Shown here: positions 1 to 64,000 of the stretch, piece by piece
How positions within the stretch are numbered: position 1 is the first letter of the stretch
Layout of the letters: the number at the start of each line of letters is the position of its first letter
Assembly (NCBI GenBank): GCA_016937715.1
Contig: JAFGWA010000017.1
Coordinates: 3,227 to 67,226 of the forward strand
Reading direction: 5' to 3'
Source: Candidatus Goldiibacteriota bacterium
GTDB taxonomy: Bacteria > Oederibacteriota > PGYV01
Length of the DNA: 64,000 nt
Program-made: the position numbers and the translations under genes
Notes under the pieces: model-generated
The model's database searches: none
What the model was told of the DNA's origin: nothing
Seen by the model: only the letters and a program-made list of their open reading frames with translations

Positions 1-257
1 AGGCCGGCGGTTGGAATGGCAAAAATTAACGCATTTATTTTAAGTTCTTTTTCAGGACCGGTTTTTACAAACCTGTTCATTACCTTGCATACTGCCATGT
101 AAAAAAAAACAAATAATAAAGCTGTCAGAACGCCGGCTATAATTGATTTATAAACACCTTCAGCCCCCATAAACTTCAAAAATGGGGCAATACACATAAA
201 CGTAAGAATTAAACCTGAAACAGCGGGCAGAACATACCACGGCTGATTTTTATTCAT
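1..257 (-). CDS. hypothetical small membrane protein, N-terminal part only (gene runs off the window start)
   Basis: Minus-strand ORF starting at ATG (reverse complement of 255-257), overlapping the stop of the upstream 3D-domain gene by 4 nt (ATGA). Translation MNKNQPWYVLPAVSGLILTFMCIAPF... is hydrophobic. Absent from the ORF track because it is truncated by the window edge. Confidence 0.3.
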   Translation of the reverse strand, partial: MNKNQPWYVLPAVSGLILTFMCIAPFLKFMGAEGVYKSIIAGVLTALLFVFFYMAVCKVMNRFVKTGPEKELKINALIFAIPTAG

Positions 258-952
258 TTTTTCTTTTTATTGGCATAATAACTTTTTGGTTTTGTGCCAA
301 GCACGTATACTTTTACTTTTTTTCTTCCCCATTTAAAAGCTTCTTCGGTGGTATTGTAACAAAGGTCTATTTTTTTGCCTTTAATGGCGCCGCCGACATC
401 CCCGCACCAGGCAAAACCATATCCGTCAACGTAAATAAGCGACCTTAAAGCAATTACTTTGGGGTCCACAGCGGCTATTCCATGTCTTGTACGCCATCCA
501 AGCGATGTTATCCCCGCCCACTTTAATCCGTTGGATTCAGGCGACGGGTCATATGCCGTGGCTTCCACATCATGGACGTAATGCACATAGGTGGTCTCCG
601 GAACGGTTATGGGATGATTTGATTTTGATATGCCCTCTATCTTAAAACCATTTTTTGGTTTTTTTATTATTCCGGTATTATATAAAGCTTTTGAAAAAAC
701 TGTTCTGCCGCCCAAATCAAGATTTTTACTTACAGAATGGCTGTAGCCTTTTTGCCCTTCTTCAAGCCAAACTGTCCATCCGCTTTTAATAAAATTACTT
801 TTTCTTACTTTTATGTCAAAAGGAATATATTCCTTTGCAACGCCTGCGCTTATGCGCGTATTTATGGCAGCGGCGGCAAAAATAACCCACGCGGCAAATA
901 AAATAACTGCGGCTGTTTTAAAACCCGTATTATTAATATTATTCATAATCAA
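254..952 (-). CDS. 3D-domain protein (MltA-like fold; YuiC/YabE-like cell-wall associated)
   Basis: N-terminal signal/TM segment; C-terminal motifs ATAYDP...GWRTRHGIAAVDPKVI...IYVDGYG.AWCGDVGGAIKG are typical of the 3D domain. Confidence 0.55.
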   Translation of the reverse strand: MIMNNINNTGFKTAAVILFAAWVIFAAAAINTRISAGVAKEYIPFDIKVRKSNFIKSGWTVWLEEGQKGYSHSVSKNLDLGGRTVFSKALYNTGIIKKPKNGFKIEGISKSNHPITVPETTYVHYVHDVEATAYDPSPESNGLKWAGITSLGWRTRHGIAAVDPKVIALRSLIYVDGYGFAWCGDVGGAIKGKKIDLCYNTTEEAFKWGRKKVKVYVLGTKPKSYYANKKKK

Positions 953-954
953 AA

Positions 955-2016
955 TTATATCAGCATTTTTCTTGTTTTTACAGAATAAACATTATGAAAA
1001 CCGGCTTTGCCTTTTACTTCCACGGGCGGAAGCGAATCCACTTCCACGATTGTTTCCACCTGCTTATATACTTCTTCTGAAATTATCACCTGACCGTTTA
1101 AGGCTGTGCCGCATATCCTGCTTGCAAAATTTACCGTATCGCCTATTACGGTGTATTCAAGCCGTTCTTCAGAACCCATATTGCCTGTTATTATCTCTCC
1201 CCTTGCAAGCCCTATTCCAAGGCCTATATTAAGGGTTGGGTCTTTTTCCTTCCACTCTTTTAATTTCATGGCAAACTGCACCTGTATATCAAGCGCTGAT
1301 AAAATAGCTTTATCCGCGTCAAGATAATCTATGTACTTGGGAGCTTCTTCAAACACGGCCATTACCGCGTCTCCGATGAATTTATTAACCCTGCCCCTGT
1401 TTTTCTGAATTGCTTTTGTAGCAATTGTGAAATACTCGTTTAACATCATAACCACCTTTTCCGGCTCTGAATTTTCCGTAAAAGACGTAAAGCCCCTTAT
1501 GTCTGAAAAAAATATGGTGGCGGTTTTTTTCTTCCCCCCCACATAATGTTCGTTAATCCCGCGGTTCTCTATTTCATCTTTTAAAGAAGGGTCAAGATAT
1601 TTTCCAAGTGAAGATTTAAACTTATCCTTATCCTGTTTGACGCTGATAAATGAACATACAAAAAGGTCAAATATTTTAAGGATATTTGCGTATGCAGCCG
1701 CATAACCGCCCCTTGTTTTCATCTGAAAACCCGCAGGCAGAATTTCCTTGGTTCTCATCTGGTTTACCATATGCTTTAATATTTTTGAAGCAAAAGAAGA
1801 AAGGTTCATCATTGCAAACAGGTATATCAGCACTCCAAGGTAAAAAGCTCCAAGAATTACGGATGCCAGAATATCTTCCCATGGCGAGACAGCAAATTTT
1901 TTTGAAAGTGTTGCTGACAGCAGTTTAAACAGCGGGTCATAACCAAACGCAATCAGCATGCCTATTAACGCGCTTAAGAACATAATGCTTTTTACGGGCG
2001 CTTTATTTTTTCTCAT
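955..2016 (-). CDS. membrane-anchored class III adenylate/guanylate cyclase
   Basis: Two or three N-terminal TM helices; cyclase core FFSDIRGFTSFTE...FIGDAVMAVF...GLARGEIITGNMGS...YTVIGDTVNFASR. Confidence 0.8.
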   Translation of the reverse strand: MRKNKAPVKSIMFLSALIGMLIAFGYDPLFKLLSATLSKKFAVSPWEDILASVILGAFYLGVLIYLFAMMNLSSFASKILKHMVNQMRTKEILPAGFQMKTRGGYAAAYANILKIFDLFVCSFISVKQDKDKFKSSLGKYLDPSLKDEIENRGINEHYVGGKKKTATIFFSDIRGFTSFTENSEPEKVVMMLNEYFTIATKAIQKNRGRVNKFIGDAVMAVFEEAPKYIDYLDADKAILSALDIQVQFAMKLKEWKEKDPTLNIGLGIGLARGEIITGNMGSEERLEYTVIGDTVNFASRICGTALNGQVIISEEVYKQVETIVEVDSLPPVEVKGKAGFHNVYSVKTRKMLI

Positions 2017-2056
2017 TTTTTTCTCCTGCTTTTAATCCCCCTGAAAATATACGCCT

Positions 2057-2701
2057 TTATTTAAATAACTCCCTGATTTTTTTTACGTTAATTTCTCTCA
2101 TATTTTTTACGTTAAGCTTTGTTTTATTCAGTTTGTGTTCCCTTGTGACGCCTATGCTTATCATGCCCGCCGCGTTGGCTGCGTCAATGCCTATCTGAGC
2201 GTCTTCAAAAACCGCGCATTCAGACGGTTTAACTTTCATTTTTTTTGCCGCCCTTAAAAAAATATCCGGAAACGGCTTTCCCTTTTTCGCAAGCGCCCCT
2301 TCCGCGTCAATATCAAAATATTTAAAAATACCCTCTTGTTTAAGAATAGGCGCGGCATTTTTGCTTGAACTTGCCATAGCCACTTTTATGCCTTCGTTTT
2401 TAAGTTTTATTATAAGGTTTACCGTGCTTTTAAAAATTTTTACCCCGTTTTTTTTAAGGTATATTTCAAAAAATTTCTGTTTTTCAGCGCATATACGCTC
2501 CACTTCTTTGTCATCTGCCAGCGGTAAAAGAGCTTTTACCCCTTTTGCCCGCGGCATACCGTCTATCTTATTTTTAAAATCCGCAAAAGTAAATTTCATA
2601 TTGTAATCCCTTTTTAAAACCGTTTCCCAGGATTTATGGTGAAGGGGGGCTGTGTCAATTATAACCCCATCCACATCAAAAATTACCGCTTTTAATTCCA
2701 T
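2057..2701 (-). CDS. HAD-IA hydrolase (beta-phosphoglucomutase-like)
   Basis: Motif I FDVDGVIIDT at the N-terminus; overall HAD fold motifs (KVAMASSS, FEDAQIGIDAA). Confidence 0.75.
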   Translation of the reverse strand: MELKAVIFDVDGVIIDTAPLHHKSWETVLKRDYNMKFTFADFKNKIDGMPRAKGVKALLPLADDKEVERICAEKQKFFEIYLKKNGVKIFKSTVNLIIKLKNEGIKVAMASSSKNAAPILKQEGIFKYFDIDAEGALAKKGKPFPDIFLRAAKKMKVKPSECAVFEDAQIGIDAANAAGMISIGVTREHKLNKTKLNVKNMREINVKKIRELFK

Positions 2702-2729
2702 TATTTCACCCTGTATTTTTTTAAATTTT

Positions 2730-3392
2730 TTATACGCACAATTCTTTCATTTTTTTAATGTCTTTAATATATATTTTTCTTTTTATTACATTGATAATTT
2801 TTTCTTTTTCCATTAAAAGCAGAGTCCTTGTCGTGGTTTCCCTTGTAAGGCCTGCTAAATCGCCCAGCTCCTGATGCGTAAATTTAACTTTTCCGTCCTC
2901 ATCTTTAAAATCCATAAGCACGCAGGCTATTCTGCTTTTAGCGTTTCCGAGCGCAAGAATTTTTATATCACGGTCCGCTTTTGAAAGCCTTTCAGAAAGG
3001 CTTTTAATTATCTGAAGCGAAATTGAAGGTTCTTTGGATATAATTTCTTCAAAATTTTCACGGGAAATACTGAGCGTCCCGGTGTCTTCAAAAGCTTCCA
3101 CCGTGGCGGACCGCGCTTCTTTTGTAAGCAGGGCCATCTCGCCAAAAGCGTCTTTTCTTTTTAATATGGCAAGGGTCTTTGTCTTGCCGTCTTTTGAATA
3201 CTTCACCACCCTTACCACTCCGGAAATTATGATGTGAAGCGAATCGCCGGCTTCACCTTCGCTGAAAATAGTATCTCCGGCGGCATACATATTTTCTTTC
3301 ATATGCTGCAAAATTATTAAAAGCCCGCTGTCTTTAACTCCGGAAAAAATAAAACTTTCTTTCAGACAAAGAATCAACTCTTTTTTTGTCAT
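2730..3392 (-). CDS. Crp/Fnr-family transcriptional regulator (cNMP-binding domain plus HTH)
   Basis: cNMP-binding beta-roll (FGEMALL...RSATV) followed by a C-terminal HTH ELGDLAGLTRETTTRTL. Confidence 0.85.
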   Translation of the reverse strand: MTKKELILCLKESFIFSGVKDSGLLIILQHMKENMYAAGDTIFSEGEAGDSLHIIISGVVRVVKYSKDGKTKTLAILKRKDAFGEMALLTKEARSATVEAFEDTGTLSISRENFEEIISKEPSISLQIIKSLSERLSKADRDIKILALGNAKSRIACVLMDFKDEDGKVKFTHQELGDLAGLTRETTTRTLLLMEKEKIINVIKRKIYIKDIKKMKELCV

Positions 3393-3420
3393 TTTTTTCT
3401 CCGGCTGTGATTATATCCGC

Positions 3421-6012
<2,592 letters not shown>

Positions 6013-6025
6013 TTATTTCCTCCGT

Positions 6026-6262
6026 TTATTCCGTTATCCGTTTTATAAGGCTTCCCGCATTTATACGGGAAAAATACAGCATTACTTTTCCTTTTTTTTC
6101 AACCAATGCCAGGCTTTTCTGTTTTTCAGATTCATTCCTTACTTTTCTGCCTTCCTTCATTTTTTCAAGCAAGACAGTGTTTAATCCAACCGAAGAAAAA
6201 ATTCCTATTATTTCATCTTCTCCAAAAAAAACACCCTGGCCTATATGAAGCGTTTTCATCAT
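6026..6262 (-). CDS. DUF370 / RemB (YaaB)-like small protein
   Basis: HIGQGVFFGEDEIIGIFSS matches the DUF370 signature (B. subtilis YaaB HLGDDFVVSTRDIVGIFDF). It sits in the conserved position immediately upstream of gyrB. Confidence 0.55.
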   Translation of the reverse strand: MMKTLHIGQGVFFGEDEIIGIFSSVGLNTVLLEKMKEGRKVRNESEKQKSLALVEKKGKVMLYFSRINAGSLIKRITE

Positions 6263-6543
6263 CCTTTTATCCTTATAACCACTTCTTTTACGCCGTCAAT
6301 TCCGGACGCAAGGTTTGCTTTTTTAATTATTTCACGGCGGATGTACCCAAGTTCTGATTTTACCGTACTGTTGTCCGCGTAAACAAAAAGTTTTCCTTCA
6401 TTATATTTAAAAGGCTCTGTCTTTGAACAAAGTTTCTGGCCGGCTATCCTGCTCCAGTTATCGTGAATCTTTTCAATCACCATATCTTCTGAAAAACCGG
6501 TTTTTTTAATAAGCTTTTCAACTATATTTTTAATTTCTTCCAT
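6259..6543 (-). CDS. DUF721 (DciA-like) protein
   Basis: Pattern W..I.G..L...T.P......G.L.V.ADNS.W..EL.Y.........N...G...V.....R is typical of DUF721/COG5512, which is characteristically encoded in recF/gyrB neighbourhoods. It overlaps the downstream gene by 4 nt. Confidence 0.6.
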   Translation of the reverse strand: MEEIKNIVEKLIKKTGFSEDMVIEKIHDNWSRIAGQKLCSKTEPFKYNEGKLFVYADNSTVKSELGYIRREIIKKANLASGIDGVKEVVIRIKG

Positions 6544-6545
6544 TT

Positions 6546-7934
6546 TTATTCGCTTAAAAAAAGCGGAACATCAAATACAACCCCGCCGCTTATATTTAAA
6601 AACGGATATGAAATGTTTTTTCCGTTTTGGGTTAATGTGTAGTTATAACCCGCGTCAGCCTTTATTGAAAACATTTTAAGAATAATAAATTCCACGCCTG
6701 CCGCGGCTTCTGCCGTATAGTCTATTTCGTTCTTTTTTTCTGAATAACCGCCGTCAAACAGATACATGGTGCTGACAAGGGCAACCCCGTTGCCAAGCCT
6801 TAAGTAAGGCATTAAGAACAGGTCTTTTCTGTAGCCCATATACCAGTAAACATTCACAAGCAGATCCGTCATATTAAGCTCATATTTATAAAAATCTTTA
6901 TCATTGGCAAGTGAAACCGTCCTGCCCGCGACTCCAAGCCTGAAAGCGCCGTTAATACTTAACTGAAATTCCGCGTTTAAACCAAGCCCGAATTTTGTGT
7001 CTTCTTTAAGCGAATCCGGCGACAGCGGCATAAAACCGCTTGCGCCAGCGTTTATGGTGACTTTTGGCGTTTCTTCATCCGGGCGTTTTAAAGACAAGTA
7101 ATATTTTACAAGCGACTGAAACTGAACCGGCGGCATCCACGCCGCAAATTTCTGCTGCGCGAAAGGTTTAAAATTAATAGAGCCCACTTTTGGATTATTT
7201 CGTTTATCATACATAAACTTCTGTATTTTGTTGTCTTCCGTATAATCCCAGAAGTTATTTTTACAATCCGCGTCAAGCGCCGAATAATTTGTCACATTAA
7301 CGGTGCTTGATAAAAAATTATTTTTTTCAATGAGCATTTTGGTGTCATCAAAGCGCTGCAGATAAACGGCAAACCTGTTTTTACTGAAAGTATTGCCGGT
7401 TATCGTAAAACTCATTTTCTGGCCTTCGGCATATACGCCGTAAGTATTGTTAAAAAAATAACTGTCTTTAATTACCGCCTTGGCAAAATGAAAGAGCGTA
7501 ATGCCTGTGGCATTTAAAATATAATTGTTGGAAAAAATTAAACTTCCGCCTTCAACTTTAATTGTGCCCCTTATAAAAACCGTAAATTCCATAACACTTT
7601 TATATTTACCTTCATAAACAAGGCCTTCATAAAAAGTTTCACCGTCAAAGGGCAGAAGCCTTACGGGATTTGCCGGCAGCCCTTTACAGTTAAAGACGCC
7701 CTGGACGGTAATTTTGCCTTCTTTTTTAAATTTAATCACCGTGCCCGGCTGGACATTTATTATTGTTTTTTTTCCTATAGTGACATTATCACTAATAATA
7801 TACGGTGAATTTTTAACATTCCACGTTTCACTTTTTTCAAGTGTCCCGTTTACATTTGTTTCTGCGTAGGCGGCTGTAAACATCACTGACAGCAGTAAAA
7901 CTGCAGCAGCGGCGATTTTTTTCAAAAACACCAC
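6546..7934 (-). CDS. secreted protein with beta-helix-like repeats and a C-terminal beta-barrel-like domain (hypothetical)
   Basis: Signal peptide MVFLKKIAAAAVLLLSVMFTAAYA; the N-terminal half has N/G/T-rich repeats resembling a right-handed beta-helix; the C-terminal ~180 aa is alternating amphipathic. No confident family assignment. Confidence 0.45.
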   Translation of the reverse strand: MVFLKKIAAAAVLLLSVMFTAAYAETNVNGTLEKSETWNVKNSPYIISDNVTIGKKTIINVQPGTVIKFKKEGKITVQGVFNCKGLPANPVRLLPFDGETFYEGLVYEGKYKSVMEFTVFIRGTIKVEGGSLIFSNNYILNATGITLFHFAKAVIKDSYFFNNTYGVYAEGQKMSFTITGNTFSKNRFAVYLQRFDDTKMLIEKNNFLSSTVNVTNYSALDADCKNNFWDYTEDNKIQKFMYDKRNNPKVGSINFKPFAQQKFAAWMPPVQFQSLVKYYLSLKRPDEETPKVTINAGASGFMPLSPDSLKEDTKFGLGLNAEFQLSINGAFRLGVAGRTVSLANDKDFYKYELNMTDLLVNVYWYMGYRKDLFLMPYLRLGNGVALVSTMYLFDGGYSEKKNEIDYTAEAAAGVEFIILKMFSIKADAGYNYTLTQNGKNISYPFLNISGGVVFDVPLFLSE

Positions 7935-7939
7935 CCCTT

Positions 7940-10573
7940 TTATATGATATCTGTACCTTTGTCATCTTCAAGGTCCGGAAGCGGCGGCAATTCGCCGTTA
8001 AAAGGCGCAGGCTGCTCTTTTTCAAGAAGTTTATCTGATATCTTTACGTCTTTACCAGGAAGGTCAGGCACAGGCCCGGCCGGTTTTTCCATATCAAGAA
8101 TATCATTTACTTTTATGACTTCCGGCTGTGTTTCCGGGGATTTTGATGCGTCCCAGCCTGCCATAGAATTAGTCTGTATTTTAAAAGACCCCTGCGGTTT
8201 TTCCGCCGGTTTTTCTTTTGGCGGTTCCTGACCGCCGAACATGGACGCAAAAGGATTCATTATTTTAGGTTTCTGAAGTTCAGGCTCCGGTTTAATTTCC
8301 GGAAGTTCCGCAATTTCAGGAAGCGGCGCCGGTTTTTCATCAGCCAAAGGTTTTATTTCCGGCATTGTATTTTTTATTTCCGCTGCAGGTTTCACGGTTT
8401 CCGGTTTAAATGCCGGAACAGCATCAGGTTTAAAGCCGCCTTTTTTATCAAACGGAAGGGAGATAATAAATGCCTTTCCTTTTCCTATTTCTGATTCTAT
8501 CCAGATATCGCCGCCCATCTTTTTAATAACGGCTTTTATGATAGGAAACCTTAAACCCGAATTAATGAATTCCGGGCCGGCCTGCGATTCAGGCCCGTGA
8601 AAATTTGAAAATAATGATTCTGCCTTTGACTTTGGCATACTCATTCCGTAATCCATTATCACTATTTTAACCATCGTGCCTTCCTGTTTTGTTTCTACCG
8701 ATACAGAACCGCCTCTTGGCGATACTTTAATGGACTGTGTCAGTAACTGTGACAGCACAGCGGAAAGCCTTGCGGAATCGCCTGAAGCGGAATTTAAAGT
8801 CTGCATAAATTTAGTTTTAATTTCCACTTTTTTTACGTCAGCCTGCGGCTGCACGGAAAAAATTATATCCTGAATTATTGTATTAACATCCACAGGATTC
8901 TGGTTTAATTTTATTTCGCCTTTTTCAAGCCTTGCAAGTTCTGACAGGTCGTTTATAAGCCTTTCCAGCCTTGCCGACTTATTGATAACCACGCCCAAAA
9001 ACTGCTGCTGCGCGTCGGTAATTTTACCTTCGCCGCCAAGGACAGAAGAAATATAGGTTTTAATAACCGAAAGCACGCCTTTTAATTCGGTGTTCATCAT
9101 TAAAACCGCGTCAGTACGCATGTCTTCCTTATCAGAAACAACAGGCGCGTCTTTTAATTTTTTTGCTTCTTCCTTAAGCTGTATTTTTTCCCTTTCAAGG
9201 GCGTCAATTTTTAACTTTGCTTCATCTGCCGCCGCTTTTAATTTATCTTCAAGTTCTTTTTTAACCCTTGCGGTTTCCGCTTTTAACTTTGACGTTTCTT
9301 CTTCAACATTTATCTTGCTGTTTTCCGCTATTTTTAAAGCATCGCGCAGTTCTGATATTTCCATATCCGCCCTTGACGCTTCTTTTGAAAGTTCTTCTTC
9401 CAGTTCTTTTGACATCTGTGAAAGTTTGGCCGCCTTGTCTTCCGACGCGTTTATCCTTCCCTTTAATATCACAAGAGAATCCGACATTTTTTTATAAGGC
9501 CCGCTTTTAAGTTTGGGCAGCATTGATTCAAAACTTTCTTCGTCTATGTGAGTCATTGCTTTTGTAATTTTAGAAACCGGAGCAAAAGGGGCGCCGCTTG
9601 AACCTATTATTATCAGAAACCCTATTAAAAGCCCCAGCCCAAGTATGCCATAAACAGGCAGTATATATTTGGTGTCATAAATTGAATGAGTGTATTTTTT
9701 TGCATTATCAGACTGCAGTGATTTATAATCCATATAAGGGGTAAAGACGCATGAAATTAATCCTGTTTCCCTGTTTTTCTTGTAAGCTAATAGGCCCCTT
9801 TCATTCACATAAACAGCCTCTTTAATATTTTCATCTTCAACATTATCGGTTAAAATAACCTTTAAATCTTTTGAATCCTGTATGTTTTCGGCGTTTTCCT
9901 TGGATTTATCCGTGCTTAATAGCACTGTCCCCGCCATGTTAACTATAAAATTACGGCCCCTTACAGACTGGGTTTCTTTGCGTATTCTGTCAGATAATCC
10001 TTCTATATTTTCTTTTACATATAAAACAGAAGCAAGGTTGTCCTTAATATCAACAACAGGGATAAAATATTCAGCGATCCCTTCACTGAATTTAATATCG
10101 CTTATTATCTTTTTTGAAGCTTTTGCCTGGATAAATTTGGCATTCTGGGCGAATTTCCCCGAACTTGATGATTCGGCTCCGGCAAGCACATTGCCGTTGG
10201 GATATAATAATGCCGTAACACCTGAAAGCCCTGATACTTTTTTCTGATAAGCGGATTTTATTTTTGATTTTACCTTAAGGTTGCTGTAACTGGAATTGCG
10301 GATAATATAATCCGATGTAACGCCTGAATATTTACTCTGAATTTTCTGTTCGGACAGCATTACAGTGCCGTTATGCACGATGTTAAGTTTTTCTTTCATC
10401 TGTTCGCTTATTATATTTATCTCTTTCTGCTTGTCCGCCCAGGCTATTTTGGAATTAAGTTCATTTAACTGCGCCACTCTGGACGTATCATAAAGATAAA
10501 ATACCGCGGCAGGCACGCCAAACAGAAACACAGCCGCAAGCAGCATATTTCTTATAAGAGAACCTTTACTCAT
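7940..10573 (-). CDS. membrane sensor histidine-kinase-like protein with degenerate catalytic motifs (probable pseudokinase), coiled-coil and a Pro/Glu/Lys-rich C-terminal tail
   Basis: TM helix at residues 9-27, a second TM near residue 300, a long coiled coil, a HisKA-like dimerization region (NTELKGVLSVIKTYISSVL...RLERLINDLSELARLEKGEIKL) in which the phospho-acceptor His position is Thr, and an HATPase_c-like region with N-box Asn->Gln and degenerate G boxes (MDYGMSM, NSGLRF). The C-terminus has PEIKP-type low-complexity repeats. Confidence 0.6.
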   Translation of the reverse strand: MSKGSLIRNMLLAAVFLFGVPAAVFYLYDTSRVAQLNELNSKIAWADKQKEINIISEQMKEKLNIVHNGTVMLSEQKIQSKYSGVTSDYIIRNSSYSNLKVKSKIKSAYQKKVSGLSGVTALLYPNGNVLAGAESSSSGKFAQNAKFIQAKASKKIISDIKFSEGIAEYFIPVVDIKDNLASVLYVKENIEGLSDRIRKETQSVRGRNFIVNMAGTVLLSTDKSKENAENIQDSKDLKVILTDNVEDENIKEAVYVNERGLLAYKKNRETGLISCVFTPYMDYKSLQSDNAKKYTHSIYDTKYILPVYGILGLGLLIGFLIIIGSSGAPFAPVSKITKAMTHIDEESFESMLPKLKSGPYKKMSDSLVILKGRINASEDKAAKLSQMSKELEEELSKEASRADMEISELRDALKIAENSKINVEEETSKLKAETARVKKELEDKLKAAADEAKLKIDALEREKIQLKEEAKKLKDAPVVSDKEDMRTDAVLMMNTELKGVLSVIKTYISSVLGGEGKITDAQQQFLGVVINKSARLERLINDLSELARLEKGEIKLNQNPVDVNTIIQDIIFSVQPQADVKKVEIKTKFMQTLNSASGDSARLSAVLSQLLTQSIKVSPRGGSVSVETKQEGTMVKIVIMDYGMSMPKSKAESLFSNFHGPESQAGPEFINSGLRFPIIKAVIKKMGGDIWIESEIGKGKAFIISLPFDKKGGFKPDAVPAFKPETVKPAAEIKNTMPEIKPLADEKPAPLPEIAELPEIKPEPELQKPKIMNPFASMFGGQEPPKEKPAEKPQGSFKIQTNSMAGWDASKSPETQPEVIKVNDILDMEKPAGPVPDLPGKDVKISDKLLEKEQPAPFNGELPPLPDLEDDKGTDII

Positions 10574-10648
10574 TTACTTCCTCCTTAAAAATGTATTCCA
10601 TGAAAAAATATTTATGGCGTCATACCCTTGTAAATTTAACCGCCGCTG

Positions 10649-13108
10649 TTATTCCTGTACTTCTTCCTCTTCTTCGGCAACCCTTGCCACCGCGCTTACT
10701 TTTTCCGCGTCTTTAAGTTTAATTAACCTGACACCCTGTGTATTTCTGCCTATGGTCTTAATGTCTTTTATTTTTGTCCTGATAAGGGTGCCTTTATTTG
10801 TAATTATCATAAGCTCATTGGCGTCTTCCACAAGCTTAATGGAAACAACTTCGCCTGTCTTATCGGTCACCTTTATGCTTATAAGCCCTTTTCCGCCGCG
10901 GCTTTGTTCCCTGTATTCTGAAATTTTTGTGCGTTTTCCAAAACCTTTTTCAGTGACAGTTAAAAGCGTGGAATCTTTTTTATCAGAGCCAAGTATTGTC
11001 ATGCTTACCACTTTATCTTTTTTATTCAGGTTTATCCCGCGTACGCCCATTCCTGTACGCCCTATTTCCCTGAACTGTTTTACCTTTGTGCGGATAGCCA
11101 TACCGTCCATTGTAGCTATGAAAATTTCATCTTTTTCCGACGCTATTTTTGTATCAATAAGCTTATCGTCATCATTAAGCCCTATGGCTATAATGCCGCC
11201 GCTTCTTGGATTTCCAAACAGCGATAAGTTAGACCTTTTAATAAGCCCGGATTCCGTGGACATTATCAGGTACTTATCTTCTTCAAATGATTTAACTGAA
11301 ACATATGCCGCCACGGTTTCGCCTTCTTCAAGCTTAATAAGATTTACAATCGCTTTGCCCCTGGTCTGCCTTGCGCCTTCGGGTATTTCATATACCTTAA
11401 GCCAGTGGCAGCGCCCTTTGGACGTAAAGAACATTAAGAATTCATGCGTGTTGGAAACAAAAAGGTCTTCTATAAAATCCTCTTCTTTTGTTTCCATGGC
11501 AATTATGCCGCGGCCGCCGCGCTTCTGCGCTTTGTAAGCGGACACAGGAGTCCTTTTAATAAACCCGCGGTGCGTAATGGTAACCACCATATCTTCTTCC
11601 TGGATAAGGTCTTCCATTGTCATTTCTTTTTCTTTGGCAATTATCTGCGTCCTGCGGTCATCCGAATATTTTCTGCGGACTTCAACAAGTTCTTCTTTCA
11701 TCAAATCAAGAATCTTCTTTTCACTTGCAAGAATTGACTTTAATTTTTCAATCAGTTTTAAAAGTTCTTTGTATTCGTTTTCCAGTTTTTCAACTTCAAG
11801 GTTTGTCAGCTGCTGAAGCCTCATGTCCAGAATTGCCTGCGCCTGCATGACAGACAGGTTAAAAGCGGCAATAAGTTTGCCTTTGGCTTCTTCTGTGCTG
11901 GAAGAGCCCCTTATTATTTTTATTACCCTGTCAAGATACTTTAACGCTATTTTTAAACCTTCCAGAATGTGCGCGCGTTTTTCCGCTTTATCAAGTTCAA
12001 ATTTAAGCCTTCTTATTATTACCTGTTTTCTGAACTGTATAAAATTTTCAAGGAATTCTTTAATATTAAGGACACGCGGCCTTCCATCCACAATAGCAAG
12101 CATTATTACGCCAAAGGTGGTTCTCATCTGCGTGTGTTTATAAAGCTGGTTTAAAATTATTTCAGGATTGTCATTTTTTGAAATTTCAATTACAGCCCTG
12201 GTGCCGTCTTTATCCGATTCATCCCTTAAATCAGTAATACCTTCAATTTTTTTATCTTTTACAAGGTTGGCTATGTTTTCAAGCAGATTGGCTTTGTTTA
12301 CCATATAAGGAAGTTCCGTGATTATTATCTGTTTTTTGCCTTTTTTACTTTCTTCAATTTTTATCTTTGACTGCATTACAATAGAGCCCCTGCCCGTACT
12401 GTATGCCGATTTTATTCCTTCTTTTCCTATTATGAAAGCTCCTGTGGGAAAATCCGGGCCTTTTATCACACCCATAATTTCTTCTATTTTTGTATTTTTA
12501 TTATCTATTACCATAATTGTGGCGTCAATAACTTCGCCAAGATTGTGGGGAGGAATATTGGTGGCCATACCTACGGCAATACCGGAAGAACCGTTTACCA
12601 GAAGGTGCGGGAAAGATACCGGCAGCACTGTGGGTTCTTTTGTGGATTCATCATAATTAGGTACAAAATCAACCGTGTTTTTATCAAGGTCTTTTAAAAG
12701 TTCTTCCGCAAATTTGCTTAAACGCGCTTCTGTATAACGCATTGCGGCGGGCGGATCGCCGTCCACCGAACCAAAGTTACCCTGTCCGTCCACAAGCGGC
12801 ATTCTGAATACAAATGGCTGCGCCATTCTGACCATGGTATCGTAAATAGAGGAGTCGCCGTGGGGATGATAATTACCCATTACTTCTCCGACTATTTTAG
12901 CGGATTTTCTATATGATTTATTGCTGTAAAGCCCCATATCGTGCATTCCATACAGGACCCTTCTATGAACGGGTTTTAAACCGTCGCGGATATCAGGAAG
13001 CGCCCTTCCCACAATTACACTCATTGAATAATCAAGATATGATGTTTTTATTTCGTCTTCTATGGCCGCCTGAATTATTCTTCCGCCGGGTTTTATCTCT
13101 TCTTCCAT
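10649..13108 (-). CDS. gyrA: DNA gyrase subunit A
   Basis: Full-length GyrA homology (active-site region [11 protein letters not shown]-terminal beta-pinwheel repeats). It starts 38 bp downstream of dnaN. Confidence 0.95.
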
Positions 13109-13146
13109 TATTCTATTCTCCTTGTTGTGCCTGCGCTATATTCTTA

Positions 13147-14256
13147 TTATTTTCTTATGGGCATTATAACGTAAGTAAGATTTTCTTTTCCTTCTGCTTT
13201 CATAACACCGGGATTCATGGAACTGATTAATTTAATTTCAATATTTTCTGATTCATTGGCTTTTAAAAAATCCATGATATAAACAGCATTGTACGAAACT
13301 TCAATGGGTTCACCGTCGTAAGTAATATCAATTTCTTCAAACGCTTCGCCTTCATCCGCGGTAGAAACATTGATATACAGTTTGTTATTTTCAAATTTAA
13401 AAAGTACTATTTTGGATTTGTCGCTTGAAATTACGGCGGCCCTTCTGATGGATGATGCAAGTTCTTCTTTTTTAATAAGCGCTTTCATATTAAAATCTTT
13501 GGGAATTACCTGCGAGTAATTGGGATAATTTTCATCTATTACCCTGGATACAATTTCCATGTTAGGAAAGATAAATTCAATAACTTTTTCATAAAAATTA
13601 AGAGTAATTTCTGTTTCATCAGAAGGATTTAAAACCCTGGAAATTTCGTTAATGGTTTTAAGGGGTATAATATAATCCAGTTTTCCTTTAACAGGTGATT
13701 TTGTTTCTGCTTTATAATAAGCAAGCCTGTGCGCGTCTGTTGCCACTGCTTCTATTTTATTGCCTTCAAATTTTATAAATACCCCGTTTAAATTTCTCTT
13801 TGACGTGTCCTTTAAAGCGGCATACTGAATATTATCAAGTATTTCTTTTAACAGCGCCTGTGAAATAGTTACGCTTTCAAGTTTTTTTTCATCAAGCTGA
13901 AGCGCCGGAAAATCTTCCGCGGGAAGGCCCGGCATTTTATACGCCGCTTTTTTACATTTTAAACTTATATTGTCGTTTTTATCCGATTCTATTGTAATAT
14001 CCGCGCCGTCTTCAAATTCTTTAATAAGGGTAATTATCTTTCTTGGAATTGTGGTTTTTCCTTCTTCTTTTATATTTTCCACTTTGCATTTTATTTTAGC
14101 GCTTATATCCATATCTGTTGCCGTAAGGTTTAAATAGTCACCGTCAGCTTCAAAAAGGATATTGGAAAGAAGGGGTAACGTGGAACCGGAAGCTATAAAG
14201 TATTGTGCAACCTGCAGCGAATTTAAAATTTCTTCTTTATTTGTCTTTATTTTCAT
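13147..14256 (-). CDS. dnaN: DNA polymerase III beta sliding clamp
   Basis: 369 aa with a three-domain clamp architecture, located immediately downstream of dnaA. Confidence 0.9.
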   Translation of the reverse strand: MKIKTNKEEILNSLQVAQYFIASGSTLPLLSNILFEADGDYLNLTATDMDISAKIKCKVENIKEEGKTTIPRKIITLIKEFEDGADITIESDKNDNISLKCKKAAYKMPGLPAEDFPALQLDEKKLESVTISQALLKEILDNIQYAALKDTSKRNLNGVFIKFEGNKIEAVATDAHRLAYYKAETKSPVKGKLDYIIPLKTINEISRVLNPSDETEITLNFYEKVIEFIFPNMEIVSRVIDENYPNYSQVIPKDFNMKALIKKEELASSIRRAAVISSDKSKIVLFKFENNKLYINVSTADEGEAFEEIDITYDGEPIEVSYNAVYIMDFLKANESENIEIKLISSMNPGVMKAEGKENLTYVIMPIRK

Positions 14257-14676
14257 ATTTCCTCCTGAATAAAATATTTTTAAAAGTTTTCAACATTGTA
14301 AAAACTCATCAATAACAATTATTTAAATATATATAACCTTTGTTGTAGTTGTTGTAGTGTTAATATGACTAATAACCTTAAAAATATTATATTTTAAAAA
14401 GCTTTATAAGTTTTGTTAATGTTAATTGTTATAATATTTTAATACATAACCCGGTATTTATCCACAAAAAAATGACCCTATTTTTATTAACATTTTAATG
14501 AACACGTTATTATGATAGTTGTTAACATAAACCGTATTAATAAATAATATAATAAAGAAAGCAAATTTAAACACACAGAAGGTTAGATGCTTTGAGGCTT
14601 TGAGGCTTGACAAGCAAATAAAGGATGAAAAATATTCAGCTTCTGTGTAATGACGGGGTAACAAAAAAATTAATAT
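14257..14676. other. dnaA-dnaN intergenic spacer: candidate oriC/DNA-unwinding element (AT-rich, one perfect DnaA box)
   Basis: A 420-bp gene-free, extremely AT-rich spacer in the classical oriC position. It has a perfect TTATCCACA box at 14458-14466 and short direct repeats (gttgttgtagt x2; gctttgagg x2). Confidence 0.45.
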
Positions 14677-16020
14677 TTACTTTTTTACTCTCATTACTAT
14701 TTCATTTATTGAGTTTTTAAATTTATCGTCTGATTTTACAAGTTTATCAACTTTATTTATTGCGTGCATAACTGTTGTGTGGTCTTTGCCTCCAAAATAC
14801 TGGCCTATTTGAACAAGCGAATAATCTGTAAGGCTGCGCGTGATATACATTGCCACCTGGCGTGATTTTGCTATGTTTTCATACCTTTTTTTGGACAAAA
14901 GGTCCTGTACTTTTATTCCGAAATAATCGGAAACTATCTGTTGTATCATATCAATACCTATTTTTTTTGCCTGGTCAAACTTTGGATTTCTTATTTTAAT
15001 TGCTTTCTTGGCAAGTTCAATATCAAGTTCTTCGGGGTTTTCCGCCAGTATCAGCAGGTTTTTAAGCGTGCTTTCAAGTTCCCTTATATTATTATCAATG
15101 TGTTCCGCTATATACCCGATAACATTATCAGGAACTTCTTTGTTGGATTCCATGGCTTTCTGTTTTAATATAGCCACCCTTGTTTCAAAGTCCGGAGCAA
15201 GAATATCCGCAATAATTCCGGAAGAGAACCTTGATTTAAGTCGGTCTTCAAGCTTCAAGTCGCCGGGCGGGGAATCTGATGTGGCCACAATCTGTTTGTT
15301 GTGGTTGTATAATTCATTAAAAGTATGAAAGAATTCTTCAATTGTGGCGTCGCCGCGTAAAAACTGAATGTCATCCACTAAAAGCAGGTCAGTGCTTCTG
15401 TAGCGGTTTTTAAATTCATCCATCTTATTTTCGCGGATTCCCTGAGTCACTTCAAAAAGGAATTTTTCCGCTGTGATTATCATTATTTTTTTTGAAGGAT
15501 CCTGTTCATAAATGTATGTTCCGATAGCGTGTAAAAGGTGTGTTTTTCCAAGCCCTACGCCCCCATAGATGAACAAAGGGTTGTATGCCTGTCCCGGTGC
15601 CTCTGCCACTGCTTTACAGGCAGCGTGCGCGAACCTGTTGCTTTGGCCTACTATGAAGTTATCAAATCGGAAACGCGAGTTTAATGAAGGTATAAAAGGG
15701 TGCTGAGGGTCAAGCGGAAGCAATATCTGCTGTTCTTTAATGACAATTTTGGATGACTGGTCTTTTTTGGGTTCTTCAGTTTTAATAACTTCCAATTTAA
15801 GGTCAGATACCTGCCTAAAACCCTTTTCAATTGATTCCATAAGCTCGTTTTTATACTTGGCAAGGGTTTTTTGATGAAGAGAGTCAGGTATGGTGATTAC
15901 AACACAGTCTTTTTCTGTGTTAAAAGACACAGTAGCCTTTTCAAGCCATAAGTTAAGGCCGCTATTTTCTTCTTTAATGGAATTAATAATAACTTCCCAG
16001 TTAAATTCTTTGTTTTTCAA
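14677..16020 (-). CDS. dnaA: chromosomal replication initiator DnaA (start revised to TTG at 16020; the ORF-track ATG at 16092 would read through two DnaA boxes)
   Basis: AAA+ Walker A GGVGLGKTHL and the C-terminal DNA-binding domain. Homology to the DnaA N-terminus begins at ...EFNWEVI. A TTG (minus 16020) is preceded by AAGGGG 8 nt upstream, and perfect TTATCCACA boxes at 16049-16057 and 16071-16079 fall inside the longer ATG-initiated frame. Confidence 0.9.
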   Translation of the reverse strand: MKNKEFNWEVIINSIKEENSGLNLWLEKATVSFNTEKDCVVITIPDSLHQKTLAKYKNELMESIEKGFRQVSDLKLEVIKTEEPKKDQSSKIVIKEQQILLPLDPQHPFIPSLNSRFRFDNFIVGQSNRFAHAACKAVAEAPGQAYNPLFIYGGVGLGKTHLLHAIGTYIYEQDPSKKIMIITAEKFLFEVTQGIRENKMDEFKNRYRSTDLLLVDDIQFLRGDATIEEFFHTFNELYNHNKQIVATSDSPPGDLKLEDRLKSRFSSGIIADILAPDFETRVAILKQKAMESNKEVPDNVIGYIAEHIDNNIRELESTLKNLLILAENPEELDIELAKKAIKIRNPKFDQAKKIGIDMIQQIVSDYFGIKVQDLLSKKRYENIAKSRQVAMYITRSLTDYSLVQIGQYFGGKDHTTVMHAINKVDKLVKSDDKFKNSINEIVMRVKK

Positions 16021-16048
16021 GCTTAAATACCCCTTGTTTTTACACAAC

Positions 16049-16144
16049 TTATCCACAAGTTGAAGTATAGTTATCCACAATATTAATGCCATATAAATAA
16101 GACATTTAATAAGTTATTAAGATTTTCCACAAAACTTATCAACA
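16049..16144. promoter_or_regulatory. DnaA-box cluster upstream of dnaA (autoregulatory region and/or oriC box array)
   Basis: TTATCCACA at 16049-16057 and 16071-16079; TTTTCCACA at 16123-16131; TTATCAACA at 16136-16144. Confidence 0.6.
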
Positions 16145-16256
16145 AAGCAATAATACCACATTATGGAATACAAATATACATAAATAATCAAAGTTCTACA
16201 GGACAGCGTATTATAGGAAGATGCGGTTAAAATGTCAAGCGCTATTTAAGAGAGGT

Positions 16257-16967
16257 CTAGTAATTATATGTCAGCAATACGCCCGGATTGTTATCGTAAT
16301 AGGCAGCCTGAACCTTTACAGGAAAGGCAAGGTGAAGCCATGCAGCGTCAAGAGCCGTATAAATTAAACAGGCGGAAGTTATAGATGTAACAATAATTGC
16401 AGTGGTTAATTTTTCATTGGCTTGTTTTTCCATATTTTTTAGTAAGTTATAATTATCCATAGTAGTGTTGTTAATTTCATCATAAATACTATTATAATCA
16501 GAAATATAATTGGAATATCCCAGCCATGAAAAAGCCGTTGTTGCCGCGCCGAATATATCTGCGGCAATAAGAAGCTTGCCGGGCAGCGGAATTTCATTTT
16601 CCCTGTTTTTGGCGGCTATTTCCGCCTCCCTTGCCGCTTCTGCCGCTGCTTCTGCCTGAGCCTGCGCAGGGTCTTTTTTTATACCAAGAAAATCTCCTAA
16701 ATCATCAAACATGGTCCTTGTTTTTGTGGGAACAGCTGTCGCAGCGGGTGAAGGTGCCGGTGTTGCCGCGGGGGATGCTGTGGTACCGGGAGTAATAACA
16801 GGCGTTGCAGACATATTCTGAAGTGCAGCTGTTATTGCCGTGGCAGTGGCTGCTACCGATGAATAATCTGTCCCTTCGGCTGCCGCAAAAGGTATTAATG
16901 CAATTGTTAATATAAAAGCCATTACTATTTTTTTCATTCTGTTTCCCCTTTTATTAAGTTTGTCCAT
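16257..16967 (-). CDS. secreted hypothetical protein (Ala/Pro/Thr-rich linker)
   Basis: Signal peptide MKKIVMAFILTIALIPFAAA (the real start is probably this internal Met). Low-complexity ATPAPSPAATAVPT region. No recognisable domain. Confidence 0.4.
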   Translation of the reverse strand: MDKLNKRGNRMKKIVMAFILTIALIPFAAAEGTDYSSVAATATAITAALQNMSATPVITPGTTASPAATPAPSPAATAVPTKTRTMFDDLGDFLGIKKDPAQAQAEAAAEAAREAEIAAKNRENEIPLPGKLLIAADIFGAATTAFSWLGYSNYISDYNSIYDEINNTTMDNYNLLKNMEKQANEKLTTAIIVTSITSACLIYTALDAAWLHLAFPVKVQAAYYDNNPGVLLTYNY

Positions 16968-17000
16968 ATACTATAAAACAAAATATAACCTATGTCCATT

Positions 17001-17037
17001 AATAAATAAAAAAACCCGGGGCTGTTAACCCCGGGTT
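17001..17037 (-). terminator. rho-independent terminator of porin-like paralog A
   Basis: 9-bp GC-rich stem AACCCGGGG/CCCCGGGTT with loop CTGTTAA, followed on the minus strand by TTTTTTTATTTATT. Confidence 0.7.
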
Positions 17038-17056
17038 TTGAAAAGTTAAAGAAGTT

Positions 17057-18481
17057 TTATTTCCAGAGATAGCTTACTGCCACTCCTGAATTAAGATTAC
17101 CGGAATTCTGACCGCTTATAAAATTAGGGCCGGAAATCAGGATATAGGGATTAAGGAACATATCAAGCTTTAAATCGCCTATCACTCCGCTTAAACCGAT
17201 GCTGTAAGACAATTCAGGTGAAATTACATTGTCATATTCCGTGGCTAAGTGGGTAATTTTAGGTTCCGGGCTGAACATTGCAGACTGGAAATCGTATTTT
17301 GTGCCGTTTAAACCAACAAGCGTAAAGTTTACGCCTGAATTTACCGACCATGTTTCGTTAAGCTTTCCTTCAACCGCAAGGTGGAAAGGAATTTCAAAAA
17401 CTGAAGAATTTTCATAGTCGTTGCTTATATAGAACTTGCCAAGTCCTGGACCGCTATTTGTAAAGAATTCCATATACATTAAAGGAGCGCTTTCACCGGA
17501 CATTACAAGTCCGGATGAAACTAATACTTTAAATGATTTGCTTAATTCAAATGTTTTTCCTGTTAAAGCCTGTAATGCCAGTTTGCTGTTGTCAAAAACT
17601 ATTCTGTAGTCGTCATTATTGTTGGGATATTTAACATGTGCTGTAAAGTTGGATTTTGTCCAGTCCAGAAGCGCTATTACAAAGAAGCCTTCGCCTAAAT
17701 CTGTCCTTAATGACAGGTTAAGGTTTGTTTTGGAAGAATCCCTTTTGCTCCAGCCGTTATAAGTATAAGCGTTATACCAGTCTTCGCAGGAATCCAGATG
17801 ATTGTACTGCGTTAAGCTGACTGATACATCAACAGGAAGCCCAATCTTAAGCGACGCACCCGCTTTTAAAGCCATATACTGTACGGAATAGTCCTGTATA
17901 TCGGCATTTGAATAATCTATTATCATGGGCATATCATTAAAATTGGCATCAGAGTCTGAATAATTTAAATTTTTGTAATTATTTTTTTCAGTCGCATACT
18001 GGGCGGAAATACCAAAAGGAATATCGCCTATTTTGTTGGCATATGAAAGGCCAAATACATGATAAAGCATATAATCATAATACATCATGGGAGCAACTAT
18101 ATAGAAATTAGCGCCTTCCATTCCGTATAATACGGAAGGTTTTACTGATATTCCGAATGTTCCATAAGTTGTATTAAATACAGCCTGGCCGCTTATGTAA
18201 TTTTCAGTATTATCCATTTCGGGATTATATCTGTAATCATATAAGTATTCAAATATGGCGGAGTTTCCAAGAAGCGATAAATCCTGCACAAATATGTCTG
18301 TGCCGGTTACGCTTCCTTTTACAAGTACGCCCGGATAATCAGCCTGTGAAGCTTCTTCCACAAGGGTTGTAATTTCAACTTCAGCAGGTACTTCTGCTTT
18401 TACGGTTTTAGCCGCTGCTGCAAATAAAGGAAACGCAGAAGCTATTATAAGAATTGAAACTGTTATTAATATTTTTTTCAT
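17057..18481 (-). CDS. outer-membrane beta-barrel (porin-like) protein, paralog A
   Basis: Signal peptide MKKILITVSILIIASAFPLFAAAA, alternating amphipathic strands, aromatic C-terminus ...VSYLWK. It shares blocks with the next gene (YPGVLVKGSVTG; AVEGKLNETW.VNSGV; GDLKLDMFLNPYILISGPNFISG). Confidence 0.6.
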   Translation of the reverse strand: MKKILITVSILIIASAFPLFAAAAKTVKAEVPAEVEITTLVEEASQADYPGVLVKGSVTGTDIFVQDLSLLGNSAIFEYLYDYRYNPEMDNTENYISGQAVFNTTYGTFGISVKPSVLYGMEGANFYIVAPMMYYDYMLYHVFGLSYANKIGDIPFGISAQYATEKNNYKNLNYSDSDANFNDMPMIIDYSNADIQDYSVQYMALKAGASLKIGLPVDVSVSLTQYNHLDSCEDWYNAYTYNGWSKRDSSKTNLNLSLRTDLGEGFFVIALLDWTKSNFTAHVKYPNNNDDYRIVFDNSKLALQALTGKTFELSKSFKVLVSSGLVMSGESAPLMYMEFFTNSGPGLGKFYISNDYENSSVFEIPFHLAVEGKLNETWSVNSGVNFTLVGLNGTKYDFQSAMFSPEPKITHLATEYDNVISPELSYSIGLSGVIGDLKLDMFLNPYILISGPNFISGQNSGNLNSGVAVSYLWK

Positions 18482-18500
18482 TAATATGTCCCCCGAAAAT

Positions 18501-18540
18501 TTTGTTTAAAAAAAACGCCCGGGCTGTTAACCCGGGCGTT
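18501..18540 (-). terminator. rho-independent terminator of porin-like paralog B
   Basis: Stem AACGCCCGGG/CCCGGGCGTT with the same CTGTTAA loop as the paralog A terminator, followed on the minus strand by a T-run. Confidence 0.7.
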
Positions 18541-18564
18541 TTGTAAATTATATTATTGCCTAAA

Positions 18565-19791
18565 TTACTTCCAGCTGTAAACAACTGCTATGTCGGAATT
18601 AAGGTTCATTCCTGTATTTCCTGAAATGAATTCAGGTCCGCTTAAGAGGAAGTACGGGTTAATGTTCAGATCAAGCTGAAGGTCGCCGATTTTTCCTGTT
18701 ACGCCGATTGCATAGCCAACGTTCGGATCAATGTTAAAGTATCCGTCTTTGCGGTCTTCAGTTAATGATTTAGAATCAGCATCTTCAAGGAATTTAACTG
18801 AAGAAGCACGTGATGCAGCGATTTCTGCGCTAACGCCGGAATTTATTGTCCATGTTTCATTAAGTTTTCCTTCAACAGCAAAGTTTAAAGGAATTGAAAC
18901 ATACATATCTGTGTCTGTATCGCCTAAAGCATATGTTGTTGTTACTCCGGTTGTTTTGTATGTGTGCATTCCAACTGTATCAAGTTCAACAATAACACCT
19001 GAAGCCATCTTTACTGTAAGTGATTCGGTTGCCTTTATGTCTTTTCCAACTAAAGCTGCAAGTGTAAGGTAAGAATCTTCATAGATATTTTCGTCTTCAA
19101 TGTTTGTTGCTTCTACTTTTGTCTTATCTGAAGATGAATTCATTTCGAAATTCACTCCAAGAACTGCTGAAAGTCCGTCGCCAAGTCCGGCCCTTGCTGC
19201 TGCGCCGATATTCATATCGGAGTATACGTTTGTTCTTGTTTCGTTAAGGCTCTTGTCCGCGTTAAGGTCTTTTTCAAGATCCTGTCCGCTTCCCATGCCA
19301 AAATTTAATGAAAGGTCAAGTGCAAGGTCGCCCTTTAATGCAAGGCCAAGTGTTAATCCAAGGTACTGGTCATAATAAGATGTAACGTCGTTGTTTCCGT
19401 CAATTTCTGAATTGTCTACTGCTTCATATCCGTTGTTTTCTACGCCATAAAGAATTCCTGCTGCAACGTCCATTCCTTCAAGTCCTGTTGCATACTGAAG
19501 GCCGATCATGTTGTCGCTTCCGCCAAGTGCCGGGCTTGCTGATAATGCGAATGTTCCAAGGTCTGTTTTTAAAACTGTTAAACCATAAGCATCACCAACG
19601 TATTCAAAAAGTGCTACGTTTGACATCAGGGAGATGTCTGTGATGAATGTCTGCGCTCCAGATACGCTGCCCGGTACTAAAACTCCCGGATAGTTTGCCT
19701 GTGACTGGAGCTTTGTTACCGTGGTTACGCCTGCGAAAGCGGAACCGGCAACGAGTGCGAGTAAAGCTACTACTGTGATAAATTTCTTCAT
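18565..19791 (-). CDS. outer-membrane beta-barrel (porin-like) protein, paralog B
   Basis: Signal peptide MKKFITVVALLALVAGSAFA, C-terminus ...VVYSWK. It is clearly paralogous to 17057..18481. A strong AGGAGGG RBS sits 9 nt upstream of the start. Confidence 0.6.
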   Translation of the reverse strand: MKKFITVVALLALVAGSAFAGVTTVTKLQSQANYPGVLVPGSVSGAQTFITDISLMSNVALFEYVGDAYGLTVLKTDLGTFALSASPALGGSDNMIGLQYATGLEGMDVAAGILYGVENNGYEAVDNSEIDGNNDVTSYYDQYLGLTLGLALKGDLALDLSLNFGMGSGQDLEKDLNADKSLNETRTNVYSDMNIGAAARAGLGDGLSAVLGVNFEMNSSSDKTKVEATNIEDENIYEDSYLTLAALVGKDIKATESLTVKMASGVIVELDTVGMHTYKTTGVTTTYALGDTDTDMYVSIPLNFAVEGKLNETWTINSGVSAEIAASRASSVKFLEDADSKSLTEDRKDGYFNIDPNVGYAIGVTGKIGDLQLDLNINPYFLLSGPEFISGNTGMNLNSDIAVVYSWK

Positions 19792-20193
19792 TCGTATTGC
19801 CCTCCTAAAGGATTTTGAACTGCCTGTTTTTTTTAATTACCTTGTTTTTTTGGTTCAAATGCTTAACTTTGCTTAAAAATGGGGTAAAGAGCGTTTTTTT
19901 GAACTCTCTTAATCCACCCCCCTTCCTAAAGGGTATTTTATGCTTCTTTATTGCATAAATATCAAGTTAAATTAAGTTTTGCCTGTTTACTTTAATGAAC
20001 GTTTAATAACCCTGCCCTGTTATAATTGAATAAATTATAGCAGATATGGATTTTTTGTCAAGAAAAAATGTAAGTTTATTACGGTATTTTATATTTGAAG
20101 TAAATATTGCGTTAAGATATCATTAATTGTGCAAATACACTTGTTTTATGCTTTTATCTGTGTTAATATCATCAAAAATCACGGGAGGTATTT

Positions 20194-20607
20194 ATGGAAA
20201 AGATATTCAGGCTTGTTCTGGCGGGGATAGTTGCGGGTTTTGTTCTTTTTTTAGTGGCGGCATTGGCTTATAAATACAATAATCAGCTTACAGACCCTTC
20301 TTTACGTTACCTTTTCAGGGAAAATATATCAATGAAGTGGTTTTACAAGCTTCTATTCCTTAATATAGGAATGGGGATGGTAATGGCCGGGTTTTATTCT
20401 GTAATAAACGGCGGGCTTCCGGGTAAAGGGATGATAAAAGGCATATTTATGGGATTTATGATTTGGTTTTTACTTATTACCCAGCCGTTAATTACCCTTA
20501 TAGCGGCAGGAACGCTTACACAGGGGCTTTTAATCTCGTGGCTGGCACAGGGGCTTATAAGCTATGTGGCGGCCGGAATTTGTATTTCTGTGATTTATAA
20601 GTCTTAA
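20194..20607 (+). CDS. hypothetical small membrane protein
   Basis: 137 aa with four predicted TM helices; RBS GGGAGG upstream. Confidence 0.4.
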   Translation: MEKIFRLVLAGIVAGFVLFLVAALAYKYNNQLTDPSLRYLFRENISMKWFYKLLFLNIGMGMVMAGFYSVINGGLPGKGMIKGIFMGFMIWFLLITQPLITLIAAGTLTQGLLISWLAQGLISYVAAGICISVIYKS

Positions 20608-20618
20608 AAAATAAACAG

Positions 20619-20640
20619 TTAAGCATTAAGCAGAAGCGGA
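20619..20640. repeat. TAAGCA(A)TTAAGCAGAAGCG(A/G)A intergenic motif, copy 1
   Basis: ttaagcattaagcagaagcgga; the other copies are at 56858-56880 and 60815-60837. Confidence 0.5.
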
Positions 20641-20758
20641 ATATATGGTGAATTAAAGCTGGCGCTATGGGTATCTCTCATCACTCTGGCGGAGATGATA
20701 GATTGTGGATTTTAAGGCGGGAATTTTTAGATTTAAACACTTAATTGCTAAAACAACT

Positions 20759-20785
20759 GCCGCGGGCTAAAGACCCGCGTCTACC
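20759..20785. repeat. GCCGCGGGCT(A/G)AAGACCCGCGTCTACC hairpin-containing repeat, copy 1 (the inverted copy is at 45234-45261)
   Basis: gccgcgggctaaagacccgcgtctacc here; ggtagacgcgggtcttcagcccgcggac at 45234-45261 is its reverse complement with one substitution. Confidence 0.5.
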
Positions 20786-20826
20786 AAGGCTTTATTCTTC
20801 AAAGCATCTAAACATTCGGTCTCATT

Positions 20827-20860
20827 TATGGGATATGGGATAAATGGTTATGGGATAATG
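20827..20860. repeat. triplicated TATGGGATA motif
   Basis: tatgggatatgggataaatggttatgggataatg. Single TATGGGATA copies recur at about 45551, 55660, 56902 and 60903. Confidence 0.5.
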
Positions 20861-20870
20861 TTTAAAGTTG

Positions 20871-21416
20871 TTAATTATTCCATTCAAATATAAAAGAAAG
20901 GCCGTTTTTGCAGGGAAGTTCACTGCCTTTTATGTTTTTGCCGCCTGTAAGGGCAATTACCCCTTTTGACCATCCCAGTATCCTTCTTGAAAGGTGCGGA
21001 GAGCATGGAAAATCGTTTAAAGTAAGTTTTACCCTGTTATCTTTTATGAATTCCGCCCGGGCGCTGCCGTTTGAATAATATGTGGAAAATATCATAGGGG
21101 CATTTGTAAAAAGCGTGGCAGGTTTCATTCCGGTAAAAAGTTTGTGTGAGCTTTCAAAAGCTTTTTTTGACGCGTAAAAGCCCATTTCTTCAAGTAATGA
21201 AAGGTCGCAATAACCAAAATAAGAATCTGATTTTTCAAGAACTGAAATTAAAGTTTCTATGGGGTACCAGTCAATGTCGGAACATGAATTAATGGTTTCA
21301 AATTCCTGATATTTGTCCAGGAAAGATAAAAGTTTCTGTTCCCCGAATTTTTCTTTTAAATATTCAAGGGTCTGTTTTAAAGTCCTTCCTTTTACCTGCA
21401 TTGCTGTCTCCTTCAA
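20871..21416 (-). CDS. hypothetical cytoplasmic protein
   Basis: 181-aa ORF with reasonable coding composition. No family recognised by eye. Confidence 0.35.
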   Translation of the reverse strand: MKETAMQVKGRTLKQTLEYLKEKFGEQKLLSFLDKYQEFETINSCSDIDWYPIETLISVLEKSDSYFGYCDLSLLEEMGFYASKKAFESSHKLFTGMKPATLFTNAPMIFSTYYSNGSARAEFIKDNRVKLTLNDFPCSPHLSRRILGWSKGVIALTGGKNIKGSELPCKNGLSFIFEWNN

Positions 21417-21465
21417 GTGTGTATGTTTTGACCGGGTTGTTAAGACAGTACAAGGTAATTATACT

Positions 21466-22776
21466 TTATTTTTTCTTTTTATCTTCAATTGTCTTATTAA
21501 GAAGCGCTGTGTTCATTTCTTTAATGGCGCAAAGTTCGCCGCACATTGTGCATACATCTTCCGCGGAAGGCCTGGAAGATTCGCGCATTTTTTTCGCGCG
21601 CTCCGGGTCAATAGACAGGTTAATCTGCGCTTCCCAGTCAAGATTTTTTCTGGCTTCTGCCATTTTGTTGTCCCATTCAATCGCGCCGGGAACACCTTTA
21701 GCTATATCAGCCGCGTGCGCGGCAATTCTGGAAACTATTACGCCTTCTTTAACTTCTTCGGCGCCGGGAAGTTTTAAATGTTCAGCCGCGGTTACGTAGC
21801 AAAGAAAATCGGCTCCGTTAGCTGCCGCCAATGCGCCGCCTATTGCCGCGGTGATATGATCATAACCCGGGGCGATATCGGTAACCAAAGGTCCCAGGAC
21901 ATAAAAAGGCGCGTTGTTGCAAAGTTTTTTTTGTATCTGCATGTTTGTAACTATCTGGTTTAAAGGCATATGGCCGGGGCCTTCAATCATTACCTGTACG
22001 TTTTTATCATAAGCGCGTTTTGCAAGTTCGCCAAGCACGGACAGTTCGTGTATCTGTGCCCTGTCTGTGGCGTCTGACAGGCAGCCGGGCCTCATTCCGT
22101 CGCCAAGCGAAAGCGTCATGTCGTATTTATATGCAATTTCAAGAAGGCGGTCATACTGTTCATAAAGCGGGTTTTCTTTTTCATTGTTCAGTATCCAGGC
22201 GGCGTGCATTGAACCGCCCCTGCTTACTATATTAAGTTTTCTTCCCTGTGATAAAAGCGACTGCACTGTATTTTTTGTGATACCGCAGTGTACTGTTATA
22301 AAGTCAACGCCCTGTTCGCCGTGTTCTTCTATTGTTTTAAAAAGGTCATCTGCGGTCATTTCTGTTAAACCGCGGCCATCGCGTTTTATATCAACCATTG
22401 TCTGATAAATAGGCACTGTTCCAATGGGGACAACCGAAGCTGCCACTATTTCTTTTCTTATTTCCCTTATATCGCCGCCGGTGGATAAATCCATTACGGC
22501 GTCCGCGCCGTGTTTTACGCAAAGGTCAAGTTTTTCAAGTTCGTTTTTAATATCGCATACATCCTGCGAGCTTCCTATGTTGGCGTTTACTTTGGTGCGC
22601 AGCCCGCTGCCTATACCCGTGGCTTTAACCTTAGAGTGGTTTTTATTTTTGGTAATAACAATTTCGCCGGCTGCCATTTTTGCTATCAAAAATTCAACAG
22701 TTACTTTTTCATCGGCCGCGACACGGCGTATTTCTTCCGTGATAATCCCTTTTTTTGCGTATTCAAGCTGTGTCAT
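21466..22776 (-). CDS. thiC: phosphomethylpyrimidine synthase ThiC
   Basis: Full-length ThiC homology including the C-terminal CTMCGELCA radical-SAM-type cysteine cluster. Its start overlaps the upstream ORF by 4 nt. Confidence 0.9.
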   Translation of the reverse strand: MTQLEYAKKGIITEEIRRVAADEKVTVEFLIAKMAAGEIVITKNKNHSKVKATGIGSGLRTKVNANIGSSQDVCDIKNELEKLDLCVKHGADAVMDLSTGGDIREIRKEIVAASVVPIGTVPIYQTMVDIKRDGRGLTEMTADDLFKTIEEHGEQGVDFITVHCGITKNTVQSLLSQGRKLNIVSRGGSMHAAWILNNEKENPLYEQYDRLLEIAYKYDMTLSLGDGMRPGCLSDATDRAQIHELSVLGELAKRAYDKNVQVMIEGPGHMPLNQIVTNMQIQKKLCNNAPFYVLGPLVTDIAPGYDHITAAIGGALAAANGADFLCYVTAAEHLKLPGAEEVKEGVIVSRIAAHAADIAKGVPGAIEWDNKMAEARKNLDWEAQINLSIDPERAKKMRESSRPSAEDVCTMCGELCAIKEMNTALLNKTIEDKKKK

Positions 22777-23204
22777 TTTAGGTTCCTTTTTTTAAGAATA
22801 TTTTTTTCGGCTGTATACATATTATAACGCGCTTCTTTAAAAGAGGCAGCCGCTTTAATATCAATAAGTTTTGCTGTTTCTTCAAGCACCCTTAAGGATT
22901 CCTGAGCGCGTTTTAAATTTGATATCAGTATTTCTTTAAGGCCGGATTTTTTAAATTCACTTTTTGGGTTTAAAGACCTGCCCGCGTCTTTTTCGCTGTC
23001 ACGCGAAGAAACAATTGCACAATAATCAGGTTCTATAATTTTGGCGGCAGAAGCCGCGGCATGGCGGATCTGTTTTAACAATAAAGTGGATTTTTTATCC
23101 GACAGGGCAAAGCGGGCGATGTCTTCAGATACCCTTATTCCTTCAAGCGCCCTGTTAAGATTGGCGTCAATTATGCGGTAAAGGCTTTTCTTCAGCTGTG
23201 CCAT
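22773..23204 (-). CDS. hypothetical helical protein (co-transcribed with thiC)
   Basis: 143-aa ORF translationally coupled to thiC. No recognisable motif. Confidence 0.35.
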   Translation of the reverse strand: MAQLKKSLYRIIDANLNRALEGIRVSEDIARFALSDKKSTLLLKQIRHAAASAAKIIEPDYCAIVSSRDSEKDAGRSLNPKSEFKKSGLKEILISNLKRAQESLRVLEETAKLIDIKAAASFKEARYNMYTAEKNILKKRNLK

Positions 23205-23425
23205 TTATCCATCCGGAGGACGGAAAGTATTTCCCGGAAGGTTTTTCTGATATCAAAACCGTCATCGTAGAACCTGCCAAGGATAAAACCAAAAATTGTC
23301 AGAAGAAGAATAAATACGGTTTTCCATACTCCGAAGATAACAAGAAAAAGCGCGAGTATAAAACCGGCAAGTACGCCTGTTATACGGCCTATGTTAAGTA
23401 ATATTAATTTCAGAAATTCCGTCAT
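23192..23425 (-). CDS. DUF2273-like small membrane protein (Asp23 module)
   Basis: 77 aa with two TM helices, overlapping both neighbours by 4-13 nt. The Asp23-AmaP-small-membrane-protein trio is a conserved arrangement. Confidence 0.4.
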   Translation of the reverse strand: MTEFLKLILLNIGRITGVLAGFILALFLVIFGVWKTVFILLLTIFGFILGRFYDDGFDIRKTFREILSVLRMDKWHS

Positions 23426-23994
23426 TTTTTTCCTTTTCCGCTTTCCTGAGGGGTTTTATAAACAACTTTTGAAACAATTATGCGCGGTTTAATTTCGGTT
23501 TCAATTCCAAGGGTGTATTTAATGTACTGTATGATAGCTTCCTGAATTTCCTGAGTGGCGTCAGCCACGGAACGGTCTGAATAAAGCGTAGCCCAGGCCG
23601 TGACGTTTAAACCCTTTCTCTTGGAAGTTACCCTGCCGCGTATTTCTTTTATGCCCGCAACCTGATTCTTGATGATTTTTGAAAAATCTTCAATAGCGGA
23701 AAGCGATACCATTATGTCGCCAAGCGGAGACTGCAGCACAACGGTCCTTTCATTAATTTTATTCTGTATGTTTCCTATAATGGTCATAAGGGCTATTAAC
23801 AGTAAAATTGCGCCTGTTATAAAAACCACAAGCCTTGCGGCAAACTGCGTGTTTAAATTGGTAAGAACGGTGTTCATATTATCAACTACAATTTTATTCA
23901 TGCCGGCATTAATGCTTACAGACACAAAAAATATTCCCACCGCTATAAAAAGCAGCGTATTAAGTGCAATAATAATGCGGTTAAAGTATCTCAT
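23422..23994 (-). CDS. alkaline shock response membrane anchor protein AmaP-like
   Basis: An N-terminal TM pair followed by a soluble domain, encoded directly downstream of asp23. Confidence 0.45.
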   Translation of the reverse strand: MRYFNRIIIALNTLLFIAVGIFFVSVSINAGMNKIVVDNMNTVLTNLNTQFAARLVVFITGAILLLIALMTIIGNIQNKINERTVVLQSPLGDIMVSLSAIEDFSKIIKNQVAGIKEIRGRVTSKRKGLNVTAWATLYSDRSVADATQEIQEAIIQYIKYTLGIETEIKPRIIVSKVVYKTPQESGKGKK

Positions 23995-24007
23995 TTTTTT
24001 CCTCCGT

Positions 24008-24370
24008 TCAGATTTTCTTTTTTTCGGAAGCCGGCCTTACTCCGGTTACTGTAAGGTTTATCTTGTCAACTATAAGCCCCGACATCTGTTCAATTGATTC
24101 CCTTATTTTTTCCTGCGCTTCGGCGCTTGTTTCAATTATATCCCTGCCGAAAGCGATAATAATATTTACGTCAACGGAAACAGTATCGCCTTTAAGGTCA
24201 ACTTTTACCCCTTTGTTAAGGTATTTTATCCCAAGAATTTCCGCGATTCCGCCGACGGTACCGCTGTCCATATCAATAACGCCGTCAACGCTGTTTGCCG
24301 CGATAGCAACAATTGCCGCTATTGCTTCATCGGAAATTCTGATATTGCCGGAAAAAGTTTTCTGTTCCAT
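24008..24370 (-). CDS. Asp23/Gls24-family envelope stress protein
   Basis: IRISDEAIAAIVAIAANSVDGV...GVKVDL.GDTVSVDVNIIIAFG matches the Asp23 family. Confidence 0.75.
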   Translation of the reverse strand: MEQKTFSGNIRISDEAIAAIVAIAANSVDGVIDMDSGTVGGIAEILGIKYLNKGVKVDLKGDTVSVDVNIIIAFGRDIIETSAEAQEKIRESIEQMSGLIVDKINLTVTGVRPASEKKKI

Positions 24371-24382
24371 TATTTCACCCCG

Positions 24383-25729
24383 TTACTTTCCCATCTGTTC
24401 AATGAAGGAAGTTGAATAATTATTTGATATAAAATTTTCATTTTCAAGTATAATTTTATGAAGCGGAATTGTGGTTTTTATTCCTTCAATTACAAACTCA
24501 TCAAGCGCCCTTTTCATCCTGCAAATGGCTTCTTTTCTGTCAGAACCGTGCGCGATAATTTTTGCCACCATTGAATCGTAATAAGGCGGAATTGTATATC
24601 CCTGATAGACATGCGTGTCAACCCTTATGCCCGCGCCGCCGGGTACGTTGTATTCTGTTATTTTTCCGGGTGACGGCATAAAATTATTATCAGGGTCTTC
24701 GGCATTTATCCTGCATTCAATTGAATGCCCCCTTAAGGCAATATCTTTGTTGGCAGGAAGGGAGCAGCGTTCGCCCGCGGCAATTTTAATCTGTTCTTTA
24801 ATAAGGTCAAAACCGGTGACTTCTTCTGTTACCGTGTGTTCAACCTGTATTCTTGTGTTCATTTCCATAAAATAAAAATTTTTATTTTTATCCATAAGAA
24901 ATTCTATTGTGCCGGCGCCTTCATATTTAATTGCCCTTATAAGTTTCTGGGCTGTGGCGCACATTTCGCGCCTTATTTTATCTGATATGAAAGGTGAAGG
25001 TGATTCTTCAATAAGTTTCTGGTGCCTGCGCTGAACAGAACAGTCGCGTTCTCCCAGTGTGAAATAATTATTATGTTTGGGGTCGCCAAGCACCTGTACT
25101 TCTATGTGGCGCGGTTCTTCCACGAATTTTTCAAGATAGATGGACGCGTCATTAAAGGAGGTCTGTGCTTCCTGGCTTGCGGTTTTATACGCGCTGCGGA
25201 GCGTCAGTTCGGTGTGAGCCACTCTCATTCCGCGCCCGCCGCCGCCGGCTGATGCTTTAAGCATTATGGGATAGCCTATTTTTTTTGCAACTTCCGCCGC
25301 GTCATCTTCATCGCGAAGAATTCTTCCGCTTCCGGGAGTGGTAGGAACTTTCGCGTTTGTGGCTGTTTCTATGGCTTTGGCTTTTGCGCCCATAAGGCGC
25401 ATGGCTTCGGGCGAAGGGCCTATAAATTTAATGTTGCAGTTGGCGCAAAGTTCCGCGAAATGCGCGTTTTCCGCCAGAAAGCCGTATCCGGGATGAATTG
25501 CTTCCGCGTCAGTAATTTCCGCGGCGGATAAAATTGCCTGAATGTTAAGATAGCTTGATTTTGGCGTGTTTGGCCCTATGCAGATGGCGTGATCCGCGTA
25601 TCGGACGTGAAGCGAATTTTCATCGGCTTCGGAATAAACCGCCACGGTTTCAATTCCCATTTCCCTGCATGCCCTGATTATTCTTAAAGCAATTTCTCCC
25701 CTGTTCGCGATTAGTATTCTTTTAAACAA
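24383..25729 (-). CDS. accC: acetyl-CoA carboxylase biotin carboxylase subunit
   Basis: ATP-grasp biotin carboxylase homology over 448 aa (MFKRILIANRGEIALRIIRACREMGI...). Confidence 0.95.
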   Translation of the reverse strand: MFKRILIANRGEIALRIIRACREMGIETVAVYSEADENSLHVRYADHAICIGPNTPKSSYLNIQAILSAAEITDAEAIHPGYGFLAENAHFAELCANCNIKFIGPSPEAMRLMGAKAKAIETATNAKVPTTPGSGRILRDEDDAAEVAKKIGYPIMLKASAGGGGRGMRVAHTELTLRSAYKTASQEAQTSFNDASIYLEKFVEEPRHIEVQVLGDPKHNNYFTLGERDCSVQRRHQKLIEESPSPFISDKIRREMCATAQKLIRAIKYEGAGTIEFLMDKNKNFYFMEMNTRIQVEHTVTEEVTGFDLIKEQIKIAAGERCSLPANKDIALRGHSIECRINAEDPDNNFMPSPGKITEYNVPGGAGIRVDTHVYQGYTIPPYYDSMVAKIIAHGSDRKEAICRMKRALDEFVIEGIKTTIPLHKIILENENFISNNYSTSFIEQMGK

Positions 25730-25746
25730 GTAAGGGCCCCTTTCAA

Positions 25747-26262
25747 TCAGGATTTTTCAATAATTATTAAAGGCTGGTTATATTCAACAGGCTGAGCGTT
25801 TTCAGCAAGAATTTCTTTTACTTTTCCTTTAACTTCACACTTTATTTCGTTCATTATTTTCATGGCTTCAATTATACACAGTGTTTTTCCCGGTTCAACA
25901 GTGTCGCCCACATTAATAAAAGGCGGAGAATCCGGCGACGGCGACCTGTAGAAGGTTCCTACCATCGGTGATTTTACAGCGTGCGCATTTGGATTTTCTG
26001 CGGCTGCGGCAGGAACAGCAGCCGGCGCGGAAACCGAAACAGCAGCCGGTGCATGCTGCATAGCCGGCATAGAAACACCGGCAGGCGCTGAAGAATAGGA
26101 AATATTAGCAGGAGCAAAAGCTCCCTGCCTTCTGAACTGGATTTTTAAGTCGCCCTGTTCATAAATAAATTCAACAAGGTCCCCTTTTTCCATAATGGTT
26201 AAGGCAAGTGTAAGTGATTCGGCGTCTATTTTTGCTTTGCTGACCGCGGGCTTTTTTGCCAT
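25747..26262 (-). CDS. accB: acetyl-CoA carboxylase biotin carboxyl carrier protein
   Basis: Ala/Pro-rich linker and a C-terminal biotinyl domain with the EAMKIMNEI biotinylation motif. Confidence 0.85.
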
Positions 26263-26283
26263 GTTTTAAGCACCTCTTTTTTC

Positions 26284-26844
26284 TTATTTTGATCTCTCTA
26301 TGTATTCGCCTGTCCTTGTATCAACTTTTATCATTTCCCCTTCTTTAATAAAAAGAGGCACATTGACAATAGCGCCGGTTTCCAAAGTGACAGGTTTTGT
26401 AACTGAACCGCCTGAATCTCCCTTGATTCCCGGGGGTGCTTCCACAACCCTTAAATCCACTTTAAACGGTATCTTTACCCCAAGAACAACGCCTTCAAAC
26501 ATAAGCATGTTGATTATCATTTCTTCCTTAAGGAATTTTATCTGCTCGCCGATCTGTTCCTTTGGAAATTCATACTGTTCAAATGATTCCGTATCCATAA
26601 AGTGATAAACATCGCCGTCAATGTATGAAAACTGAAGGTTTCTCTGTTCAAGCTGTACATCTTCAAATTTATCATCAGGAGAGAAAGTTCTTTCAACCAC
26701 TCCGCCGGCTTTCAAGTTTTTTATTTTTGCCCTTACAAGAGGGGCTAACCTTGGCCTTTGAACGTGCTGAAATGAAACGACTTCATATACAATTCCGTCC
26801 ATTTTAAATGTAACTCCCTGCCTGAAATCATTTGCGCTTACCAT
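26284..26844 (-). CDS. efp: elongation factor P
   Basis: Clear EF-P homology over 186 aa (KAGGVVERTFSPDDKFE, three-domain layout). Confidence 0.95.
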   Translation of the reverse strand: MVSANDFRQGVTFKMDGIVYEVVSFQHVQRPRLAPLVRAKIKNLKAGGVVERTFSPDDKFEDVQLEQRNLQFSYIDGDVYHFMDTESFEQYEFPKEQIGEQIKFLKEEMIINMLMFEGVVLGVKIPFKVDLRVVEAPPGIKGDSGGSVTKPVTLETGAIVNVPLFIKEGEMIKVDTRTGEYIERSK

Positions 26845-26856
26845 TAAAAAATCCTC

Positions 26857-27918
26857 CTAAAGTAAAATAAGTTTATCATCCATTGAGCCAAGCTTAACGG
26901 ACCCGTCTTTTGTTACAAGATAATCATCTTCAATTCTTATTCCGTAATTGCCTTCCAGGTATATACCCGGTTCGCAGGTTATTACCATTCCCTGCTTTAA
27001 TACTGTATCGGCGGTGGAATTCACATATGGTTCTTCGTGTATGTCTATCCCAAGGCCGTGGCCAAGGGAGTGGGTGAAAAATTTATCAAGCTTGTGTTCA
27101 AAAAGCACACGCCTGGCTTCCCTGTCCGCTAAAACCGCTTTATTTCCGTTTTTTACCATTTTTAAAGCTGTTTTTTTGGCTTTTCTTACAATATCATAAC
27201 TGCGCTGTATTTCCCTGAAGCGAGTTCCTATTATACCGAAGCTGATTACCCTTGTCAAGTCTGAACAGTAGCCGTTGCACTTCACCCCGCAGTCAAGCAG
27301 GATAAGCGACCCTTTTTGAAGTTTTCTGTCAGAAGGCATAGCGTGCGGGATTGCGGCATTTTCATCAAACGCAACAATTGTATTAAAACTGACCGAAGAA
27401 GCGCCAAGTTTTTTTGCCCTGTATTCAAATTCAGCGGACAGGTCTTTTTCTGTTATACCGGTTTTAAGTGTTTTAATAACAGCCATTATGGCGTTTTCGT
27501 TTATTTCAATAGAATGTTTTATTGCCTGTATTTCATCACCATCTTTAATAAGCCGCATGGATGATATTAAGGAAGAAATCTGAGGGTTCTTTGTTGTTTT
27601 TTTAAGGTTAATATAATCTGACAGGGGCGTATGTACTGAAATATAAGTTTTTGTTTTGCCTGCAAGTATTTTTTTAAGAGTGTCCTTAAATTTATTTGTT
27701 ATTATTACTTCATAAAAAGAAGCCAGCTTCAGGTTATCCGTAATTCCCTTATAGCGGCTGTCTGTTATGAAAAAAGATTTATCACGGGTGATTATTATTT
27801 TTGCGAAAGTGCCTGAAAAGCCGGAGAGATAAAAGATGTCTGAAGCGCAGGCCGCGTAAAAGCATTCATTATTTTTTAAGGATGATAAAACTTTTTTTAC
27901 GCGCGCTTTAAAGTTCAT
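26857..27918 (-). CDS. Xaa-Pro aminopeptidase (M24 family)
   Basis: M24 metal ligands (DCGVKCNGYCSDLTR, HSLGHGLGIDIHE, ITCEPGIY..IRIED); the classic efp neighbour. Confidence 0.85.
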   Translation of the reverse strand: MNFKARVKKVLSSLKNNECFYAACASDIFYLSGFSGTFAKIIITRDKSFFITDSRYKGITDNLKLASFYEVIITNKFKDTLKKILAGKTKTYISVHTPLSDYINLKKTTKNPQISSLISSMRLIKDGDEIQAIKHSIEINENAIMAVIKTLKTGITEKDLSAEFEYRAKKLGASSVSFNTIVAFDENAAIPHAMPSDRKLQKGSLILLDCGVKCNGYCSDLTRVISFGIIGTRFREIQRSYDIVRKAKKTALKMVKNGNKAVLADREARRVLFEHKLDKFFTHSLGHGLGIDIHEEPYVNSTADTVLKQGMVITCEPGIYLEGNYGIRIEDDYLVTKDGSVKLGSMDDKLILL

Positions 27919-28532
27919 TTTTTTGTGATAACCGCCATGTTGTATTCTATGATGGGGCCGTAAAACGGAATCTTTTCAAGCAGGTCAGACGCGCTGTTTA
28001 CCAGATTTATAAAAAACGGCATATTTATCGGGCTTACCCTGGCTGAAAAATGTTTTATTTCATAAGGCAGGCTGCAGGGTTTAATAGTTTCTTCAAAACG
28101 TTTCTGTGAAAAATGCTGGTGCCCGCCCATTAAAGTAAGGTGAAGGTAAAAAATGGGGTTGTACCTGTTGGCTTCCAGAATAATTACGGTTTTTCTTGAA
28201 ACCCTGCACATTTCTTTTACCGCGTTTACAGGATCGGCCGCGTGATGCAGCATGTCTTTTTCCACAACAGTGTCAAATGAACCGACCGGATAGTTTAACT
28301 TTTCGCAGTTGCCGGTTTTAAATTCAATACCTGACCCGTCAAACTTTTTCCAGTTAACTGATTCTTCCAGGTCTATGGCTTCTGTTTTTTTAAAAAACGG
28401 CGCCATTAAAACAGCGTCTTCGCCGTCGCCGCATCCGGCGTCCAGCAGCGAATCGCCGGAAAAATACGGTTTTATTTTTTCAAGAATTCTTAATCTGTAT
28501 GACTGCGCGTTTTTTGGGGCGTTACTTGTCAT
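27915..28532 (-). CDS. class I SAM-dependent methyltransferase
   Basis: Motif I LLDAGCGDGED; 4-nt overlaps with both neighbours. Confidence 0.7.
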   Translation of the reverse strand: MTSNAPKNAQSYRLRILEKIKPYFSGDSLLDAGCGDGEDAVLMAPFFKKTEAIDLEESVNWKKFDGSGIEFKTGNCEKLNYPVGSFDTVVEKDMLHHAADPVNAVKEMCRVSRKTVIILEANRYNPIFYLHLTLMGGHQHFSQKRFEETIKPCSLPYEIKHFSARVSPINMPFFINLVNSASDLLEKIPFYGPIIEYNMAVITKK

Positions 28533-29550
28533 ATTTTTTAAGCTCCGGTATTATTTTTGAAAGCGCGGGTACGTCAAAAAACTTGGTGCCTGATATTTCA
28601 TTGGTGACAGCCTGATACATCTGCGAAATAAGGTTTTTCATCTGTGACGGAAGCGGAGGCGGCGCGGTTTTTACAAAAGTTTTCCAGTCATTGCCGCGTT
28701 CTTTTTTGGCTTTTTCCACTTCTTCCGCCCACTGCGTGCCGCGGTAATGCCTGCGTGTTATTTCTTTGCTTATGTGAAAACCGTCTATGGTAAACCTGCA
28801 TTCATCCGGAGTTCCAAGCACATCAACCACAATTAATTCGCCGCTGCTGTTCATGCCGAATTCAAATTTGCCGTCAACGTTTTTAATGCCTGCGGCAGCA
28901 CACCTTTCTGTAATAAGAGAGTTAATTTCAAGAATAAGGCTTTTAACTTTTTTTATGCCGTCTGAGCGAAGGCCGGAAATTACACCGGCTTCTGTCCAGT
29001 CAATGTAGCGGTCAGTATGTTCAAGTTTTGTGGAAACGTCAAGTATGGGTGTCTGTAAATCATCGCCGGGAACAGGCATTTTTTCAAGTCCAAGCGCCTG
29101 AAAAGTAACATCTCCATTTTTAATCCTTTTGAATACGGAAGAACCTTCCGGAAGGCTGTTTCTGTATATAACTTCAAGCGGAATAAGGTAATTGCCTGAA
29201 ACATTTTCATACTGCGCGTAATTATATGTGTTCTTTTCCTTATTATAAGCGGGGCGAATTACGCGCAGGACCTGAACTTTCATTTTATTAAATGGTTTAA
29301 AGGCATTTTCATAGGTAATTACTTTATTTCCCTCTGCAAGCCCAAGAAAGTGGGACTTAATTCCTTTTTTTGCCAATAGGTTAAAAAAGTATGAAGAAAG
29401 AGTGCAAAGCGCGGCGCCTTTATGGTCTATATGGTCCGGCATTTCCCCCCAGTCAAAAACAGAGTATCTGTCAGAAAATGTAAAAGTGCCTTCACCTTCT
29501 GAATTGTCCGTAGCGGCTTTTATTATTTCAACCTCTTTTACGCTGCCCAT
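28522..29550 (-). CDS. purC: SAICAR synthetase-like protein (long eukaryote/archaea-type PurC)
   Basis: SAICAR_synt family motifs: EGEGTFTFSDRYSVFDW, LIPLEVIYRN, DVSTKLE.TDRYI. Confidence 0.65.
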   Translation of the reverse strand: MGSVKEVEIIKAATDNSEGEGTFTFSDRYSVFDWGEMPDHIDHKGAALCTLSSYFFNLLAKKGIKSHFLGLAEGNKVITYENAFKPFNKMKVQVLRVIRPAYNKEKNTYNYAQYENVSGNYLIPLEVIYRNSLPEGSSVFKRIKNGDVTFQALGLEKMPVPGDDLQTPILDVSTKLEHTDRYIDWTEAGVISGLRSDGIKKVKSLILEINSLITERCAAAGIKNVDGKFEFGMNSSGELIVVDVLGTPDECRFTIDGFHISKEITRRHYRGTQWAEEVEKAKKERGNDWKTFVKTAPPPLPSQMKNLISQMYQAVTNEISGTKFFDVPALSKIIPELKKYDK

Positions 29551-29658
29551 GATTGCCTCCTGATAACGTTAATTTATACCGAAAGTATTATACAACAAGA
29601 GTGTGAAAACAGATTAGTTTTTTTATGGTGTTTTTAGCCTGGCAGGCGGGGTATTTAA

Positions 29659-29852
29659 TTTTTTATTTACTTCTGACCCTTATATCTTCCATGCATCCGT
29701 CTCTTGGTTTACCGGGGTTTGTTGTATATAGTGGCAGGCGCGCCTTTTAATATCGAGCCTATAATAAAATTGCTCGATATTATGCGCGGCAGTTGATTTG
29801 ATGTTTGTTTTTACTTCCGACCCTCAGACCCTCTGTGCATCTGTCTTTCAGC
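29659..29852. repeat. two direct copies of the GATGCACAGA-type intergenic repeat (29659-29708 and 29808-29852, minus orientation) flanking a 13-bp-stem hairpin (29751-29782)
   Basis: tttacttcTgaccct...tgcatccgtctcttgg versus tttacttcCgaccctcagaccctctgtgcatctgtctttcagc; hairpin AATATCGAGC-loop-GCTCGATATT in between. Confidence 0.6.
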
Positions 29853-29864
29853 TTAACAGCGGTT

Positions 29865-30060
29865 GGGTATAAACCTCGAAACTATCTCGGCAAGGGAGAG
29901 ATACCACTCGCCATAAACTGATGATAATGGCTCGGGTATAAATCATCTCTAAGCCTCGAAACTACCTCGGCAAGAGCGTGATACCACTCGCCATAAACTG
30001 ATGATAATGGCTCGGGTATAAATCATCTCTAAGCCTCGAAACTACCTCGGCAAGAGCTGA
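29865..30060. repeat. tandem direct repeat, unit about 80 bp x 2.6 copies (69-bp, 80-bp and partial 47-bp units)
   Basis: Units begin with GGGTATAAA at 29865, 29934 and 30014. Units 2 and 3 are identical over the region inspected; unit 1 lacks the 11-bp TCATCTCTAAG insert. Confidence 0.85.
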
Positions 30061-30061
30061 T

Positions 30062-31261
30062 TTACCAGCCGGCTCCTGTAGATTTATTAGGGACAGCGCG
30101 GATTGGGGTTGCAACGGTTTCAGGTGACGAAGAAACCGGTGTAGGTGTTGGTTGTACTATATTGGCGGAAACTTTGCCACCTTTTTTTACAGTGGCTTTT
30201 ATTGGTGCCGCTGTGGTTTGTAATGTTTTAACGGCAACAGGCTGTGAAACTGTTTTATTGCCGGGAACTACAGCAGGTAAAGTTTTATCCGCGGACGCGG
30301 GTGTCGGCGTGTATGTAGGCAGAGGCGCGTCAAGAATTCTGTGCAGCCAATAAGGCGAGACGCCGCCGCTTTCATCAGAAATTTTCATCCTGTTGGTGCC
30401 ATCGGGCCTCATTATCCATATTTCAGGAATATATTTATTATTTATGAAATTTACAAAAACAATATCTTTGCCGTCATAAGAATACACCGGGGAATGGCTT
30501 TTTCCGTCAAGGGTGATATTTTCTGTTTTTCCGGAAGCGATATCATGTACGGCAATGTTTGATGTTTCGCCTTCAAAAAGCGTAAAGACAATTTTTTTGC
30601 CGTCCGGCGAAAAAGAAGGTGAAGCGGCCTTTTTATTGGTATAGTTTGTAAGGCGTGTTTCGTTTATAAAATCTTTTTCCCTTGAATATATATTGGAAGT
30701 ATTTTCATTTTCTATTTTTATGTAAATAAGTTTGTTGTCTTTTGACAGCGAGGGGGAAACGCAATCGTGCGTATCTGTCAGCGCCACGGGGTTATACCCG
30801 TCCCTGTTTATCTTCCAGATATTTTTGCGGCGCGAATAAATTATTTCTGACGAATCGGCTGTCCAGCCGCCGGGATTGCTCATTTTTAAATTTGTGGTGT
30901 CGCCTTCAAGGGAATCCCGGTCAAAAGTAATCTGCGTTGCCCTGTTATTTTTTAAATTACCGGTCCAAAGGTTAAAGTACCCGTTTTGATGCACCCAATA
31001 CGCGATTGTCCAGCCGTCCGGAGAAACACTTGGAAACCATTTGCTTTTTCCGTCAGGAAAAAGTTCCTGTTTTGAATTTCCGTCGCGGTCAATCCAGTAA
31101 AGCGAACCGTTTGATGTATATATTATTTTATCAAGCGCCGGCACCGCTGTAGGTACAGGCGTGGGTACGGCTTTAATCTCTGTCTTTTTTTTCTTACAGC
31201 CGCTGAAAGGAATAATTACGCACAGCAAGAGAATGAAGATTATGAAAATTTTATTTTTCAT
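30062..31261 (-). CDS. TolB-like beta-propeller lipoprotein with a Pro/Thr-rich C-terminal tail
   Basis: Lipobox signal MKNKIFIIFILLLCVIIPFSGC; PD40/WD40-like repeats (DG..IAYW, PSFSPDGKKIVF); C-terminal TPTPASADKTLPAVVP... low-complexity tail. Confidence 0.6.
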   Translation of the reverse strand: MKNKIFIIFILLLCVIIPFSGCKKKKTEIKAVPTPVPTAVPALDKIIYTSNGSLYWIDRDGNSKQELFPDGKSKWFPSVSPDGWTIAYWVHQNGYFNLWTGNLKNNRATQITFDRDSLEGDTTNLKMSNPGGWTADSSEIIYSRRKNIWKINRDGYNPVALTDTHDCVSPSLSKDNKLIYIKIENENTSNIYSREKDFINETRLTNYTNKKAASPSFSPDGKKIVFTLFEGETSNIAVHDIASGKTENITLDGKSHSPVYSYDGKDIVFVNFINNKYIPEIWIMRPDGTNRMKISDESGGVSPYWLHRILDAPLPTYTPTPASADKTLPAVVPGNKTVSQPVAVKTLQTTAAPIKATVKKGGKVSANIVQPTPTPVSSSPETVATPIRAVPNKSTGAGW

Positions 31262-32340
31262 TTAAAACTGCCTTTCGCCGGTGTGGTATCGGCTATTTCT
31301 GAAGGTGCCGGAAAAAACGCATTAAAGAAAGAAGTAAGTTTTTTCTTTTTGCCGGTTTCATATTCAAGGCTGTATATATCGTTGTTTTCAACATAAAAAA
31401 TAAATTTACCGTCTTTTGAAAAAACAGCGCAGCAGCCGGGCTTGTCTGTTACTTTAAGGTCTGCTTTGGGGTCTTTCTGCTGTTTTGCCTCTGTTTTATT
31501 AATATAAATAACCGGTATGTTTTTTTCTGTATTTTTAATGTAGGAAAAAACCTGTTGTTTGGCTTCAAGTTTTGCCCTGTTGAATGAAACTTCATTTTTA
31601 AGATAATTTGTGGAAAACAGTGTTTTTATACCAAGCCCCGATGCGTTTATTGTTTTTATTCCGGCATTGTCGGAATAAATAATTGAATCGTCGCCGGACC
31701 AGTCAAATGAAGGAAATATTATTTCACTTTTAGCCAGTTGTATTTCGTTTGTAAGGTCTGCGTTCATCACAAAAATTCCGCTGTTATTTTTTGTTTTTTC
31801 CCTGAAGAAAACAAATTTTGCGTAATTTGGAGACAGTTTAAAAGAAGTGACATCGTGGTGCTGTGTCAATGCGGACTGCGAAATGCCGATTTTATCAACT
31901 GACCAGATATTTCCATGCATTAAGTAATAAATATTTTTGCCTTCTTTGTCCCACTGTATAAGCCCTCTGTTGTAAAGGTCGGGGATTACTTTGTTTGAAG
32001 TATATTTTGTAAGGGCTTCCTGCCTGGTACCGTCAGTATTCATTATATATAAATTTACAGAGCCGCTGCGGTCGGAAAACATTGCTATTTTGTTTCCTGT
32101 GGGGTCAACGCAGGGAGACCAGTTATTTCCGGAGGATGTAAGTATTTCTTTTTTTGAACCGTCTTCATTCATAATACCAATCTGGTATTTACCCTTGCTG
32201 TCCTGCATAACAAAATAGAGGGCTTTTTTAAAAACGGGCTTGGCATCTTCTTCTATAAGGGCAGAAACAGGCATAGTAAAAATAAAGGATATTATTAATA
32301 AGGAAAGTACTGCAAATAAATTGCCTTTTTTTACGCCCAT
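31258..32340 (-). CDS. TolB-like beta-propeller periplasmic protein
   Basis: Signal peptide; PD40-like repeats (SPCVDPTGNKIAMFSDRSG, SVNLYIM); translationally coupled to the downstream paralog. Confidence 0.55.
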   Translation of the reverse strand: MGVKKGNLFAVLSLLIISFIFTMPVSALIEEDAKPVFKKALYFVMQDSKGKYQIGIMNEDGSKKEILTSSGNNWSPCVDPTGNKIAMFSDRSGSVNLYIMNTDGTRQEALTKYTSNKVIPDLYNRGLIQWDKEGKNIYYLMHGNIWSVDKIGISQSALTQHHDVTSFKLSPNYAKFVFFREKTKNNSGIFVMNADLTNEIQLAKSEIIFPSFDWSGDDSIIYSDNAGIKTINASGLGIKTLFSTNYLKNEVSFNRAKLEAKQQVFSYIKNTEKNIPVIYINKTEAKQQKDPKADLKVTDKPGCCAVFSKDGKFIFYVENNDIYSLEYETGKKKKLTSFFNAFFPAPSEIADTTPAKGSFK

Positions 32341-32415
32341 TTTTACCTCATAAGGTATATTTTCCTTTATAATATATGCTTTTTATGGAAGTGTCAACAG
32401 TAAATAAGGGTTTTA

Positions 32416-33444
32416 TTACTTAATAAACATGGCATCGCCGTATGAAAAAAACCTGTATTTATTTTCAATGGCCGATTTATAGGCCTTTTTAGCGTTTTTT
32501 TCTCCGGCAAACGCGTAAACAAGAGCAAGAAGCGTTGTTTTTGGAAGGTGAAAATTGGTTATAAGGCAGTCTACGGCCTTAAACTGATAACCGGGGTATA
32601 TATATATGGAAGTATTGCTTTTGCCGCTTTTTATTTTATTTTGGCTGTACGCGCTTTCAAGAGCTCTTAAAGAAGTGGTGCCTACGGCTATAATTCTGCC
32701 GCCTGATTCTTTCGCGGTATTTATGGCTGCCGACGTTTCAGGTGAAATTTCATATTCTTCATTATGTATTTTATGTTCCCTTATATCAGGTTCTGTTACC
32801 GGCGCGAAAGTTCCAAGCCCGGTATGCAGGGTTATATATTCAACATACACTCCGGATGTTTTTATCCTGTTCAACAGGGCGGGGGTAAAATGTAATCCTG
32901 CTGTTGGCGCGGCTGTAGCGCCGTCTTTTCTGGCATATACGGTCTGATACCTTTCCCTGTGAAAAGCGCTGTCATCTTCTTTAATATAAGGCGGAAGAGG
33001 AATTTTTCCGTGTTTTTCAAATGCTTTTAATATTTCTTCCCTGCCTGCGGAAAAATAAACTGCAACTGTTTTGCCGAATTTTTTTTTGATTAAAGCTGAA
33101 ATATTTCCGTCAAGCAAAACCGTATCGCCTTCTTTTACCCTGCGTGAATTTCCCATTATGGCTTCCCAGTAATTTTCTTTAAATGAAAGCAAAAGCAGTT
33201 CTATGGCGGCGCCTGATTTTGTCCTGCCGTAAATGCGCGCGGGTATAACGCGGGTATCGTTTAAAACAAGGCAGTCGCCGGGCTTTAAATATTCCGTAAT
33301 GTTTTCAAACAGCCTGTGTTCAATCACGCCGGTTTTTTTATCTGTTACAAGAAGGCGCGATTTGTCCCTTTCCGGGCTTGGAACCTGCGCGATTAATTCC
33401 TGCGGAAGTTCATAATCATAGTTTTCAAGTTTGAATTTGTCCAT
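32416..33444 (-). CDS. queA: S-adenosylmethionine:tRNA ribosyltransferase-isomerase
   Basis: N-terminus MDKFKLENYDYELPQELIAQVPSPERDKSRLLV plus full-length QueA homology. Confidence 0.9.
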   Translation of the reverse strand: MDKFKLENYDYELPQELIAQVPSPERDKSRLLVTDKKTGVIEHRLFENITEYLKPGDCLVLNDTRVIPARIYGRTKSGAAIELLLLSFKENYWEAIMGNSRRVKEGDTVLLDGNISALIKKKFGKTVAVYFSAGREEILKAFEKHGKIPLPPYIKEDDSAFHRERYQTVYARKDGATAAPTAGLHFTPALLNRIKTSGVYVEYITLHTGLGTFAPVTEPDIREHKIHNEEYEISPETSAAINTAKESGGRIIAVGTTSLRALESAYSQNKIKSGKSNTSIYIYPGYQFKAVDCLITNFHLPKTTLLALVYAFAGEKNAKKAYKSAIENKYRFFSYGDAMFIK

Positions 33445-33633
33445 GCGTGAAATTATAGCATATAAGATTGTTTTTTAACCTCCCGTTTAATACATGTTTA
33501 AGGTGAAATATAGTCGTTGAAACATTAAATCTATAAAGCTGCGGTAAAAACTGATAAATCTTTTTTAAGAAAAGCAGGCAGGGCGGCTGTTTATTTTTAA
33601 GGTTTTTTCAGATGAGAGGGTATAAAAATTTTA

Positions 33634-34746
33634 TTAAACCGGCAGGCCTTCATCGTTATATTTTTTTGTGTCCGTAAGTTCGCCGTTTTCATAGCGCCCT
33701 TCAAGTTTCACTTTTCCGTTTTCAAAATAACTTGTATAATTGCCCGCGGGTATGCCTTCTTCAAAATACTGTTCCACCTGAACCTGACCGGAAGGGTAGT
33801 ACATTTTATAAAGCCCCTGCTGCTTGCCGTTATTATACGCGCCGGCCACTTTAAGTTTTCCTGATTTATAGTACAGTTTATAAAATCCGTGTTCCTGCCC
33901 GTTTAGGTATTCGCCTTCAACTTTAAGTTCTCCGGTTTCATAAAAAAGTTTATAGGGCCCTTCTTCAAGCCCTTCTTTATATATACCCTGCAGTTTAATA
34001 CCGCCGTTTTCATAATATAAAGTAAAGTTTCCGTTTTCTTTTCCGTTTACATATTCACCTGTCATTTTTGGCATGCCGTTTTCGTAATATTTCTGCACAG
34101 GCCCGTTTTTAACCCCGGCAGCATAAGCCTCTTTTACCATTATATTTCCATTTTCATAATAAAGTTTGTGAACCCCGTTTTCTTTGCCCTGAATATAAAT
34201 GCCTTCAAGCTTGACGGCGCCGGAAGGGTAGAACAGTTTAAACACACCTTCTTCTTTTCCGTATTTGTAAGACCCGTCTAACTTTTTATTTCCGTTCTCA
34301 TAAAAAGTTATAAAGCTTCCGTGTTTAATTCCGTCCCTGTAGGTTTCGTTAAGTTTAAGGATACCGCCTTCATAATAAGTGCGGTTAACGGCTTCGCCTG
34401 TAAGTTCGTTTATGGCGCGTTCATTTTTTAGGCTGCCGTCCGCGAACCAGCTTTGATAAGGCCAGGTAATTTCGCCGTCCTGATAGGTTTCCTGTTCGGC
34501 CGGTTTGCCGTTGTCATAATACCAGGTAACAGTTCCGTCTTTTATGGAATTATTTTCATAGGTTATTTTAGCCGCCGTCTTTATGCCGGACTGGTCTATT
34601 TTTACGCATGCGGTTTCACCCGATATTGTTTCGCCTTCTTTTAAAACACTGCCGTCCGGGTTAAAAGTCCAGACAGCCGCAAGGACGGTGGTATCCTTAA
34701 AAAATTTCTGCTGCTGTCCCTGACGGATGCTTTTAAAAGTTATCAT
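33634..34746 (-). CDS. MORN-repeat protein (YwqK/COG2849-like)
   Basis: At least 12 tandem repeats of about 23 aa with the pattern G.(Y/W).YYENG.(L/K)..G.Y.NG...G. Confidence 0.7.
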   Translation of the reverse strand: MITFKSIRQGQQQKFFKDTTVLAAVWTFNPDGSVLKEGETISGETACVKIDQSGIKTAAKITYENNSIKDGTVTWYYDNGKPAEQETYQDGEITWPYQSWFADGSLKNERAINELTGEAVNRTYYEGGILKLNETYRDGIKHGSFITFYENGNKKLDGSYKYGKEEGVFKLFYPSGAVKLEGIYIQGKENGVHKLYYENGNIMVKEAYAAGVKNGPVQKYYENGMPKMTGEYVNGKENGNFTLYYENGGIKLQGIYKEGLEEGPYKLFYETGELKVEGEYLNGQEHGFYKLYYKSGKLKVAGAYNNGKQQGLYKMYYPSGQVQVEQYFEEGIPAGNYTSYFENGKVKLEGRYENGELTDTKKYNDEGLPV

Positions 34747-34856
34747 TTTTCACCGTGTTATTTTTTTTCATAATTCATAATATCATACAGCGTGTTATTT
34801 TCAATTAAGAAAAAAAAGAGTTTTCCGCGGACGCCTCCTTATGCAATAATGTTTTT

Positions 34857-35579
34857 ATGAACTTACAAGCCGCTTTAAAAAAGCATCTAGAGGGCAGTCC
34901 TGCCGTTATAAACGGAGAGATGTTTAATAATATACTCATTTACTCAAATGAGTTAATTGAAAAAAACAGGCAGTTTAATCTTACCGCAATTACCGCCCCC
35001 GAAGAAGTTGCAGTAAAACATGTCCTTGATTCCGTACACCTGTTTGGGGCGATGTCAGGCGATGTTCCGGTTTCGCTTGCGGATGCCGGAACCGGCGCGG
35101 GTTTTCCTGGTATCATAGCCGCCATATTAAATGAAAAAATTAAAGTTACCCTTGTTGAATCAAACGGGAAAAAAGCAAATTTTTTAAACGGTGTAATTAA
35201 TAAACTAAAACTTAATAACGCAGTTGTAATTCAAAGCCGCAGTGAAGAATGTTCCCGCGATAAAAAAATGCGTCAAAAATTTTCAGCAGTGACGATGAGA
35301 GCGTTTGCGGAATTTAAAACAGCAATGGAACTGACATCTGCGCTGTGCGCGCTTAAAGGAAAAATTTATTACTTTGCAAGCGCGGATCAAGTTAAAGAAA
35401 TTAAACGCGAAGGAAATATTTATAACGAACTGAAATTAAAATTTGAAAAAATCTATGATTACACTTTACCGCTTGATCTTGGAAAAAGGCACATTGTAAT
35501 TTTAAGCAGGACAGGGGACACGCCTAATTGTTATCCAAGAACATTTCAAAAGATAAAAATTAAACCTATCAGCTTCTAA
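34857..35579 (+). CDS. rsmG: 16S rRNA (guanine527-N7)-methyltransferase RsmG (GidB)
   Basis: GidB family: HVLDS, the SAM-binding motif DAGTGAGFPGI, and a length of about 240 aa. Confidence 0.85.
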   Translation: MNLQAALKKHLEGSPAVINGEMFNNILIYSNELIEKNRQFNLTAITAPEEVAVKHVLDSVHLFGAMSGDVPVSLADAGTGAGFPGIIAAILNEKIKVTLVESNGKKANFLNGVINKLKLNNAVVIQSRSEECSRDKKMRQKFSAVTMRAFAEFKTAMELTSALCALKGKIYYFASADQVKEIKREGNIYNELKLKFEKIYDYTLPLDLGKRHIVILSRTGDTPNCYPRTFQKIKIKPISF

Positions 35580-35597
35580 TTGTTCCACGTGGAACAA
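35580..35597. promoter_or_regulatory. parS site 1 (perfect TTGTTCCACGTGGAACAA)
   Basis: An 18-bp perfect palindrome whose 16-bp core TGTTCCACGTGGAACA fits the ParB-binding consensus tGTTnCACGTGnAACa. It lies immediately after the rsmG stop. Confidence 0.8.
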
Positions 35598-35921
35598 TTT
35601 AGATTATTACAAATCATTTTGTTAAAACTTTAATTTTTTCATAAACTTTCCGGAATATTTTCTTCTGATATATTTATATAATTTATCCGTTTAAGTCTCG
35701 TTAAAATATACTATTCTAAATAAAAATTATTAAGCAGATTGTATTTTTTAATAGAATAGATATTTATAGTCAGCAATACAGATTTCTTAATAATTAATTG
35801 AATCTGAATAAATTTATTACCTTATAGTCTGACTTAATAATATTTAAATATAGATATTTTGTTTTATCACGCTGATATATGTATTAATAAAATTTAATTT
35901 TCAAAGTTTTCAATTCAATCA

Positions 35922-35939
35922 TTGTTCTACGTGGAACAA
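35922..35939. promoter_or_regulatory. parS site 2 (one mismatch: TTGTTCTACGTGGAACAA)
   Basis: Single C>T change in the left half-site; the exact mirror image of site 3. Confidence 0.65.
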
Positions 35940-36062
35940 TGAGAAGTTAAATAAGAGAATACTATCCTTAAGAAATATATATAAGCAATGCCTGCTTATG
36001 GTAATAGTACCGCATATATAGCCGCGTAACTTAATTAAACATAAGCTGCTTAAACACACCTA

Positions 36063-36080
36063 TTGTTCCACGTAGAACAA
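36063..36080. promoter_or_regulatory. parS site 3 (one mismatch: TTGTTCCACGTAGAACAA)
   Basis: Reverse complement of site 2. Confidence 0.65.
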
Positions 36081-36348
36081 TCTTTTAAGTATGGCAATAA
36101 TCATATTTATACTATAAAAATATAAGATAATGAATCAATACCGGAGGATAAAAACACATGCTTAAGCGCCTTTTTTGGTATCTATTAAAATGTAAAATTA
36201 ACTGATATGTATTAAATAATTACAGCGTTACAAATTTATGGTTGTGAATGTTAATTACAATAACAAGCATAAATAAATGTTTTGATGCATAACAATATTA
36301 TCAGAGAAAATATAAAGTCAAAGCAATCAAACATTATAAATACGCAAA

Positions 36349-36366
36349 TTGTTCCACGTGGAACAA
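36349..36366. promoter_or_regulatory. parS site 4 (perfect TTGTTCCACGTGGAACAA)
   Basis: Perfect 18-bp palindrome, 88 bp upstream of the recF start. Confidence 0.8.
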
Positions 36367-36453
36367 CTGAAAATTCTATAAAAATATATGTCTTGAAAAA
36401 GATATTCTATTGGTGTATCTTTGTCTCAATAGAAATATATTTCCGGAGGCAGG

Positions 36454-37551
36454 ATGTATATAAAAAAAATTGAACTTTCAAACCTTAGAAACTATTCATC
36501 ACTTAATTTAGAACTTGTTCAGGGTATAAATGTTTTTCACGGGGATAATGGTTCCGGGAAAACAAATATAATTGAAGCAATCCACTGGATGTCTTTGGGA
36601 AAATCTTTCAGAGCATCTGATGATAAAGAAATTGTTAAAGAGAATTGTGATTCGTGCAGAGTATACGCGGAAGCAGAAATAAGCGGGTTGGATAAATTGT
36701 TTTCTCTTGATTACTCATCTGCTTCCAGAAAGAAAAGCATCAGAATAAATAATACAAAGATAAAAAGGATGGGTGACATCATAGGAGAAATTCCTGTAGT
36801 GCTTTTTTCTCCGGAAGACATTCAGATAATAAAAGGCGAGCCGGTCTTAAGAAGAAAATATCTTGATCAGATGCTGTGCCAGGTAAGCAAAGAATATTTT
36901 GAGACGCTGGCAAAATATACAAAAGAGGTAAGTCACAGAAATTATCTGCTGAAGGGAATTAAAGACAAGAAAATAAAAATTTCCAATCTTGATATATGGA
37001 ACGAGCAGATTAAAAACAATGGAACATTATTAGTCATGAAAAGATTTGAAGCTATAGAAGAATTAAATTCAATTCTTGTTTCAAAATTTTCATCAGAAAA
37101 AAATGATGTCTCTATAACATATCTTTCCAAAAATTTTATGTCGGTAAAACCCGAAGACATAAAAGCCGAATATGAAAATCATTTTAAAACAAAAATTGAT
37201 GAAGAAATTTTAAGAGGCGTGACGCTGATTGGCCCTCATCGGGATGATTTAGAAATTTTTTATACCGGCAAAAAAGCAAAAGCTTTTGCGTCCGAAGGGC
37301 AGCAGAGAGTATCCGCTATTTTATTAAAACTTGCAGAGGGGCTTTTTATAAAAGAAAGAAAAAATATTTACCCTGTAATTATGCTTGATGATTTTTCTTC
37401 TGAACTTGATAACCCAAACCGCGGGTTTATAGGCAGGACACTTGAACAGTTTAAACAGATTATTATCACCACCACCTATCCGGAAAATTTAAAAGAGCTA
37501 ATTCCCGCAAAAATGTTCCACGTGGAACAAGGCAAAGTTAGACAAGGCTAA
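36454..37551 (+). CDS. recF: DNA replication and repair protein RecF
   Basis: Walker A GDNGSGKTN and ABC-type signature/D-loop regions over 365 aa; GGAGG RBS. Confidence 0.9.
   Translation: MYIKKIELSNLRNYSSLNLELVQGINVFHGDNGSGKTNIIEAIHWMSLGKSFRASDDKEIVKENCDSCRVYAEAEISGLDKLFSLDYSSASRKKSIRINNTKIKRMGDIIGEIPVVLFSPEDIQIIKGEPVLRRKYLDQMLCQVSKEYFETLAKYTKEVSHRNYLLKGIKDKKIKISNLDIWNEQIKNNGTLLVMKRFEAIEELNSILVSKFSSEKNDVSITYLSKNFMSVKPEDIKAEYENHFKTKIDEEILRGVTLIGPHRDDLEIFYTGKKAKAFASEGQQRVSAILLKLAEGLFIKERKNIYPVIMLDDFSSELDNPNRGFIGRTLEQFKQIIITTTYPENLKELIPAKMFHVEQGKVRQG
37513..37530. promoter_or_regulatory. parS site 5 (core TGTTCCACGTGGAACA perfect) embedded in the recF 3' coding sequence
   Basis: aTGTTCCACGTGGAACAa encodes ...MFHVEQG... 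near the recF C-terminus. parS sites inside genes are common for the origin-proximal parS set. Confidence 0.75.
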
Positions 37552-37680
37552 CAAAATAGTTTTTATTACCGCAAAATTCCAAATTAACGCTTTGCGGAAA
37601 TTTTAAATAAGCCATAACAGTCATAAAAATCTTTAATTTATACGGCTCTTTCCCTTTTCCCCCCAAAAAAACTGCTGTTG

Positions 37681-37709
37681 TTGACCTTAATATACCGTTG
37701 TGATAATAT
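37681..37709 (+). promoter_or_regulatory. sigma70-type promoter of the HD-GYP/cyclase operon
   Basis: TTGACC (37681-37686), 17-bp spacer, TAATAT (37704-37709). The ORF-track GTG start at 37700 lies inside the -10 element, so the TTG at 37739 is the more plausible start. Confidence 0.55.
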
Positions 37710-37738
37710 ATATTTACGGTGTTTTAGCGGAGGTATTT

Positions 37739-39019
37739 TTGAAAATAAGAAGCCAGTTAATATTAGGTATAGTTGCTATCGTCATCCTTTCTGTAACTGC
37801 AACCACTGTTGTGCTTGTAAGGGATGCCGCGGAAATAATGCAGGGGCAGATAAACGAAAAAGCGTTACTTATGATAAATTATTTTAAGGGCGTCAGCGCG
37901 GAACCGCTTTTAAAAGATGATGAAGTGACGCTTAATACATATCTTAATGAAATTATTTCAACCGAAGGGCTTGTTTACCTTATTATTACCGGCAGAGACG
38001 GGTATGTGAAAGCCGCTGACGATTCTTCACTGCTTGGCGCGGTTTTAAAAAACAGGCTGCCTGAGATTGCAGCGGGTGAAAAAAATATTTTTTTGAAATA
38101 TAAAGGCAGTGATTATTCAGTGATTGCCTTTTCGGGCACCGTGGACGTAAAAGCCGGACGAATTAAAACTGAAGCGGGAAAAATCTACGCCGGTTTTGAC
38201 AGTGAATACGTAAAGGAAAAACTTGTAAGGGTTTATGTTAAAAGCGCGGCAATTGCCGCGGGTATAATTATTATATCTGTTATTTTTATTGTGGCATTAA
38301 TGCACAGGATGATGAGCCCCTTAAACAAACTTGTAAAAGGGACAAATAAAATTGCAGACGGCGATTTAAGTTATAAAATAAAAATAACCGCGGGCAATGA
38401 ATTTCAGGAGCTTGCAAACAGTTTTAACGGCATGACGGATAAACTTAAGGATTATTATGACGGAATATTAAACGCGTTTACGGTGGCGGTGGATACGCAG
38501 GATAAATATATTCCCGCGCACGCAAAAAGAGTTTCAAAGATGGCGGTTAAAACAGCGCAGGCAGCCGGGCTTTCGCCCAAAAGGGCGGAAAATTTAAGGG
38601 TGGCTGCTATATTAAAGGATGTTGGCAATATCGGAGTAAAAAGAAAAATACTTGATAAGACCGACCCGCTTACGGCTGATGATTTTCTTGAAATACAGAA
38701 ACACCCGGAAATTGGAGCTAAGATTATTAAAAATATTGATGCTTTAAAAGATGTTGTCCCTATTATAGTGGCTCATCATGAAAGGTTTGACGGCAACGGT
38801 TATCCTGACGGCAAAAAAGGCGAGGAAATTCCTGTTGAGGCAAGGATTCTTGCGGTGGCGGACGCTTATGACGCCATGACAACCGAAAGGGAGCACAGAA
38901 AAGCGCTTGATAAAGAAGAGGCGGTTTATGAACTTAGGCTTAACAAAGGAAAACAGTTTGACCCTGTTATAACAGAAAGGTTTATTGAGGTAATAAATAA
39001 GGAAGGAGGAAAAACTTAA
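37739..39019 (+). CDS. membrane HAMP-HD-GYP phosphodiesterase (start revised to TTG at 37739)
   Basis: TM - periplasmic sensor region - TM - HAMP (LVKGTNKIADGDLSYKIKI) - HD domain with HHERFDGNGYPDG (HD-GYP). GGAGG lies 5 nt upstream of the TTG. The stop overlaps the next start (TAATG). Confidence 0.8.
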   Translation: MKIRSQLILGIVAIVILSVTATTVVLVRDAAEIMQGQINEKALLMINYFKGVSAEPLLKDDEVTLNTYLNEIISTEGLVYLIITGRDGYVKAADDSSLLGAVLKNRLPEIAAGEKNIFLKYKGSDYSVIAFSGTVDVKAGRIKTEAGKIYAGFDSEYVKEKLVRVYVKSAAIAAGIIIISVIFIVALMHRMMSPLNKLVKGTNKIADGDLSYKIKITAGNEFQELANSFNGMTDKLKDYYDGILNAFTVAVDTQDKYIPAHAKRVSKMAVKTAQAAGLSPKRAENLRVAAILKDVGNIGVKRKILDKTDPLTADDFLEIQKHPEIGAKIIKNIDALKDVVPIIVAHHERFDGNGYPDGKKGEEIPVEARILAVADAYDAMTTEREHRKALDKEEAVYELRLNKGKQFDPVITERFIEVINKEGGKT

Positions 39020-40581
39020 TGGCAGAAAAAAAGACGGTGAAGAAAAAAAATAAAGGATTAAAAATTTCACTGGGGGCTAAGTTTAGTTTTTTAGTGGGGC
39101 TGTTGTTTGCCGGAATAATGACGGTTGTCACCGTATTTATATATAATCACGAAAGCGATGTTCTTTCAAACCAAATAAAGCAGCGAGGTACTGCAATTGC
39201 GGTAAATCTTGCCAATAACGCATCCGAAGCGCTTACCAATGATGATGAACTTACGCTTTCCAAGCTTGCCAGGGAAGCTGTACAGGAAACAAAGTTTGAT
39301 GAAACACAAATGGAATTATATGACCGTGTAATTAAGATATTAAAGGAAGATATAATTGAACAGAAGAAGAAAGAAATTATTAAAAACGAAGGCATTATGG
39401 AAGCTGTTGTTGTAAAAAAAGACGGAAATATTGCGTCCGCGGATGAAGTAAGGAGGATAGATGAAAGATATATCCTTCCGGCGGGTTTAAAACCCGTTCA
39501 AAAAGAAAATGATGTGCTTATTCAGGAATATAAAAAAAATGGAAAAAGTTATTTTGATATCGCGGTACCTTTAAAAGCGAAGCTTGGTATGGATGAACAC
39601 ATGATAGGAGAGGTTCATCTTACGGTTTCAACGCAGATAATAACCGAGAGCGTGGCCGTGGCTTCTGTTAAAGTCGCCCTTATTACTATAATAGGGCTTA
39701 TAGCAGGGATACTTTTTACGGTACTGCTGGTAAACTTTATGGTAAAACCAATAAAGCAGCTTGTAAAAGGCGTTAATAAAATAGGGGAAGGAAATTATGA
39801 TGTGGTAATTCCCACCAGGTCGCATGATGAAATAGGCGATTTGACGAAAGCTTTTAATTCCACAGCCAAAAGCCTTAAGGAAAAAGAACTTTTAAAAGGC
39901 GCGTTTTCCACTTATGTGTCGGACAAAGTCATGCAGCAGGTTTTAAAAGACCCTAACAAACTGCAGCTTCACGGAATTAAGGTAAAAGCCACAATGATGT
40001 TTACCGATATCAGGGGATTTACATCAATGTCTGAAAATCTTCAGCCGGAAGAGGTTGTAAGCGTAATAAATGAGTATCTGACACTGCAGACTGATAAAGT
40101 TTTTAAATTTGAAGGGCTTCTTGATAAGTTTGTGGGAGACTGTGTAATGGCTGTATATGGCGTGCCTTTTCCCAAGCCGGATGACGCATACCGCGCCGTA
40201 AGGACAGCAATGGCTATAAGGGAAGGCGTGGAAAAACTTAATGTGATAAGAAAAAGAAGAAACATGATAGTGGTTCAGATAGGTATTGGGGTTAATACCG
40301 GCGATGTGGTTTCCGGAAACATGGGTTCGCCGCAGAAAATGGATTATACCGTAATAGGCGACAATGTAAACCTTGCCGCAAGGCTTGAAGCAAACGCTCC
40401 CGGCGGGCAGGTATGGGTAAGCGAAAGCACATATCTTGAGACAAAAGATTATATTGAATATGAAGAACTGGCGCCTATAATGGTTAAAGGAAAAAAGGAG
40501 CCGGTAAAAGTTTACAGCCCAAAAACTGTTATAATGGAATATCCAAAAGAACTGCTGGAAAAGGATAATAATGGAGCTTAA
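39019..40581 (+). CDS. membrane HAMP-class III adenylate/guanylate cyclase
   Basis: TM - sensor - TM - HAMP (LVKGVNKIGEGNYDVVIPT) - cyclase core MFTDIRGFTSMSE...FVGDCVMAVYG...GVNTGDVVSGNMGS...YTVIGDNVNLAARLE. Confidence 0.85.
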   Translation: MAEKKTVKKKNKGLKISLGAKFSFLVGLLFAGIMTVVTVFIYNHESDVLSNQIKQRGTAIAVNLANNASEALTNDDELTLSKLAREAVQETKFDETQMELYDRVIKILKEDIIEQKKKEIIKNEGIMEAVVVKKDGNIASADEVRRIDERYILPAGLKPVQKENDVLIQEYKKNGKSYFDIAVPLKAKLGMDEHMIGEVHLTVSTQIITESVAVASVKVALITIIGLIAGILFTVLLVNFMVKPIKQLVKGVNKIGEGNYDVVIPTRSHDEIGDLTKAFNSTAKSLKEKELLKGAFSTYVSDKVMQQVLKDPNKLQLHGIKVKATMMFTDIRGFTSMSENLQPEEVVSVINEYLTLQTDKVFKFEGLLDKFVGDCVMAVYGVPFPKPDDAYRAVRTAMAIREGVEKLNVIRKRRNMIVVQIGIGVNTGDVVSGNMGSPQKMDYTVIGDNVNLAARLEANAPGGQVWVSESTYLETKDYIEYEELAPIMVKGKKEPVKVYSPKTVIMEYPKELLEKDNNGA

Positions 40582-41821
40582 AAAAGACATATTAAAAACA
40601 GTTACCAGATACGCCCAGGCAGGCGAATGGGCTAAGGTTATAGCAGAGTATGAAAAACTGCTTCAAATTGAACCGGATGACATTAATGTCCATAATTCAA
40701 TAGGTGATGCTTTTTCCAAAATGGGCGAAGACAGAAAAGCGTTTGAACATTATCTGCGCGTGTTAAATGACCCGCAGACAAAGGCAAACCCCACAAAAAT
40801 GGCGTTTTTAAACAAGAAAATATCAAAACTTGACCCAAAAAAGTTTGACCTTGACGGCAAAGCGCTTCACGAAACCATTTCCAAATCGGTTAAAGCAAAG
40901 GATATGTTTGAAAAACAGGAAGGCGGGGATGCTTCTGCCCTGCCGGCGCTTAAAGAGGCGCTTGCAAACGATAAAATGAACCCTGAACTGTTCATGATGT
41001 TAGGCGAGGTTTATGAAAAGCAGACAGACATTGGAAACGCCATAGAATCTTATGTTAAGGCGTTAAGGATATATGTGGAAAAAAATAACAGCGGTAAAGG
41101 GCTGGAGCTTGCGAAAAAAATAATGAACCTGCAGAAAGAAAACACCGATGCTCTGGCAATGATTGCGGAAGATATGGTAAAAAACGGCAAAAAAGAAGAA
41201 GCTGAAGAGATGTTTAAGGATGTACTTATAAATTTAGCGGAAAAAAACCTTGTGGCAGAAGGTAAGGGTGTTTCAAAAAGGGCCATGGAGCTTGGGATAA
41301 CATACGGCGAGCAGTTTTTTTCCTATTTTCTTTTTAAAGACGGAAAATATGAAGAAGCCAGAAAAATTCTGGAAAAAAAATATTCACTTACGCTTGAAGA
41401 AAAACTTCTGCTTGGAAAAATATGCTACAAGATGAACGATTTTGAAAAAGCAAAATCTGTTTTTCTTTCGATGGACCCTGCAATAATAAATGAAAGCGAA
41501 GAACTGCTTGATCAGATAGGCGATGTTTTTCTTAAACTAAGGGAGTTAAAGACCTCTTCGGAATATTATATGAAAGTGGTGCGTATGCTTAAAAGCCAGG
41601 GAGACCTGGATCATGCCATGCTTGCCGCCAATAAAGTATTAAATGTGGACGGCGATAATATAGAAGTACACGAAATTCTGACAGATATATATACAAAAAA
41701 ACAGATGAAAAACAAGCTTATAGATTCCCTTACAAAACTGGCGTCGCTTTATGACGCCGCGCACAGGACGCAGGACAGCATGAGCGCCAAAAATATGCTT
41801 AATAAGCTGAAAATGCTTTAG
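40571..41821 (+). CDS. TPR-repeat protein
   Basis: Multiple 34-aa TPR-like helical repeats (AW...Y..AL, NPEL..MLGEVYEK...). It overlaps the cyclase gene by 11 nt. Confidence 0.6.
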   Translation: MELKKDILKTVTRYAQAGEWAKVIAEYEKLLQIEPDDINVHNSIGDAFSKMGEDRKAFEHYLRVLNDPQTKANPTKMAFLNKKISKLDPKKFDLDGKALHETISKSVKAKDMFEKQEGGDASALPALKEALANDKMNPELFMMLGEVYEKQTDIGNAIESYVKALRIYVEKNNSGKGLELAKKIMNLQKENTDALAMIAEDMVKNGKKEEAEEMFKDVLINLAEKNLVAEGKGVSKRAMELGITYGEQFFSYFLFKDGKYEEARKILEKKYSLTLEEKLLLGKICYKMNDFEKAKSVFLSMDPAIINESEELLDQIGDVFLKLRELKTSSEYYMKVVRMLKSQGDLDHAMLAANKVLNVDGDNIEVHEILTDIYTKKQMKNKLIDSLTKLASLYDAAHRTQDSMSAKNMLNKLKML

Positions 41822-41824
41822 CGC

Positions 41825-42175
41825 ATGAAGCCGTTTGACTGTGAAACCTGCGGTTTAAAGATTAAAGATAATCAGGCCGTTGTCAGGTGGCATTATGATA
41901 AAGAAAAAAAATCCGCGGATACTTTTCAGATAGTCCATCCAAATACGGTATGTTCAGATTCCAAAGAAGGTTTTTTTAACCGGTCGCTTGAACTGATGTA
42001 TGTTTTTGGAAAGATGCCGGAGTTTATAAAGTACATTTCAAGGTTAAAACACGATAAAAAAGAGCTTAAAAGGTTTGTGGACCGTATTGAAAAAGGGCGC
42101 AGTTACATAAGGCGGCACAACGCGGATAAAAACGAAATTAAAAAGCTGATAATAAGGCTTGAAGGGCTGGAATGA
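41825..42175 (+). CDS. hypothetical small protein with an N-terminal CxxC motif
   Basis: 116 aa, CETCG near the N-terminus, Lys/Arg-rich; tightly packed in the operon. Confidence 0.35.
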   Translation: MKPFDCETCGLKIKDNQAVVRWHYDKEKKSADTFQIVHPNTVCSDSKEGFFNRSLELMYVFGKMPEFIKYISRLKHDKKELKRFVDRIEKGRSYIRRHNADKNEIKKLIIRLEGLE

Positions 42176-42645
42176 TAATGGAATGCAAAGAGGCAAGAAA
42201 AAAACTTAATGATTATTCAAAAGGATATATTACAGATACCGCGGAAAAAGACAGCCTGGAGTCGCATATTAAAAAGTGCGAACTGTGCAGGCGGGAGCTT
42301 GCCATGTGGCAGGATGTAAACGACAGGCAGCACGGCCTGGAAGGCGGGCGCGTGTCATCGCGCCTTGCGGAAAAAGCCCATCAAATAAGCGGTGAAATGG
42401 AAAAAGACGTAAATATGGCTCCGGCCGCCAAAAGAATGGGTTATGTGGCCAATACTTTAAAATCTCCCGCGGCAATGATAATAGGAATAATTACGTGCGT
42501 GTTTTTAGGGCTGGCAATTCTGCTTATGTTTGTTAAAGAAGAAGTAAGCATATGGTTTCACATATTTATGATAGCGGGAGGAATTGCCATGATATTTGTG
42601 GCGGTTAAAACGTCCGTCTTCAACAGGAAGAAAAGTAAAAAGTAA
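42172..42645 (+). CDS. zf-HC2 (anti-sigma-factor-type zinc finger) membrane protein
   Basis: N-terminal C-x23-H-x3-C-x2-C (CKEARKKLNDY...HIKKCELC) typical of the anti-sigma zf-HC2 domain, then a C-terminal TM segment. No sigma factor gene is adjacent. Confidence 0.5.
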   Translation: MIMECKEARKKLNDYSKGYITDTAEKDSLESHIKKCELCRRELAMWQDVNDRQHGLEGGRVSSRLAEKAHQISGEMEKDVNMAPAAKRMGYVANTLKSPAAMIIGIITCVFLGLAILLMFVKEEVSIWFHIFMIAGGIAMIFVAVKTSVFNRKKSKK

Positions 42646-42647
42646 TA

Positions 42648-42676
42648 TTGACAAAATAACTGACAAAATATATAAT
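42648..42676 (+). promoter_or_regulatory. consensus sigma70 promoter (TTGACA-17-TATAAT) upstream of the cNMP-binding protein gene
   Basis: Perfect -35 TTGACA (42648-42653), exactly 17-bp spacer, perfect -10 TATAAT (42671-42676). Confidence 0.7.
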
Positions 42677-42711
42677 ACATAAGGATTAAAAAAAAGACGG
42701 GGGAAAATGAG

Positions 42712-43140
42712 ATGGCAGATGACATTACCAGGTTAAGAGAAACGCTTAAGAAGGTTGATTTTTTCTATTCTTTAAACTTTGCTCAGCTTGACGAACTTAT
42801 TAAAGCAATGAAAAAACAGAAATTCAGAAAAGGTGAAGTAATAATTCAGCAGGGTGAAACCGGAGATGCTTTCTACATGATATCGGTAGGTTCTGTATCC
42901 ATACATATAAAGAAAGGAATGTCAGAAAAGAAAGTGGCAGGGCTGTCAGAAGGTGATTTTTTTGGAGAAACAGCACTTGTAACAGATTCGCCAAGAAACG
43001 CCACTGTTATAGCAGAGGCACCTACAGAGCTGTTTGTATTGCATAAGGCCTCTTTTAAGAAAATACTTCTTGCCAACCCTAAGATATCTGCTATAATCAA
43101 AGAAGAACTGGCCAAAAGAAAGTCAAAAAACGCATTATAA
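42712..43140 (+). CDS. stand-alone cyclic-nucleotide-binding (CAP effector) domain protein
   Basis: 142 aa. The cNMP-binding beta-roll has FGETALV...PRNATVIA and a C-terminal helix, with no DNA-binding or other output domain. Confidence 0.8.
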   Translation: MADDITRLRETLKKVDFFYSLNFAQLDELIKAMKKQKFRKGEVIIQQGETGDAFYMISVGSVSIHIKKGMSEKKVAGLSEGDFFGETALVTDSPRNATVIAEAPTELFVLHKASFKKILLANPKISAIIKEELAKRKSKNAL

Positions 43141-43251
43141 TACCGTATTAAGCGATTAAACAGGGAATATTTTCCGCTGTTTACATAATAGAAAGCTGTT
43201 TCATATGGCAGAAACGGCTTTAATTTATATTTTTGAAGGAGGAAGTCGGGT

Positions 43252-45036
43252 ATGTCTGAAACAGCAATCAAAGAAGGTGAAGCAATTAATTACGTGCTTG
43301 AAGGTATTGACCAGTCGGTTAAAGACGGGGTTATGACAGCCCTTGAATTTTTTGGAAAAGAAAAATCTGACAACGGCAATAAAATAGAGGATGTTGTTAA
43401 GGTAAACAAATTAAGGACCGCTTACAATACATTAATAACAGCCCTTGTAACAACAAGGTTAAATGACCTTAATAAACAGCAGAGGCTTTTTCTTGCCACC
43501 GGCGCCATAGGCGATTTTGTGGAAATAGGCGATAACAGAATTAATCTGCTTGATCCGGAACTATACAAACAGCTGCTTGAAGCTTTTGAAACAAAAGATT
43601 CTTTAAGCGCGCTTTCGCTTTCAGTGTTCAGCGTACCGGATAAAATGAGGGCGCTTGCAGAGGGCAATATTGAACTTATAGACACTTCGGGCAAAAAGAA
43701 AAGAAAAAAGGAAGATACGCGCGACCCCAAGAAAGTAAAAGCGGAACTTGAATGGAAAAAGAATGACGCGTTAAAAGCCGGCGCTAACCTTGTAAGGACG
43801 CTTGGAACAAATATAGACAAGATGCTTCAGCTGGACGCGACAAAGTTAAAGACTTTAAAACTTAATTTTGACGCGCTGGATAAATACATGGCAATACTTG
43901 CAAAGGGAGAAAGGATAACACCCGAGGAAAAAAAGCTTAAGTCCGCCCTTGCAATGAGAAGCGACGGCATGGCAAAAGTGCTTGCTGATTTTACAAAGAT
44001 GTACGCAGAAACTTTTACAAGGTCGGCTGAAAATGTTGATGCCATAAAAGAAAAAGTTGACGTAATAAAAGAACTTGAAAATGACCTGTCAAAAGTATCA
44101 GATGTGGTTGCTGACCAGTCCGCAAGGGCATTTGATTCTTTCAGGCCCGAACACGTTGAAATTATTAAAAAAGATATAAGCATACTTAACAGTTTTATAG
44201 TAACGGCCGCGGAAAAAGCCGGCAACAGGATGCCGTATTCCGGCGCCAGGATACTTTTAAACAGCCAGATAATAGATATGCCGACAGCAATGACAAACTA
44301 TCTGTGCACGCCGCATAACGTCATAGAATCACTTAAAAAAATACTTTCAATTCACATAAACGCTTTTCCGATTGATGAAGACGGCAATTATAAAATCCCC
44401 CCCATTCTTATTGAACCTTTAAGAAATTATGTGGATTTTTTGGAAGACAGGTTTGTGATGGGTTTTGTAAGCGGCGAATCAGGCAAGAAAGGCGCGTATG
44501 TTTCATTTACCCCCATTGATTTTCAGGTTATGAAAGCTATTGGAATGTATCTTGCGAAAGATCCTGTATATGACTATCGCGGTGAAATAAACGAAGGTAC
44601 GTTTATGGGAGACTATACAGGAAAAATAGAAAAGACGGCTCAGGTGAAATGGACCGGCGCGGATAAGAAAATGAATATGGTTATGAGCGCGGAACTTGTG
44701 GACGCCGCATCCCGCGATGACGCGGTTCAGGATTATATAGATTTTATGTTCAACGCTTTAAACGGGCTTGGGCCTCCGCCTAAAATGTCAAAACGTAAAA
44801 TTAACGTACTTTTAAGATATGCCACGGTAAAGAGCATAGAAAATAATGTTAAACTGCTTTTAACTTATGTGGCTCAGTCCGAACCCACGGAAGTGCGTGA
44901 TACTATTCTTAAATACACAAACAGAAATTACGAACAGTCCAAAGAAATGGTAAGGGCATGCGTAAAAGAAGACGCAATGGTTCAGAGGATACTTGGCAAC
45001 AACCCGGAAATGGTAATAGCTAAGATATTTGTTTAA
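43252..45036 (+). CDS. hypothetical 594-aa soluble protein (no recognisable domain)
   Basis: Long ORF with a GGAGG RBS 9 nt upstream and coding-like composition, no TM segments, and no nucleotide-binding or catalytic motif identified by eye. Confidence 0.5.
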   Translation: MSETAIKEGEAINYVLEGIDQSVKDGVMTALEFFGKEKSDNGNKIEDVVKVNKLRTAYNTLITALVTTRLNDLNKQQRLFLATGAIGDFVEIGDNRINLLDPELYKQLLEAFETKDSLSALSLSVFSVPDKMRALAEGNIELIDTSGKKKRKKEDTRDPKKVKAELEWKKNDALKAGANLVRTLGTNIDKMLQLDATKLKTLKLNFDALDKYMAILAKGERITPEEKKLKSALAMRSDGMAKVLADFTKMYAETFTRSAENVDAIKEKVDVIKELENDLSKVSDVVADQSARAFDSFRPEHVEIIKKDISILNSFIVTAAEKAGNRMPYSGARILLNSQIIDMPTAMTNYLCTPHNVIESLKKILSIHINAFPIDEDGNYKIPPILIEPLRNYVDFLEDRFVMGFVSGESGKKGAYVSFTPIDFQVMKAIGMYLAKDPVYDYRGEINEGTFMGDYTGKIEKTAQVKWTGADKKMNMVMSAELVDAASRDDAVQDYIDFMFNALNGLGPPPKMSKRKINVLLRYATVKSIENNVKLLLTYVAQSEPTEVRDTILKYTNRNYEQSKEMVRACVKEDAMVQRILGNNPEMVIAKIFV

Positions 45037-45164
45037 AACGCAATCAAAGATTGCGTTTTAAATCCCCGTGCCATTATAATAAGTATATGGCACAGCGGGA
45101 TAAATAAAAGATTGTGTTTATAATCCCCGTGTTTATGGAGAAGCGTGATAAATAAGTAAAAAAT

Positions 45165-45198
45165 GCCGCAGGTGAAAACCTGCGGCTTTTTTATTTTT
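45165..45198 (+). terminator. rho-independent terminator
   Basis: GCCGCAGGT-GAAA-ACCTGCGGC followed by TTTTTTATTTTT. A weaker hairpin (AACGCAATC-AAAG-GATTGCGTT) sits at 45037-45062, directly after the stop. Confidence 0.7.
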
Positions 45199-45288
45199 AA
45201 TCCAAACCCTGTTTATTTTTGGATTTAAGAAGTGGTAGACGCGGGTCTTCAGCCCGCGGACGTTGTATTTGTTGTATATCTTTTCTTC

Positions 45289-45321
45289 CATCCCTCTGAC
45301 CTTTTGTGCATCCGTCCCTTC
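45289..45321. repeat. copy of the GATGCACAGA-type intergenic repeat (minus orientation)
   Basis: ccatccctctgaccttttgtgcatccgtccctt is the reverse complement of aagggacggatgcacaaaaggtcagagggatgg. Compare 55582, 60751, 60850 and 29659/29808. Confidence 0.55.
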
Positions 45322-45702
45322 ATATTACATTGGTTGGGCATGTTTTTTCAGCACGCGCCGCAAATCGGTATTCTTGCGCCCAAATCAGTTTGAAATCACA
45401 GGTTTGTTAACGTCATTTGCGGCCGGGAGCTAGCGTCACATACGTATATGTCACCGATGCATTAAACAGATCCTGCCGGATACACACTATGTTAGGGCGG
45501 CGCGCACTGAAAAAACACACCCACCTTATGTTTGTTTTGAAGGTTTTATTTATGGGATAATTCAGGGGGGTTACGATATTAATTTCGTCCTGATGAATAT
45601 AAATTATTTTTGCGCGGCGTTTTTATAAAGAACACGTACAGTTTTTTTTGTATTTGATTTTATAAAAGTGAATTAATATTAAAAGAAGTATTTACTAAAA
45701 AA

Positions 45703-47466
45703 TTATGGTTTAATTTTTGTTTCTTCCATCATCATTATTATCTGATCGGTGCCTTTGCCAAGTGAATTGGGGTCATATTTGGAGGCAAGGTAAAGTTCCA
45801 ATGAAGCAAGATTTTCCCTGCCGGTTTTCATATAAAGCGTTGCCATTGCCGTATGCGCCATTCCAAAATAGGGGTTAAGTTCAAGCGCTTTTTTCAGGTA
45901 CGATTCCGCTTCATAATTTTCATTGTCAGACAGGTGCATTGCTCCAAGATTATAGAGCATATCAGCCGAATAAGGGTATATTTTTAAAGCTTCCTGATAT
46001 TCTATGTAGGCTTTTTTCCTGTCATTATTCAGAAGCGAATAACCCCTGTAATAGCGGGTGAAAAAATTATGCGGTTCAAGCATAAGTGCTTTGTCAAAAT
46101 ACACCATTTCCATATTGGTTTTTTTTAAAAGCGCGTTAAAACCTTTTTTAATATGAAGGTTTGCCGCCGCGGGCAGTAAAGATATAAAAATGTAAATAAA
46201 TATCGGAACCGTTAATACCGGCAGAAGCCGCGAAGGTATTTGAATTACATTTTTTCCCGCACCCGGCAGGGAATAAAGGTATCCGCAGAAAAGCCAGAAA
46301 ATAAAAGCGGAAGGCATTATGAACAGCGGAAAGTTATATAGCGATTCACAAAGGAAAAAAATGACAGAAGCTAAAAGCGCGTAAGCCAGAGGTTTGTCCT
46401 GCCGTAAGATTAAAGCTTTGCCCCTGTCAAAAGAAATAAGCAGCGCGGATACAAACAATAAAAAAAGCAAAAGTCCTGCCGCGCCCGTTTCCACAAACAG
46501 CTGAAGATAATCGTTATGGGCGTAAGAAGTGCTTATAAAATAAGGTTTCTCCGGTGTTATAACCGAAGCCTGATACTTTTGAAAATAATACCTGAATCCG
46601 CCTGCGCCGAAGCCAAAAACAGGTTTTTCTGCGGACATTTTAAGCCCTGTTTTTAAAATGACCGCCCTGTTAGAAAGGGAAGCGCCGCCGCCGCCGGCAA
46701 TTTCAAGCGCCCTGTTAATATTATAGGAGATTGCGGGTTTAAAACGCGGGAGAAATGTTATTGCCGTGAAAAGAACCAAAACAATAAGCATAATTACTGC
46801 CGTCTTTTTTTTAGCGGCTGCCGGAAAAGGTTTATCGGTAAAAAACAGGTATAAAAAAATTAAAAGGGAGACAAAAAGCGACAGTACAGCGCCCCTTGAA
46901 GAAGCAAGAGCAAGTACAAGAAGGGATAAACAAAGATTAACCGAGGTAAAAGGCTTGTATTTTTCGTAAGCCAGAAGTGATACAAGTATCAAAGGAAAAA
47001 GGCAGGCGGTAAATTCTGCAAGAAAGACAGGGTTTCCAAAAAAAGATAAGGGCCGTTCGCCGGTATTTATATACTGAGAAAGCGCGTATATAGAAGAAAC
47101 AAATGAAATAATATTGATGAAAATAAGAAAATTACCGCTTTTAAGTTTTGTTATTAACGGCATAAAAAAAGCCGCAGGTATCAATAAAGTAAGCAGATAA
47201 TAAACAGGCGGAAAATTATACAGCGATAACAAAGCGCGCGCCATAATATAAAAAAGAAACACGGATGCGGCTATTGCGGCTGATCCAAAATAAATTTTTT
47301 TACTGAAAAAAGAAAAGACAGCTATATATACGGCACATCCCGCTGTCAGTAACAGGGCTTTAGGCAGCTGATACATGTCATAAAACAGGGATGAAAAAGC
47401 AAGGACGCACAGAAAGATACCATAAAAAAAATAGTTCTGGAGAGAATTATTGCGTTTTTCTTGCAT
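45703..47466 (-). CDS. O-antigen ligase (Wzy_C)-family polytopic membrane protein with C-terminal TPR repeats; candidate pilin O-oligosaccharyltransferase (PglL/TfpO-like)
   Basis: About 12 TM helices with the Wzy_C signature region (LALASSRGAVLSLFVSLL); the C-terminal ~150 aa are TPR-like. It is the last gene of the prepilin operon, separated by 2 nt from the upstream gene. Confidence 0.65.
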   Translation of the reverse strand: MQEKRNNSLQNYFFYGIFLCVLAFSSLFYDMYQLPKALLLTAGCAVYIAVFSFFSKKIYFGSAAIAASVFLFYIMARALLSLYNFPPVYYLLTLLIPAAFFMPLITKLKSGNFLIFINIISFVSSIYALSQYINTGERPLSFFGNPVFLAEFTACLFPLILVSLLAYEKYKPFTSVNLCLSLLVLALASSRGAVLSLFVSLLIFLYLFFTDKPFPAAAKKKTAVIMLIVLVLFTAITFLPRFKPAISYNINRALEIAGGGGASLSNRAVILKTGLKMSAEKPVFGFGAGGFRYYFQKYQASVITPEKPYFISTSYAHNDYLQLFVETGAAGLLLFLLFVSALLISFDRGKALILRQDKPLAYALLASVIFFLCESLYNFPLFIMPSAFIFWLFCGYLYSLPGAGKNVIQIPSRLLPVLTVPIFIYIFISLLPAAANLHIKKGFNALLKKTNMEMVYFDKALMLEPHNFFTRYYRGYSLLNNDRKKAYIEYQEALKIYPYSADMLYNLGAMHLSDNENYEAESYLKKALELNPYFGMAHTAMATLYMKTGRENLASLELYLASKYDPNSLGKGTDQIIMMMEETKIKP

Positions 47467-47468
47467 TG

Positions 47469-49343
47469 TCAGAACGGGTATTCCGGTACCGGCGTCGGAA
47501 TCAGGTATGTAAGCTCCCTGAATGAAAGCAGGGAGACGCTGTTCTGCAGGTAAGAGAAAGCGTTGGCATTCATGTTAAAATATACAGCAAGCCTTGGAGT
47601 GTCGTTAACAGTATCTATGGAAAGGGAGCCGTGTTCGCCGATATATAAAGTGCCAAATATCAGAATGTCTGAAACTGTTGTTTTACCGTCGCAGTCAGCA
47701 GGCGGTGTTGGTGTGCCAAGTACAACTCCCACGGTTGCAGTGGGTGGAACAGGCACCGTTGGTGTTTCAGTAGGCCCGCCGGGTGTGTTTGTAGCAACGG
47801 GTGTATTTGTTACCAGCGGTGTTAAGGTGGCAACTGCCGTAAGTGTTTTAATTGCCACAGCGGTTGCAGTGGCGTCATCTTTCCAGTTTGCATAAACCGC
47901 AGGCGGTTCCATCAGTTTGGCTGCCGCTGCTTTAATTTTTGAAAAAATAGAAGGTTTGGCTGAAGCAAAGGCGTTTGTTTTTTCTACTGTGTTATTATCA
48001 CAAGTGCTTGTCTTACAGCGCACGCCGCCGATTTTTAATTCGCCGTCAATGTACATAAAGCCCGCGTGTTTAATGTTATTAAGGGCGGAGCCAAGAAAGC
48101 CTTTGGTATCAAATTCCAGATGGTTTGTGGTATCTTCCTGCGGGTAATAGTAATTTGAAGGTATATCTATTCCTAATAGAGTAGGCCAAAAAGGCAATAG
48201 AGGATCTTTCTCATTGTTAGGAGGTTCAGGGCCTGGGTCTGCTCCTTTTAAAATAAGCGGCCCCTGTATTATCATTGAACCCACTGTATAAAGCTGTGAA
48301 TAAGCGTTGTAATATACGGCAACCGTATTTGCTGATACATAAGTGGTACCGCAGTAAGTATTTGTAGGGTTGGAAGGCGATGCGGGAACTCTTAAAGGCA
48401 GCGCGTCCGTGGTATCTACAAATAATACATCTGATGTGGATTTTAGCGCGTTATGAATTGCCACGCTGTTTAAATCTGCCAGGTCGTGCAGGCCGTCGTT
48501 AATGTAAAAAGGATTGGCTGTGCCTGACCCTCCCACTGTGGCCGGCCCGTAATATCCGCCTTTTTCATATGCAAGCTGTTTATACGCCTGAAGTGAAATC
48601 TGCGGCGCTATAGCCATTGGCGAATAAGGGTGTGATTTTGCCGTGGGGCTCATGTCCTCTCCCACGTATCCAAACTGATAATTGCCGCCGCTTTTGCCGT
48701 AAGCCGTGTAAATATTTGAAGCGGAATAAACTGCAGGCCCCCACGCTTTGGGAGTTGTGCTTCCCATACCCACGGGTATGTATGGAAAATGAAAAGTATC
48801 ATCGTCCCTGTTGGCATGATAGACATCGCCCCAGAAAAAGCCGTACATGGGTATACCATTGGCGTCAATTGAATTGTTATTGCAGGGAAGGTTAATTTTA
48901 CCTTTTGAAATAAGCGGGCCGCCATAACCAAGTTTTTTTATTACTCCGTAAAACTGATGAAGTTCGCCTGAAGGGTAAACTTTTACCTTAACGCCTATAG
49001 TCCTGTATTCTTCATGGCCCTGACGCACGCTGTCTGTCATAAATAAATTGCCTTTTTCAATTGTTACCGCGTATGAACCAAGTCCCGGGATATTGTATTC
49101 TTCGTCATATTGAAATCCCGTCATTGGAATGTTGTACCAGTTGTTTTGAAGCTGCATTCTGTACCGCGCATGTTCCATGCCTATGGAAGCAAGCTCCTGT
49201 TTACGGGTTATATCCATGGTTTTTACAAGCATCTTTGATTCCTGCTGAAAAAGAAAAAGAAGGGTGTAAGCAAGGATGGCGATGACGGCGCCCACTATAA
49301 GGGCTGTAGCAAGTATCTGCCCGCCTGAATTTTTTATCTGCAT
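47469..49343 (-). CDS. PilX-N-domain pilus assembly / minor pilin-like protein with a Thr/Pro-rich region
   Basis: The N-terminus GGQILATALIVGAVIAILAYTLLFLFQQES...RKQELASIGMEHARYRM matches the PilX_N architecture; C-terminal TPxTxTP repeats. Confidence 0.55.
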   Translation of the reverse strand: MQIKNSGGQILATALIVGAVIAILAYTLLFLFQQESKMLVKTMDITRKQELASIGMEHARYRMQLQNNWYNIPMTGFQYDEEYNIPGLGSYAVTIEKGNLFMTDSVRQGHEEYRTIGVKVKVYPSGELHQFYGVIKKLGYGGPLISKGKINLPCNNNSIDANGIPMYGFFWGDVYHANRDDDTFHFPYIPVGMGSTTPKAWGPAVYSASNIYTAYGKSGGNYQFGYVGEDMSPTAKSHPYSPMAIAPQISLQAYKQLAYEKGGYYGPATVGGSGTANPFYINDGLHDLADLNSVAIHNALKSTSDVLFVDTTDALPLRVPASPSNPTNTYCGTTYVSANTVAVYYNAYSQLYTVGSMIIQGPLILKGADPGPEPPNNEKDPLLPFWPTLLGIDIPSNYYYPQEDTTNHLEFDTKGFLGSALNNIKHAGFMYIDGELKIGGVRCKTSTCDNNTVEKTNAFASAKPSIFSKIKAAAAKLMEPPAVYANWKDDATATAVAIKTLTAVATLTPLVTNTPVATNTPGGPTETPTVPVPPTATVGVVLGTPTPPADCDGKTTVSDILIFGTLYIGEHGSLSIDTVNDTPRLAVYFNMNANAFSYLQNSVSLLSFRELTYLIPTPVPEYPF

Positions 49344-49358
49344 GATAAGTCCTCCTTT

Positions 49359-50015
49359 TTAATTCCCGTAGAATCCGGCAGAAGTGCTGTGTTTTAAAAC
49401 AATCTGCTGTTTTAAAAGTACGCGTATGGGCGGCCTGTTTTTATAAACCATTTTTGACAGCCTGACCGCGACAGAGACAGATTTTTCTTTTTTTGAATCG
49501 TTAAAAGTCACCATAAAAGAATCCAGGTGGGAAGTCACTGTCATATATGTATAAGTATAGTTAATGGTGGAAGGGCTGGAAATGGAAGAACCGGCGGCAA
49601 GTTTGGGTATGCGCGCGTAAAGTTTTCTGCCATACTGAAACATTTCAACTTCCGCGCCGGCGCCGCCCACCATATCTGATGTTGATGTGGTAAATCCGCA
49701 GCTGCCCGGGCTTGATGTGGTGACGTAAACAGTTTCGGCAAGCTTTCCTGATATATAACTGTTGGCGGGCTGATTTGTGTCCACTCTGGAAATTTTTATA
49801 GTGGGTGACTGCGCGTACTGCATAAATTTAGAAAGCGCGGTTATGGCGTTGCGGCCTTCCATGTTAATGGCAATATTTGACGAACCAAAATTCCAGGCGT
49901 AAATTGCCGTATTAAGCATCTGGCCCAAGCCCGATGTTACTATACCCATTATGGCAATTACTATCAAAGCTTCTATCAGGGTAAAACCGCCTGTGTGGTT
50001 TTTTTGCCTTTTCAT
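49359..50015 (-). CDS. type IV pilin / pseudopilin (prepilin-type N-terminal methylation domain)
   Basis: Class III signal peptide KNHTGG^FTLIEALIVIAIMGIV (G-F-T-L-I-E), followed by a Ser/Thr-rich globular domain. Confidence 0.7.
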   Translation of the reverse strand: MKRQKNHTGGFTLIEALIVIAIMGIVTSGLGQMLNTAIYAWNFGSSNIAINMEGRNAITALSKFMQYAQSPTIKISRVDTNQPANSYISGKLAETVYVTTSSPGSCGFTTSTSDMVGGAGAEVEMFQYGRKLYARIPKLAAGSSISSPSTINYTYTYMTVTSHLDSFMVTFNDSKKEKSVSVAVRLSKMVYKNRPPIRVLLKQQIVLKHSTSAGFYGN

Positions 50016-50037
50016 TTTTATCAGCCCTTCTTTTTAT

Positions 50038-52116
50038 TTAATAAGTGATCCAAGCGCCGGAAAAATCCTGGTCAGAAGAAGGCGGGGTCACTCCGGTAAT
50101 TTTTTTATAATACTTTAAAATGGTTGAAGCCGGATATGATACGTAAGAATAATAAGCATACAAATCATAGTCTGTATTTGCCGGCAGCATTATTTTATAT
50201 GCTCCGGTCCTTTCGGATACCATACCGTAAAACTGAATCTTTTTTCTTTTTAATGAAGTCTGAATTTTTTCATCGGCATTTACGCTGTCCAGGGAATAAA
50301 TATGGGGCGGAGTTGTAATGCTTGAAGGCTGCGCTATAATCATCGCGCCGTCCATTATATCATTTCCCACTCCGGGCGCGCTTATCTGAAGTTTGCCGGA
50401 AACTTCTTTTGCGTTAACCTGTACTGTAAAATTCTGATTTGGGGTAACATTGCCCTGTGTTACAAGAATTGAATAAATTGATTCTGCGCTTTCGTCCGGA
50501 TACGCCGCGTATGAAGAGGCTTCAGGAAATATGCGTACCACATTGTTGGTGCCGGCCCATACGCCGTCAAACTGATACTGGCCTGTTATGGTGTCAGAAG
50601 ACGCGCTTCCTACAAGCCTGCTGTATTCGCTGTAAGCCTGAAGGTTAATGGGGCCTGCGGGCGGCAGATTGGTGTCAAAGTCTATTAGCTGCCCGCTTAT
50701 ACTGCCGCTTGGATAAAAATAAAGTTTTACAACAGGCGGTGCCGCAGCCACTGATATAAATCTTGTGGGTTCTTCGGGCACGTAGTAATTGCCTGCGCCG
50801 GTTATTTTATAATTACCCACATCAACAAGAATTGTTGCAATTCCGGACACGGGCGCGGTGGTTGCAGTGTACATAACCGCGTCAGTGACAACGTTTTTTA
50901 AAACAATATTAATGTTGCCTATAGGAGTGGATTTATCCCTGGCATCCAGCGCCTGCACCATAAGGACCGCTGTATTGCCCGCCACAGGTTGTAAGGTGAT
51001 ATTGACGTTTGTGATATTTGAATTGTTATTTACGGCCACACGTGCGGGGTAAGCGCCGTAATAGGTCACGCCTGTGTCTTTGTGCGTAAATATGGCGGTT
51101 ATAGAGACAGAACCCACATCCGGATTGATGCCTGTAATAGAATAATCCCCGTGCGTGTCCGCGGTGGTGGTAAAAGATGTTCCGTCATCAGCGCGTATTT
51201 CACGCGATTCTTTTTTATAATCATTGACGTTTATTGGGTTGCCGGAAGAGTCCAGTATTGTACCTGATATTGATGCGTCCTGAATGTCCGGCGCGAAAAA
51301 ATTAACGCCGTTTACGTTATTTGTGGTTACTTCTATTATAACGGGATTATTTTCGTATTCTGCCCTTTCATAACCTTCGCCCTGTGTGTATAGTTTATAA
51401 GTTCCCGGCAGTACGTTATAAATTGTGTAGTATCCGCGTTCCTGTGGTGTGGTGGCTTCTGTCCCCACTTTAACGGAATACTGTGGAAAGCCTTCAACGT
51501 GGACATAACTTTTTGTGGCGTGGCCGGGAGGCGCCGGATTACAGTTTCCACAGTTACGTTCTTTTCTTAAAACTCTTCCTCTTATGGTGGCGCCTGACAT
51601 CTGACTTTCGGGATTTGAAACAAATGTTTCCAGTTCTGTAGTCCTGTCCATAAATCCGCCCGAAGCGCTTTTCACCTGATAGGCGATTATAACTCTAATT
51701 TTTTTCAGGTTTGATAACGGAAGGTCTGCCTGTGTGCGGCCCACAATATTGCCTTCGTCGTCTTCTTCCGCGTTCTGAACTATTTTATAAACTTTCATTT
51801 GTATTCCGCCTACCGGAAGAATATTGGACGGGTCAGCCGGGTTTCCCCAGGGGTTGGAATCACTTTCCAGTTTTGTAAGAGGGTAAGGAAGTAAATTATC
51901 CGGTGTAAGTTTAAGCGAACCGAAATTGTAACTTTTTATATTTTCAATATTTTCTGCCGCAATGTTAAAAGCATAGGTTTTTACGCGGGAGGCAAAAATA
52001 TCATTGTAAACCCTTGTGATAAGGTTTAAAGAACCCATTACTAAAAAGACAATTACAAAGGAAGCAATAATTACTTCTATAAATGTGAGGCCTTTAGAAT
52101 CTCTAAAAAGCTTCAT
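50038..52116 (-). CDS. giant prepilin-type protein (692 aa) with Ig-like/carboxypeptidase-regulatory-like domains (tip adhesin-like minor pilin)
   Basis: N-terminal SKG^LTFIEVIIASFVIVFLV prepilin motif; downstream Ig-like/CarboxypepD_reg-like segments (ASISGTILDSSGNPI...). Confidence 0.6.
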   Translation of the reverse strand: MKLFRDSKGLTFIEVIIASFVIVFLVMGSLNLITRVYNDIFASRVKTYAFNIAAENIENIKSYNFGSLKLTPDNLLPYPLTKLESDSNPWGNPADPSNILPVGGIQMKVYKIVQNAEEDDEGNIVGRTQADLPLSNLKKIRVIIAYQVKSASGGFMDRTTELETFVSNPESQMSGATIRGRVLRKERNCGNCNPAPPGHATKSYVHVEGFPQYSVKVGTEATTPQERGYYTIYNVLPGTYKLYTQGEGYERAEYENNPVIIEVTTNNVNGVNFFAPDIQDASISGTILDSSGNPINVNDYKKESREIRADDGTSFTTTADTHGDYSITGINPDVGSVSITAIFTHKDTGVTYYGAYPARVAVNNNSNITNVNITLQPVAGNTAVLMVQALDARDKSTPIGNINIVLKNVVTDAVMYTATTAPVSGIATILVDVGNYKITGAGNYYVPEEPTRFISVAAAPPVVKLYFYPSGSISGQLIDFDTNLPPAGPINLQAYSEYSRLVGSASSDTITGQYQFDGVWAGTNNVVRIFPEASSYAAYPDESAESIYSILVTQGNVTPNQNFTVQVNAKEVSGKLQISAPGVGNDIMDGAMIIAQPSSITTPPHIYSLDSVNADEKIQTSLKRKKIQFYGMVSERTGAYKIMLPANTDYDLYAYYSYVSYPASTILKYYKKITGVTPPSSDQDFSGAWITY

Positions 52117-52188
52117 ATAACCACTTCCTTTGCGGAGTTAAATCCATAGTAATTATATATATAAATAGAACTTATGTCAAGTATTTAG

Positions 52189-52899
52189 TCAGATTTTTGG
52201 TTTTAAATGCTTTCCTATTATAAGCATTATAACGGCTGAAAGGCAGGTTATTAAATTTAAAGTTAAAAAAAGCCACAGTTCCGCGCCGGAAACAGGCCTG
52301 GTGAATAAAATAAGCGAGTTTAAAACGCAGGACAATATCAGAAAAACCGCTGTTTTGTAATATGGTATTGTTTTAGTAAATTTAATAAGGACAATAAATA
52401 TAATAAAAAATGCCAGTGACTGGTATATTTGGGAGGGTAAAAGGGGGGCGCCGGAAAATTTTTCAAAAGCCGCTGATGTTTGGGGATAGAAAATTGTAAA
52501 GGTTTTCTGCGGGTCAGCCGGAATGCCGTAACAGCACCCTTTAAAAAGGCAACCTATTTTGGCAATTGAAAGCCCAAGCGCGGCTGCTGCCACAGAACTG
52601 TCAGAAGCGTGAAATAAATCCGTGCTGTATTTTTTAACTGCAGGTATTGAAACAAGAACGGCCAGAAAAATACCGGCGGAAAAAGAGGCGCCATGAATGC
52701 CGAAAATTTTTGGAATAAAAACCGCGCCTGTTATAAAAGCGGCGGCAAAAAAAAGCACATAAGCGTGTGTAATGTTTTTTTCTTTTTTTGTTTCGGTCAG
52801 CCCTGAAAAATAAAACACAAAACCTGACATAGATGCAATGATAATAAACAAAAGATATGAATCAAACTGTAAGTTTCCTATAGTTATTGTAGGTATCAT
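52189..52899 (-). CDS. lgt: prolipoprotein diacylglyceryl transferase
   Basis: Lgt blocks: N-terminal ITIGNLQFDSYLL (like IGP..IHWYGL), GIHGASFSAGIF (like GGMSFHGGLIG), AKIGCLFKGCCYG (like GRLGNFINGELWG), and LPSQIYQSL (like HPSQLYE). Confidence 0.65.
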   Translation of the reverse strand: MIPTITIGNLQFDSYLLFIIIASMSGFVFYFSGLTETKKEKNITHAYVLFFAAAFITGAVFIPKIFGIHGASFSAGIFLAVLVSIPAVKKYSTDLFHASDSSVAAAALGLSIAKIGCLFKGCCYGIPADPQKTFTIFYPQTSAAFEKFSGAPLLPSQIYQSLAFFIIFIVLIKFTKTIPYYKTAVFLILSCVLNSLILFTRPVSGAELWLFLTLNLITCLSAVIMLIIGKHLKPKI

Positions 52900-52995
52900 G
52901 AATAAAGTATAGCAGAAATAATATGTATTGAAAATAGCGATTACATGGCATATAATTTAAAATATATCAATAAACCTGCATTCAGGGAGACGAAG

Positions 52996-55581
52996 ATGAA
53001 AAAAGCATTATTAACTTCTGTTCTTTCATTATTATTATCACTTCCATTATCCGCCGCAATTACCGGGATTGATATTACAATGACACCCGCAAATCCGGCG
53101 CCGGGCGATCCGGTTGTGGTTACGCTTTATTATTGCGCCAACGCTTATGAAGCGGCTAATTTTATTCTTGCCTTTACTAACACAAGCACTTTGCGCCCGG
53201 ATGATTCACCCGGTCAGGTTTATCTTGTAAGCAGCGCAGGTATTAATAATCCTTCAAATGCGACAGGCGGCGGATATCAGGTTGCGCAGCAGTCAGCCGC
53301 TTATTGCCAGACTTTAACATGGAATCTTACAGTCCCAGGCAGCCTTGAACCGGGGGATACAATTTATGTTATAGCCGCAGGAAGGGCATACGATGTAAGG
53401 TATGACAGCATGGACAGTTCGGATTCAGTAAGTTTTACGGTTCCGCTTCCGCCCGCATCCGCTTCTTTGACAAAAACTGCGGAAGCAACAACTGTAATTC
53501 CGGGGGGAAATGTTTTATACACGCTTAATTACAGTTATGTAAATTCAAACAGCCTTGTAATTACCGATATGGTTCCTCCAAACTGCACTCTTTTGCAGAT
53601 AAGCCCGGGAGGCACAAACAGCGGAACTGCCGCAGGTTCATCATTATCATGGACTCTTCCTGCTACGGGAAAAAGAAAATCAGATATTGTATGGTTTCTT
53701 GTAAATGTGGACGCGGCTTTGGCTCCCGGCGCGACAATCAACAATTCCGCTGAATGGGCGCTGACAGACACTTTTAGTGCGGTTACAAACGGTATAAGCA
53801 ACGACACAACTGTGACGGTTATAAGGCCTTTTGCTTTTATAAAAAGCCAGCAACCCGTTACAGCACAGATGGGAGATACTGTAACTTATACCCTTAGCGT
53901 TTCTTTAACAGGTTACAGTCTTAATTTTTATGATTCTTTTGACACAAATCCTATAACCGGATATCATAATATCGGCGGGTCATGGAGCTGGATGAGTGAC
54001 GGCGCAGGAAGCGGATATTTGTATTCTCCATTGCAGTCTTCTTATCCGCAGTATTTAAGGGACACTCCTGTGGATTTTTGCGATGGTATTGTACAGGGCG
54101 ATATTTATGTGGGACCAGGAGGAAATGAAGACGGATTAATATCATTCAGGCACAGCAATACAAATCCGGCTCTTGCGTACGGTATCGGAGTTTCCGGAGA
54201 CCATCTTCCGGGAGACCTTTATCTTCAGAAAACAAATCCGGGAGTTGCGTTGCCATATTGCCCTGTCACATGGTGCAGCAACGCGCTGTCAGTAAGCGAC
54301 AGCAGGTGGTACACGGTTAAAGTTCAGGTAAACAGCCTGTCAGGCTATTCAACAGGGATTTGGGCAAAAGCATGGGCTAAGGGAGAACCCGAACCTGCGG
54401 CATGGATGATTGCCGTTACTGATACCGCAAACGCTACTTACACACAGATACCTGCGTGCGGATATGTGGGTTTTCAGGGGCATCCGGACAATTACAATTA
54501 TTATGATAATTTAAAAGTGATAAACGGAAATCCGATAGCATCCGGCGCTGTTATATTTGATACCGTGCCGGCGGAAATTACATATATTGATGGAACAGGC
54601 GCGCTTGCAGGCGTTCACGACGCGGCGGTTTATGATCCGGTTTCAGGTGTTGTAAGCTGGTTATACCCGGGGCTTCAGACGGATAAAGCAGACATCCTAA
54701 TATGGAGCGGGGTTATTAATTCATGCGGCCAGATAACAAATACAGGCGCGATAAAAGCGAATGATTTTAATCCTATAGTAAATTCAAACAGCGTTATGTA
54801 TGACATACCGTGCGGTACGCCTTCAATTACGCCGACTATTACCCCCACTTCCACAATTACAATTACAGTTACGCCCACAATTACAGTTACGGCAACGCCC
54901 ACAATGACTCCCACGCCAATTCTTCCGGTTCTTGTAATGTCCAAATCAGTCGCGCCGTCAAGCGCGGCCACAGGCGATACAATAACCTATACAATAAGGG
55001 CTTCCAATGTTACAGGGCTTATTGCCGCTGATAATGTAATTATCTGGGATACTCTGCCGCCAAAACACACTTATATAGCGGGCGGTACTTATGACGCGGT
55101 AAACAGGGTTGTGTCTTTCAGCACGGGAACCATACCTATGGGCAGTTATATTGATTATTCGTTCACTGCGATGCTTGATGATTCAATTAATAAAAATGAA
55201 AAATTTTATAATACCGCGCTTTCCAACTGCGACGCCGCGTCTTCCGCTTTTGTTTCAAACCAGACAACGCTTTCGGCAATTGTGCCCGACCTTGAACTTA
55301 AAAAAGACGTAACATATCCAAATCCGACCGATGGAGAGGCAATAATTGTTTTTCATCTGTCAGTGCGCGCGGATGTCACAATTAAAATTTTTACAATATC
55401 CGGTGAGACGATAAGAAAGATAGACGGTATAAACGGTGTCAAGGGAGTAAATAAAACATTGTGGGACGGCTTAAATGACGCGGGTGAACGTGTGTCATCC
55501 GGAGTTTATATTTATAAGATAGATGCCGTTAACGGGGACGAGAAAAAATACGTCTTTGGCAAAATGGCGGTTATGAAGTAA
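52996..55581 (+). CDS. large secreted surface protein with DUF11-like repeat domains, a Thr/Pro-rich linker and a T9SS-type C-terminal sorting domain (start chosen at the internal Met with RBS)
   Basis: Signal peptide MKKALLTSVLSLLLSLPLSAA (GGGAG RBS 6 nt upstream). The linker is PSITPTITPTSTITITVTPTITVTATPTMTPTP. The C-terminal about 90 aa (YPNPTDGEAIIVFHL...IKIFTISGE.IRKI....G.N...WDG.ND.GE.VSSGVYIYKI) matches the Por_Secre_tail / FlgD-Ig-like CTD. Confidence 0.7.
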   Translation: MKKALLTSVLSLLLSLPLSAAITGIDITMTPANPAPGDPVVVTLYYCANAYEAANFILAFTNTSTLRPDDSPGQVYLVSSAGINNPSNATGGGYQVAQQSAAYCQTLTWNLTVPGSLEPGDTIYVIAAGRAYDVRYDSMDSSDSVSFTVPLPPASASLTKTAEATTVIPGGNVLYTLNYSYVNSNSLVITDMVPPNCTLLQISPGGTNSGTAAGSSLSWTLPATGKRKSDIVWFLVNVDAALAPGATINNSAEWALTDTFSAVTNGISNDTTVTVIRPFAFIKSQQPVTAQMGDTVTYTLSVSLTGYSLNFYDSFDTNPITGYHNIGGSWSWMSDGAGSGYLYSPLQSSYPQYLRDTPVDFCDGIVQGDIYVGPGGNEDGLISFRHSNTNPALAYGIGVSGDHLPGDLYLQKTNPGVALPYCPVTWCSNALSVSDSRWYTVKVQVNSLSGYSTGIWAKAWAKGEPEPAAWMIAVTDTANATYTQIPACGYVGFQGHPDNYNYYDNLKVINGNPIASGAVIFDTVPAEITYIDGTGALAGVHDAAVYDPVSGVVSWLYPGLQTDKADILIWSGVINSCGQITNTGAIKANDFNPIVNSNSVMYDIPCGTPSITPTITPTSTITITVTPTITVTATPTMTPTPILPVLVMSKSVAPSSAATGDTITYTIRASNVTGLIAADNVIIWDTLPPKHTYIAGGTYDAVNRVVSFSTGTIPMGSYIDYSFTAMLDDSINKNEKFYNTALSNCDAASSAFVSNQTTLSAIVPDLELKKDVTYPNPTDGEAIIVFHLSVRADVTIKIFTISGETIRKIDGINGVKGVNKTLWDGLNDAGERVSSGVYIYKIDAVNGDEKKYVFGKMAVMK

Positions 55582-55610
55582 AGAGGGACGGATGCACAGA
55601 TGGTCGGATG
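55582..55610. repeat. copy of the GATGCACAGA-type intergenic repeat (plus orientation)
   Basis: agagggacggatgcacagatggtcggatg begins immediately after the stop codon. Confidence 0.55.
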
Positions 55611-55777
55611 CTAGGCTGAAGATAAATACACAAATACCCCTAAGTTCTATTTATGGTTTATGGGATATCAAGCTATTCGCTGATTATAAGCCATAGCCTA
55701 TAAATACAGATTAGATAAAAAAGTAATAATCAAAATATAAAACCGAAAAAACCATTTGTATCAAAAAGGAAAATCTG

Positions 55778-56782
55778 ATGAAAGAAAAAACATGTATCGC
55801 GCTTTTTTCGGGCGGTCTTGACAGCATGATTGCCGTAAAACTGCTTGAAAAACAGGGGATAAAAGTCATACCCGTTAATTTCAATATAGGCGTATTTTTT
55901 AAAAAATATATCAGGGAAAACGGGGAATTAAAATATAATAAGCCGCTTCCCGCGGGAATGAAAGTTTTGGTTGTTGATATTACAAAAGATTTTCTTAACA
56001 TGGTTAAAAATCCCCCTCACGGCTACGGCAAAAATATGAACCCGTGCATAGATTGCAAAATAATAATGATGCGTAAAGCAAAAGAGATGATGCAGGAACT
56101 TGGAGCCGGGTTTGTAATAACTGGAGAAGTGCTGGGGCAGCGCCCTATGACACAGAATTCACATTCAATTAATATGATAAAAAACGAATCCGGGCTTGAA
56201 GGGTATTTACTGCGTCCGCTGTCCGCAAAATTAATGGAACCCACAGAACCGGAAAAACTTGGCTGGGTGGACAGGGAACAGCTTTTAGATATAGAAGGAA
56301 GAAACAGGCAGCAGCAGATTAAGCTTGCTGTTGAGTTTGGAATTACGGATGTTATGGAAACGCCGGGCGGCGGATGCCTTTTAACCGATGAACATTACGC
56401 GGCAAGATTAAATGACCTTATACAGCACAATAAAGAAAAAGAGATAACGGAGCGGGATATGTTTCTGCTATCCGCCGGAAGGCATTTCAGAAAAAACGGC
56501 ATAAAGTTTATTATAGGAAGGCACAACGCGGATAATGAAAAATTGGAACAGGTAAAAGAAGGGGCAATGGTATTTGAAGTAATGGATATTCCCGGCCCGC
56601 TTGTCCTTACTTTTGACAGCCCTGATGAAGAGACAATAAGAGATATAGCCGCGTTTTCCGCCGGTTATACAAAGTTAATGGATAAAGACGAAGTAGCTGT
56701 CAAAATTATTAAGGATAATAATGAAAGGGTTATAAAAGTAAAACCGATAAACAGGGAAGAAGCGGAGAAATATAAAGTATAG
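55778..56782 (+). CDS. PP-loop ATP-pyrophosphatase of the ThiI/MnmA tRNA-thiolation type, lacking a THUMP domain
   Basis: PP-loop SGGLDS at residues 11-16; NPCIDCK; VITGEVLGQRPMTQ (like ThiI VTGEALGQVSSQT); RPLSAK...; catalytic-Cys-like PGGGCLL. A C-terminal extension of about 140 aa has unknown function. Confidence 0.6.
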   Translation: MKEKTCIALFSGGLDSMIAVKLLEKQGIKVIPVNFNIGVFFKKYIRENGELKYNKPLPAGMKVLVVDITKDFLNMVKNPPHGYGKNMNPCIDCKIIMMRKAKEMMQELGAGFVITGEVLGQRPMTQNSHSINMIKNESGLEGYLLRPLSAKLMEPTEPEKLGWVDREQLLDIEGRNRQQQIKLAVEFGITDVMETPGGGCLLTDEHYAARLNDLIQHNKEKEITERDMFLLSAGRHFRKNGIKFIIGRHNADNEKLEQVKEGAMVFEVMDIPGPLVLTFDSPDEETIRDIAAFSAGYTKLMDKDEVAVKIIKDNNERVIKVKPINREEAEKYKV

Positions 56783-56857
56783 CGGCTCGTTAGTTTGGTT
56801 TAGGTTTGGTAGGCGCACCCTTTCAGGGTGCGGCAGTTGATTTTAAATAAAATTCAA

Positions 56858-56880
56858 TTAAGCAATTAAGCAGAAGCGAA
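56858..56880. repeat. TAAGCAATTAAGCAGAAGCGAA intergenic motif, copy 2
   Basis: Exact 23-nt match to the copy at 60815-60837; followed 20 bp later by a TATGGGATA motif and then the NYN gene start. Confidence 0.5.
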
Positions 56881-56949
56881 ACAGATCTCGGTTTTTTGTA
56901 TATGGGATAGAGGGATACGGGTTAATTTTTATTAAAAAGGCAGGGATAC

Positions 56950-57333
56950 ATGAAAATTATTATTGACGGGTACAATTTAATGTACAGGGTGCGGTTCAAG
57001 GGGGTTACCCTTGAACAGAAACGTGAAGAGATGATGGATATGATAAAGGAATTTCTTGCGTTAAATCCAAATGAAGTGACGGTTGTGTTTGACGCGTCGC
57101 GTTCAATTTCCAACCACCGCGGGCATCAAAGATTCGGCGATATAAAAGCTGTTTTTTCCGGGCCCGGGGAATCTGCCGATGATATAATAGAAGAGATGAT
57201 AAGAAACAGGACAGGCAAGGCAAAAGACCATATGGTTATTTCCAGCGACAACAGGCTTATTAAGTACGCCATAGACAATCACTTCAAATCAATGACTTCG
57301 GATGAATTTGCGGAATACCTTGAACAGGATTAA
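56950..57333 (+). CDS. NYN-domain (YacP/Rae1-like) predicted ribonuclease
   Basis: MKIIIDGYNLMY...VTVVFDA....ADD.I....SDN motif arrangement typical of the YacP-like NYN domain. Confidence 0.55.
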   Translation: MKIIIDGYNLMYRVRFKGVTLEQKREEMMDMIKEFLALNPNEVTVVFDASRSISNHRGHQRFGDIKAVFSGPGESADDIIEEMIRNRTGKAKDHMVISSDNRLIKYAIDNHFKSMTSDEFAEYLEQD

Positions 57334-57354
57334 AACAATAAGCAGGAGGGTGTT

Positions 57355-58419
57355 ATGAAAAAATTTTTAATTATTGTGGTTATGCTTATAACAGCGTCTT
57401 TTGTTTTTGCCGCGGAGGACGACACTAAAAAATACGAAGATTCCTGGCTTATTCTTCCGCTGCCTTTATACTCCGAAGAAACAAGTTTAAAAGGGATAAT
57501 AACAGGGGCGTATTTTTACAATAAAAAACCGGATACTTTCTCGTCCAACATACAGTTGTACCTTTCGTACAGCTTAAAAAATCAGGTATCTGTTGAAGAA
57601 GAAGGGTGGCATTACTGGGATAATAATGAATACAAGCTGTACCACAACTCTTTTTATAAGAAATACCCTGATACTTTTTACGGGACAGGAAACAGCACAG
57701 GCGATGAAGACGCGGAGAAAGTTACATTTCAGATGTTAAAGTTTAAGGGTGAGTTTCATAAAAAAATCGCCGGAGTTCTTTACGGCGGGGTAAGGCTGGC
57801 ATTTGACAGTTTTGTCCTTCTTGAAGCGGAAAAAGGAGGCTTTATAGATAATAATATTTTTTACGGCAGCAGGGGCGGGTCATTTTTTTCGCAGGGTGTT
57901 GTTCTCTCTTATGATTCCAGGGATAATTCGCTGTATGCCATGGACGGGATTTATTCTTCTTTATACTGTGACTATTACGGGTTTGGCGCCGAGGAAGAAA
58001 ACAGGTTTTTAAAAATGGATTTTGATTACAGGCAGTATTTTAAAATTGCGGATAATCAGTCAATTGCCGCGGAATTTTTTACTGGAATAATATCGGGAAA
58101 TCCGCCTTTTCAGCTTATGGAGCAGTTTGGCGGCGATCATAAAATGCGCGGGTATTTTTACGGCAGGTACCGCGATAAATGCATGAGCTTTGTGCAGGCC
58201 GAATACAGGATAATGCCGTGGGAGCGTGTGGGTTTTGCCGTGTTTGCCGGAGCAGGAGATGTGTATCGGGATTCTCCCGCTGATATGAACGTTAAGTTCG
58301 CGGGCGGCGCGGGTGTAAGGATAGGCCTTGTGCCGGAAGAACGCGCCAATTTAAGGATTGACTTAGGCTACGGCCGCGACGGCCTTGCGTTTATCTTCTA
58401 CGCGTTTGAGGCGTTTTAG
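57355..58419 (+). CDS. outer-membrane beta-barrel protein (hypothetical)
   Basis: Signal peptide MKKFLIIVVMLITASFVFAA; alternating aromatic/hydrophobic strands; the C-terminus ends in ...YAFEAF (terminal Phe). Confidence 0.5.
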   Translation: MKKFLIIVVMLITASFVFAAEDDTKKYEDSWLILPLPLYSEETSLKGIITGAYFYNKKPDTFSSNIQLYLSYSLKNQVSVEEEGWHYWDNNEYKLYHNSFYKKYPDTFYGTGNSTGDEDAEKVTFQMLKFKGEFHKKIAGVLYGGVRLAFDSFVLLEAEKGGFIDNNIFYGSRGGSFFSQGVVLSYDSRDNSLYAMDGIYSSLYCDYYGFGAEEENRFLKMDFDYRQYFKIADNQSIAAEFFTGIISGNPPFQLMEQFGGDHKMRGYFYGRYRDKCMSFVQAEYRIMPWERVGFAVFAGAGDVYRDSPADMNVKFAGGAGVRIGLVPEERANLRIDLGYGRDGLAFIFYAFEAF

Positions 58420-58479
58420 AAATATATTTTAACTGTTGTATATAAGGGTTTTTAATAGTTTGATTCAAAAGAGGAATTA

Positions 58480-59289
58480 ATGAAAAAAGTTTTAATAGTA
58501 AGTTTTTTTACGTTTTTTAGTATCTGTGTTTTTGCGACGAATACAGAAGTTAAATATAAGTCAACTTGTGTCAAAGAAACATCATATCATTCATCAAATA
58601 ATAAAATTAATTTTAATGCAAAATCCGGTTATAAAGAAGAATATTTTGATTCAAACGGGATAAAAAGAATTGAAATCGTAAATTTTTCTCCGGATTTCTG
58701 GTATGAAAAATATTTTGATGCTGACGGTAATATATACAAATCAAAGGACAGGGAAGGTACTTTTTATTATGAAATGACAGAGGAAAAAGACAGTTTAATG
58801 AAAACAACCATCAAAAAAGATGAAGCCGGAGAGGTTATTGAGACCCTTATAACTATATATGACAAAAAAGGAAAAATAAAAGAACAATCCCGTGCTGATA
58901 ATCAAGGCAATACGATAAAAAGCTTTTTTTCGGAGTATAAAGAAGAGGAATATACAATTGACAGTAATGGGAATTCTGTTTTGTCAGAGTATTGTACAAT
59001 AGAAAAATTTAAAAAAGATAATTTTGTCTACATTGAAAAAAATTTAATACATGACAGGATGAGTGTTCGCGACGTGGAAAAGTATGATGGTAACAGACTG
59101 ATAAATTCAATTAGTGTGTTTTTTGGAATGTTGAAAGACATTTCATGTCAAACTAATTATTATTATGATACAGAAGGGCGTTTAGAACGTTCGGAACAAC
59201 TTGATTTAAACGGTGATTTAGATATTGCCAGTATTTTTGAGTATTCATTCTGGGATGATTCCACATTAAAAGAAGATAAGAAGTATTGA
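58480..59289 (+). CDS. secreted YD/MORN-like repeat protein, very AT-rich (hypothetical)
   Basis: Signal peptide MKKVLIVSFFTFFSICVFA; repeated motifs of the (F/Y)D.(N/D)G..... type (FDSNGIKRIE, FDADGNIYKS, IYDKKGKIKE, NYYYDTEGRLE). Composition is noticeably more AT-rich than its neighbours. Confidence 0.4.
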   Translation: MKKVLIVSFFTFFSICVFATNTEVKYKSTCVKETSYHSSNNKINFNAKSGYKEEYFDSNGIKRIEIVNFSPDFWYEKYFDADGNIYKSKDREGTFYYEMTEEKDSLMKTTIKKDEAGEVIETLITIYDKKGKIKEQSRADNQGNTIKSFFSEYKEEEYTIDSNGNSVLSEYCTIEKFKKDNFVYIEKNLIHDRMSVRDVEKYDGNRLINSISVFFGMLKDISCQTNYYYDTEGRLERSEQLDLNGDLDIASIFEYSFWDDSTLKEDKKY

Positions 59290-59409
59290 AATAAAATTTC
59301 AATCCGCCTGCAAGAAATTATGTTGTTATCTGTTGACTTTTTATACTTTGATATATATACTTAGGTCTGCCTAAATATTAGGCAGACCTAAATAATTTAT
59401 GGAGATGCC

Positions 59410-59847
59410 GTGAACAAAGACGCGCAAAAGGCTTTTGATATGCTTGTGGATATAAGCGACAGGATAAGAAAAAGCCGTAAAATAAGCATATTTAAAGGGG
59501 AAATTAAACAGTTAAACCTTGGGCAGACTTTTACCCTTCAGCTGCTGTTTGATTCCGGCAGAAAAACAATGGGGGAGCTTGCGAAAGCCGCGGGTATAAA
59601 AATGCCAAGCATGACAGAAAGTATAGCCCGCCTGGAAAAACTTGGGTATGTTGAAAAGAAAAGGGACAAGAAGGACAAAAGAAAAGTTTTTGTGGAGTTA
59701 TCCGAACGAGGAAAAAAAATAATGAAAAAAACAAGAGATATAAATCTTGGGTATCTTGGGATGTTTTTTTCAATGATAAGCGGCCGTGAAAGGCAAAATG
59801 CCATGGAGCTGCTTAAAAAAATTCAGGGGTTGCTGAAAAAATTATAG
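59410..59847 (+). CDS. MarR-family transcriptional regulator
   Basis: A winged HTH (MGELAKAAGIKMPSMTESIARLEKLGYVEKKRDKKDKR) in a 145-aa protein, directly upstream of the efflux genes. Confidence 0.8.
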   Translation: MNKDAQKAFDMLVDISDRIRKSRKISIFKGEIKQLNLGQTFTLQLLFDSGRKTMGELAKAAGIKMPSMTESIARLEKLGYVEKKRDKKDKRKVFVELSERGKKIMKKTRDINLGYLGMFFSMISGRERQNAMELLKKIQGLLKKL

Positions 59848-59858
59848 GCGGAGGAAAT

Positions 59859-60752
59859 ATGCATTCAAAAGCAAAAAGATGGGCGTTGATAATAATAGCC
59901 GTGCTTGGCGCGATAATACTTTTTCAGATAATTAAAAAAGTAACCCGCGCGGGTGAAAAACTGTCAGAAACGGTTTATGACGTAAAGGCGGTTAAAGCGG
60001 TAAGGACTGATATTAGGGAAAGTATAAGCATAAGCGGCATTGCCGAAGGCAACCCGCAGATAAAAGTATATTCTCAGGTACCGGGAAAGTTTGAACGTAA
60101 TGCAGTGTCAGAGGGCAGCTTTGTAAACAAAGATGATACGATAATTTACATAAACAGGGATATTGTGGGCATGGACTATCAGCTTGCTAATGTAATGGCG
60201 CCGGCAGCGGGGATAGTGACAAAAATATATGTCACGGATAAAGGCGCGTTTGTGACGCCGCAGTACCCTGTGGCAGAGATTGCAAATCCGGACAAAATAA
60301 AAGTGGTATTAAGCATTGGGGAAGAAGATATGATAAAAGTAAAAGCCGGGCAGACAGCGGAAATTTCCGCAGCTTACGGAGAGAAGAAAATATTACAAGG
60401 CAGTGTATCATCTGTCACCCCGTTTATAGATAAGGACACAATGGCAGGGACAATAATTATAAGAGCGGATAATCCTGAAAGGCAGATAAAGCCCGGTATG
60501 TCCGTTAATGTGACAATTTACGGGCAGCACAGGCAGGGGATAATGCTTCCGGAAAACGCGGTGCTGCTTGGGGAAAGCCGGTCATACATTTATATCAATG
60601 ACAACGGCCGCGCGAAAATGGCGGATGTAAAAACAGGATACATTGAAGGTGATAATATTGAAATAACGGAAGGCATTAAGGAAGGCGATATTGTGATAAC
60701 CGAAGGCAATTTTAAATTAAATGAAGGAAATCTTATAAAGATAAAAGAATGA
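59859..60752 (+). CDS. efflux RND periplasmic adaptor (membrane fusion protein, HlyD family)
   Basis: N-terminal TM anchor and biotinyl/lipoyl-like hairpin and beta-barrel regions; the gene order MarR-MFP-RND. Confidence 0.8.
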   Translation: MHSKAKRWALIIIAVLGAIILFQIIKKVTRAGEKLSETVYDVKAVKAVRTDIRESISISGIAEGNPQIKVYSQVPGKFERNAVSEGSFVNKDDTIIYINRDIVGMDYQLANVMAPAAGIVTKIYVTDKGAFVTPQYPVAEIANPDKIKVVLSIGEEDMIKVKAGQTAEISAAYGEKKILQGSVSSVTPFIDKDTMAGTIIIRADNPERQIKPGMSVNVTIYGQHRQGIMLPENAVLLGESRSYIYINDNGRAKMADVKTGYIEGDNIEITEGIKEGDIVITEGNFKLNEGNLIKIKE

Positions 60753-60883
60753 GGGACAGAGGGACAGATGCACGGAAGGTTGGAAGGATAAAAAAGTCAG
60801 CACAGATTAAGCTATAAGCAATTAAGCAGAAGCGAAATAAAAGTTTTTGCCGACCATCCGAACATCTGTGCATCTAACCATCC
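60751..60883. repeat. MITE-like element: imperfect inverted copies of the GATGCACAGA-type repeat (60751-60790 and 60850-60883) flanking the TAAGCAATTAAGCAGAAGCGAAA motif (60815-60837)
   Basis: Left arm gagggacagagggacagatgcacggaaggttggaagg. Right arm ccgaccatccgaacatctgtgcatctaaccatcc is the reverse complement of ggatggttagatgcacagatgttcggatggtcgg. The left arm starts at the MFP stop codon. Confidence 0.55.
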
Positions 60884-60948
60884 TGTTTTATAATTTATGT
60901 GATATGGGATAAAAGTTTATTGGTTTATTTTTTAAAACTGGAGAATAA

Positions 60949-63900
60949 ATGAACATAGCAGAACTTGCAATAAAAAGGCCGATATTTGTCATAATGATAG
61001 TAGTATCTATACTTGTACTTGGCGCGCTGGGATATACTTCCATGGGCGTGGATATGCTTCCCGATGTGGAATACCCGACGCTGTCTGTGGTTACGGTTTA
61101 TGAAGGCGCGTCAGCCGAAGAAATTGAAAATCTTGTAAGCAGGCCTATAGAAGATGCCATTGCCGTGGTTGAAGGGTTGGAATCGCTTTCTTCCGGTTCA
61201 AGTGAAAACGTATCTTCTGTCACAGCGCGTTTTTCCCTTGGAACTGACATTAAATACGCGGAAACAAAAGTCCGCGATGCTGTTAACAAGGCAAAGTGGG
61301 AACTTCCGGATGACGCGGACGAACCGTCGGTTGTAAGGTTTTCTTCCGCTGAATGGATTCCCGTGCTTGTAATGTCAGTAAAAGGAAAAAAGGACCTTGC
61401 CTCTCTGAAAGAAATAATTGATGACGATATAAAACCTGAAATTGAAAAATCAAAAGGCGTCGGAAAAATTGACCTGTGGGGCGGCCGCGACAGGGCGGTA
61501 AACGTGACGGTAAATAAAAGCGCGCTGGCCGCGCGCATGGTGTCTTTCGCGCAGGTTATGGAAGCTATTGGAAAAGAAAATTTAAATTATCCGGCGGGTA
61601 ATATAGAAAAACCCGGAAGAATTACAGCCGTAAGGGTTAAGGGAAAATTCGAATCAATAAGCGACATTGAAAATGTGCCGATAAAAATTTTTTCAGGCGA
61701 AACCATAAGGTTAAAAGACGTTGCTAAGGTTAATTTTGGGCTTGAAAAAGAAACCGCAAGGTCCCGTGTTAACGGGGAAAACGCCATAATTTTTGGTGTT
61801 TATAAACAAAGCGGCGAAAACACCGTGGCCATATCAAAAGCCGTAAAGAAAAAGATGAAAGCAATACAGAAAAAACTTCCGCAGGGAGTAACCTTAAGTA
61901 TTTTCAGAGACCCCACGCTGCACATTGAAGAAAGCATAAAAGGGCTTCAGGAAGACATAGGCCTTGGCGCGCTGTGCGCGATTATAATAGTCTGGCTTTT
62001 TCTTGGCAGTTTCCGCTCCACCATGATTACCGCAATCGCCCTTCCTAATTCGCTTTTGGGAGCTTTCTTTTTTATAAACGCGTCAGGCTTCACGATAAAC
62101 ATGATGGTGCTTCTGGCTTTATCGCTTTCAATAGGGCTTCTGATAGACGATTCAATAGTTGTGCGAGAAAATATTTTCAGGTATCTGGAAAAAGGGCTGT
62201 CGCCAAAAGAGGCGGCTGTTAAAGGCACCAACGAAGTGGCGCTTGCTGTCATTGCCACCACAGCTTCCATACTTGCCGTGTTCATTCCCATTTCATTTCT
62301 TGAAGGCATAGTGGGGCAGTTTTTCAAGCAGTTCGGCCTTACCATAACTTTCGCGCTGGCAATATCGCTGGTGGATGCTTTTACCACGGCCCCCATGCTT
62401 TCAGCGTACTGGTGGAAAAAAGAAGACCCGGATAAAAAGAAAAATATTTTTAATAAAATGCATCAGAAATTCAATTTTTATTATGACAGTTTTAAGGAAG
62501 TTTATAAAGACGTGCTGGAATGGTGCCTTGACCATAAAAAAACAGTTATTATTTCCGTAACCGGCCTTATCGGCGCGAGCATAGGAGCCGCGATGTTTAT
62601 AGGAATGAGTTTTCTTCCGAATTCTGATTACAGGGAAATGGAATTAACAATGGAAATGCAGCCCGGCACCACAATTGATGTGGTGGACAAAAAACTGCTT
62701 CAGATAGAGGCGTATTTAAAAACAATAAAGGATATAGAACATTATTATACAGTGGCCGGATATGGTGAAAATAACAGGGGCAGGATTTTCTGCGGGTTTA
62801 ATAAAAAAGGAAGGCCTACAACAGTGGTAACCGCTGAAGTAATGAAATACATAAATGATAATTTCGGCCCCGGCCTTACTCTTACAAATGAAGACAGCGG
62901 CGCGGCTACGGTGGTATCGGGAGGCGGCGACACTTTTCCGATAACTATAAACATCACGGGTGAAGAGTCAAAAATACTTGAACAGATAGCAATGGAAATT
63001 AAAAAAGCGGCTTTGGAAACACCGGGTGCGTCCGGACCCAATACTTCTTCCAGGCCCGGAATGCCGGAAATAAGTATTATGATAGACAGGGTTAAGGCGG
63101 CAAAACTTGGTTTTTCCACTTATGAAACAGGGATGCTTTTAAATATCCTGATAAACGGCAAAGAAGTTTCGCGCTACAGGAAAGGAGACAAAGAATACGG
63201 AATAATAATGCAGATGGCGCAGGAAGATAAGACAGATTTAAATTCGCTGAAAGACATAATGCTGACCAATTCAAAAGGCGATAAGATTCCTTTATCCGCG
63301 ATAGCGCGTTTTGAATCCGGGTCCGGCCCTGTTGAAATAAAAAGGGAAGATAAAAAAAGGATAATTAAAGTGACAGCCGGAATCGCGGAAGGGTTTGCCC
63401 TTGGCGACGTTGTAAGGGACTTAAATGAAAGAATAAAAAAAGAAGTGCATATCCCCGAAGGGTACGATTATTCTTTTGGCGGACAGGCCACGCAGATGAC
63501 AGACACAGTAACGCAGATGGCAAAGGCAATGCTGCTTGCGCTTCTGTTTATGTATATGATACTTGCGTCACTTTATAATTCGCTTACGCAGCCTTTAATA
63601 CTTATGCTTTCCGTGCCGCTTGCCATAATTGGTTCTTTCCTGGCGCTGCTTATCACCGGGCAGCAGCTGGACATAATGGCTATGATAGGTTTCTTAATGG
63701 TGCTTGGGCTTGTGGCAAAGAACGGGATATTGCTTATAGATTTCACTAACAAGATGCGCGAAGAAGGAATGTCCGCGCGCGAGGCTTTATTACATGCCGG
63801 CCCGATAAGGCTGCGCCCTATTTTAATGACCACGTTTGCCATGATATTCGGAATGCTTCCGCTTGCGCTTGGATTCGGCGAAAGCGTGCTTAGGACACAG

Positions 63901-64000
63901 TCCATGCCCATTGCTGTAATCGGCGGGCTTATCACCTCCACTTTTCTGACCCTTGTTGTAATACCGGTAGTGTACGAATGGGCGGAAGGAAAAAAAGGCT
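60949..64000 (+). CDS. RND multidrug efflux transporter (AcrB/HAE1 family), 3' end beyond the window
   Basis: ATG at 60949 with GGAG 5 nt upstream. Translation MNIAELAIKRPIFVIMIVVSILVLGALGYTSMGVDMLPDVEYPTLSVVTVYEGASAEE... remains open to the window end (over 1015 aa) with typical RND TM/porter topology. It is missing from the ORF track only because no stop occurs within the window. Confidence 0.9.
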   Translation, partial: MNIAELAIKRPIFVIMIVVSILVLGALGYTSMGVDMLPDVEYPTLSVVTVYEGASAEEIENLVSRPIEDAIAVVEGLESLSSGSSENVSSVTARFSLGTDIKYAETKVRDAVNKAKWELPDDADEPSVVRFSSAEWIPVLVMSVKGKKDLASLKEIIDDDIKPEIEKSKGVGKIDLWGGRDRAVNVTVNKSALAARMVSFAQVMEAIGKENLNYPAGNIEKPGRITAVRVKGKFESISDIENVPIKIFSGETIRLKDVAKVNFGLEKETARSRVNGENAIIFGVYKQSGENTVAISKAVKKKMKAIQKKLPQGVTLSIFRDPTLHIEESIKGLQEDIGLGALCAIIIVWLFLGSFRSTMITAIALPNSLLGAFFFINASGFTINMMVLLALSLSIGLLIDDSIVVRENIFRYLEKGLSPKEAAVKGTNEVALAVIATTASILAVFIPISFLEGIVGQFFKQFGLTITFALAISLVDAFTTAPMLSAYWWKKEDPDKKKNIFNKMHQKFNFYYDSFKEVYKDVLEWCLDHKKTVIISVTGLIGASIGAAMFIGMSFLPNSDYREMELTMEMQPGTTIDVVDKKLLQIEAYLKTIKDIEHYYTVAGYGENNRGRIFCGFNKKGRPTTVVTAEVMKYINDNFGPGLTLTNEDSGAATVVSGGGDTFPITINITGEESKILEQIAMEIKKAALETPGASGPNTSSRPGMPEISIMIDRVKAAKLGFSTYETGMLLNILINGKEVSRYRKGDKEYGIIMQMAQEDKTDLNSLKDIMLTNSKGDKIPLSAIARFESGSGPVEIKREDKKRIIKVTAGIAEGFALGDVVRDLNERIKKEVHIPEGYDYSFGGQATQMTDTVTQMAKAMLLALLFMYMILASLYNSLTQPLILMLSVPLAIIGSFLALLITGQQLDIMAMIGFLMVLGLVAKNGILLIDFTNKMREEGMSAREALLHAGPIRLRPILMTTFAMIFGMLPLALGFGESVLRTQSMPIAVIGGLITSTFLTLVVIPVVYEWAEGKKG

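Follow-up and report, generated by a model that had tools for sequence, protein, structure and literature searches.

The stretch of DNA analysed here (64,000 nucleotides, hereafter the window) belongs to an uncultured bacterium of the Goldbacteria/FCPU426 lineage. Two open reading frames of its + strand, at 37700/37739..39019 and 39019..40581, encode a membrane-bound HD-GYP protein (gene A) and a membrane-bound class III cyclase (gene B), respectively. They form a conserved two-gene signalling module, which here heads a probable five-gene operon adjoining recF. The features of the locus and of the adjacent unit are the following:

37681..37709, + strand: sigma70-type promoter, with -35 TTGACC (37681-37686), a 17-nt spacer and extended -10 TG-n-TAATAT (37701-37709) (consensus scan, footprint)
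37729..37741, + strand: Shine-Dalgarno GGAGG (37729-37733) and TTG start codon (37739-37741) of gene A (sequence, orthologues)
37739..39019, + strand: gene A, 426 aa, with TM1, sCache/PDC-like sensor, TM2, HAMP and degenerate HD-GYP domain
37820..38233, + strand: extracytoplasmic sensor of A, about residues 28-165, single Cache/PDC fold (AlphaFold2 topology, Foldseek)
38297..38449, + strand: HAMP of A, residues 187-237 (PF00672, 52.2 bits, E 7.8e-14)
38498..38968, + strand: HD-GYP domain of A (Pfam HD_5), residues 254-410 (PF13487, E 1.9e-36)
38615..38629, + strand: degenerate motif K293-D294-V-G-N297 (AAG GAT GTT GGC AAT), replacing H-D-x-G-K (alignments to 5z7c and 4mcw)
38774..38806, + strand: intact HHERFDGNGYP, residues 346-356 (orthologue alignment)
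39017..39021, + strand: TAATG stop/start overlap from gene A to gene B (sequence)
39019..40581, + strand: gene B, predicted adenylate cyclase, 520 aa, with TM1, sCache-like sensor plus inserted helix, TM2, HAMP and class IIIb domain
39145..39663, + strand: extracytoplasmic sensor of B, about residues 43-215, homologous to that of A (BLASTP, phmmer, AlphaFold2)
39727..39879, + strand: HAMP of B, residues 237-287 (PF00672, 51.2 bits)
39985..40503, + strand: class III cyclase catalytic domain, residues 323-495 (PF00211, 103.6 bits)
40006-40008 and 40138-40140, + strand: codons of the metal Asp D330 and D374
40126-40128 and 40348-40350, + strand: codons of the adenine Lys K370 and of Thr T444
40369-40371 and 40381-40383, + strand: codons of Asn N451 and Arg R455
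40571..42645, + strand: three further tightly packed genes (ORFs, Pfam)
40571-41821, + strand: TPR protein gene, overlapping the stop of gene B by 11 nt
41825-42175, + strand: gene of a 116-aa protein
42172-42645, + strand: gene of a zf-HC2-like membrane protein, with an ATGA overlap with the preceding gene
42648..43140, + strand: neighbouring unit, with a TTGACA-17-TATAAT promoter (42648-42676) and a 142-aa stand-alone cNMP-binding protein (42712-43140) (scan, Pfam)

The junction between genes A and B reads ...ACTTAATGGCA..., in which TAA (39017-39019) and ATG (39019-39021) share one base, exactly as claimed in an earlier sequence-only reading of this DNA. The sigma70-like promoter proposed by the same reading has a consensus score of only 9/12 plus TG, and this AT-rich region contains no excess of matches of this grade (23 in the consensus scan versus 19.7 expected). 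It is nevertheless real by phylogenetic footprint: 12 orthologous upstream regions, although otherwise unalignable, share TTGACC, TnTGnTAnnAT and GGAGG as invariant blocks, and no others. The choice of TTG 37739 preceded by GGAGG as start codon, rather than GTG 37700, is also confirmed because this GTG falls within the extended -10 element, the orthologues of A have M/L-K-I-K as N-termini and the GGAGG-spacer-TTG arrangement recurs in most Goldbacteria orthologous loci. One promoter would drive two paralogous membrane receptors, each built with an extracytoplasmic sensor of Cache type, a pair of TM helices and a HAMP domain.

The tight packing, which runs on into the TPR, 116-aa and zf-HC2-like genes, had been missed previously. 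A scan found no terminator-like site between these + strand genes, and the three genes are probably co-transcribed with the A/B pair. They are present in all 16 Goldbacteria loci that extend that far (17 loci examined) and absent beside the pairs of a sister clade (named Q-N below), so that their conservation is confined to the Goldbacteria clade. The next unit has its own promoter, a perfect 12/12 consensus match, and is syntenic in loci L085 and L013. Its 142-aa product, which matches PF00027 (E 3e-22), is a candidate cAMP receptor that may be linked to the cyclase.

The TM-sensor-TM-HAMP-catalytic architecture attributed to both proteins is borne out by Pfam and AlphaFold2. The HAMP lies directly after TM2 in each of them, and all the scores are well above the cut-offs (for A, HAMP 52.2 bits versus 25 and HD_5 125.8 bits versus 27.2; for B, HAMP 51.2 bits versus 25 and Guanylate_cyc 103.6 bits versus 21.9). 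Both AlphaFold2 models (pLDDT 89.8 for A and 78.8 for B) have a long N-terminal TM/stalk helix, short helices and a five-stranded sheet, followed by the second TM helix, the HAMP and the output domain. The sensor of A thus has a PDC/Cache fold between two TM helices and resembles the extracytoplasmic PAS/Cache domains of WalK/YycG, CitA, DcuS and DctB (Foldseek probability 1.0, TMt 0.63-0.68, with 0.68 for WalK/YycG 5is1/7dud). In the window, neither sensor reaches the gathering score of PF17203 (sCache_3_2): that of the cyclase scores 19.5 bits versus 28.4, over profile positions 4-135 of 140, and that of A has no hit, while many orthologues carry precomputed PF17203 hits. The sensors, which had been described as matching, are truly homologous and paralogous: A and B align over sensor, TM2 and HAMP with a BLASTP E-value of 9e-15, and the sensor domain of the cyclase alone matches the sensors of sister-clade HD-GYP proteins at 3e-16 (phmmer).

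The catalytic domain of gene B possesses the metal-binding D330 and D374, the transition-state residues N451 and R455, and the specificity residues K370 and T444. These six residues align with those of CyaB from P. aeruginosa (3r5g) and CyaC from Spirulina (1wc1), whereas the guanylate cyclase Cya2 (2w01) has Glu/Gly in place of K370/T444; all six are invariant in 47 cyclase homologues. A Thr in place of the substrate-binding Asp is part of the class IIIb hallmark (PMC2613629). The modelled fold is close to that of CyaB 3r5g (rmsd 2.0 A, TMt 0.89, Foldseek). The domain shares 35-38% identity with class IIIb cyclases (CyaB 3r5g, CyaC 1wc0, Anabaena CyaB1), including identical D, D, K, T, N and R and the homodimeric head-to-tail class III fold. 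Unlike these enzymes, gene B has an N-terminal sCache-like sensor, two TM helices and a HAMP, and its family carries a helical insertion of roughly 35-50 residues in the sensor. The full and invariant set of catalytic and specificity residues points to a catalytically complete class IIIb adenylate cyclase, which would make cAMP. A response to CO2/bicarbonate is typical of this subclass. The sequence-only reading had suggested an unusual second messenger and had named beforehand, as speaking against it, the finding of plain adenylate cyclase specificity residues. This is what the alignment to CyaB and CyaC versus Cya2 gives, the K370/T444 pair being that of an ordinary IIIb adenylate cyclase.

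The partner protein belongs to the HD-GYP family. Its domain matches V-cGAP3 (5z7c) and PmGH (4mcw) by sequence and adopts the seven-helix HD-GYP fold (Foldseek, rmsd 1.9 A with PA4781 4r8z, 29% identity; E 1e-15 with 4mcw). Like these canonical proteins, it has a strong HD_5 match, the HHExxDGxGYP motif and equivalents of H189, D222, H250, D305 and D308, and it falls into the "binuclear" Y/F subgroup by virtue of a Tyr at the E185 position. Unlike them, it has K-D instead of HD, KDxGN instead of HDxGK and KTD instead of KPG, and these changes are fixed throughout its orthologues. The K-D dyad had been overlooked in the earlier reading. K293-D294 corresponds to H221-D222 of PmGH, so that the His ligand is lost, and N297 replaces K225 (G-N instead of G-K). 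In each of the 39 orthologues the His is replaced by K or M, followed by D and then by G-N; every more distant hit carries HD..GK. D294, G296 and N297 are invariant in the A1 orthologue set. The same is true in the family for H346, H347, E348, R349, D351, G352, G354, Y355 and P356 and for the remaining ligands H261, H322, H346, H347 and D375 (H189, H250, H276, H277 and D305 of PmGH). The window protein therefore keeps 5-6 of the 7 PmGH metal ligands common to HD-GYPs; the equivalent of PmGH D183 varies in the clade, being N or H in many members. The domain is under strong purifying selection: its dN/dS of 0.05 indicates that it is functional and not decaying. Gene A thus encodes a degenerate HD-GYP, with the fold retained, catalytic ligands substituted and selection maintaining it.

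In PmGH, each of the mutations H221A, K225A and D183A abolishes activity (PMC4159591). Given the loss of the dyad His and of the neighbouring Lys and the variability of the D183 position, the canonical binuclear mechanism for hydrolysing c-di-GMP or cGAMP is most likely not available to the protein. It could be proposed instead that it is still an active c-di-GMP/cGAMP phosphodiesterase with a modified metal centre, mononuclear or Lys/Met-assisted, in which case the operon would couple lower c-di-GMP with raised cAMP on a single external cue. Only one of the seven shared ligands is changed, the other six, like the GYP motif and R-x-H-R, are retained with high conservation across the Goldbacteria clade, the dN/dS is very low, and H-to-X dyad variants with intact HHE..GYP recur in other HD-GYP lineages. 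Moreover, a Lysobacter RpfG lacking a His ligand keeps robust c-di-GMP hydrolysis (Galperin & Chou), a precedent that makes some residual or altered activity possible. However, both positions whose single mutation inactivates PmGH are altered here, the ligand position is occupied by K in some orthologues and by M in others, which speaks against this residue being a ligand, the D183 equivalent is not maintained, and the sister clade, which has the same pairing, carries Q-N and thus lacks the bridging Asp. An active enzyme is therefore rather unlikely.

The same residues bear on the synthase/hydrolase pairing put forward in the sequence-only reading, in which the cyclase would make an unusual messenger or cAMP and the HD-GYP protein would be its dedicated hydrolase. 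Adjacency, translational coupling and the nearby cNMP-binding protein, evidence of local use of cyclic mononucleotide signalling, would suit such a matched pair. Yet the active site of the cyclase shows the canonical adenine pair, Lys/Thr, and no oddity, residues essential for hydrolysis (the dyad His and the Lys of HDxGK) are missing from the HD-GYP domain, and no cAMP-hydrolysing HD-GYP was found in the literature searched. A degenerate HD-GYP had been cited in advance as evidence against the pairing, and the K-D and G-N substitutions, at positions where H221A and K225A kill PmGH, make it highly improbable. The cross-talk that the same reading also raised may still apply, though by way of a pseudo-enzyme and not of two paired enzymes.

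The association of the two genes is nonetheless specific, and the view that it is not an obvious one is upheld. An adenylate cyclase gene lies directly downstream of the degenerate HD-GYP gene in 14 of the 19 loci that make up the Goldbacteria clade (labelled Goldbacteria/FCPU426 and counting the window) and in 6/6 loci of the sister clade, in a different genomic context. In the locus of a third clade, a gene with a cyclase-like sensor and HAMP follows and the contig ends before any cyclase domain. The dyad differs between these clades (K/M-D, Q-N and I-D, respectively), the bridging Asp being lost in the sister clade too. Overall, the junctions lie between an overlap of 20 nt and a gap of 14 nt (20-nt overlap to 4-nt gap in Goldbacteria, 8-nt overlap to 14-nt gap in the sister clade). 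By contrast with these pairs, none of the 152 canonical HD-GYP domains in the fetched loci has a downstream cyclase, and neither has P0243, the nearest canonical-HD protein with an identical architecture; the more distant 455-aa cyclases have no HD-GYP neighbour. The pairing of an adenylate cyclase with a degenerate HD-GYP is thus specific and conserved across several uncultured bacterial lineages.

It could be argued that the two proteins are independent sensors merely sharing a promoter, the HD-GYP protein acting in another pathway, for instance with the TPR, 116-aa and zf-HC2 proteins that are its constant companions in Goldbacteria. Five Goldbacteria loci retain the HD-GYP, TPR, 116-aa and zf-HC2 genes without a cyclase at this position, which suggests that a cyclase-independent role exists or is possible, unless the cyclase has moved elsewhere. 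As recF/rsmG synteny is conserved too, the linkage could also be partly inherited gene order. This explanation nevertheless seems distinctly improbable, since the pair recurs in the Q-N clade among entirely different neighbours that lack the three companions, the junctions remain tight, none of the 152 canonical HD-GYPs has such a neighbour and both proteins carry paralogous sensors. Purifying selection on the domain, together with its adjacency to one cyclase family in clades with differing dyads, argues that the degenerate HD-GYP protein is most likely a non-catalytic regulatory partner of the cyclase.

Several known proteins are comparable to this putative partner. DvhD (DVU1020) from Desulfovibrio vulgaris (PDB 9rbz/9rc0), with a TM-dCache-TM-PAS-degenerate HD-GYP architecture, binds c-di-GMP without hydrolysis and signals inside-out (PMC13090378). 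In both proteins, two TM helices flank an extracytoplasmic domain of Cache type, a cytoplasmic transmitter is present and the C-terminal HD-GYP lacks catalytic metal ligands; their HD-GYP folds match (Foldseek E 2e-12, TMt about 0.82). The canonical-site contacts of DvhD are partly kept or similar (L, the GYP Tyr, M and R-x-[Y/H]-R): six of the eight have a counterpart in the window protein (L311, Y355, M380, R384, H386 and R387), whereas the other two, K582 and E668, are not kept, and Q takes the place of R384 in the sister clade. However, DvhD has dCache and PAS domains where protein A has sCache and HAMP. In DvhD both HD and HH are gone (S-Q and M-N, respectively) and c-di-GMP is bound in a metal-free manner, while the window protein keeps HHE, and the partner of DvhD is a periplasmic protease (Lap-like Dvh system) and not a cyclase.

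Substituted active-site motifs are also found in HnoD (SO_2541), a degenerate HD-GYP that inhibits its partner phosphodiesterase (Galperin & Chou 2021 preprint), in ECA3548 and in other regulators, whose action relies on contacts between proteins or on binding a nucleotide. These are soluble, REC- or PilZ-linked, and degraded in both HD and HHE, whereas protein A is a transmembrane sensor in which only the HD/GK part is degraded and whose conserved partner is an adenylate cyclase. LapD, an inside-out c-di-GMP receptor with degenerate GGDEF-EAL, likewise has a periplasmic domain between two TM segments, followed by HAMP and by a c-di-GMP-metabolising domain that is catalytically dead. It provides a mechanistic template, that of a pseudo-enzyme passing a cytoplasmic nucleotide state across the membrane; the analogy is only mechanistic, because the output domains are unrelated, the periplasmic fold is different and the partner is the protease LapG. 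A conserved pseudo-HD-GYP partner gene has not been described for characterised class IIIb cyclases.

Taken as a whole, the locus rather probably encodes a sensor that produces cAMP, expressed together with a paralogous HD-GYP partner that does not hydrolyse and is possibly a DvhD-like nucleotide receptor; here we infer the cAMP product, the loss of hydrolysis and the physical or regulatory coupling. As substrate binding is possible without a complete metal centre, the HD-GYP protein might bind a nucleotide without cleaving it and relay this state through HAMP and membrane, as DvhD does. Alternatively, the two proteins could contact each other directly through their homologous sensor/TM/HAMP modules.

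A more precise version can be put forward only tentatively, and we regard it as doubtful: the HD-GYP protein would be a receptor that binds a cyclic dinucleotide, most plausibly c-di-GMP, without hydrolysing it, and it would assemble with the paralogous cyclase in the membrane and gate cAMP synthesis. A crude motif scan of ORFs of at least 150 aa found no GGDEF or EAL motif in the window and the first 17 flanking loci. If this version were true, the module would convert a c-di-GMP signal directly into a cAMP signal, or would work as an AND/NOT gate with two inputs, an external ligand and an internal nucleotide. The HD-GYP protein would then be a type of regulatory subunit not described before for class III adenylate cyclases, and one that is conserved in Goldbacteria, Firestonebacteria and related candidate lineages.

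The pair consists of two consecutive genes on the same strand:
37739..39019 (+), gene A, encoding HD-GYP*, a 426-aa degenerate HD-GYP sensor
39019..40581 (+), gene B, encoding AC, a 520-aa class IIIb adenylate cyclase sensor

The sequence-only reading saw here two overlapping ORFs joined by TAATG, and both are present: the TAA of gene A lies at 39017-39019 and the ATG of gene B at 39019-39021. Pfam models well over their curated thresholds assign HAMP and HD_5/HD to gene A and HAMP and Guanylate_cyc to gene B. The AlphaFold2 models, built from 44 homologues for gene A and 47 for gene B (mean pLDDT 89.8 and 78.8, respectively), share a layout that starts with a long transmembrane/stalk helix, two short helices and a five-stranded antiparallel sheet, followed by a second membrane helix running into the HAMP domain and then by the output domain. 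According to Foldseek, the sensor of gene A resembles the extracytoplasmic PAS/Cache domains of WalK/YycG, CitA, DcuS and DctB. Precomputed sCache_3_2 matches are found in many orthologues, the proteins of the window being sub-threshold for this Pfam model.

The matching sensor architecture noticed in the sequence-only reading turns out to be true homology. Over the sensor, TM2 and HAMP, BLASTP aligns A and B with an E value of 9e-15, B having an insertion of ~35 residues. Furthermore, in a local phmmer comparison of the sensor domains against 240 fetched proteins, the AC periplasmic domain alone retrieves HD-GYP sensors of the sister clade (the one with a Q-N dyad) at 3e-16 and 2e-12, and the HD-GYP* periplasmic domain alone retrieves AC-family sensors at 1e-8; ordinary HD-GYP proteins of this set are matched by neither. 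The N-terminal 240 residues of HD-GYP*, used as a protein-search query, gave no match at E <= 0.001.

The catalytic residues of the cyclase were placed by residue-level alignment to solved structures. D330 and D374 align with the two metal-binding aspartates, K370 with the adenine-specifying lysine, T444 with the threonine standing in for the class IIIa aspartate, and N451 and R455 with the transition-state residues. The motifs FTDIRGFT, DKFVGD and DYTVIGDNVNLAARLE are nearly the same as in P. aeruginosa CyaB (3r5g), on which the gene B model superposes at 2.0 A, whereas the related guanylate cyclase Cya2 (2w01) carries Glu and Gly at the specificity positions. The six catalytic and specificity residues do not vary among 47 homologues, the most distant of which are 40% identical. 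The Asp-to-Thr replacement is one of the hallmarks of class IIIb, whose bacterial members, where examined, respond to inorganic carbon (PMC2613629). Judged by its residues, gene B would thus encode an ordinary adenylate cyclase and nothing suggests a product other than cAMP; the unusual second messenger envisaged in the sequence-only reading does not fit this canonical set. The window holds another class III cyclase ORF of 358 codons (958-2031, - strand) with the adenylate-cyclase-type motifs FSDIRGFT, KFIGDA and EYTVIGDTVNFASR (Lys/Thr), and the genome therefore encodes several adenylate cyclases.

The dyad region of HD-GYP*, aligned to the canonical V-cGAP3 and PmGH, reads AAILKDVGNIGV instead of the canonical aalLHDiGKiGv. 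K293 occupies the position of a metal-ligand His (PmGH H221) and N297 that of K225; in PmGH, H221A, K225A and D183A each abolish activity alone (PMC4159591). Many members of the HD-GYP* family have Asn or His in place of D183. L[K/M]D[IV]GN is found in 39/39 full-length orthologues (44-97% identity; most carry the label Candidatus Goldbacteria/Goldiibacteriota or FCPU426), and every more distant match among the matches listed has LHD.GK or a close variant. As it is common to all 39 orthologues, the change is not a sequencing accident, and the alternation of Lys and Met at position 293 argues that this residue would not be a ligand. The first His (H261), D294, H322, HHERxDGxGYP, D375 and D378 are kept and invariant. 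The same is true for an R-x-H-R that is a version of the RxY[K/R] nucleotide-binding motif. Judged by the Tyr at the position of E185, the family falls into the "binuclear" subgroup. Within the protein, constraint is strongest on the HD-GYP domain. HD-GYP* is not a decaying gene but a pseudo-enzyme that is maintained, or else an enzyme that is strongly altered; the names given to the family in the source databases, "c-di-GMP phosphodiesterase class II" or "HD domain-containing phosphohydrolase", are probably functionally wrong.

Dyad variation also occurs elsewhere. Among the representatives P0244-P0377, ~30 of ~170 motif matches have a non-His dyad (C-D, R-D, F-D, Q-D, H-N and others) and an intact HHE..GYP, as counted with a crude motif finder that misplaced some rows. 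Many of these variants lie in very long proteins of multi-domain or tandem HD-[HD-GYP] type. In this superfamily, the dyad His alone seems to have been lost repeatedly during evolution.

Comparison of loci indicates how far the two genes travel together. The Goldbacteria clade comprises 19 loci, i.e., 17 fetched from species-representative genomes, the window and a 90% relative on a 612-kb contig. Mapping the window proteins onto the 17 loci gives the gene order rsmG-recF-HD-GYP*-[AC]-TPR-p116-zfHC2. AC lies between HD-GYP* and TPR in 14 of the 19 loci (one of these being cut inside AC), with junctions ranging from a 20-nt overlap to a 4-nt gap, and is cleanly missing from the five others. Its presence does not correlate with the K or M state of the dyad, the cyclase being absent from K loci (L009-L012) and from an M locus (L016).

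A second clade was reached from both sides. P0040 and P0043, only 30-32% identical to HD-GYP*, have the same architecture and a Q-N dyad, so that the bridging Asp is lost too, and each is directly followed by an orthologue of the gene B cyclase (39-41% identity). The search from the cyclase side revealed four further AC homologues (42-50% identity) in Firestonebacteria, FCPU426 and unclassified MAGs; a 423-430-aa sCache-HAMP-HD_5 protein whose dyad is Q-N is encoded just upstream of each. The pair is thus found at six loci of this clade, the distance from HD-GYP to cyclase going from a 4-nt overlap to 14 nt. The context differs from that of Goldbacteria, with a Tricorn-like gene upstream, rpiB-SHMT downstream and no TPR, p116 or zfHC2. 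A profile search of 1.8 billion representatives added one locus of a third clade: P0253, whose dyad is I-D, is followed 16 nt on by an AC-like sensor-HAMP protein, the contig ending before the cyclase domain.

As a background, a cyclase domain lies within 1.5 kb downstream of 0/152 canonical-HD HD-GYP domains in all fetched loci. A metagenome scan with the sister-clade alignment, which used generic patterns (HHHER, ADAYDAM), returned mostly ordinary HD-GYPs and no new sister-clade loci, and served as background control. P0243, the closest canonical-HD protein of the same architecture, and P0072, a canonical HAMP-HD-GYP, have no cyclase neighbour, and no HD-GYP lies next to the more distant 455-aa cyclases of WOR-3-like bacteria. 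Because such neighbours are lacking from canonical HD-GYPs and from these distant cyclases, the association is specific to the gene B cyclase family and dyad-degenerate HD-GYP paralogues, which are co-inherited in at least two deep clades. Co-expression alone, with no functional link between the two genes, would hardly explain why the pair recurs in an unrelated genomic context and why the background is 0/152.

The same sequence-only reading had proposed a sigma70-like promoter and a start at TTG 37739. Taken alone, TTGACC-17-TAATAT with an upstream TG is a weak match, and this AT-rich stretch shows no enrichment of such matches. In 12 orthologous upstream regions, whose encoded proteins are only ~50% identical, the intergenic DNA is unalignable outside three invariant blocks: TTGACC, TnTGnTAnnAT 17 nt on, and GGAGG just 5' of the start. 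Since these blocks are invariant in otherwise unalignable DNA, this phylogenetic footprint bears out a real extended -10 promoter. The TTG is also the right start: GTG 37700 lies inside the -10 element, the N-termini of all orthologues are M/L-K-I-K and a GGAGG-preceded TTG recurs in most Goldbacteria loci. All six Q-N loci (L087-L090, L081, L086) have a TTGACA-18-TG-TAAACT promoter-like element 59-127 nt 5' of the ATG, which implies a long conserved 5' leader; an Rfam scan of the window and sister loci for a leader riboswitch gave no match at gathering score.

The cyclase has the complete equipment for making cAMP. HD-GYP* lacks residues each of which is indispensable in the best-studied HD-GYP, yet it is strongly constrained. 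The pairing of a synthase with its hydrolase, as first read from the sequence, is contradicted by the residue analyses of both proteins. HD-GYP* as a cAMP phosphodiesterase was also rejected as the leading model: the same ligand losses speak against HD-type hydrolysis of any substrate, and the literature searched offered no case of a cAMP-hydrolysing HD-GYP. HD-GYP* of the window, in which only one of seven shared ligands is changed, may have a residual or altered hydrolytic activity, as a Lysobacter RpfG that lacks another of the His ligands is reported to be robustly active (Galperin & Chou); given the Q-N clade, this is less likely for the family as a whole.

We rather infer that HD-GYP* would hydrolyse no messenger and would act instead as a regulatory partner of the cyclase. 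DvhD from Desulfovibrio, a TM-Cache-TM protein whose degenerate HD-GYP binds c-di-GMP without metals or turnover, signals inside-out (PMC13090378), and its structure (PDB 9rbz) is among the closest Foldseek matches of gene A. Another degenerate HD-GYP, HnoD, acts by inhibiting a phosphodiesterase partner. In the alignment, L311, Y355, M380, R384, H386 and R387 of HD-GYP* keep or resemble the canonical-site contacts of DvhD, whereas the equivalents of DvhD K582 and E668 are not kept; by analogy, a nucleotide-binding, non-cleaving role is plausible. Through the paralogous sensor/TM/HAMP modules, HD-GYP* could readily contact the cyclase, laterally or as a heteromer. Since two catalytic domains are required for activity in class III cyclases, a simple 1:1 HD-GYP*/cyclase heterodimer would be inactive; any contact would more likely be inhibitory or occur in higher-order assemblies. 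The five Goldbacteria genomes that have HD-GYP* but no cyclase at the locus argue against a strictly cyclase-dependent role of HD-GYP*.

Downstream of the pair, the window carries the following features:
40571-42645, genes for a TPR protein, a 116-aa Cys-containing protein and a zf-HC2-like membrane protein with an anti-sigma-like N-terminus
42648-42676, perfect TTGACA-17-TATAAT promoter 5' of the cNMP-binding gene
42712-43140, 142-aa stand-alone cNMP-binding protein with phosphate-binding cassette FGETALVTDSPRNAT
43252-45036, 594-aa protein after the cNMP-binding gene
45165-45186, strong terminator after the 594-aa gene

The tight packing continues past AC: the TPR gene overlaps the AC stop by 11 nt, the 116-aa gene starts 3 nt after the TPR stop and is overlapped through ATGA by the zf-HC2-like gene, and no terminator-like site lies between these genes. 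The trio follows HD-GYP*(-AC) in all 16 loci, out of 17 from Goldbacteria, whose sequence extends far enough, including the five without cyclase, and no sigma factor gene is adjacent to it. The trio as obligate parts of the module was rejected, sister-clade pairs being devoid of it. Neither the 116-aa nor the 594-aa protein has a Pfam, NCBIfam or significant PDB sequence match. The cNMP-binding/594-aa pair is kept in two loci (L085 and L013; 67-68% identity) and could serve the neighbouring cyclase as a cAMP receptor/effector unit.

Upstream, the 874-nt gap between rsmG (gidB) and recF (35580-36453) is AT-rich and ORF-poor. It contains four copies of the 16-bp palindrome TGTTCCACGTGGAACA (35581, 35923, 36064, 36350; 0-1 mismatch), whose half-site TGTTCCACG resembles the DnaA box TTATCCACA (6/9). 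A fifth copy lies within the recF 3' end (37514-37529) and none elsewhere in the 64 kb, 0 being expected by chance. The nearest genes are on the - strand to the left of the gap and on the + strand to its right, AT skew changes sign there, and across the window GC skew turns from negative to positive. This gap is a candidate chromosomal replication origin, and the HD-GYP*-AC operon would therefore directly adjoin oriC. A 370-aa protein of MORN-like repeats (YxNGxxxxEGxY) is encoded at 33634-34746 (- strand) and kept at 56% identity in locus L013, at the same position upstream of rsmG.

Each part of this system is of a known kind: class IIIb adenylate cyclase, HAMP, Cache/PDC sensor and degenerate HD-GYP. 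Degenerate GGDEF, EAL and HD-GYP domains are known as receptors or regulators, and to our knowledge their partners have so far been within c-di-GMP or adhesin pathways. In full-text literature searches, neither the HD-GYP* family nor any conserved association of a degenerate HD-GYP with an adenylate cyclase was found described; the HD-GYP census only notes that some sensor modules (MASE10) are common to HD-GYP proteins and cyclases (Galperin & Chou). In practice, automatic phosphodiesterase or phosphohydrolase labels on this family are probably misleading on function. The pair is a clean, testable two-gene system whose soluble cytoplasmic halves are expressible, and the natural dyad series K-D, M-D, Q-N and I-D probes the role of an HD-GYP once hydrolysis stops. 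Gating of the cyclase by HD-GYP* in response to a cyclic dinucleotide would, if true, be clearly interesting. The specific, recurrent coupling of a pseudo-HD-GYP to an adenylate cyclase that shares its sensor would be a new mode of class III cyclase regulation and would hard-wire the cyclic-dinucleotide and cAMP worlds together.

What the first reader, a model, noticed from the sequence alone, without database searches (positions are those of the whole stretch)
42648..45198. Consensus-promoter-driven orphan cNMP-binding domain protein followed by a 594-aa protein of no recognisable family
A textbook TTGACA-17-TATAAT promoter (42648-42676) drives a 142-aa protein that is only a CAP-type cNMP-binding domain with no output domain (42712-43140). 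After a weak hairpin comes a 594-aa soluble ORF (43252-45036), with a GGAGG RBS and a strong terminator at 45165-45198, for which no motif could be assigned. The pair sits at the end of a cyclase/PDE/TPR/zf-HC2 signalling operon. It is a plausible cNMP receptor plus a novel effector or partner. Its function is not inferable from sequence.
Basis: inference. Interest (0 to 1): 0.6.

Follow-up and report, generated by a model that had tools for sequence, protein, structure and literature searches.

The report
Orphan cNMP sensor beside unknown conserved protein
A small stand-alone cyclic-nucleotide sensor protein sits just upstream of a 594-residue protein from a tiny, uncharacterised family found only in Goldbacteria/FCPU426/Firestonebacteria; the pairing occurs only in the Goldbacteria branch, so the large protein is not intrinsically a cyclic-nucleotide effector, and its function is still unknown.

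Summary
A perfect TTGACA-17-TATAAT promoter precedes a 142-aa protein that is only a CNB (cNMP-binding) domain with an intact phosphate-binding cassette. A 594-aa ORF with a GGAGG RBS and a strong terminator follows.

The 594-aa protein has no hit in Pfam, NCBIfam, PADLOC, PHROGs or PDB sequences. Confident AlphaFold models (whole protein pLDDT 82, C-domain 91) find no convincing PDB fold match. The family is tiny: 66 clusters at 50% identity among 1.84 billion proteins, in 52 species genomes. All are Goldbacteria/FCPU426/Firestonebacteria.

- The CNB gene lies directly upstream in 17 of 19 Goldbacteria-branch genomes, behind a conserved strong promoter.
- It is absent in 0 of 33 sibling-lineage loci, where the large gene stands alone behind its own extended -10 promoter among housekeeping genes.
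- The pair is a separate transcription unit, not the end of the cyclase operon.
- The "PDE" is an HD-GYP protein.

My best model, at about 0.4, is that the CNB protein is a Goldbacteria-specific, trans-acting cNMP-dependent regulator grafted onto an older scaffold-like protein. Nearly as likely, the two are simply syntenic neighbours. Interest is moderate.

The parts
42648..42676 (+). Sigma-70-type promoter TTGACA-17-TATAAT driving the CNB gene, and probably the large gene as well
   Evidence: 12 of 12 consensus matches. Near-consensus sites are enriched in the window, 7 against 0.73 expected. TTGACA-17-TA(A/T)AAT at 10 or more of 12 matches lies 49-109 nt upstream of the orthologous CNB gene in 15 of 17 related loci.
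42699..42704 (+). Shine-Dalgarno-like GGGGGA, 7 nt before the CNB start codon
   Evidence: Read directly from the sequence.
42712..43140 (+). 142-aa stand-alone cyclic-nucleotide-binding (CNB) domain protein with no output domain
   Evidence: PF00027 E 3e-22, the only family hit. It aligns to PKA-R, PKG, MloK1 and SthK CNB domains over residues 6-138. The phosphate-binding cassette FGETALVTDSPRNATV is at 83-98. FFGE, R95 and A97 are at least 98% conserved in 78 orthologues. pI 9.5.
43070..43097 (+). Internal promoter-like site TTGCCA-16-(TGC)TATAAT, inside the 3' end of the CNB gene
   Evidence: 11 of 12 matches plus an extended -10 TG. It is not conserved in the 17 orthologous loci, so it is possibly specific to this genome.
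43192..43221 (+). Weak hairpin in the 111-nt CNB-to-large-gene spacer; a possible partial terminator or attenuator
   Evidence: 11 pairs, 4 G-C. Free energy is -14.8 kcal/mol together with an adjacent small hairpin, and the T tail is poor. Stronger terminator-like hairpins occupy the same position in L014, L015, L017 and L018; no hairpin of note (below -5 kcal/mol) in the other 13 of 18 loci.
43236..43242 (+). Strong RBS AAGGAGG, 9 nt before the ATG of the large gene
   Evidence: Read directly from the sequence. GGAGG-type sites are present in nearly all orthologous loci.
43252..43671 (+). Large protein, N-terminal domain (residues 1-140): acidic, helical, with a small beta-hairpin
   Evidence: AlphaFold model, pLDDT mostly 86-94. 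pI 4.7. Moderately conserved: L54, F80, G84, A85, D88, L99, Y105, L108.
43672..43731 (+). Large protein, disordered basic linker (residues 141-160, with the run SGKKKRKK)
   Evidence: pLDDT below 50 for residues 148-156. pI 9.7.
43732..44223 (+). Large protein, long helical (coiled-coil) module, residues 161-324
   Evidence: Helices 159-192, 196-217, 224-291 and 299-321. The module is tandemly duplicated in the 738-aa forms: in P0057, residues 168-328 match 303-469 at 37% identity, E 6e-36. It accounts for all the generic coiled-coil fold hits.
44224..45033 (+). Large protein, conserved C-terminal domain (residues 325-594): an alpha/beta subdomain plus a helical bundle
45032..45062 (+). Perfect 14-bp inverted repeat spanning the stop codon; the first of three 3' hairpins
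   Evidence: Inverted repeat I2. Fold of 45030-45205 gives -63.9 kcal/mol, z = -10.2. Absent from the nearest relative L064.
45159..45198 (.). Bidirectional intrinsic terminator shared with the convergent Wzy_C operon
   Evidence: 9-pair stem with 7 G-C and T-runs on both strands. Conserved in L064 with a compensatory stem change.

Best explanation
There are two genes of different evolutionary age.

(1) The 594-aa protein is a member of a small, vertically inherited, undescribed family confined to Goldbacteria/FCPU426 and Firestonebacteria. It has an acidic helical N-domain, a basic disordered linker, a roughly 160-residue helical module that can duplicate, and a very conserved 270-residue C-terminal domain with no recognisable relative. 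In the sibling lineages it is expressed alone, from its own extended -10 promoter, among housekeeping genes. Its core role is therefore a lineage-specific cytoplasmic one. I favour a scaffold or adaptor in which a variable-length helical stalk holds apart an N-terminal head and a ligand- or partner-binding C-terminal head.

(2) In the Goldbacteria branch, a gene for a stand-alone CNB domain now lies between a strong conserved promoter and this gene. I infer that the two are co-transcribed, with a leaky hairpin between them in some genomes. I also infer that the CNB protein, which has no output domain of its own, acts in trans. It would bind cAMP (less likely cGMP) made by class III cyclases such as the HAMP-cyclase encoded 2 kb upstream, and then bind or release the large protein. 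That would make the large protein's activity or assembly responsive to the nucleotide, following the logic of the PKA regulatory subunit.

Shown: domain identities, the intact nucleotide-binding cassette, family distribution, clade-limited adjacency, promoter conservation, and the absence of known folds or motifs.
Inferred: co-transcription, physical interaction, identity of the ligand, and the scaffold role.
For: - The CNB domain is intact and under selection.
- CNB-then-large adjacency on one strand holds in 17 of 19 Goldbacteria-branch species genomes, with spacers of 46-214 nt.
- A near-consensus promoter is conserved upstream of the CNB gene in 15 of 17 related loci. No promoter is conserved in the spacer. 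In contrast, sibling lineages have a conserved TGnTATAAT about 45-55 nt upstream of the large gene. This fits the CNB gene having been inserted between promoter and gene.
- The upstream flank varies (cyclase operon directly, an OmpA-like gene, a transposase, or thiamine genes), yet the pair stays together.
- A CNB-only protein needs a partner acting in trans.
- The large protein is soluble, with a strong RBS and terminator. Its helical module duplicates as a unit in some lineages, which is spacer-like behaviour.
- A class III cyclase with a substrate-specifying Lys (DKFVGD) is encoded next door here and in L014, L022 and L064.
Against: - The large gene exists without any nearby CNB gene in 33 of 33 sibling-lineage loci. 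Two Goldbacteria-branch genomes also lack it; L025 keeps both flanks.
- The whole neighbourhood (OmpA-like gene, the pair, Wzy_C and pilin-like block) is syntenic in this clade, so adjacency may simply be inherited order.
- Terminator-like hairpins lie between the two genes in about 5 of 18 loci, and this window has a strong internal promoter candidate.
- No CNB fusion occurs in any of 57 family members.
- The closest CNB relatives outside the clade sit in unrelated contexts.
- No interaction prediction or experiment was possible.
- The scaffold role rests only on architecture.
Confidence: 0.4

Rival explanations
1. The two genes are neighbours only. The CNB protein is a generic small cAMP receptor that acts on other targets or buffers cAMP. 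The large protein is an unrelated lineage-specific housekeeping protein. Their adjacency in Goldbacteria is inherited gene order with no functional coupling.
For: - 0 of 33 sibling-lineage loci have the pairing, and the large gene there has its own promoter.
- The entire region is syntenic in Goldbacteria.
- L025 lost the CNB gene cleanly.
- Hairpins or terminators lie in the spacer in several loci, and the window has an internal promoter candidate.
- Related stand-alone CNB genes sit next to tilS-ftsH-folE, or next to another CNB gene, elsewhere.
- There are no fusions.
Against: - Same-strand adjacency with short spacers survives rearrangement of the upstream flank.
- No promoter is conserved in the spacer, while the one upstream of the CNB gene is conserved.
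- An output-less sensor domain usually has its partner encoded nearby (general knowledge, not tested here).
Confidence: 0.38
2. The C-terminal domain of the large protein is a highly diverged zincin-like (metalloprotease-fold) domain. It would be either a cryptic hydrolase or an inactive protease-like binding module. The protein would then act as a protease or protease-like adaptor, possibly gated by the CNB protein.
Against: - No HExxH or other metal-ligand motif is conserved. Only 6 of 57 members have a chance H-x3-H, at differing positions.
- The helix equivalent to the active-site helix reads xQVxK.
- There is only one near-invariant His and no conserved Cys.
- No peptidase family hit in Pfam or NCBIfam.
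Confidence: 0.1
3. The cyclase, CNB protein and large protein form a Pycsar/CBASS-like anti-phage system. The cyclase would make a nucleotide signal, the CNB protein would sense it, and the large protein would be a novel killing effector.
For: PADLOC models for Pycsar effectors (PycTIR and other TIR effectors) hit the CNB protein at E 1e-17 to 8e-10. A cyclase is nearby.
Against: - The PADLOC hits cover only the CNB part of those models (positions 30-140 of 288), and there is no TIR or TM effector part.
- The large protein has no PADLOC hit.
- It is a vertically inherited gene found across three related lineages in housekeeping neighbourhoods, not a mobile defence-island gene.
- The cyclase is a membrane HAMP class III sensor cyclase in a different transcription unit, and is not seen within the 5.5-10 kb upstream held for most relatives.
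Confidence: 0.02

Closest known systems
CNB (CAP_ED / PF00027) domains of the PKA regulatory subunit, PKG, Epac, and the MloK1 and SthK channels
   Same: Same domain, with a canonical phosphate-binding cassette (FGE...R.A.). The best PDB sequence matches are PKG and PKA-R CNB domains, E 1e-45 to 1e-29 for multi-CNB chains. The isolated MloK1 CNBD matches over 130 residues. Like PKA-R, it would have to act on a separate polypeptide.
   Different: It is a single 142-aa domain. It has no dimerisation/docking region, no inhibitor or pseudosubstrate segment, no second CNB domain, no channel and no GEF. The partner, if there is one, is not a kinase.
CRP/FNR-family transcription factors
   Same: The N-terminal CNB-type sensor domain. 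NCBIfam CRP, FtrB and NtcA models hit weakly (CRP 55.7 bits against a cutoff of 266), and some source annotations say 'CRP-like cAMP-binding protein'.
   Different: There is no C-terminal helix-turn-helix domain. The matches cover only profile positions 14-129 of 214, so it cannot bind DNA in the CRP manner.
CbpA of Pseudomonas aeruginosa, a non-CRP cAMP-binding protein (Endoh and Engel 2009, cited in PMC11139211)
   Same: A bacterial cAMP effector that is not a transcription factor and whose downstream partner is not established. PMC11139211 describes it only as another cAMP effector alongside Vfr.
   Different: From my own knowledge, not tested here: CbpA is larger, with tandem CNB-like domains. 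No sequence comparison was run. The genomic context is unrelated.
Pycsar CNB-containing effectors (PycTIR and others)
   Same: They share the CNB sensor domain (PADLOC E 9.6e-18).
   Different: The effector domain is fused in Pycsar and absent here. Context and inheritance pattern are not those of a defence system.
Zincin-like fold proteins (BepA, the anthrax lethal factor ATLF domain, SprT/Wss1, MtfA)

Membership tests
Cyclic-nucleotide-binding domain (PF00027 / CAP_ED) | Match to the family profile above the curated threshold | tested here: met
   78.8 bits against a gathering score of 27.5, E 3e-22, profile positions 2-87 of 89.
Cyclic-nucleotide-binding domain (PF00027 / CAP_ED) | Phosphate-binding cassette with the conserved Gly-Glu and Arg-x-Ala that contact the ribose phosphate | tested here: met
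   F82-F83-G84-E85 ... R95-N-A97-T98 aligns with the PKG and PKA cassettes. FFGE, R95 and A97 are at least 98% conserved in 78 orthologues.
Cyclic-nucleotide-binding domain (PF00027 / CAP_ED) | Actual binding of cAMP or cGMP, and ligand specificity | not testable with these tools
   Needs ITC or a filter-binding assay. The residue after the Arg is Asn, not the Thr typical of cGMP-selective PKG sites (own knowledge), so specificity is open.
CRP/FNR transcription factors | C-terminal helix-turn-helix DNA-binding domain following the CNB domain | tested here: not met
   The protein ends at residue 142. Only PF00027 is found. NCBIfam CRP-type hits are far below cutoff and cover only the sensor part.
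PKA-type regulatory subunit | N-terminal dimerisation/docking domain, an inhibitor (pseudosubstrate) site and tandem CNB-A/CNB-B domains | tested here: not met
   There is a single CNB domain that begins within about 10 residues of the N-terminus. Only the trans-acting logic could be shared.
Pycsar anti-phage system | A PycC-type cyclase next to an effector in which the CNB domain is fused to a TIR or transmembrane killing domain | tested here: not met
   PADLOC hits are limited to the CNB portion. There is no TIR or TM part, and the large protein has no PADLOC hit. The neighbouring cyclase is a HAMP + Guanylate_cyc membrane sensor in another transcription unit.
Zincin-like metallopeptidases (for the C-terminal domain of the 594-aa protein) | HExxH (or variant) zinc-binding motif on the active-site helix, plus a third ligand | tested here: not met
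   No conserved HExxH, HxxEH or H-x3-H in 57 members. There is a single near-invariant His (H368) and no conserved Cys.
Zincin-like metallopeptidases (for the C-terminal domain of the 594-aa protein) | Confident structural superposition on a zincin fold | tested here: inconclusive
Any described protein family (for the 594-aa protein) | Sequence-profile match in Pfam-A, NCBIfam, PADLOC, PHROGs or PDB | tested here: not met
   No hit passes any threshold, for the single sequence or for 57 members. An exhaustive HMM search returns only the family itself, 66 clusters.
   PF13487 E 2e-36. HHERFDGNGYP is read in the translation. This is the c-di-GMP-type family, not a cNMP phosphodiesterase.
Operon membership with the upstream cyclase/HD-GYP/TPR/zf-HC2 genes | Co-transcription, with no intervening promoter and conserved contiguity | tested here: not met
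   A perfect, conserved promoter lies between them. In L014 and most relatives an OmpA-like gene on the opposite strand intervenes. In L001 and L005 the cyclase genes are absent within 8-10 kb.

The most novel reading that the evidence does not exclude
The 594-aa protein founds a new protein family whose C-terminal domain has a new fold and an as yet unknown activity. In Goldbacteria it would form a holo-complex with a separately encoded single-domain CNB subunit that dissociates or rearranges on cAMP binding. That would be a bacterial, non-kinase counterpart of the PKA regulatory/catalytic arrangement, acquired recently enough that sibling lineages still show the unregulated ancestral state.
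Probability: 0.15. Interest if true: 0.7.

Novelty: new variant of a known kind. Interest (0 to 1): 0.4.

Why it matters
Output-less CNB proteins are common in bacterial genomes, but the review consulted here (PMC11139211) names only CRP-type regulators and CbpA as cAMP effectors, and I found no case with a defined trans target. A clade in which such a gene has been placed in front of one specific conserved protein, with sibling lineages preserving the arrangement before insertion, is a natural experiment for finding a trans target of bacterial cAMP signalling.

Separately, the large protein is a well-modelled, strongly conserved family restricted to a group of uncultured candidate phyla, with no detectable relatives. 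It is a reasonable target for structural genomics. The practical weight is limited. The organisms are uncultured, the functional link is unproven, and lineage-specific proteins of unknown function are common in candidate phyla.

Tried and rejected
- **AFDB50 library.** It was not installed, so AlphaFold-database neighbours could not be searched.
- **Zincin protease.** Rejected as a catalytic assignment because no motif is conserved.
- **Pycsar/defence reading.** Rejected on architecture and inheritance.
- **CRP-type regulator.** Rejected because there is no HTH domain.
- **Rosetta-stone fusions.** I looked for CNB fused to the large family. None in 57 members.
- **Conserved internal promoter for the large gene in Goldbacteria.** Only this window has a strong candidate.
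- **Spacer element.** A recurrent element of the form GTTTCAyAATAtAAAA occurs in roughly half the Goldbacteria loci but not in sibling lineages. Its meaning was left unresolved.
- **Functional hints from neighbours in sibling lineages.** The neighbours were His_Phos_1 (15), Pep_deformylase (18), ACT (11), RNase_T (9), plus one locus upstream of yggT-divIVA. This is a housekeeping mix that points to no specific pathway.
- **Rfam.** Gathering thresholds on the whole window, and a sensitive search on 42600-45750, gave nothing above noise.
Full report
**1. Observation**

- The promoter TTGACA-17-TATAAT is at 42648-42676 and matches 12 of 12. In this 40% G+C window there are 7 sites within one mismatch of that pattern, against 0.73 expected from dinucleotide shuffles. 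Consensus promoters are therefore real features of this genome.
- The ORFs 42712-43140 (142 aa) and 43252-45036 (594 aa) are as described.
- The large gene has an AAGGAGG RBS at 43236-43242.
- A weak hairpin lies at 43192-43221, and a strong bidirectional terminator at 45165-45186 plus T-run.
- The terminator is conserved in the closest relative, with a compensatory stem change.

**2. The small protein**

It matches only PF00027 (E 3e-22). It aligns over nearly its whole length with the CNB domains of PKG, PKA-R, MloK1 and SthK.
- The phosphate-binding cassette is canonical: FGETALVTDSPRNATV.
- In 78 orthologues of 130-160 aa, the FFGE, Arg95 and Ala97 positions are at least 98% conserved. This is a functional nucleotide-binding domain under selection.
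- There is no HTH, TIR, TM or any other output. CRP-type NCBIfam models and Pycsar-effector PADLOC models match only through the shared CNB part.

**3. The large protein**

No sequence library recognises it.
- It has no hit in Pfam, NCBIfam, PADLOC, PHROGs or PDB sequences, as a single sequence or as a profile.
- It is nevertheless a real, conserved gene. The word-indexed search found 62 homologues.
- The exhaustive HMM search of 1.84 billion representatives found 66 clusters. All have the same 580-740-aa architecture or are fragments of it, and nothing links out to another family.
- In the species-representative genome set it occurs in 52 genomes. All are MAGs labelled Goldbacteria/Goldiibacteriota, candidate division FCPU426 or Firestonebacteria, apart from loosely labelled records.
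- PMC7031533 equates the FCPU426 16S cluster with Goldbacteria and names Firestonebacteria and Elusimicrobia as nearest neighbours. The family therefore belongs to one small group of sibling lineages.
- Identity falls into tiers that follow taxonomy: 61-94% in the Goldbacteria branch, which includes the window, and 34-41% elsewhere. The window's CNB protein is 96% identical to that of HGW-Goldbacteria-1.

*Structure.* The AlphaFold model built with the family alignment has pLDDT 82 and pTM 0.70. It shows four parts.
- An acidic helical N-domain, residues 1-140.
- A disordered basic linker carrying SGKKKRKK.
- Long helices spanning residues 159-321.
- A C-terminal alpha/beta plus helical domain.

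The helical module is a discrete unit. The 738-aa forms carry a tandem duplicate of it, 37% identical over 167 residues, E 6e-36. The C-domain holds nearly all the invariant residues, among them R333, K363, H368, N370, D399, R400, Y442-R443-G444, Y455, E460, K472-K473, D484, R488 and R515.

- The family has no conserved HExxH or other metal-ligand motif, so a catalytic zincin is excluded. A degenerate zincin-like fold remains possible but unproven.

**4. Is the pair a unit?**

*For.*
- The CNB gene lies immediately upstream on the same strand in 17 of 19 Goldbacteria-branch species loci that have upstream sequence, with spacers of 46-214 nt.
- A TTGACA-17-TA(A/T)AAT promoter is conserved 49-109 nt upstream of the CNB gene in most of them.
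- No promoter is conserved in the spacer.
- In the sibling lineages the large gene has a conserved extended -10 promoter (TGTTATAAT or TGCTATAAT) 45-55 nt before its ATG. The simplest history is that a CNB gene came to lie between a strong promoter and the large gene in the Goldbacteria branch.

*Against.*
- None of 33 sibling-lineage loci has a CNB gene nearby. There the neighbours are housekeeping genes: His_Phos_1, def, ACT-domain and RNase_T genes, thrS-infC, prs, and in one case yggT-divIVA.
- The whole Goldbacteria region is syntenic: an OmpA-like gene on the opposite strand, then CNB, then the large gene, then a convergent membrane protein and the Wzy_C/pilin-like operon.
- L025 keeps both flanks but lacks the CNB gene.
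- Five of 18 spacers contain terminator-like hairpins.
- The window has its own internal promoter candidate.
- No family member is fused to a CNB domain.
- The nearest CNB relatives outside the clade (44-50% identity) are also stand-alone proteins but sit next to tilS-ftsH-folE or another CNB gene.

**5. Relation to the cyclase operon**

In the window and in its closest relative, the genes run HAMP/HD-GYP, HAMP/class III cyclase, TPR, a 116-aa protein and a zf-HC2-like membrane protein, and end 66 nt before the promoter.
- In L014 and most other Goldbacteria an OmpA-like gene on the opposite strand lies between this block and the pair.
- In L001 and L005 the cyclase genes are absent within 8-10 kb.
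- The pair is therefore not the end of that operon, although the cyclase may well supply its ligand.
- The 'PDE' carries the HHERFDGNGYP signature of HD-GYP enzymes.
- The cyclase has Lys in DKFVGD and Thr in DYTVIGD. From my own knowledge this is the class IIIb adenylyl-cyclase pattern. That is an inference, not a test.

**6. Mechanism and verdict**

The large protein's core role predates the CNB gene and is independent of it. On architecture and expression signals I favour a cytoplasmic scaffold or adaptor, with a length-variable helical stalk and a conserved binding or catalytic head.

In Goldbacteria the CNB protein is most plausibly a trans-acting, nucleotide-dependent regulator of it, at about 0.4. 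The rival that the two are merely syntenic neighbours is almost as likely, at about 0.38. A cryptic zincin-like function is at about 0.1, and a defence system at about 0.02.

The finding is a moderately interesting lead rather than a discovery: a new variant of the 'stand-alone sensor domain plus partner' theme, attached to a genuinely uncharacterised lineage-specific family.

Noticed in passing
window 45030-45205: The 3' region of the large gene folds into three consecutive hairpins: -63.9 kcal/mol, z = -10.2 against shuffles. It contains two imperfect direct-repeat units of about 60 nt (D1 and D2). The first hairpin is a perfect 14-bp inverted repeat spanning the stop codon, and it and one repeat unit are absent from the closest relative L064.
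   Followed up: partly
window about 45207-45696: A non-coding insertion of about 490 nt, relative to the closest relative L064, sits between the shared terminator and the end of the convergent Wzy_C gene. It contains 35-nt inverted-repeat arms (45327-45361 and 45497-45531, 80% complementary). It has no credible ORF, no Rfam match and no second copy in the window. It may be a remnant of a small mobile element.
   Followed up: partly
L028-L059, about 45-55 nt upstream of the large gene's ATG: In FCPU426/Firestonebacteria-type genomes, the large gene is preceded by a strikingly conserved extended -10 promoter (TGTTATAAT or TGCTATAAT). This implies strong independent expression.
   Followed up: yes
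window 43196-43212 and the CNB-to-large-gene spacers of L005, L012, L016, L019, L020, L021, L026: A recurrent element of the form GTTTCAyAATAtAAAA lies about 45-80 nt upstream of the large gene's ATG in roughly half of the Goldbacteria loci. In the window it forms one arm of the weak hairpin. It could be a weak promoter or a regulator site, and this was not resolved.
   Followed up: partly
P0043, P0046, P0052, P0053, P0055, P0057 (738-754 aa forms; loci L006, L046-L058): One sub-lineage carries a tandem duplication of the roughly 160-residue helical module of the large protein. In P0057, residues 168-328 match 303-469 at 37% identity, E 6e-36.
   Followed up: yes
window 37700-40581: The upstream 'PDE' is a HAMP + HD-GYP protein (HHERFDGNGYP), so it is of the c-di-GMP type. 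The adjacent HAMP cyclase has the Lys/Thr substrate pair typical of class IIIb adenylyl cyclases (my own knowledge). One operon thus mixes c-di-GMP-type and cAMP-type enzymes.
   Followed up: partly
window 41825-42175: A 116-aa protein with N-terminal CxxC has no Pfam or NCBIfam family and only a weak PADLOC PbeC hit (E 3e-4). It is conserved together with the TPR and zf-HC2-like genes in L014, L022 and L064.
   Followed up: no
window 52152-52180 (-), 16210-16238 (-), 27230-27258 (-): Three further perfect TTGACA-17-TATAAT promoters. The one at 52152-52180 sits just upstream of the minus-strand operon (692-aa, pilin-like N_methyl, 624-aa, Wzy_C/TPR) that converges on the large gene and is syntenic across Goldbacteria.
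   Followed up: no
P0080 locus (JGI 3300075153; no DNA held): A divergent 642-aa family member lies directly upstream of yggT-divIVA-tgt, a cell-division/morphogenesis neighbourhood. This is a single observation.
   Followed up: no
L061 5001-5896 (Coatesbacteria contig): Two stand-alone CNB genes in tandem (149 and 134 aa). L062 and L063 have a stand-alone CNB gene upstream of tilS-ftsH-folE. Small output-less CNB proteins recur across candidate phyla in varied contexts.
   Followed up: no

Follow-up and report, generated by a model that had tools for sequence, protein, structure and literature searches.

Between positions 45703 and 52116 of the window, by which we mean the whole stretch of 64,000 nucleotides that was analysed, four open reading frames lie on the minus strand in the order P1 (52116..50038, 692 aa), P2 (50015..49359, 218 aa), P3 (49343..47469, 624 aa) and P4 (47466..45703, 587 aa), with P1 first and P4 last. 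The gaps between them are 22, 15 and 2 bp, exactly as given in the preliminary description of this DNA, and the last of these forms the P3/P4 junction TGA-CA-ATG. The four-gene block is an operon. In the 72-bp gap 5′ of P1 there is a promoter-like site, TTGACA-17-TATAAT (52152..52180, minus strand), which agrees with the sigma-70 consensus at 12 of 12 positions and is a consensus match only; it is the one such site upstream of the block, which has no strong internal one. Approximately 520 nt past the stop codon of P4, between the convergent P4 gene and a gene for a 594-aa protein, lies a bidirectional terminator-like hairpin (45165..45186) with a 9-bp stem, 7 G-C pairs and T-runs on both sides. 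Conserved directly upstream of P1 is the gene (52189..52899, also on the minus strand) for a membrane protein of 236 aa that is Lgt-like though divergent, which scores 57 bits against PF01790 and 29 bits against the NCBIfam lgt model, where the cut-off is 119, and whose family has an invariant GCxxxGCCxG motif. As P1 has a promoter-like site of its own, it is doubtful whether this gene forms part of the system.

P1, P2 and P3 are predicted from their N-terminal sequences to be prepilins anchored in the inner membrane, and the canonical prepilin motif (G-1/E+5) occurs in the window in P1 and P2 only. In these two a short basic leader precedes the Gly and a hydrophobic helix follows it. P1 starts with the class III signal KG^LTFIEV and an N-terminal helix, after which it is modular, consisting of CarboxypepD_reg/Ig-like beta-sandwich repeats (CarboxypepD_reg 41.9 bits, cut-off 32.3). 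Its N-terminus gives weak matches to ComGE and PilV, and in many relatives conservation is confined to approximately its first 290 aa, the C-terminal part being variable; we propose that it is a tip pilin in the PilV/GspI position and an adhesin. P2 has the N-terminus GG^FTLIEAL, an N_methyl score of 31.5 bits (cut-off 21.2) and a conserved C-terminal motif, K-H-x-[HST]-[ST]-[STA]-G-[FY]-Y-G-N. Its family profile matches PDB pilins over the N-terminal helix only, and its proposed assignment to the GspJ/PilW position is by position and size only. The N-terminal helix of P3, GG^QILATAL, lacks Glu5, as do those of GspK and PilX (PMC7541494), and its globular part is rich in beta-solenoid with a GspK-like predicted fold, a combination that is the signature of a filament-capping subunit. 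As the last of the minor-pilin series P3 is probably a GspK/PilX/ComZ-like tip pilin; it has no Pfam match, the T2SSK and PilX_N families included, and a search of PDB sequences with its family profile found nothing.

The preliminary description had called P1 a prepilin-type protein with Ig/CarboxypepD_reg-like domains and P2 a class III-signal pilin, and both descriptions hold. It had also called P3 a PilX-N-type protein with Thr/Pro repeats, which is borne out by the missing Glu5 and the predicted fold and not by the family search, and the Thr/Pro-rich insertion (approximately residues 441-563) is lineage-specific and not conserved in relatives. Its suggestion that a Ser/Thr-rich pilin is the substrate for glycosylation agrees with the composition of P2, where Ser and Thr make up 21% of residues against 11.5 ± 2.7% in 34 other window proteins, but the three pilins, which end in Y, N and F with no C-terminal Ser or Thr, resemble a minor-pilin tip set of the GspI/J/K type rather than a major pilin substrate.

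P4 consists of a membrane domain (residues 1-433; 46168..47466, minus strand), in which the Pfam Wzy_C domain covers residues 178-336 (46459-46935, minus strand), followed by a C-terminal TPR domain of approximately four repeats (residues 434-587, with the stop codon 45703..46167, minus strand). Membership of Wzy_C was decided by the Pfam gathering score, PF04932 being a family that comprises WaaL, Wzy and O-oligosaccharyltransferases (O-OTases). The profile search that the preliminary description had put forward as a check gave 77.5 bits (cut-off 31.7), so that the Wzy_C protein with C-terminal TPRs predicted there is upheld, and relatives of P4 score 55-81 bits. The 12 transmembrane helices claimed for it need correction to 13. 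In the resulting model, with the N-terminus inside and the C-terminus outside, there are 18 Lys and Arg residues on the inside and 4 on the outside, and since the TPRs come after the thirteenth helix (TM13) they are predicted to be periplasmic, where the globular domains of the pilins sit. R191 in the short loop and R267 and H317 in the large periplasmic loop are invariant in the family alignments. They are spaced 76/50, and the corresponding catalytic residues are spaced 73/50 in E. coli WaaL (R215/R288/H338) and 74/51 in PglL (R224/R298/H349; PMC3643930). The AF2 model (pLDDT 75) has a WaaL-like fold in the membrane domain, its top Foldseek match being WaaL 7TPG (E 1e-5, TMt 0.60, 433 columns), and for the TPR part OGT and SPINDLY, which glycosylate proteins, are among the best matches. 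P4 is thus predicted to be a Wzy_C-family enzyme of WaaL-like fold with its catalytic Arg/Arg/His on periplasmic loops.

A mainly non-enzymatic P4, in which the TPR domain would chaperone the tip pilins or dock them at the assembly platform and the Wzy_C core would be a membrane anchor, has some precedent in the TPR proteins PilF, PilW and Tgl, which serve pilus biogenesis and to which P4 has weak, TPR-only matches. Furthermore, the P4 gene stands where PilY1 follows pilX in classical minor-pilin operons. PilF/Tgl-type pilotins, however, are outer-membrane lipoproteins, unlike the 13-helix P4, and the Arg/Arg/His together with several periplasmic-loop motifs, RPxSFFGNP and NFPLF among them, is invariant across proteins that are otherwise 20-35% identical, which argues for retained enzymatic activity. 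We consider a pure scaffold very improbable.

The order P1-P2-P3-P4 and its tight spacing are kept in 16 of 16 related loci recovered from Goldbacteria/FCPU426 (13 distinct genome-contig loci), where the gaps are 4-24 bp, the P3/P4 junction is likewise tight and the cassette proteins are 27-49% identical. The arrangement is therefore not due to chance, and P4 has kept its linkage to pilin genes throughout a clade at phylum level. Collinearity reaches well past the operon on both sides, taking in the genes for NFACT-R_2, a T9SS-tail protein, the Lgt-like protein, the 594-aa protein (60-69% identical in relatives) and a cNMP-binding protein, so that gene order shared within the clade says less about function than it seems to. 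It could be that the adjacency has no meaning and that P4 is the housekeeping O-antigen ligase of the clade, left beside pilin genes by inherited gene order. This is improbable, as the flanks vary while the block stays intact, with extra genes separating the Lgt-like gene from P1 at one locus (L002) and, at eight, a fifth gene following P4, and the single promoter-like site upstream of the block also speaks against it, as does the pairing of Wzy_C-TPR genes with pilins in unrelated lineages.

This pairing is found at two loci (L025 and L026) in two other lineages, where distantly related Wzy_C-TPR genes adjoin pilin sets that are non-homologous to P1-P3; the linkage thus recurs with different pilin genes. 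At L019-L022 the Wzy_C-TPR gene overlaps the gene of a secreted He_PIG/LCCL protein, and in Acidobacteria distant relatives adjoin the gene of a secreted Ig-domain protein. Four other relatives are without a pilin neighbour, and among shorter Wzy_C genes sampled by motif (440-500 aa for the most part, truncated ORFs included) none has a prepilin neighbour. One more relative, the 951-aa Wzy_C and TPR protein P0022 at locus L027, has its gene flanked by Wzc-like and GT4 genes within an exopolysaccharide (EPS) cluster that also has Wza, which speaks for a polysaccharide-directed role of P4.

Such a role would make P4 either a Wzy-like polymerase or a WaaL-like ligase whose acceptor is lipid A-core or some other lipid, with co-transcription serving to coordinate surface polysaccharide with pilus function and the TPR domain binding a partner from the polysaccharide-export or pilus machinery instead of a substrate pilin. 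WaaL is the only solved fold that matches P4, and Wzy_C includes ligases and polymerases besides O-OTases (PMC3643930). The profiles PglL_A (PF15864) and Wzy_C_2 (PF11846) gave no match at E<=10 to the transmembrane domain of P4 or to four relatives, although matches of very low score may be lost to the filters of HMMER, and none of the curated NCBIfam O-OTase and ligase models matched P4 at E<=0.1. The lineage, which is diderm judging by the window's genes for Omp85 and for OMP beta-barrels, may need a ligase. Against this, the P4 gene lies outside any LPS or O-antigen locus: no LPS-core, O-antigen, Wzx, Wzz, flippase, glycosyltransferase or other glycan-synthesis gene was found among window ORFs of at least 142 aa as far as position 60752. 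The 2-bp P3/P4 junction with its equally tight counterparts in relatives, the recurrence of pilin linkage in independent gene orders, and an extra helix and periplasmic TPR domain that are absent from solved WaaL and resemble OGT and SPINDLY in the TPR part further lower our estimate, and we regard a polysaccharide enzyme as rather unlikely. The same ORFs contain no pilB, pilC, pilD or pilM-Q, in agreement with the preliminary description, which had noted the absence of pilB, pilC and pilM-Q from the window.

Our best hypothesis, to which we give a probability of about 0.5, is that P4 is a pilin-dedicated O-OTase, a TPR-bearing variant distinct from PglL and TfpO. The operon would then provide a type IV filament with its tip or priming complex and with a dedicated, periplasm-facing glycan transferase. 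P4 would take an undecaprenyl-pyrophosphate-linked glycan, the product of genes elsewhere in the genome, and move it en bloc, before assembly, to Ser/Thr of at least one co-encoded pilin, the likeliest acceptor being the Ser/Thr-rich P2, with the Thr/Pro insert of P3 a possible further acceptor in this strain. The extra TM13 would carry the TPR domain into the periplasm, where it may dock the protein substrate. The ATPase, platform, secretin, prepilin peptidase, major pilin and glycan pathway would be encoded elsewhere.

The observations that we counted for a pilin O-OTase are the co-directional, closely spaced genes with consensus -35/-10 elements upstream of P1 and a conserved order; the Wzy_C score, WaaL fold, invariant triad and C-out topology; the prepilin motifs of P1 and P2, the missing Glu5 of P3 and the lack of LPS or glycan genes nearby; the pilin neighbours at L025 and L026, the overlap at L019-L022 and the shorter Wzy_C genes without prepilin neighbours; and the precedents of TfpW and of pilin O-OTases. 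Counted against it were the absence of PglL_A, Wzy_C_2 and NCBIfam matches and of a C-terminal Ser/Thr, the unconserved Thr/Pro insert, the lack of glycan-synthesis and flippase genes in the scanned window, the clade-wide collinearity, the basis of the P2 assignment, the polysaccharide cluster at L027, the four relatives without pilin neighbours and the kind of acceptor. To our knowledge, known pilin O-OTases act on major or ComP-type pilins and never on GspI/J/K-type tip pilins.

More tentatively, Wzy_C-TPR proteins may form a class of protein O-OTases that has gone unrecognised in bacteria, with a WaaL-like core, a thirteenth helix and a periplasmic TPR docking domain, each dedicated to the surface protein encoded next door, which would be tip pilins in Goldbacteria/FCPU426 and the two other lineages and secreted Ig-domain proteins in Acidobacteria and Planctomycetes. 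The characterised O-linking oligosaccharyltransferases PglL, PglS, TfpO and TfpM, all from Proteobacteria as far as we know, are working tools of bioconjugate-vaccine engineering, and a fifth class with built-in TPR docking and other acceptors would widen the range of usable sequons. It would also hint at how such enzymes encode their choice of substrate, with parallels in the TPR-bearing OGT, TMTC and TfpW. That glycosylation targets tip pilins rather than the filament shaft would be new to the biology of type IV filaments, and the Goldbacteria would possess a glycosylated pilus tip complex of a kind so far undescribed. The P1-P4 operon offers a first handle on the surface appendages of the Goldbacteria/FCPU426 lineages, which are uncultivated.

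Among known systems, GspI-GspJ-GspK and PilV-PilW-PilX are likewise encoded by three consecutive prepilin genes with a last product that lacks Glu5. P3 resembles GspK in its predicted fold with a large inserted domain, and in P3, as in Thermus ComZ, the insert is a beta-solenoid. In contrast to those sets, P1-P3 have no sequence match to the T2SSK, PilX_N or GspI/J families, P1 carries approximately 500 aa of Ig-like repeats, and the operon is without a GspH/FimU-like fourth pilin and without PilY1. WaaL 7TPG from Cupriavidus metallidurans is the best structural match of P4 residues 1 to ~430 and has the same Arg/Arg/His arrangement, but the two are only 18% identical and 7TPG has no TPR domain. 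WaaL has 12 transmembrane helices and a cytoplasmic C-terminus, and waaL genes are usually found in core or O-antigen clusters. With 13 helices, a periplasmic TPR domain, no LPS genes in the scanned window and no ligase HMM match, P4 does not qualify as a typical WaaL.

Known pilin O-OTases all contain Wzy_C, and their genes often adjoin that of the pilin (PMC3643930, PMC9829042). Like PglL, PglS, TfpO (PilO) and TfpM of Proteobacteria, P4 is a polytopic inner-membrane Wzy_C protein with conserved Arg/Arg/His, its gene adjoins prepilin genes outside LPS loci, and en bloc periplasmic transfer from a lipid-linked glycan is likewise presumed. It differs in lacking PglL_A and Wzy_C_2, in adding TM13 and the periplasmic TPR domain, in having GspI/J/K-type tip pilins instead of a major pilin or ComP as neighbours, and in its host, the candidate phylum Goldbacteria; its activity is putative. 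PglL-type enzymes are marked by PglL_A C-terminal to Wzy_C, by the PglL_B motif and by residues Q178, N180, H400, E404 and P406 of NmPglL. TfpO and TfpM are recognised by a length of ~420-470 aa and by Ser/Thr at the C-terminus of the cognate pilin (PMC9829042), whereas P4 has 587 aa and no such pilin beside it. The kinship with PglL and TfpO suggested in the preliminary description was accordingly dropped. [quoted passage not shown] P4 shares with it the many helices, the place downstream of a pilin gene and the predicted periplasmic C-terminal TPRs, but its 13-helix core is Wzy_C/WaaL-like by both Pfam and fold, which rejects a TfpW-type core: the likeness is one of architecture between enzymes whose catalytic parts are not homologous.

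The four-gene operon proposed in the preliminary description was returned exactly by ORF listing, with P1 (52116..50038, 692 aa), P2 (50015..49359, 218 aa), P3 (49343..47469, 624 aa) and P4 (47466..45703, 587 aa) all on the minus strand and separated by gaps of 22, 15 and 2 bp. P1, P2 and P3 each have a purine-rich ribosome-binding sequence upstream, and the P3/P4 junction reads TGA-CA-ATG, suggesting that these two genes may be translationally coupled. The 72-bp gap upstream of P1 contains a promoter-like sigma-70 site, TTGACA-17-TATAAT (12/12 consensus match), and a strong bidirectional hairpin is found at 45165-45186; for the operon and the 666 bp that follow P4, Rfam gave sub-threshold terminator-like matches only. 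We favour the reading that P4 is a pilin-directed O-oligosaccharyltransferase (O-OTase), and would put its probability at roughly 0.5.

P1 and P2 both possess the Gly-1 and Glu+5 residues of prepilins, and a six-frame motif scan reveals them as the only canonical prepilins in the window. P1 starts with the prepilin N-terminus KG^LTFIEV, weakly matches ComGE and PilV in its N-terminal part and carries CarboxypepD_reg-type beta-sandwich domains (Pfam, 41.9 bits against a cut-off of 32.3); by tblastn, its conservation in many relatives is confined to the first ~290 residues. P2 has an N_methyl motif (Pfam, 31.5 bits; GG^FTLIEAL) and weak matches to GspH and GspJ, and its earlier description as Ser/Thr-rich holds, at 21% Ser+Thr against 11.5 +/- 2.7% in 34 other window proteins. 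Near its C-terminus P2 has a conserved [ST][ST]G[FY]YGN motif. Against PDB sequences the P2 family profile recovered the generic pilin N-terminal helix only and no relative of the globular part, and P1, P3 and their family profiles gave no useful match.

P3 has no Pfam or NCBIfam match. Its AF2 model (pLDDT 69) shows a long N-terminal helix, residues 9-64, that is without Glu5, an absence that is a hallmark of GspK and PilX, the filament caps (PMC7541494). The P3 match list runs from GspK (3ci0_K, 11.5) through ice-binding-type beta-solenoids (9-10), Thermus ComZ (8.7) and XcpX (8.4) to many other type IV pilins, while Foldseek alone gave nothing significant; the prediction of P3 as a ComZ-like pilin bearing a beta-solenoid insert is well supported. 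The family is tiny, with 17 representatives at E<=1e-30 among 1.84 billion proteins; some 115 more-distant relatives, mostly ~360-550 aa, have chiefly the N-terminal module in common, and none of the eight scanned carries a pilin-related Pfam annotation. The Thr/Pro-rich part of P3 belongs to an insertion of 122 residues, for which most family members have only 8-30, so this linker was rejected as a conserved glycosylation target of P4. We read P1-P2-P3 as a tip or priming set resembling GspI/J/K or PilV/W/X, in which, judging from gene order and size, P1 would be a modular pilin with variable Ig-like repeats and P2 would take its place in the set.

The Wzy_C assignment of P4 is confirmed by Pfam (77.5 bits against a cut-off of 31.7, residues 178-336), which also finds the C-terminal TPRs. 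Comparison with ten clade relatives reveals invariant R138-P-x-S-F-F-G-N-P, S190-R191-G192, R252, R267, T313-S-x-x-H317-N-D-Y, E326 and N378-F-P-L-F. Adding far more distant Wzy_C-TPR proteins leaves R191 and R267 invariant, and H317 is invariant in the 8-sequence alignment and nearly so in that of 15 sequences. The spacing of R191, R267 and H317, 76 and 50 residues, matches the published numbering of R215/R288/H338 in Escherichia coli WaaL and R224/R298/H349 in Neisseria PglL, residues that are required for activity (PMC3643930), and the equivalent histidine is also essential in TfpM (PMC9829042). A purely structural role for P4 seems very improbable.

The AF2 model of P4 (pLDDT 75, pTM 0.73) has 13 membrane helices, the last of which (residues 412-448) is continuous with the TPR repeats. 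Under an N-in, 13-TM, C-out topology the short loops hold 18 cytoplasmic and 4 periplasmic Lys+Arg, and a helix count starting at the necessarily periplasmic catalytic loop leads to the same C-out answer. These three lines agree on 13 helices rather than the 12 originally described, and because of this agreement the TPR domain is predicted to be periplasmic.

The closest structure to P4 in a Foldseek search of the PDB is WaaL 7TPG (E 1e-5, TMt 0.60, 18% identity), below which are TPR proteins only, prominently OGT and SPINDLY; no O-OTase structure is among the matches, so the fold cannot separate ligase from O-OTase. Full-length P4 reaches 7TPG by phmmer against the PDB at E 7e-4, and the isolated membrane domain finds nothing at E<=1. 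The main rival to our reading is that P4 is directed at polysaccharide, as a ligase or polymerase; it draws on the WaaL fold and on the relative P0022, encoded within a Wza/Wzc/GT4/acyltransferase exopolysaccharide cluster (L027), and we consider it possible but rather unlikely. Among NCBIfam models, none for ligases, polymerases or O-OTases matches the membrane part of P4, and neither PglL_A nor Wzy_C_2 (Pfam) is matched at E<=10 in P4 and four relatives. The pilin O-glycosylation reading thus stands in part: the operon and its Wzy_C-TPR enzyme are there, the proposed PglL/TfpO-type membership is lost with the missing PglL_A and Wzy_C_2 matches, and the transfer itself we infer.

In the wider window, the scan covered ORFs of at least 142 aa up to position 60752. 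These contain no pilB/C/D/M-Q, in line with the absence of pilus assembly genes reported earlier, and no glycan-synthesis genes; the content is a dnaA-dnaN-gyrB-gyrA region with genes for housekeeping, signalling and the outer membrane. At 14458-16144, three perfect DnaA boxes (TTATCCACA) and several with one mismatch are grouped around the start of dnaA and the spacer between dnaA and dnaN; oriC is therefore probably inside the window. Further along, at ~30-36 kb and near an AT-rich gap (35580-36453), both gene orientation and GC skew change over.

Conservation was followed in Goldbacteria/FCPU426 by scanning contigs around P4 homologues and one genome per species, and by tblastn with the window proteins, giving 16 loci (13 distinct genome-contig loci, some recorded as 'Spirochaetia' or 'Methylomirabilis'). 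P3 has a 100% identical counterpart among the annotated proteins of a Candidatus Goldbacteria MAG and P2 a 94% identical one in HGW-Goldbacteria-1, and P4 homologues form one set at ~80% identity and another at 30-35%. The order Lgt-like-P1-P2-P3-P4 is held in every clade locus with enough flank, at 27-49% protein identity to the window and with P3-P4 gaps of 4-24 bp. A convergent 594-aa protein and cNMP-binding, T9SS-tail and NFACT-R_2 proteins also recur, and because collinearity reaches beyond the operon, synteny within the clade overstates functional linkage. The flanks do change: in L002 an additional gene separates P1 from the Lgt-like gene, and eight relatives carry a fifth gene 3' of P4 on the same strand (L003 11803-13305, L008 11801-13384, L009 11713-13197, L011 11715-13208, L012 6439-7977, L014 11688-12935, L015 11701-13200, L017 8634-10118). 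This encodes a polytopic membrane protein of ~415-527 aa with ~13-15 hydrophobic segments and no Pfam match, and is absent from the window, with no remnant in the 666-bp gap at 45037-45702. The P1-P4 block is unbroken in all clade loci despite these changes, and we regard a chance adjacency of P4 and the pilins as improbable.

Directly upstream of the operon is a divergent Lgt-like membrane protein (52189-52899, minus; equivalents in L001-L015), scoring 57 bits for PF01790 and 29 bits for NCBIfam lgt against a cut-off of 119, and the shortest and most divergent of its family. The family has an invariant GC(L/F)xxGCC(F/Y/I)G motif, which probably lies close to the expected position of the Lgt signature. 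The gene may be the housekeeping Lgt of the clade or else part of the cassette; a role in lipidating the pilins is not supported, as no lipobox Cys lies near any pilin N-terminus and P1 is preceded by a promoter-like site of its own. Divergent from the Lgt-like gene, and syntenic in several relatives, is a gene (52945-55581, plus) for an 878-aa secreted protein that combines DUF11 repeats and a Thr/Pro-rich linker with a FlgD_ig/Por_Secre_tail (T9SS type A sorting) domain at its C-terminus, which hints at T9SS-type sorting in Goldbacteria. The 594-aa protein (43252-45036, plus) is the most conserved of the neighbourhood, at 60-69% identity across the clade, and has no Pfam or PDB match; its gene is always convergent to the operon, beside those for a 142-aa cNMP-binding protein (42712-43140, plus) and a 157-aa protein that weakly matches TrbC/VirB2 pilin (42172-42645, plus).

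Pilin linkage recurs among Wzy_C-TPR proteins of other lineages. At L025 the enzyme (P0021, 27% identity) is 5' of overlapping prepilin-type genes of 186, 171, 168 and 790 aa that resemble GspH/I/J/K, the last without Glu5, and are non-homologous to P1-P3 except in the N-terminal helix; at L026 two N_methyl pilins (154 and 138 aa) lie just upstream of P0015 on the same strand. The two loci (L025 1456-7135, L026 581-4317) belong to unrelated metagenomic lineages and have opposite enzyme/pilin order. Pilin neighbours are absent from L023, L024, L045 and L047, of various lineages, and no prepilins adjoin the enzyme at L019-L022 (MAGs of Acidobacteria and Planctomycetes: Pyrinomonadaceae, other Acidobacteria, Bythopirellula), where its gene overlaps the 5' end of one for a conserved secreted protein of 620-760 aa, which carries He_PIG and LCCL domains at L019 (9035-13038); this could be another enzyme-substrate pair. 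As a rough control, 80 metagenome loci sampled by DNA motif for AHNDYLQL yielded mostly ordinary O-antigen-ligase-like genes (~450-490 aa), and no prepilins neighbour the shorter Wzy_C genes of this sample (mostly 440-500 aa, truncated ORFs included). At L069 (7410-14041) a 642-aa Wzy_C protein without detectable TPR is inside a pseudopilin cluster, its gene flanked by a major-pseudopilin-like gene on one side and several minor pseudopilin genes on the other; a 1624-aa protein follows. Linkage is thus enriched among TPR-bearing relatives, yet not universal, at three of ~9 lineages against ~1 in 70 controls, a comparison that is indicative only because the sample was chosen by similarity to P4.

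From the sequence, three co-transcribed prepilins are predicted to be anchored in the inner membrane, together with an enzyme of WaaL fold that has its catalytic loops and its TPR domain on the periplasmic side. In the pilin-directed reading, P4 would move an Und-PP-linked glycan onto Ser/Thr of at least one operon pilin before assembly, with the TPR domain as a putative dock for the protein substrate. Literature searches returned nothing on a Wzy_C-TPR/minor-pilin association, and nothing relevant on Goldbacteria with pili or type IV, or on O-antigen ligase with TPR and minor pilin. If active on proteins, P4 would be a new TPR-bearing O-OTase variant for tip pilins, from a candidate phylum. 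Among known systems it resembles TfpW, which has a periplasmic C-terminal TPR domain and is encoded directly downstream of pilA, but TfpW is a GT-C enzyme whereas P4 is Wzy_C, a chemistry shared with PglL, TfpO, PglS and TfpM; P4 is within the Wzy_C superfamily and outside the PglL, TfpO/TfpM, WaaL and TfpW families as currently defined.
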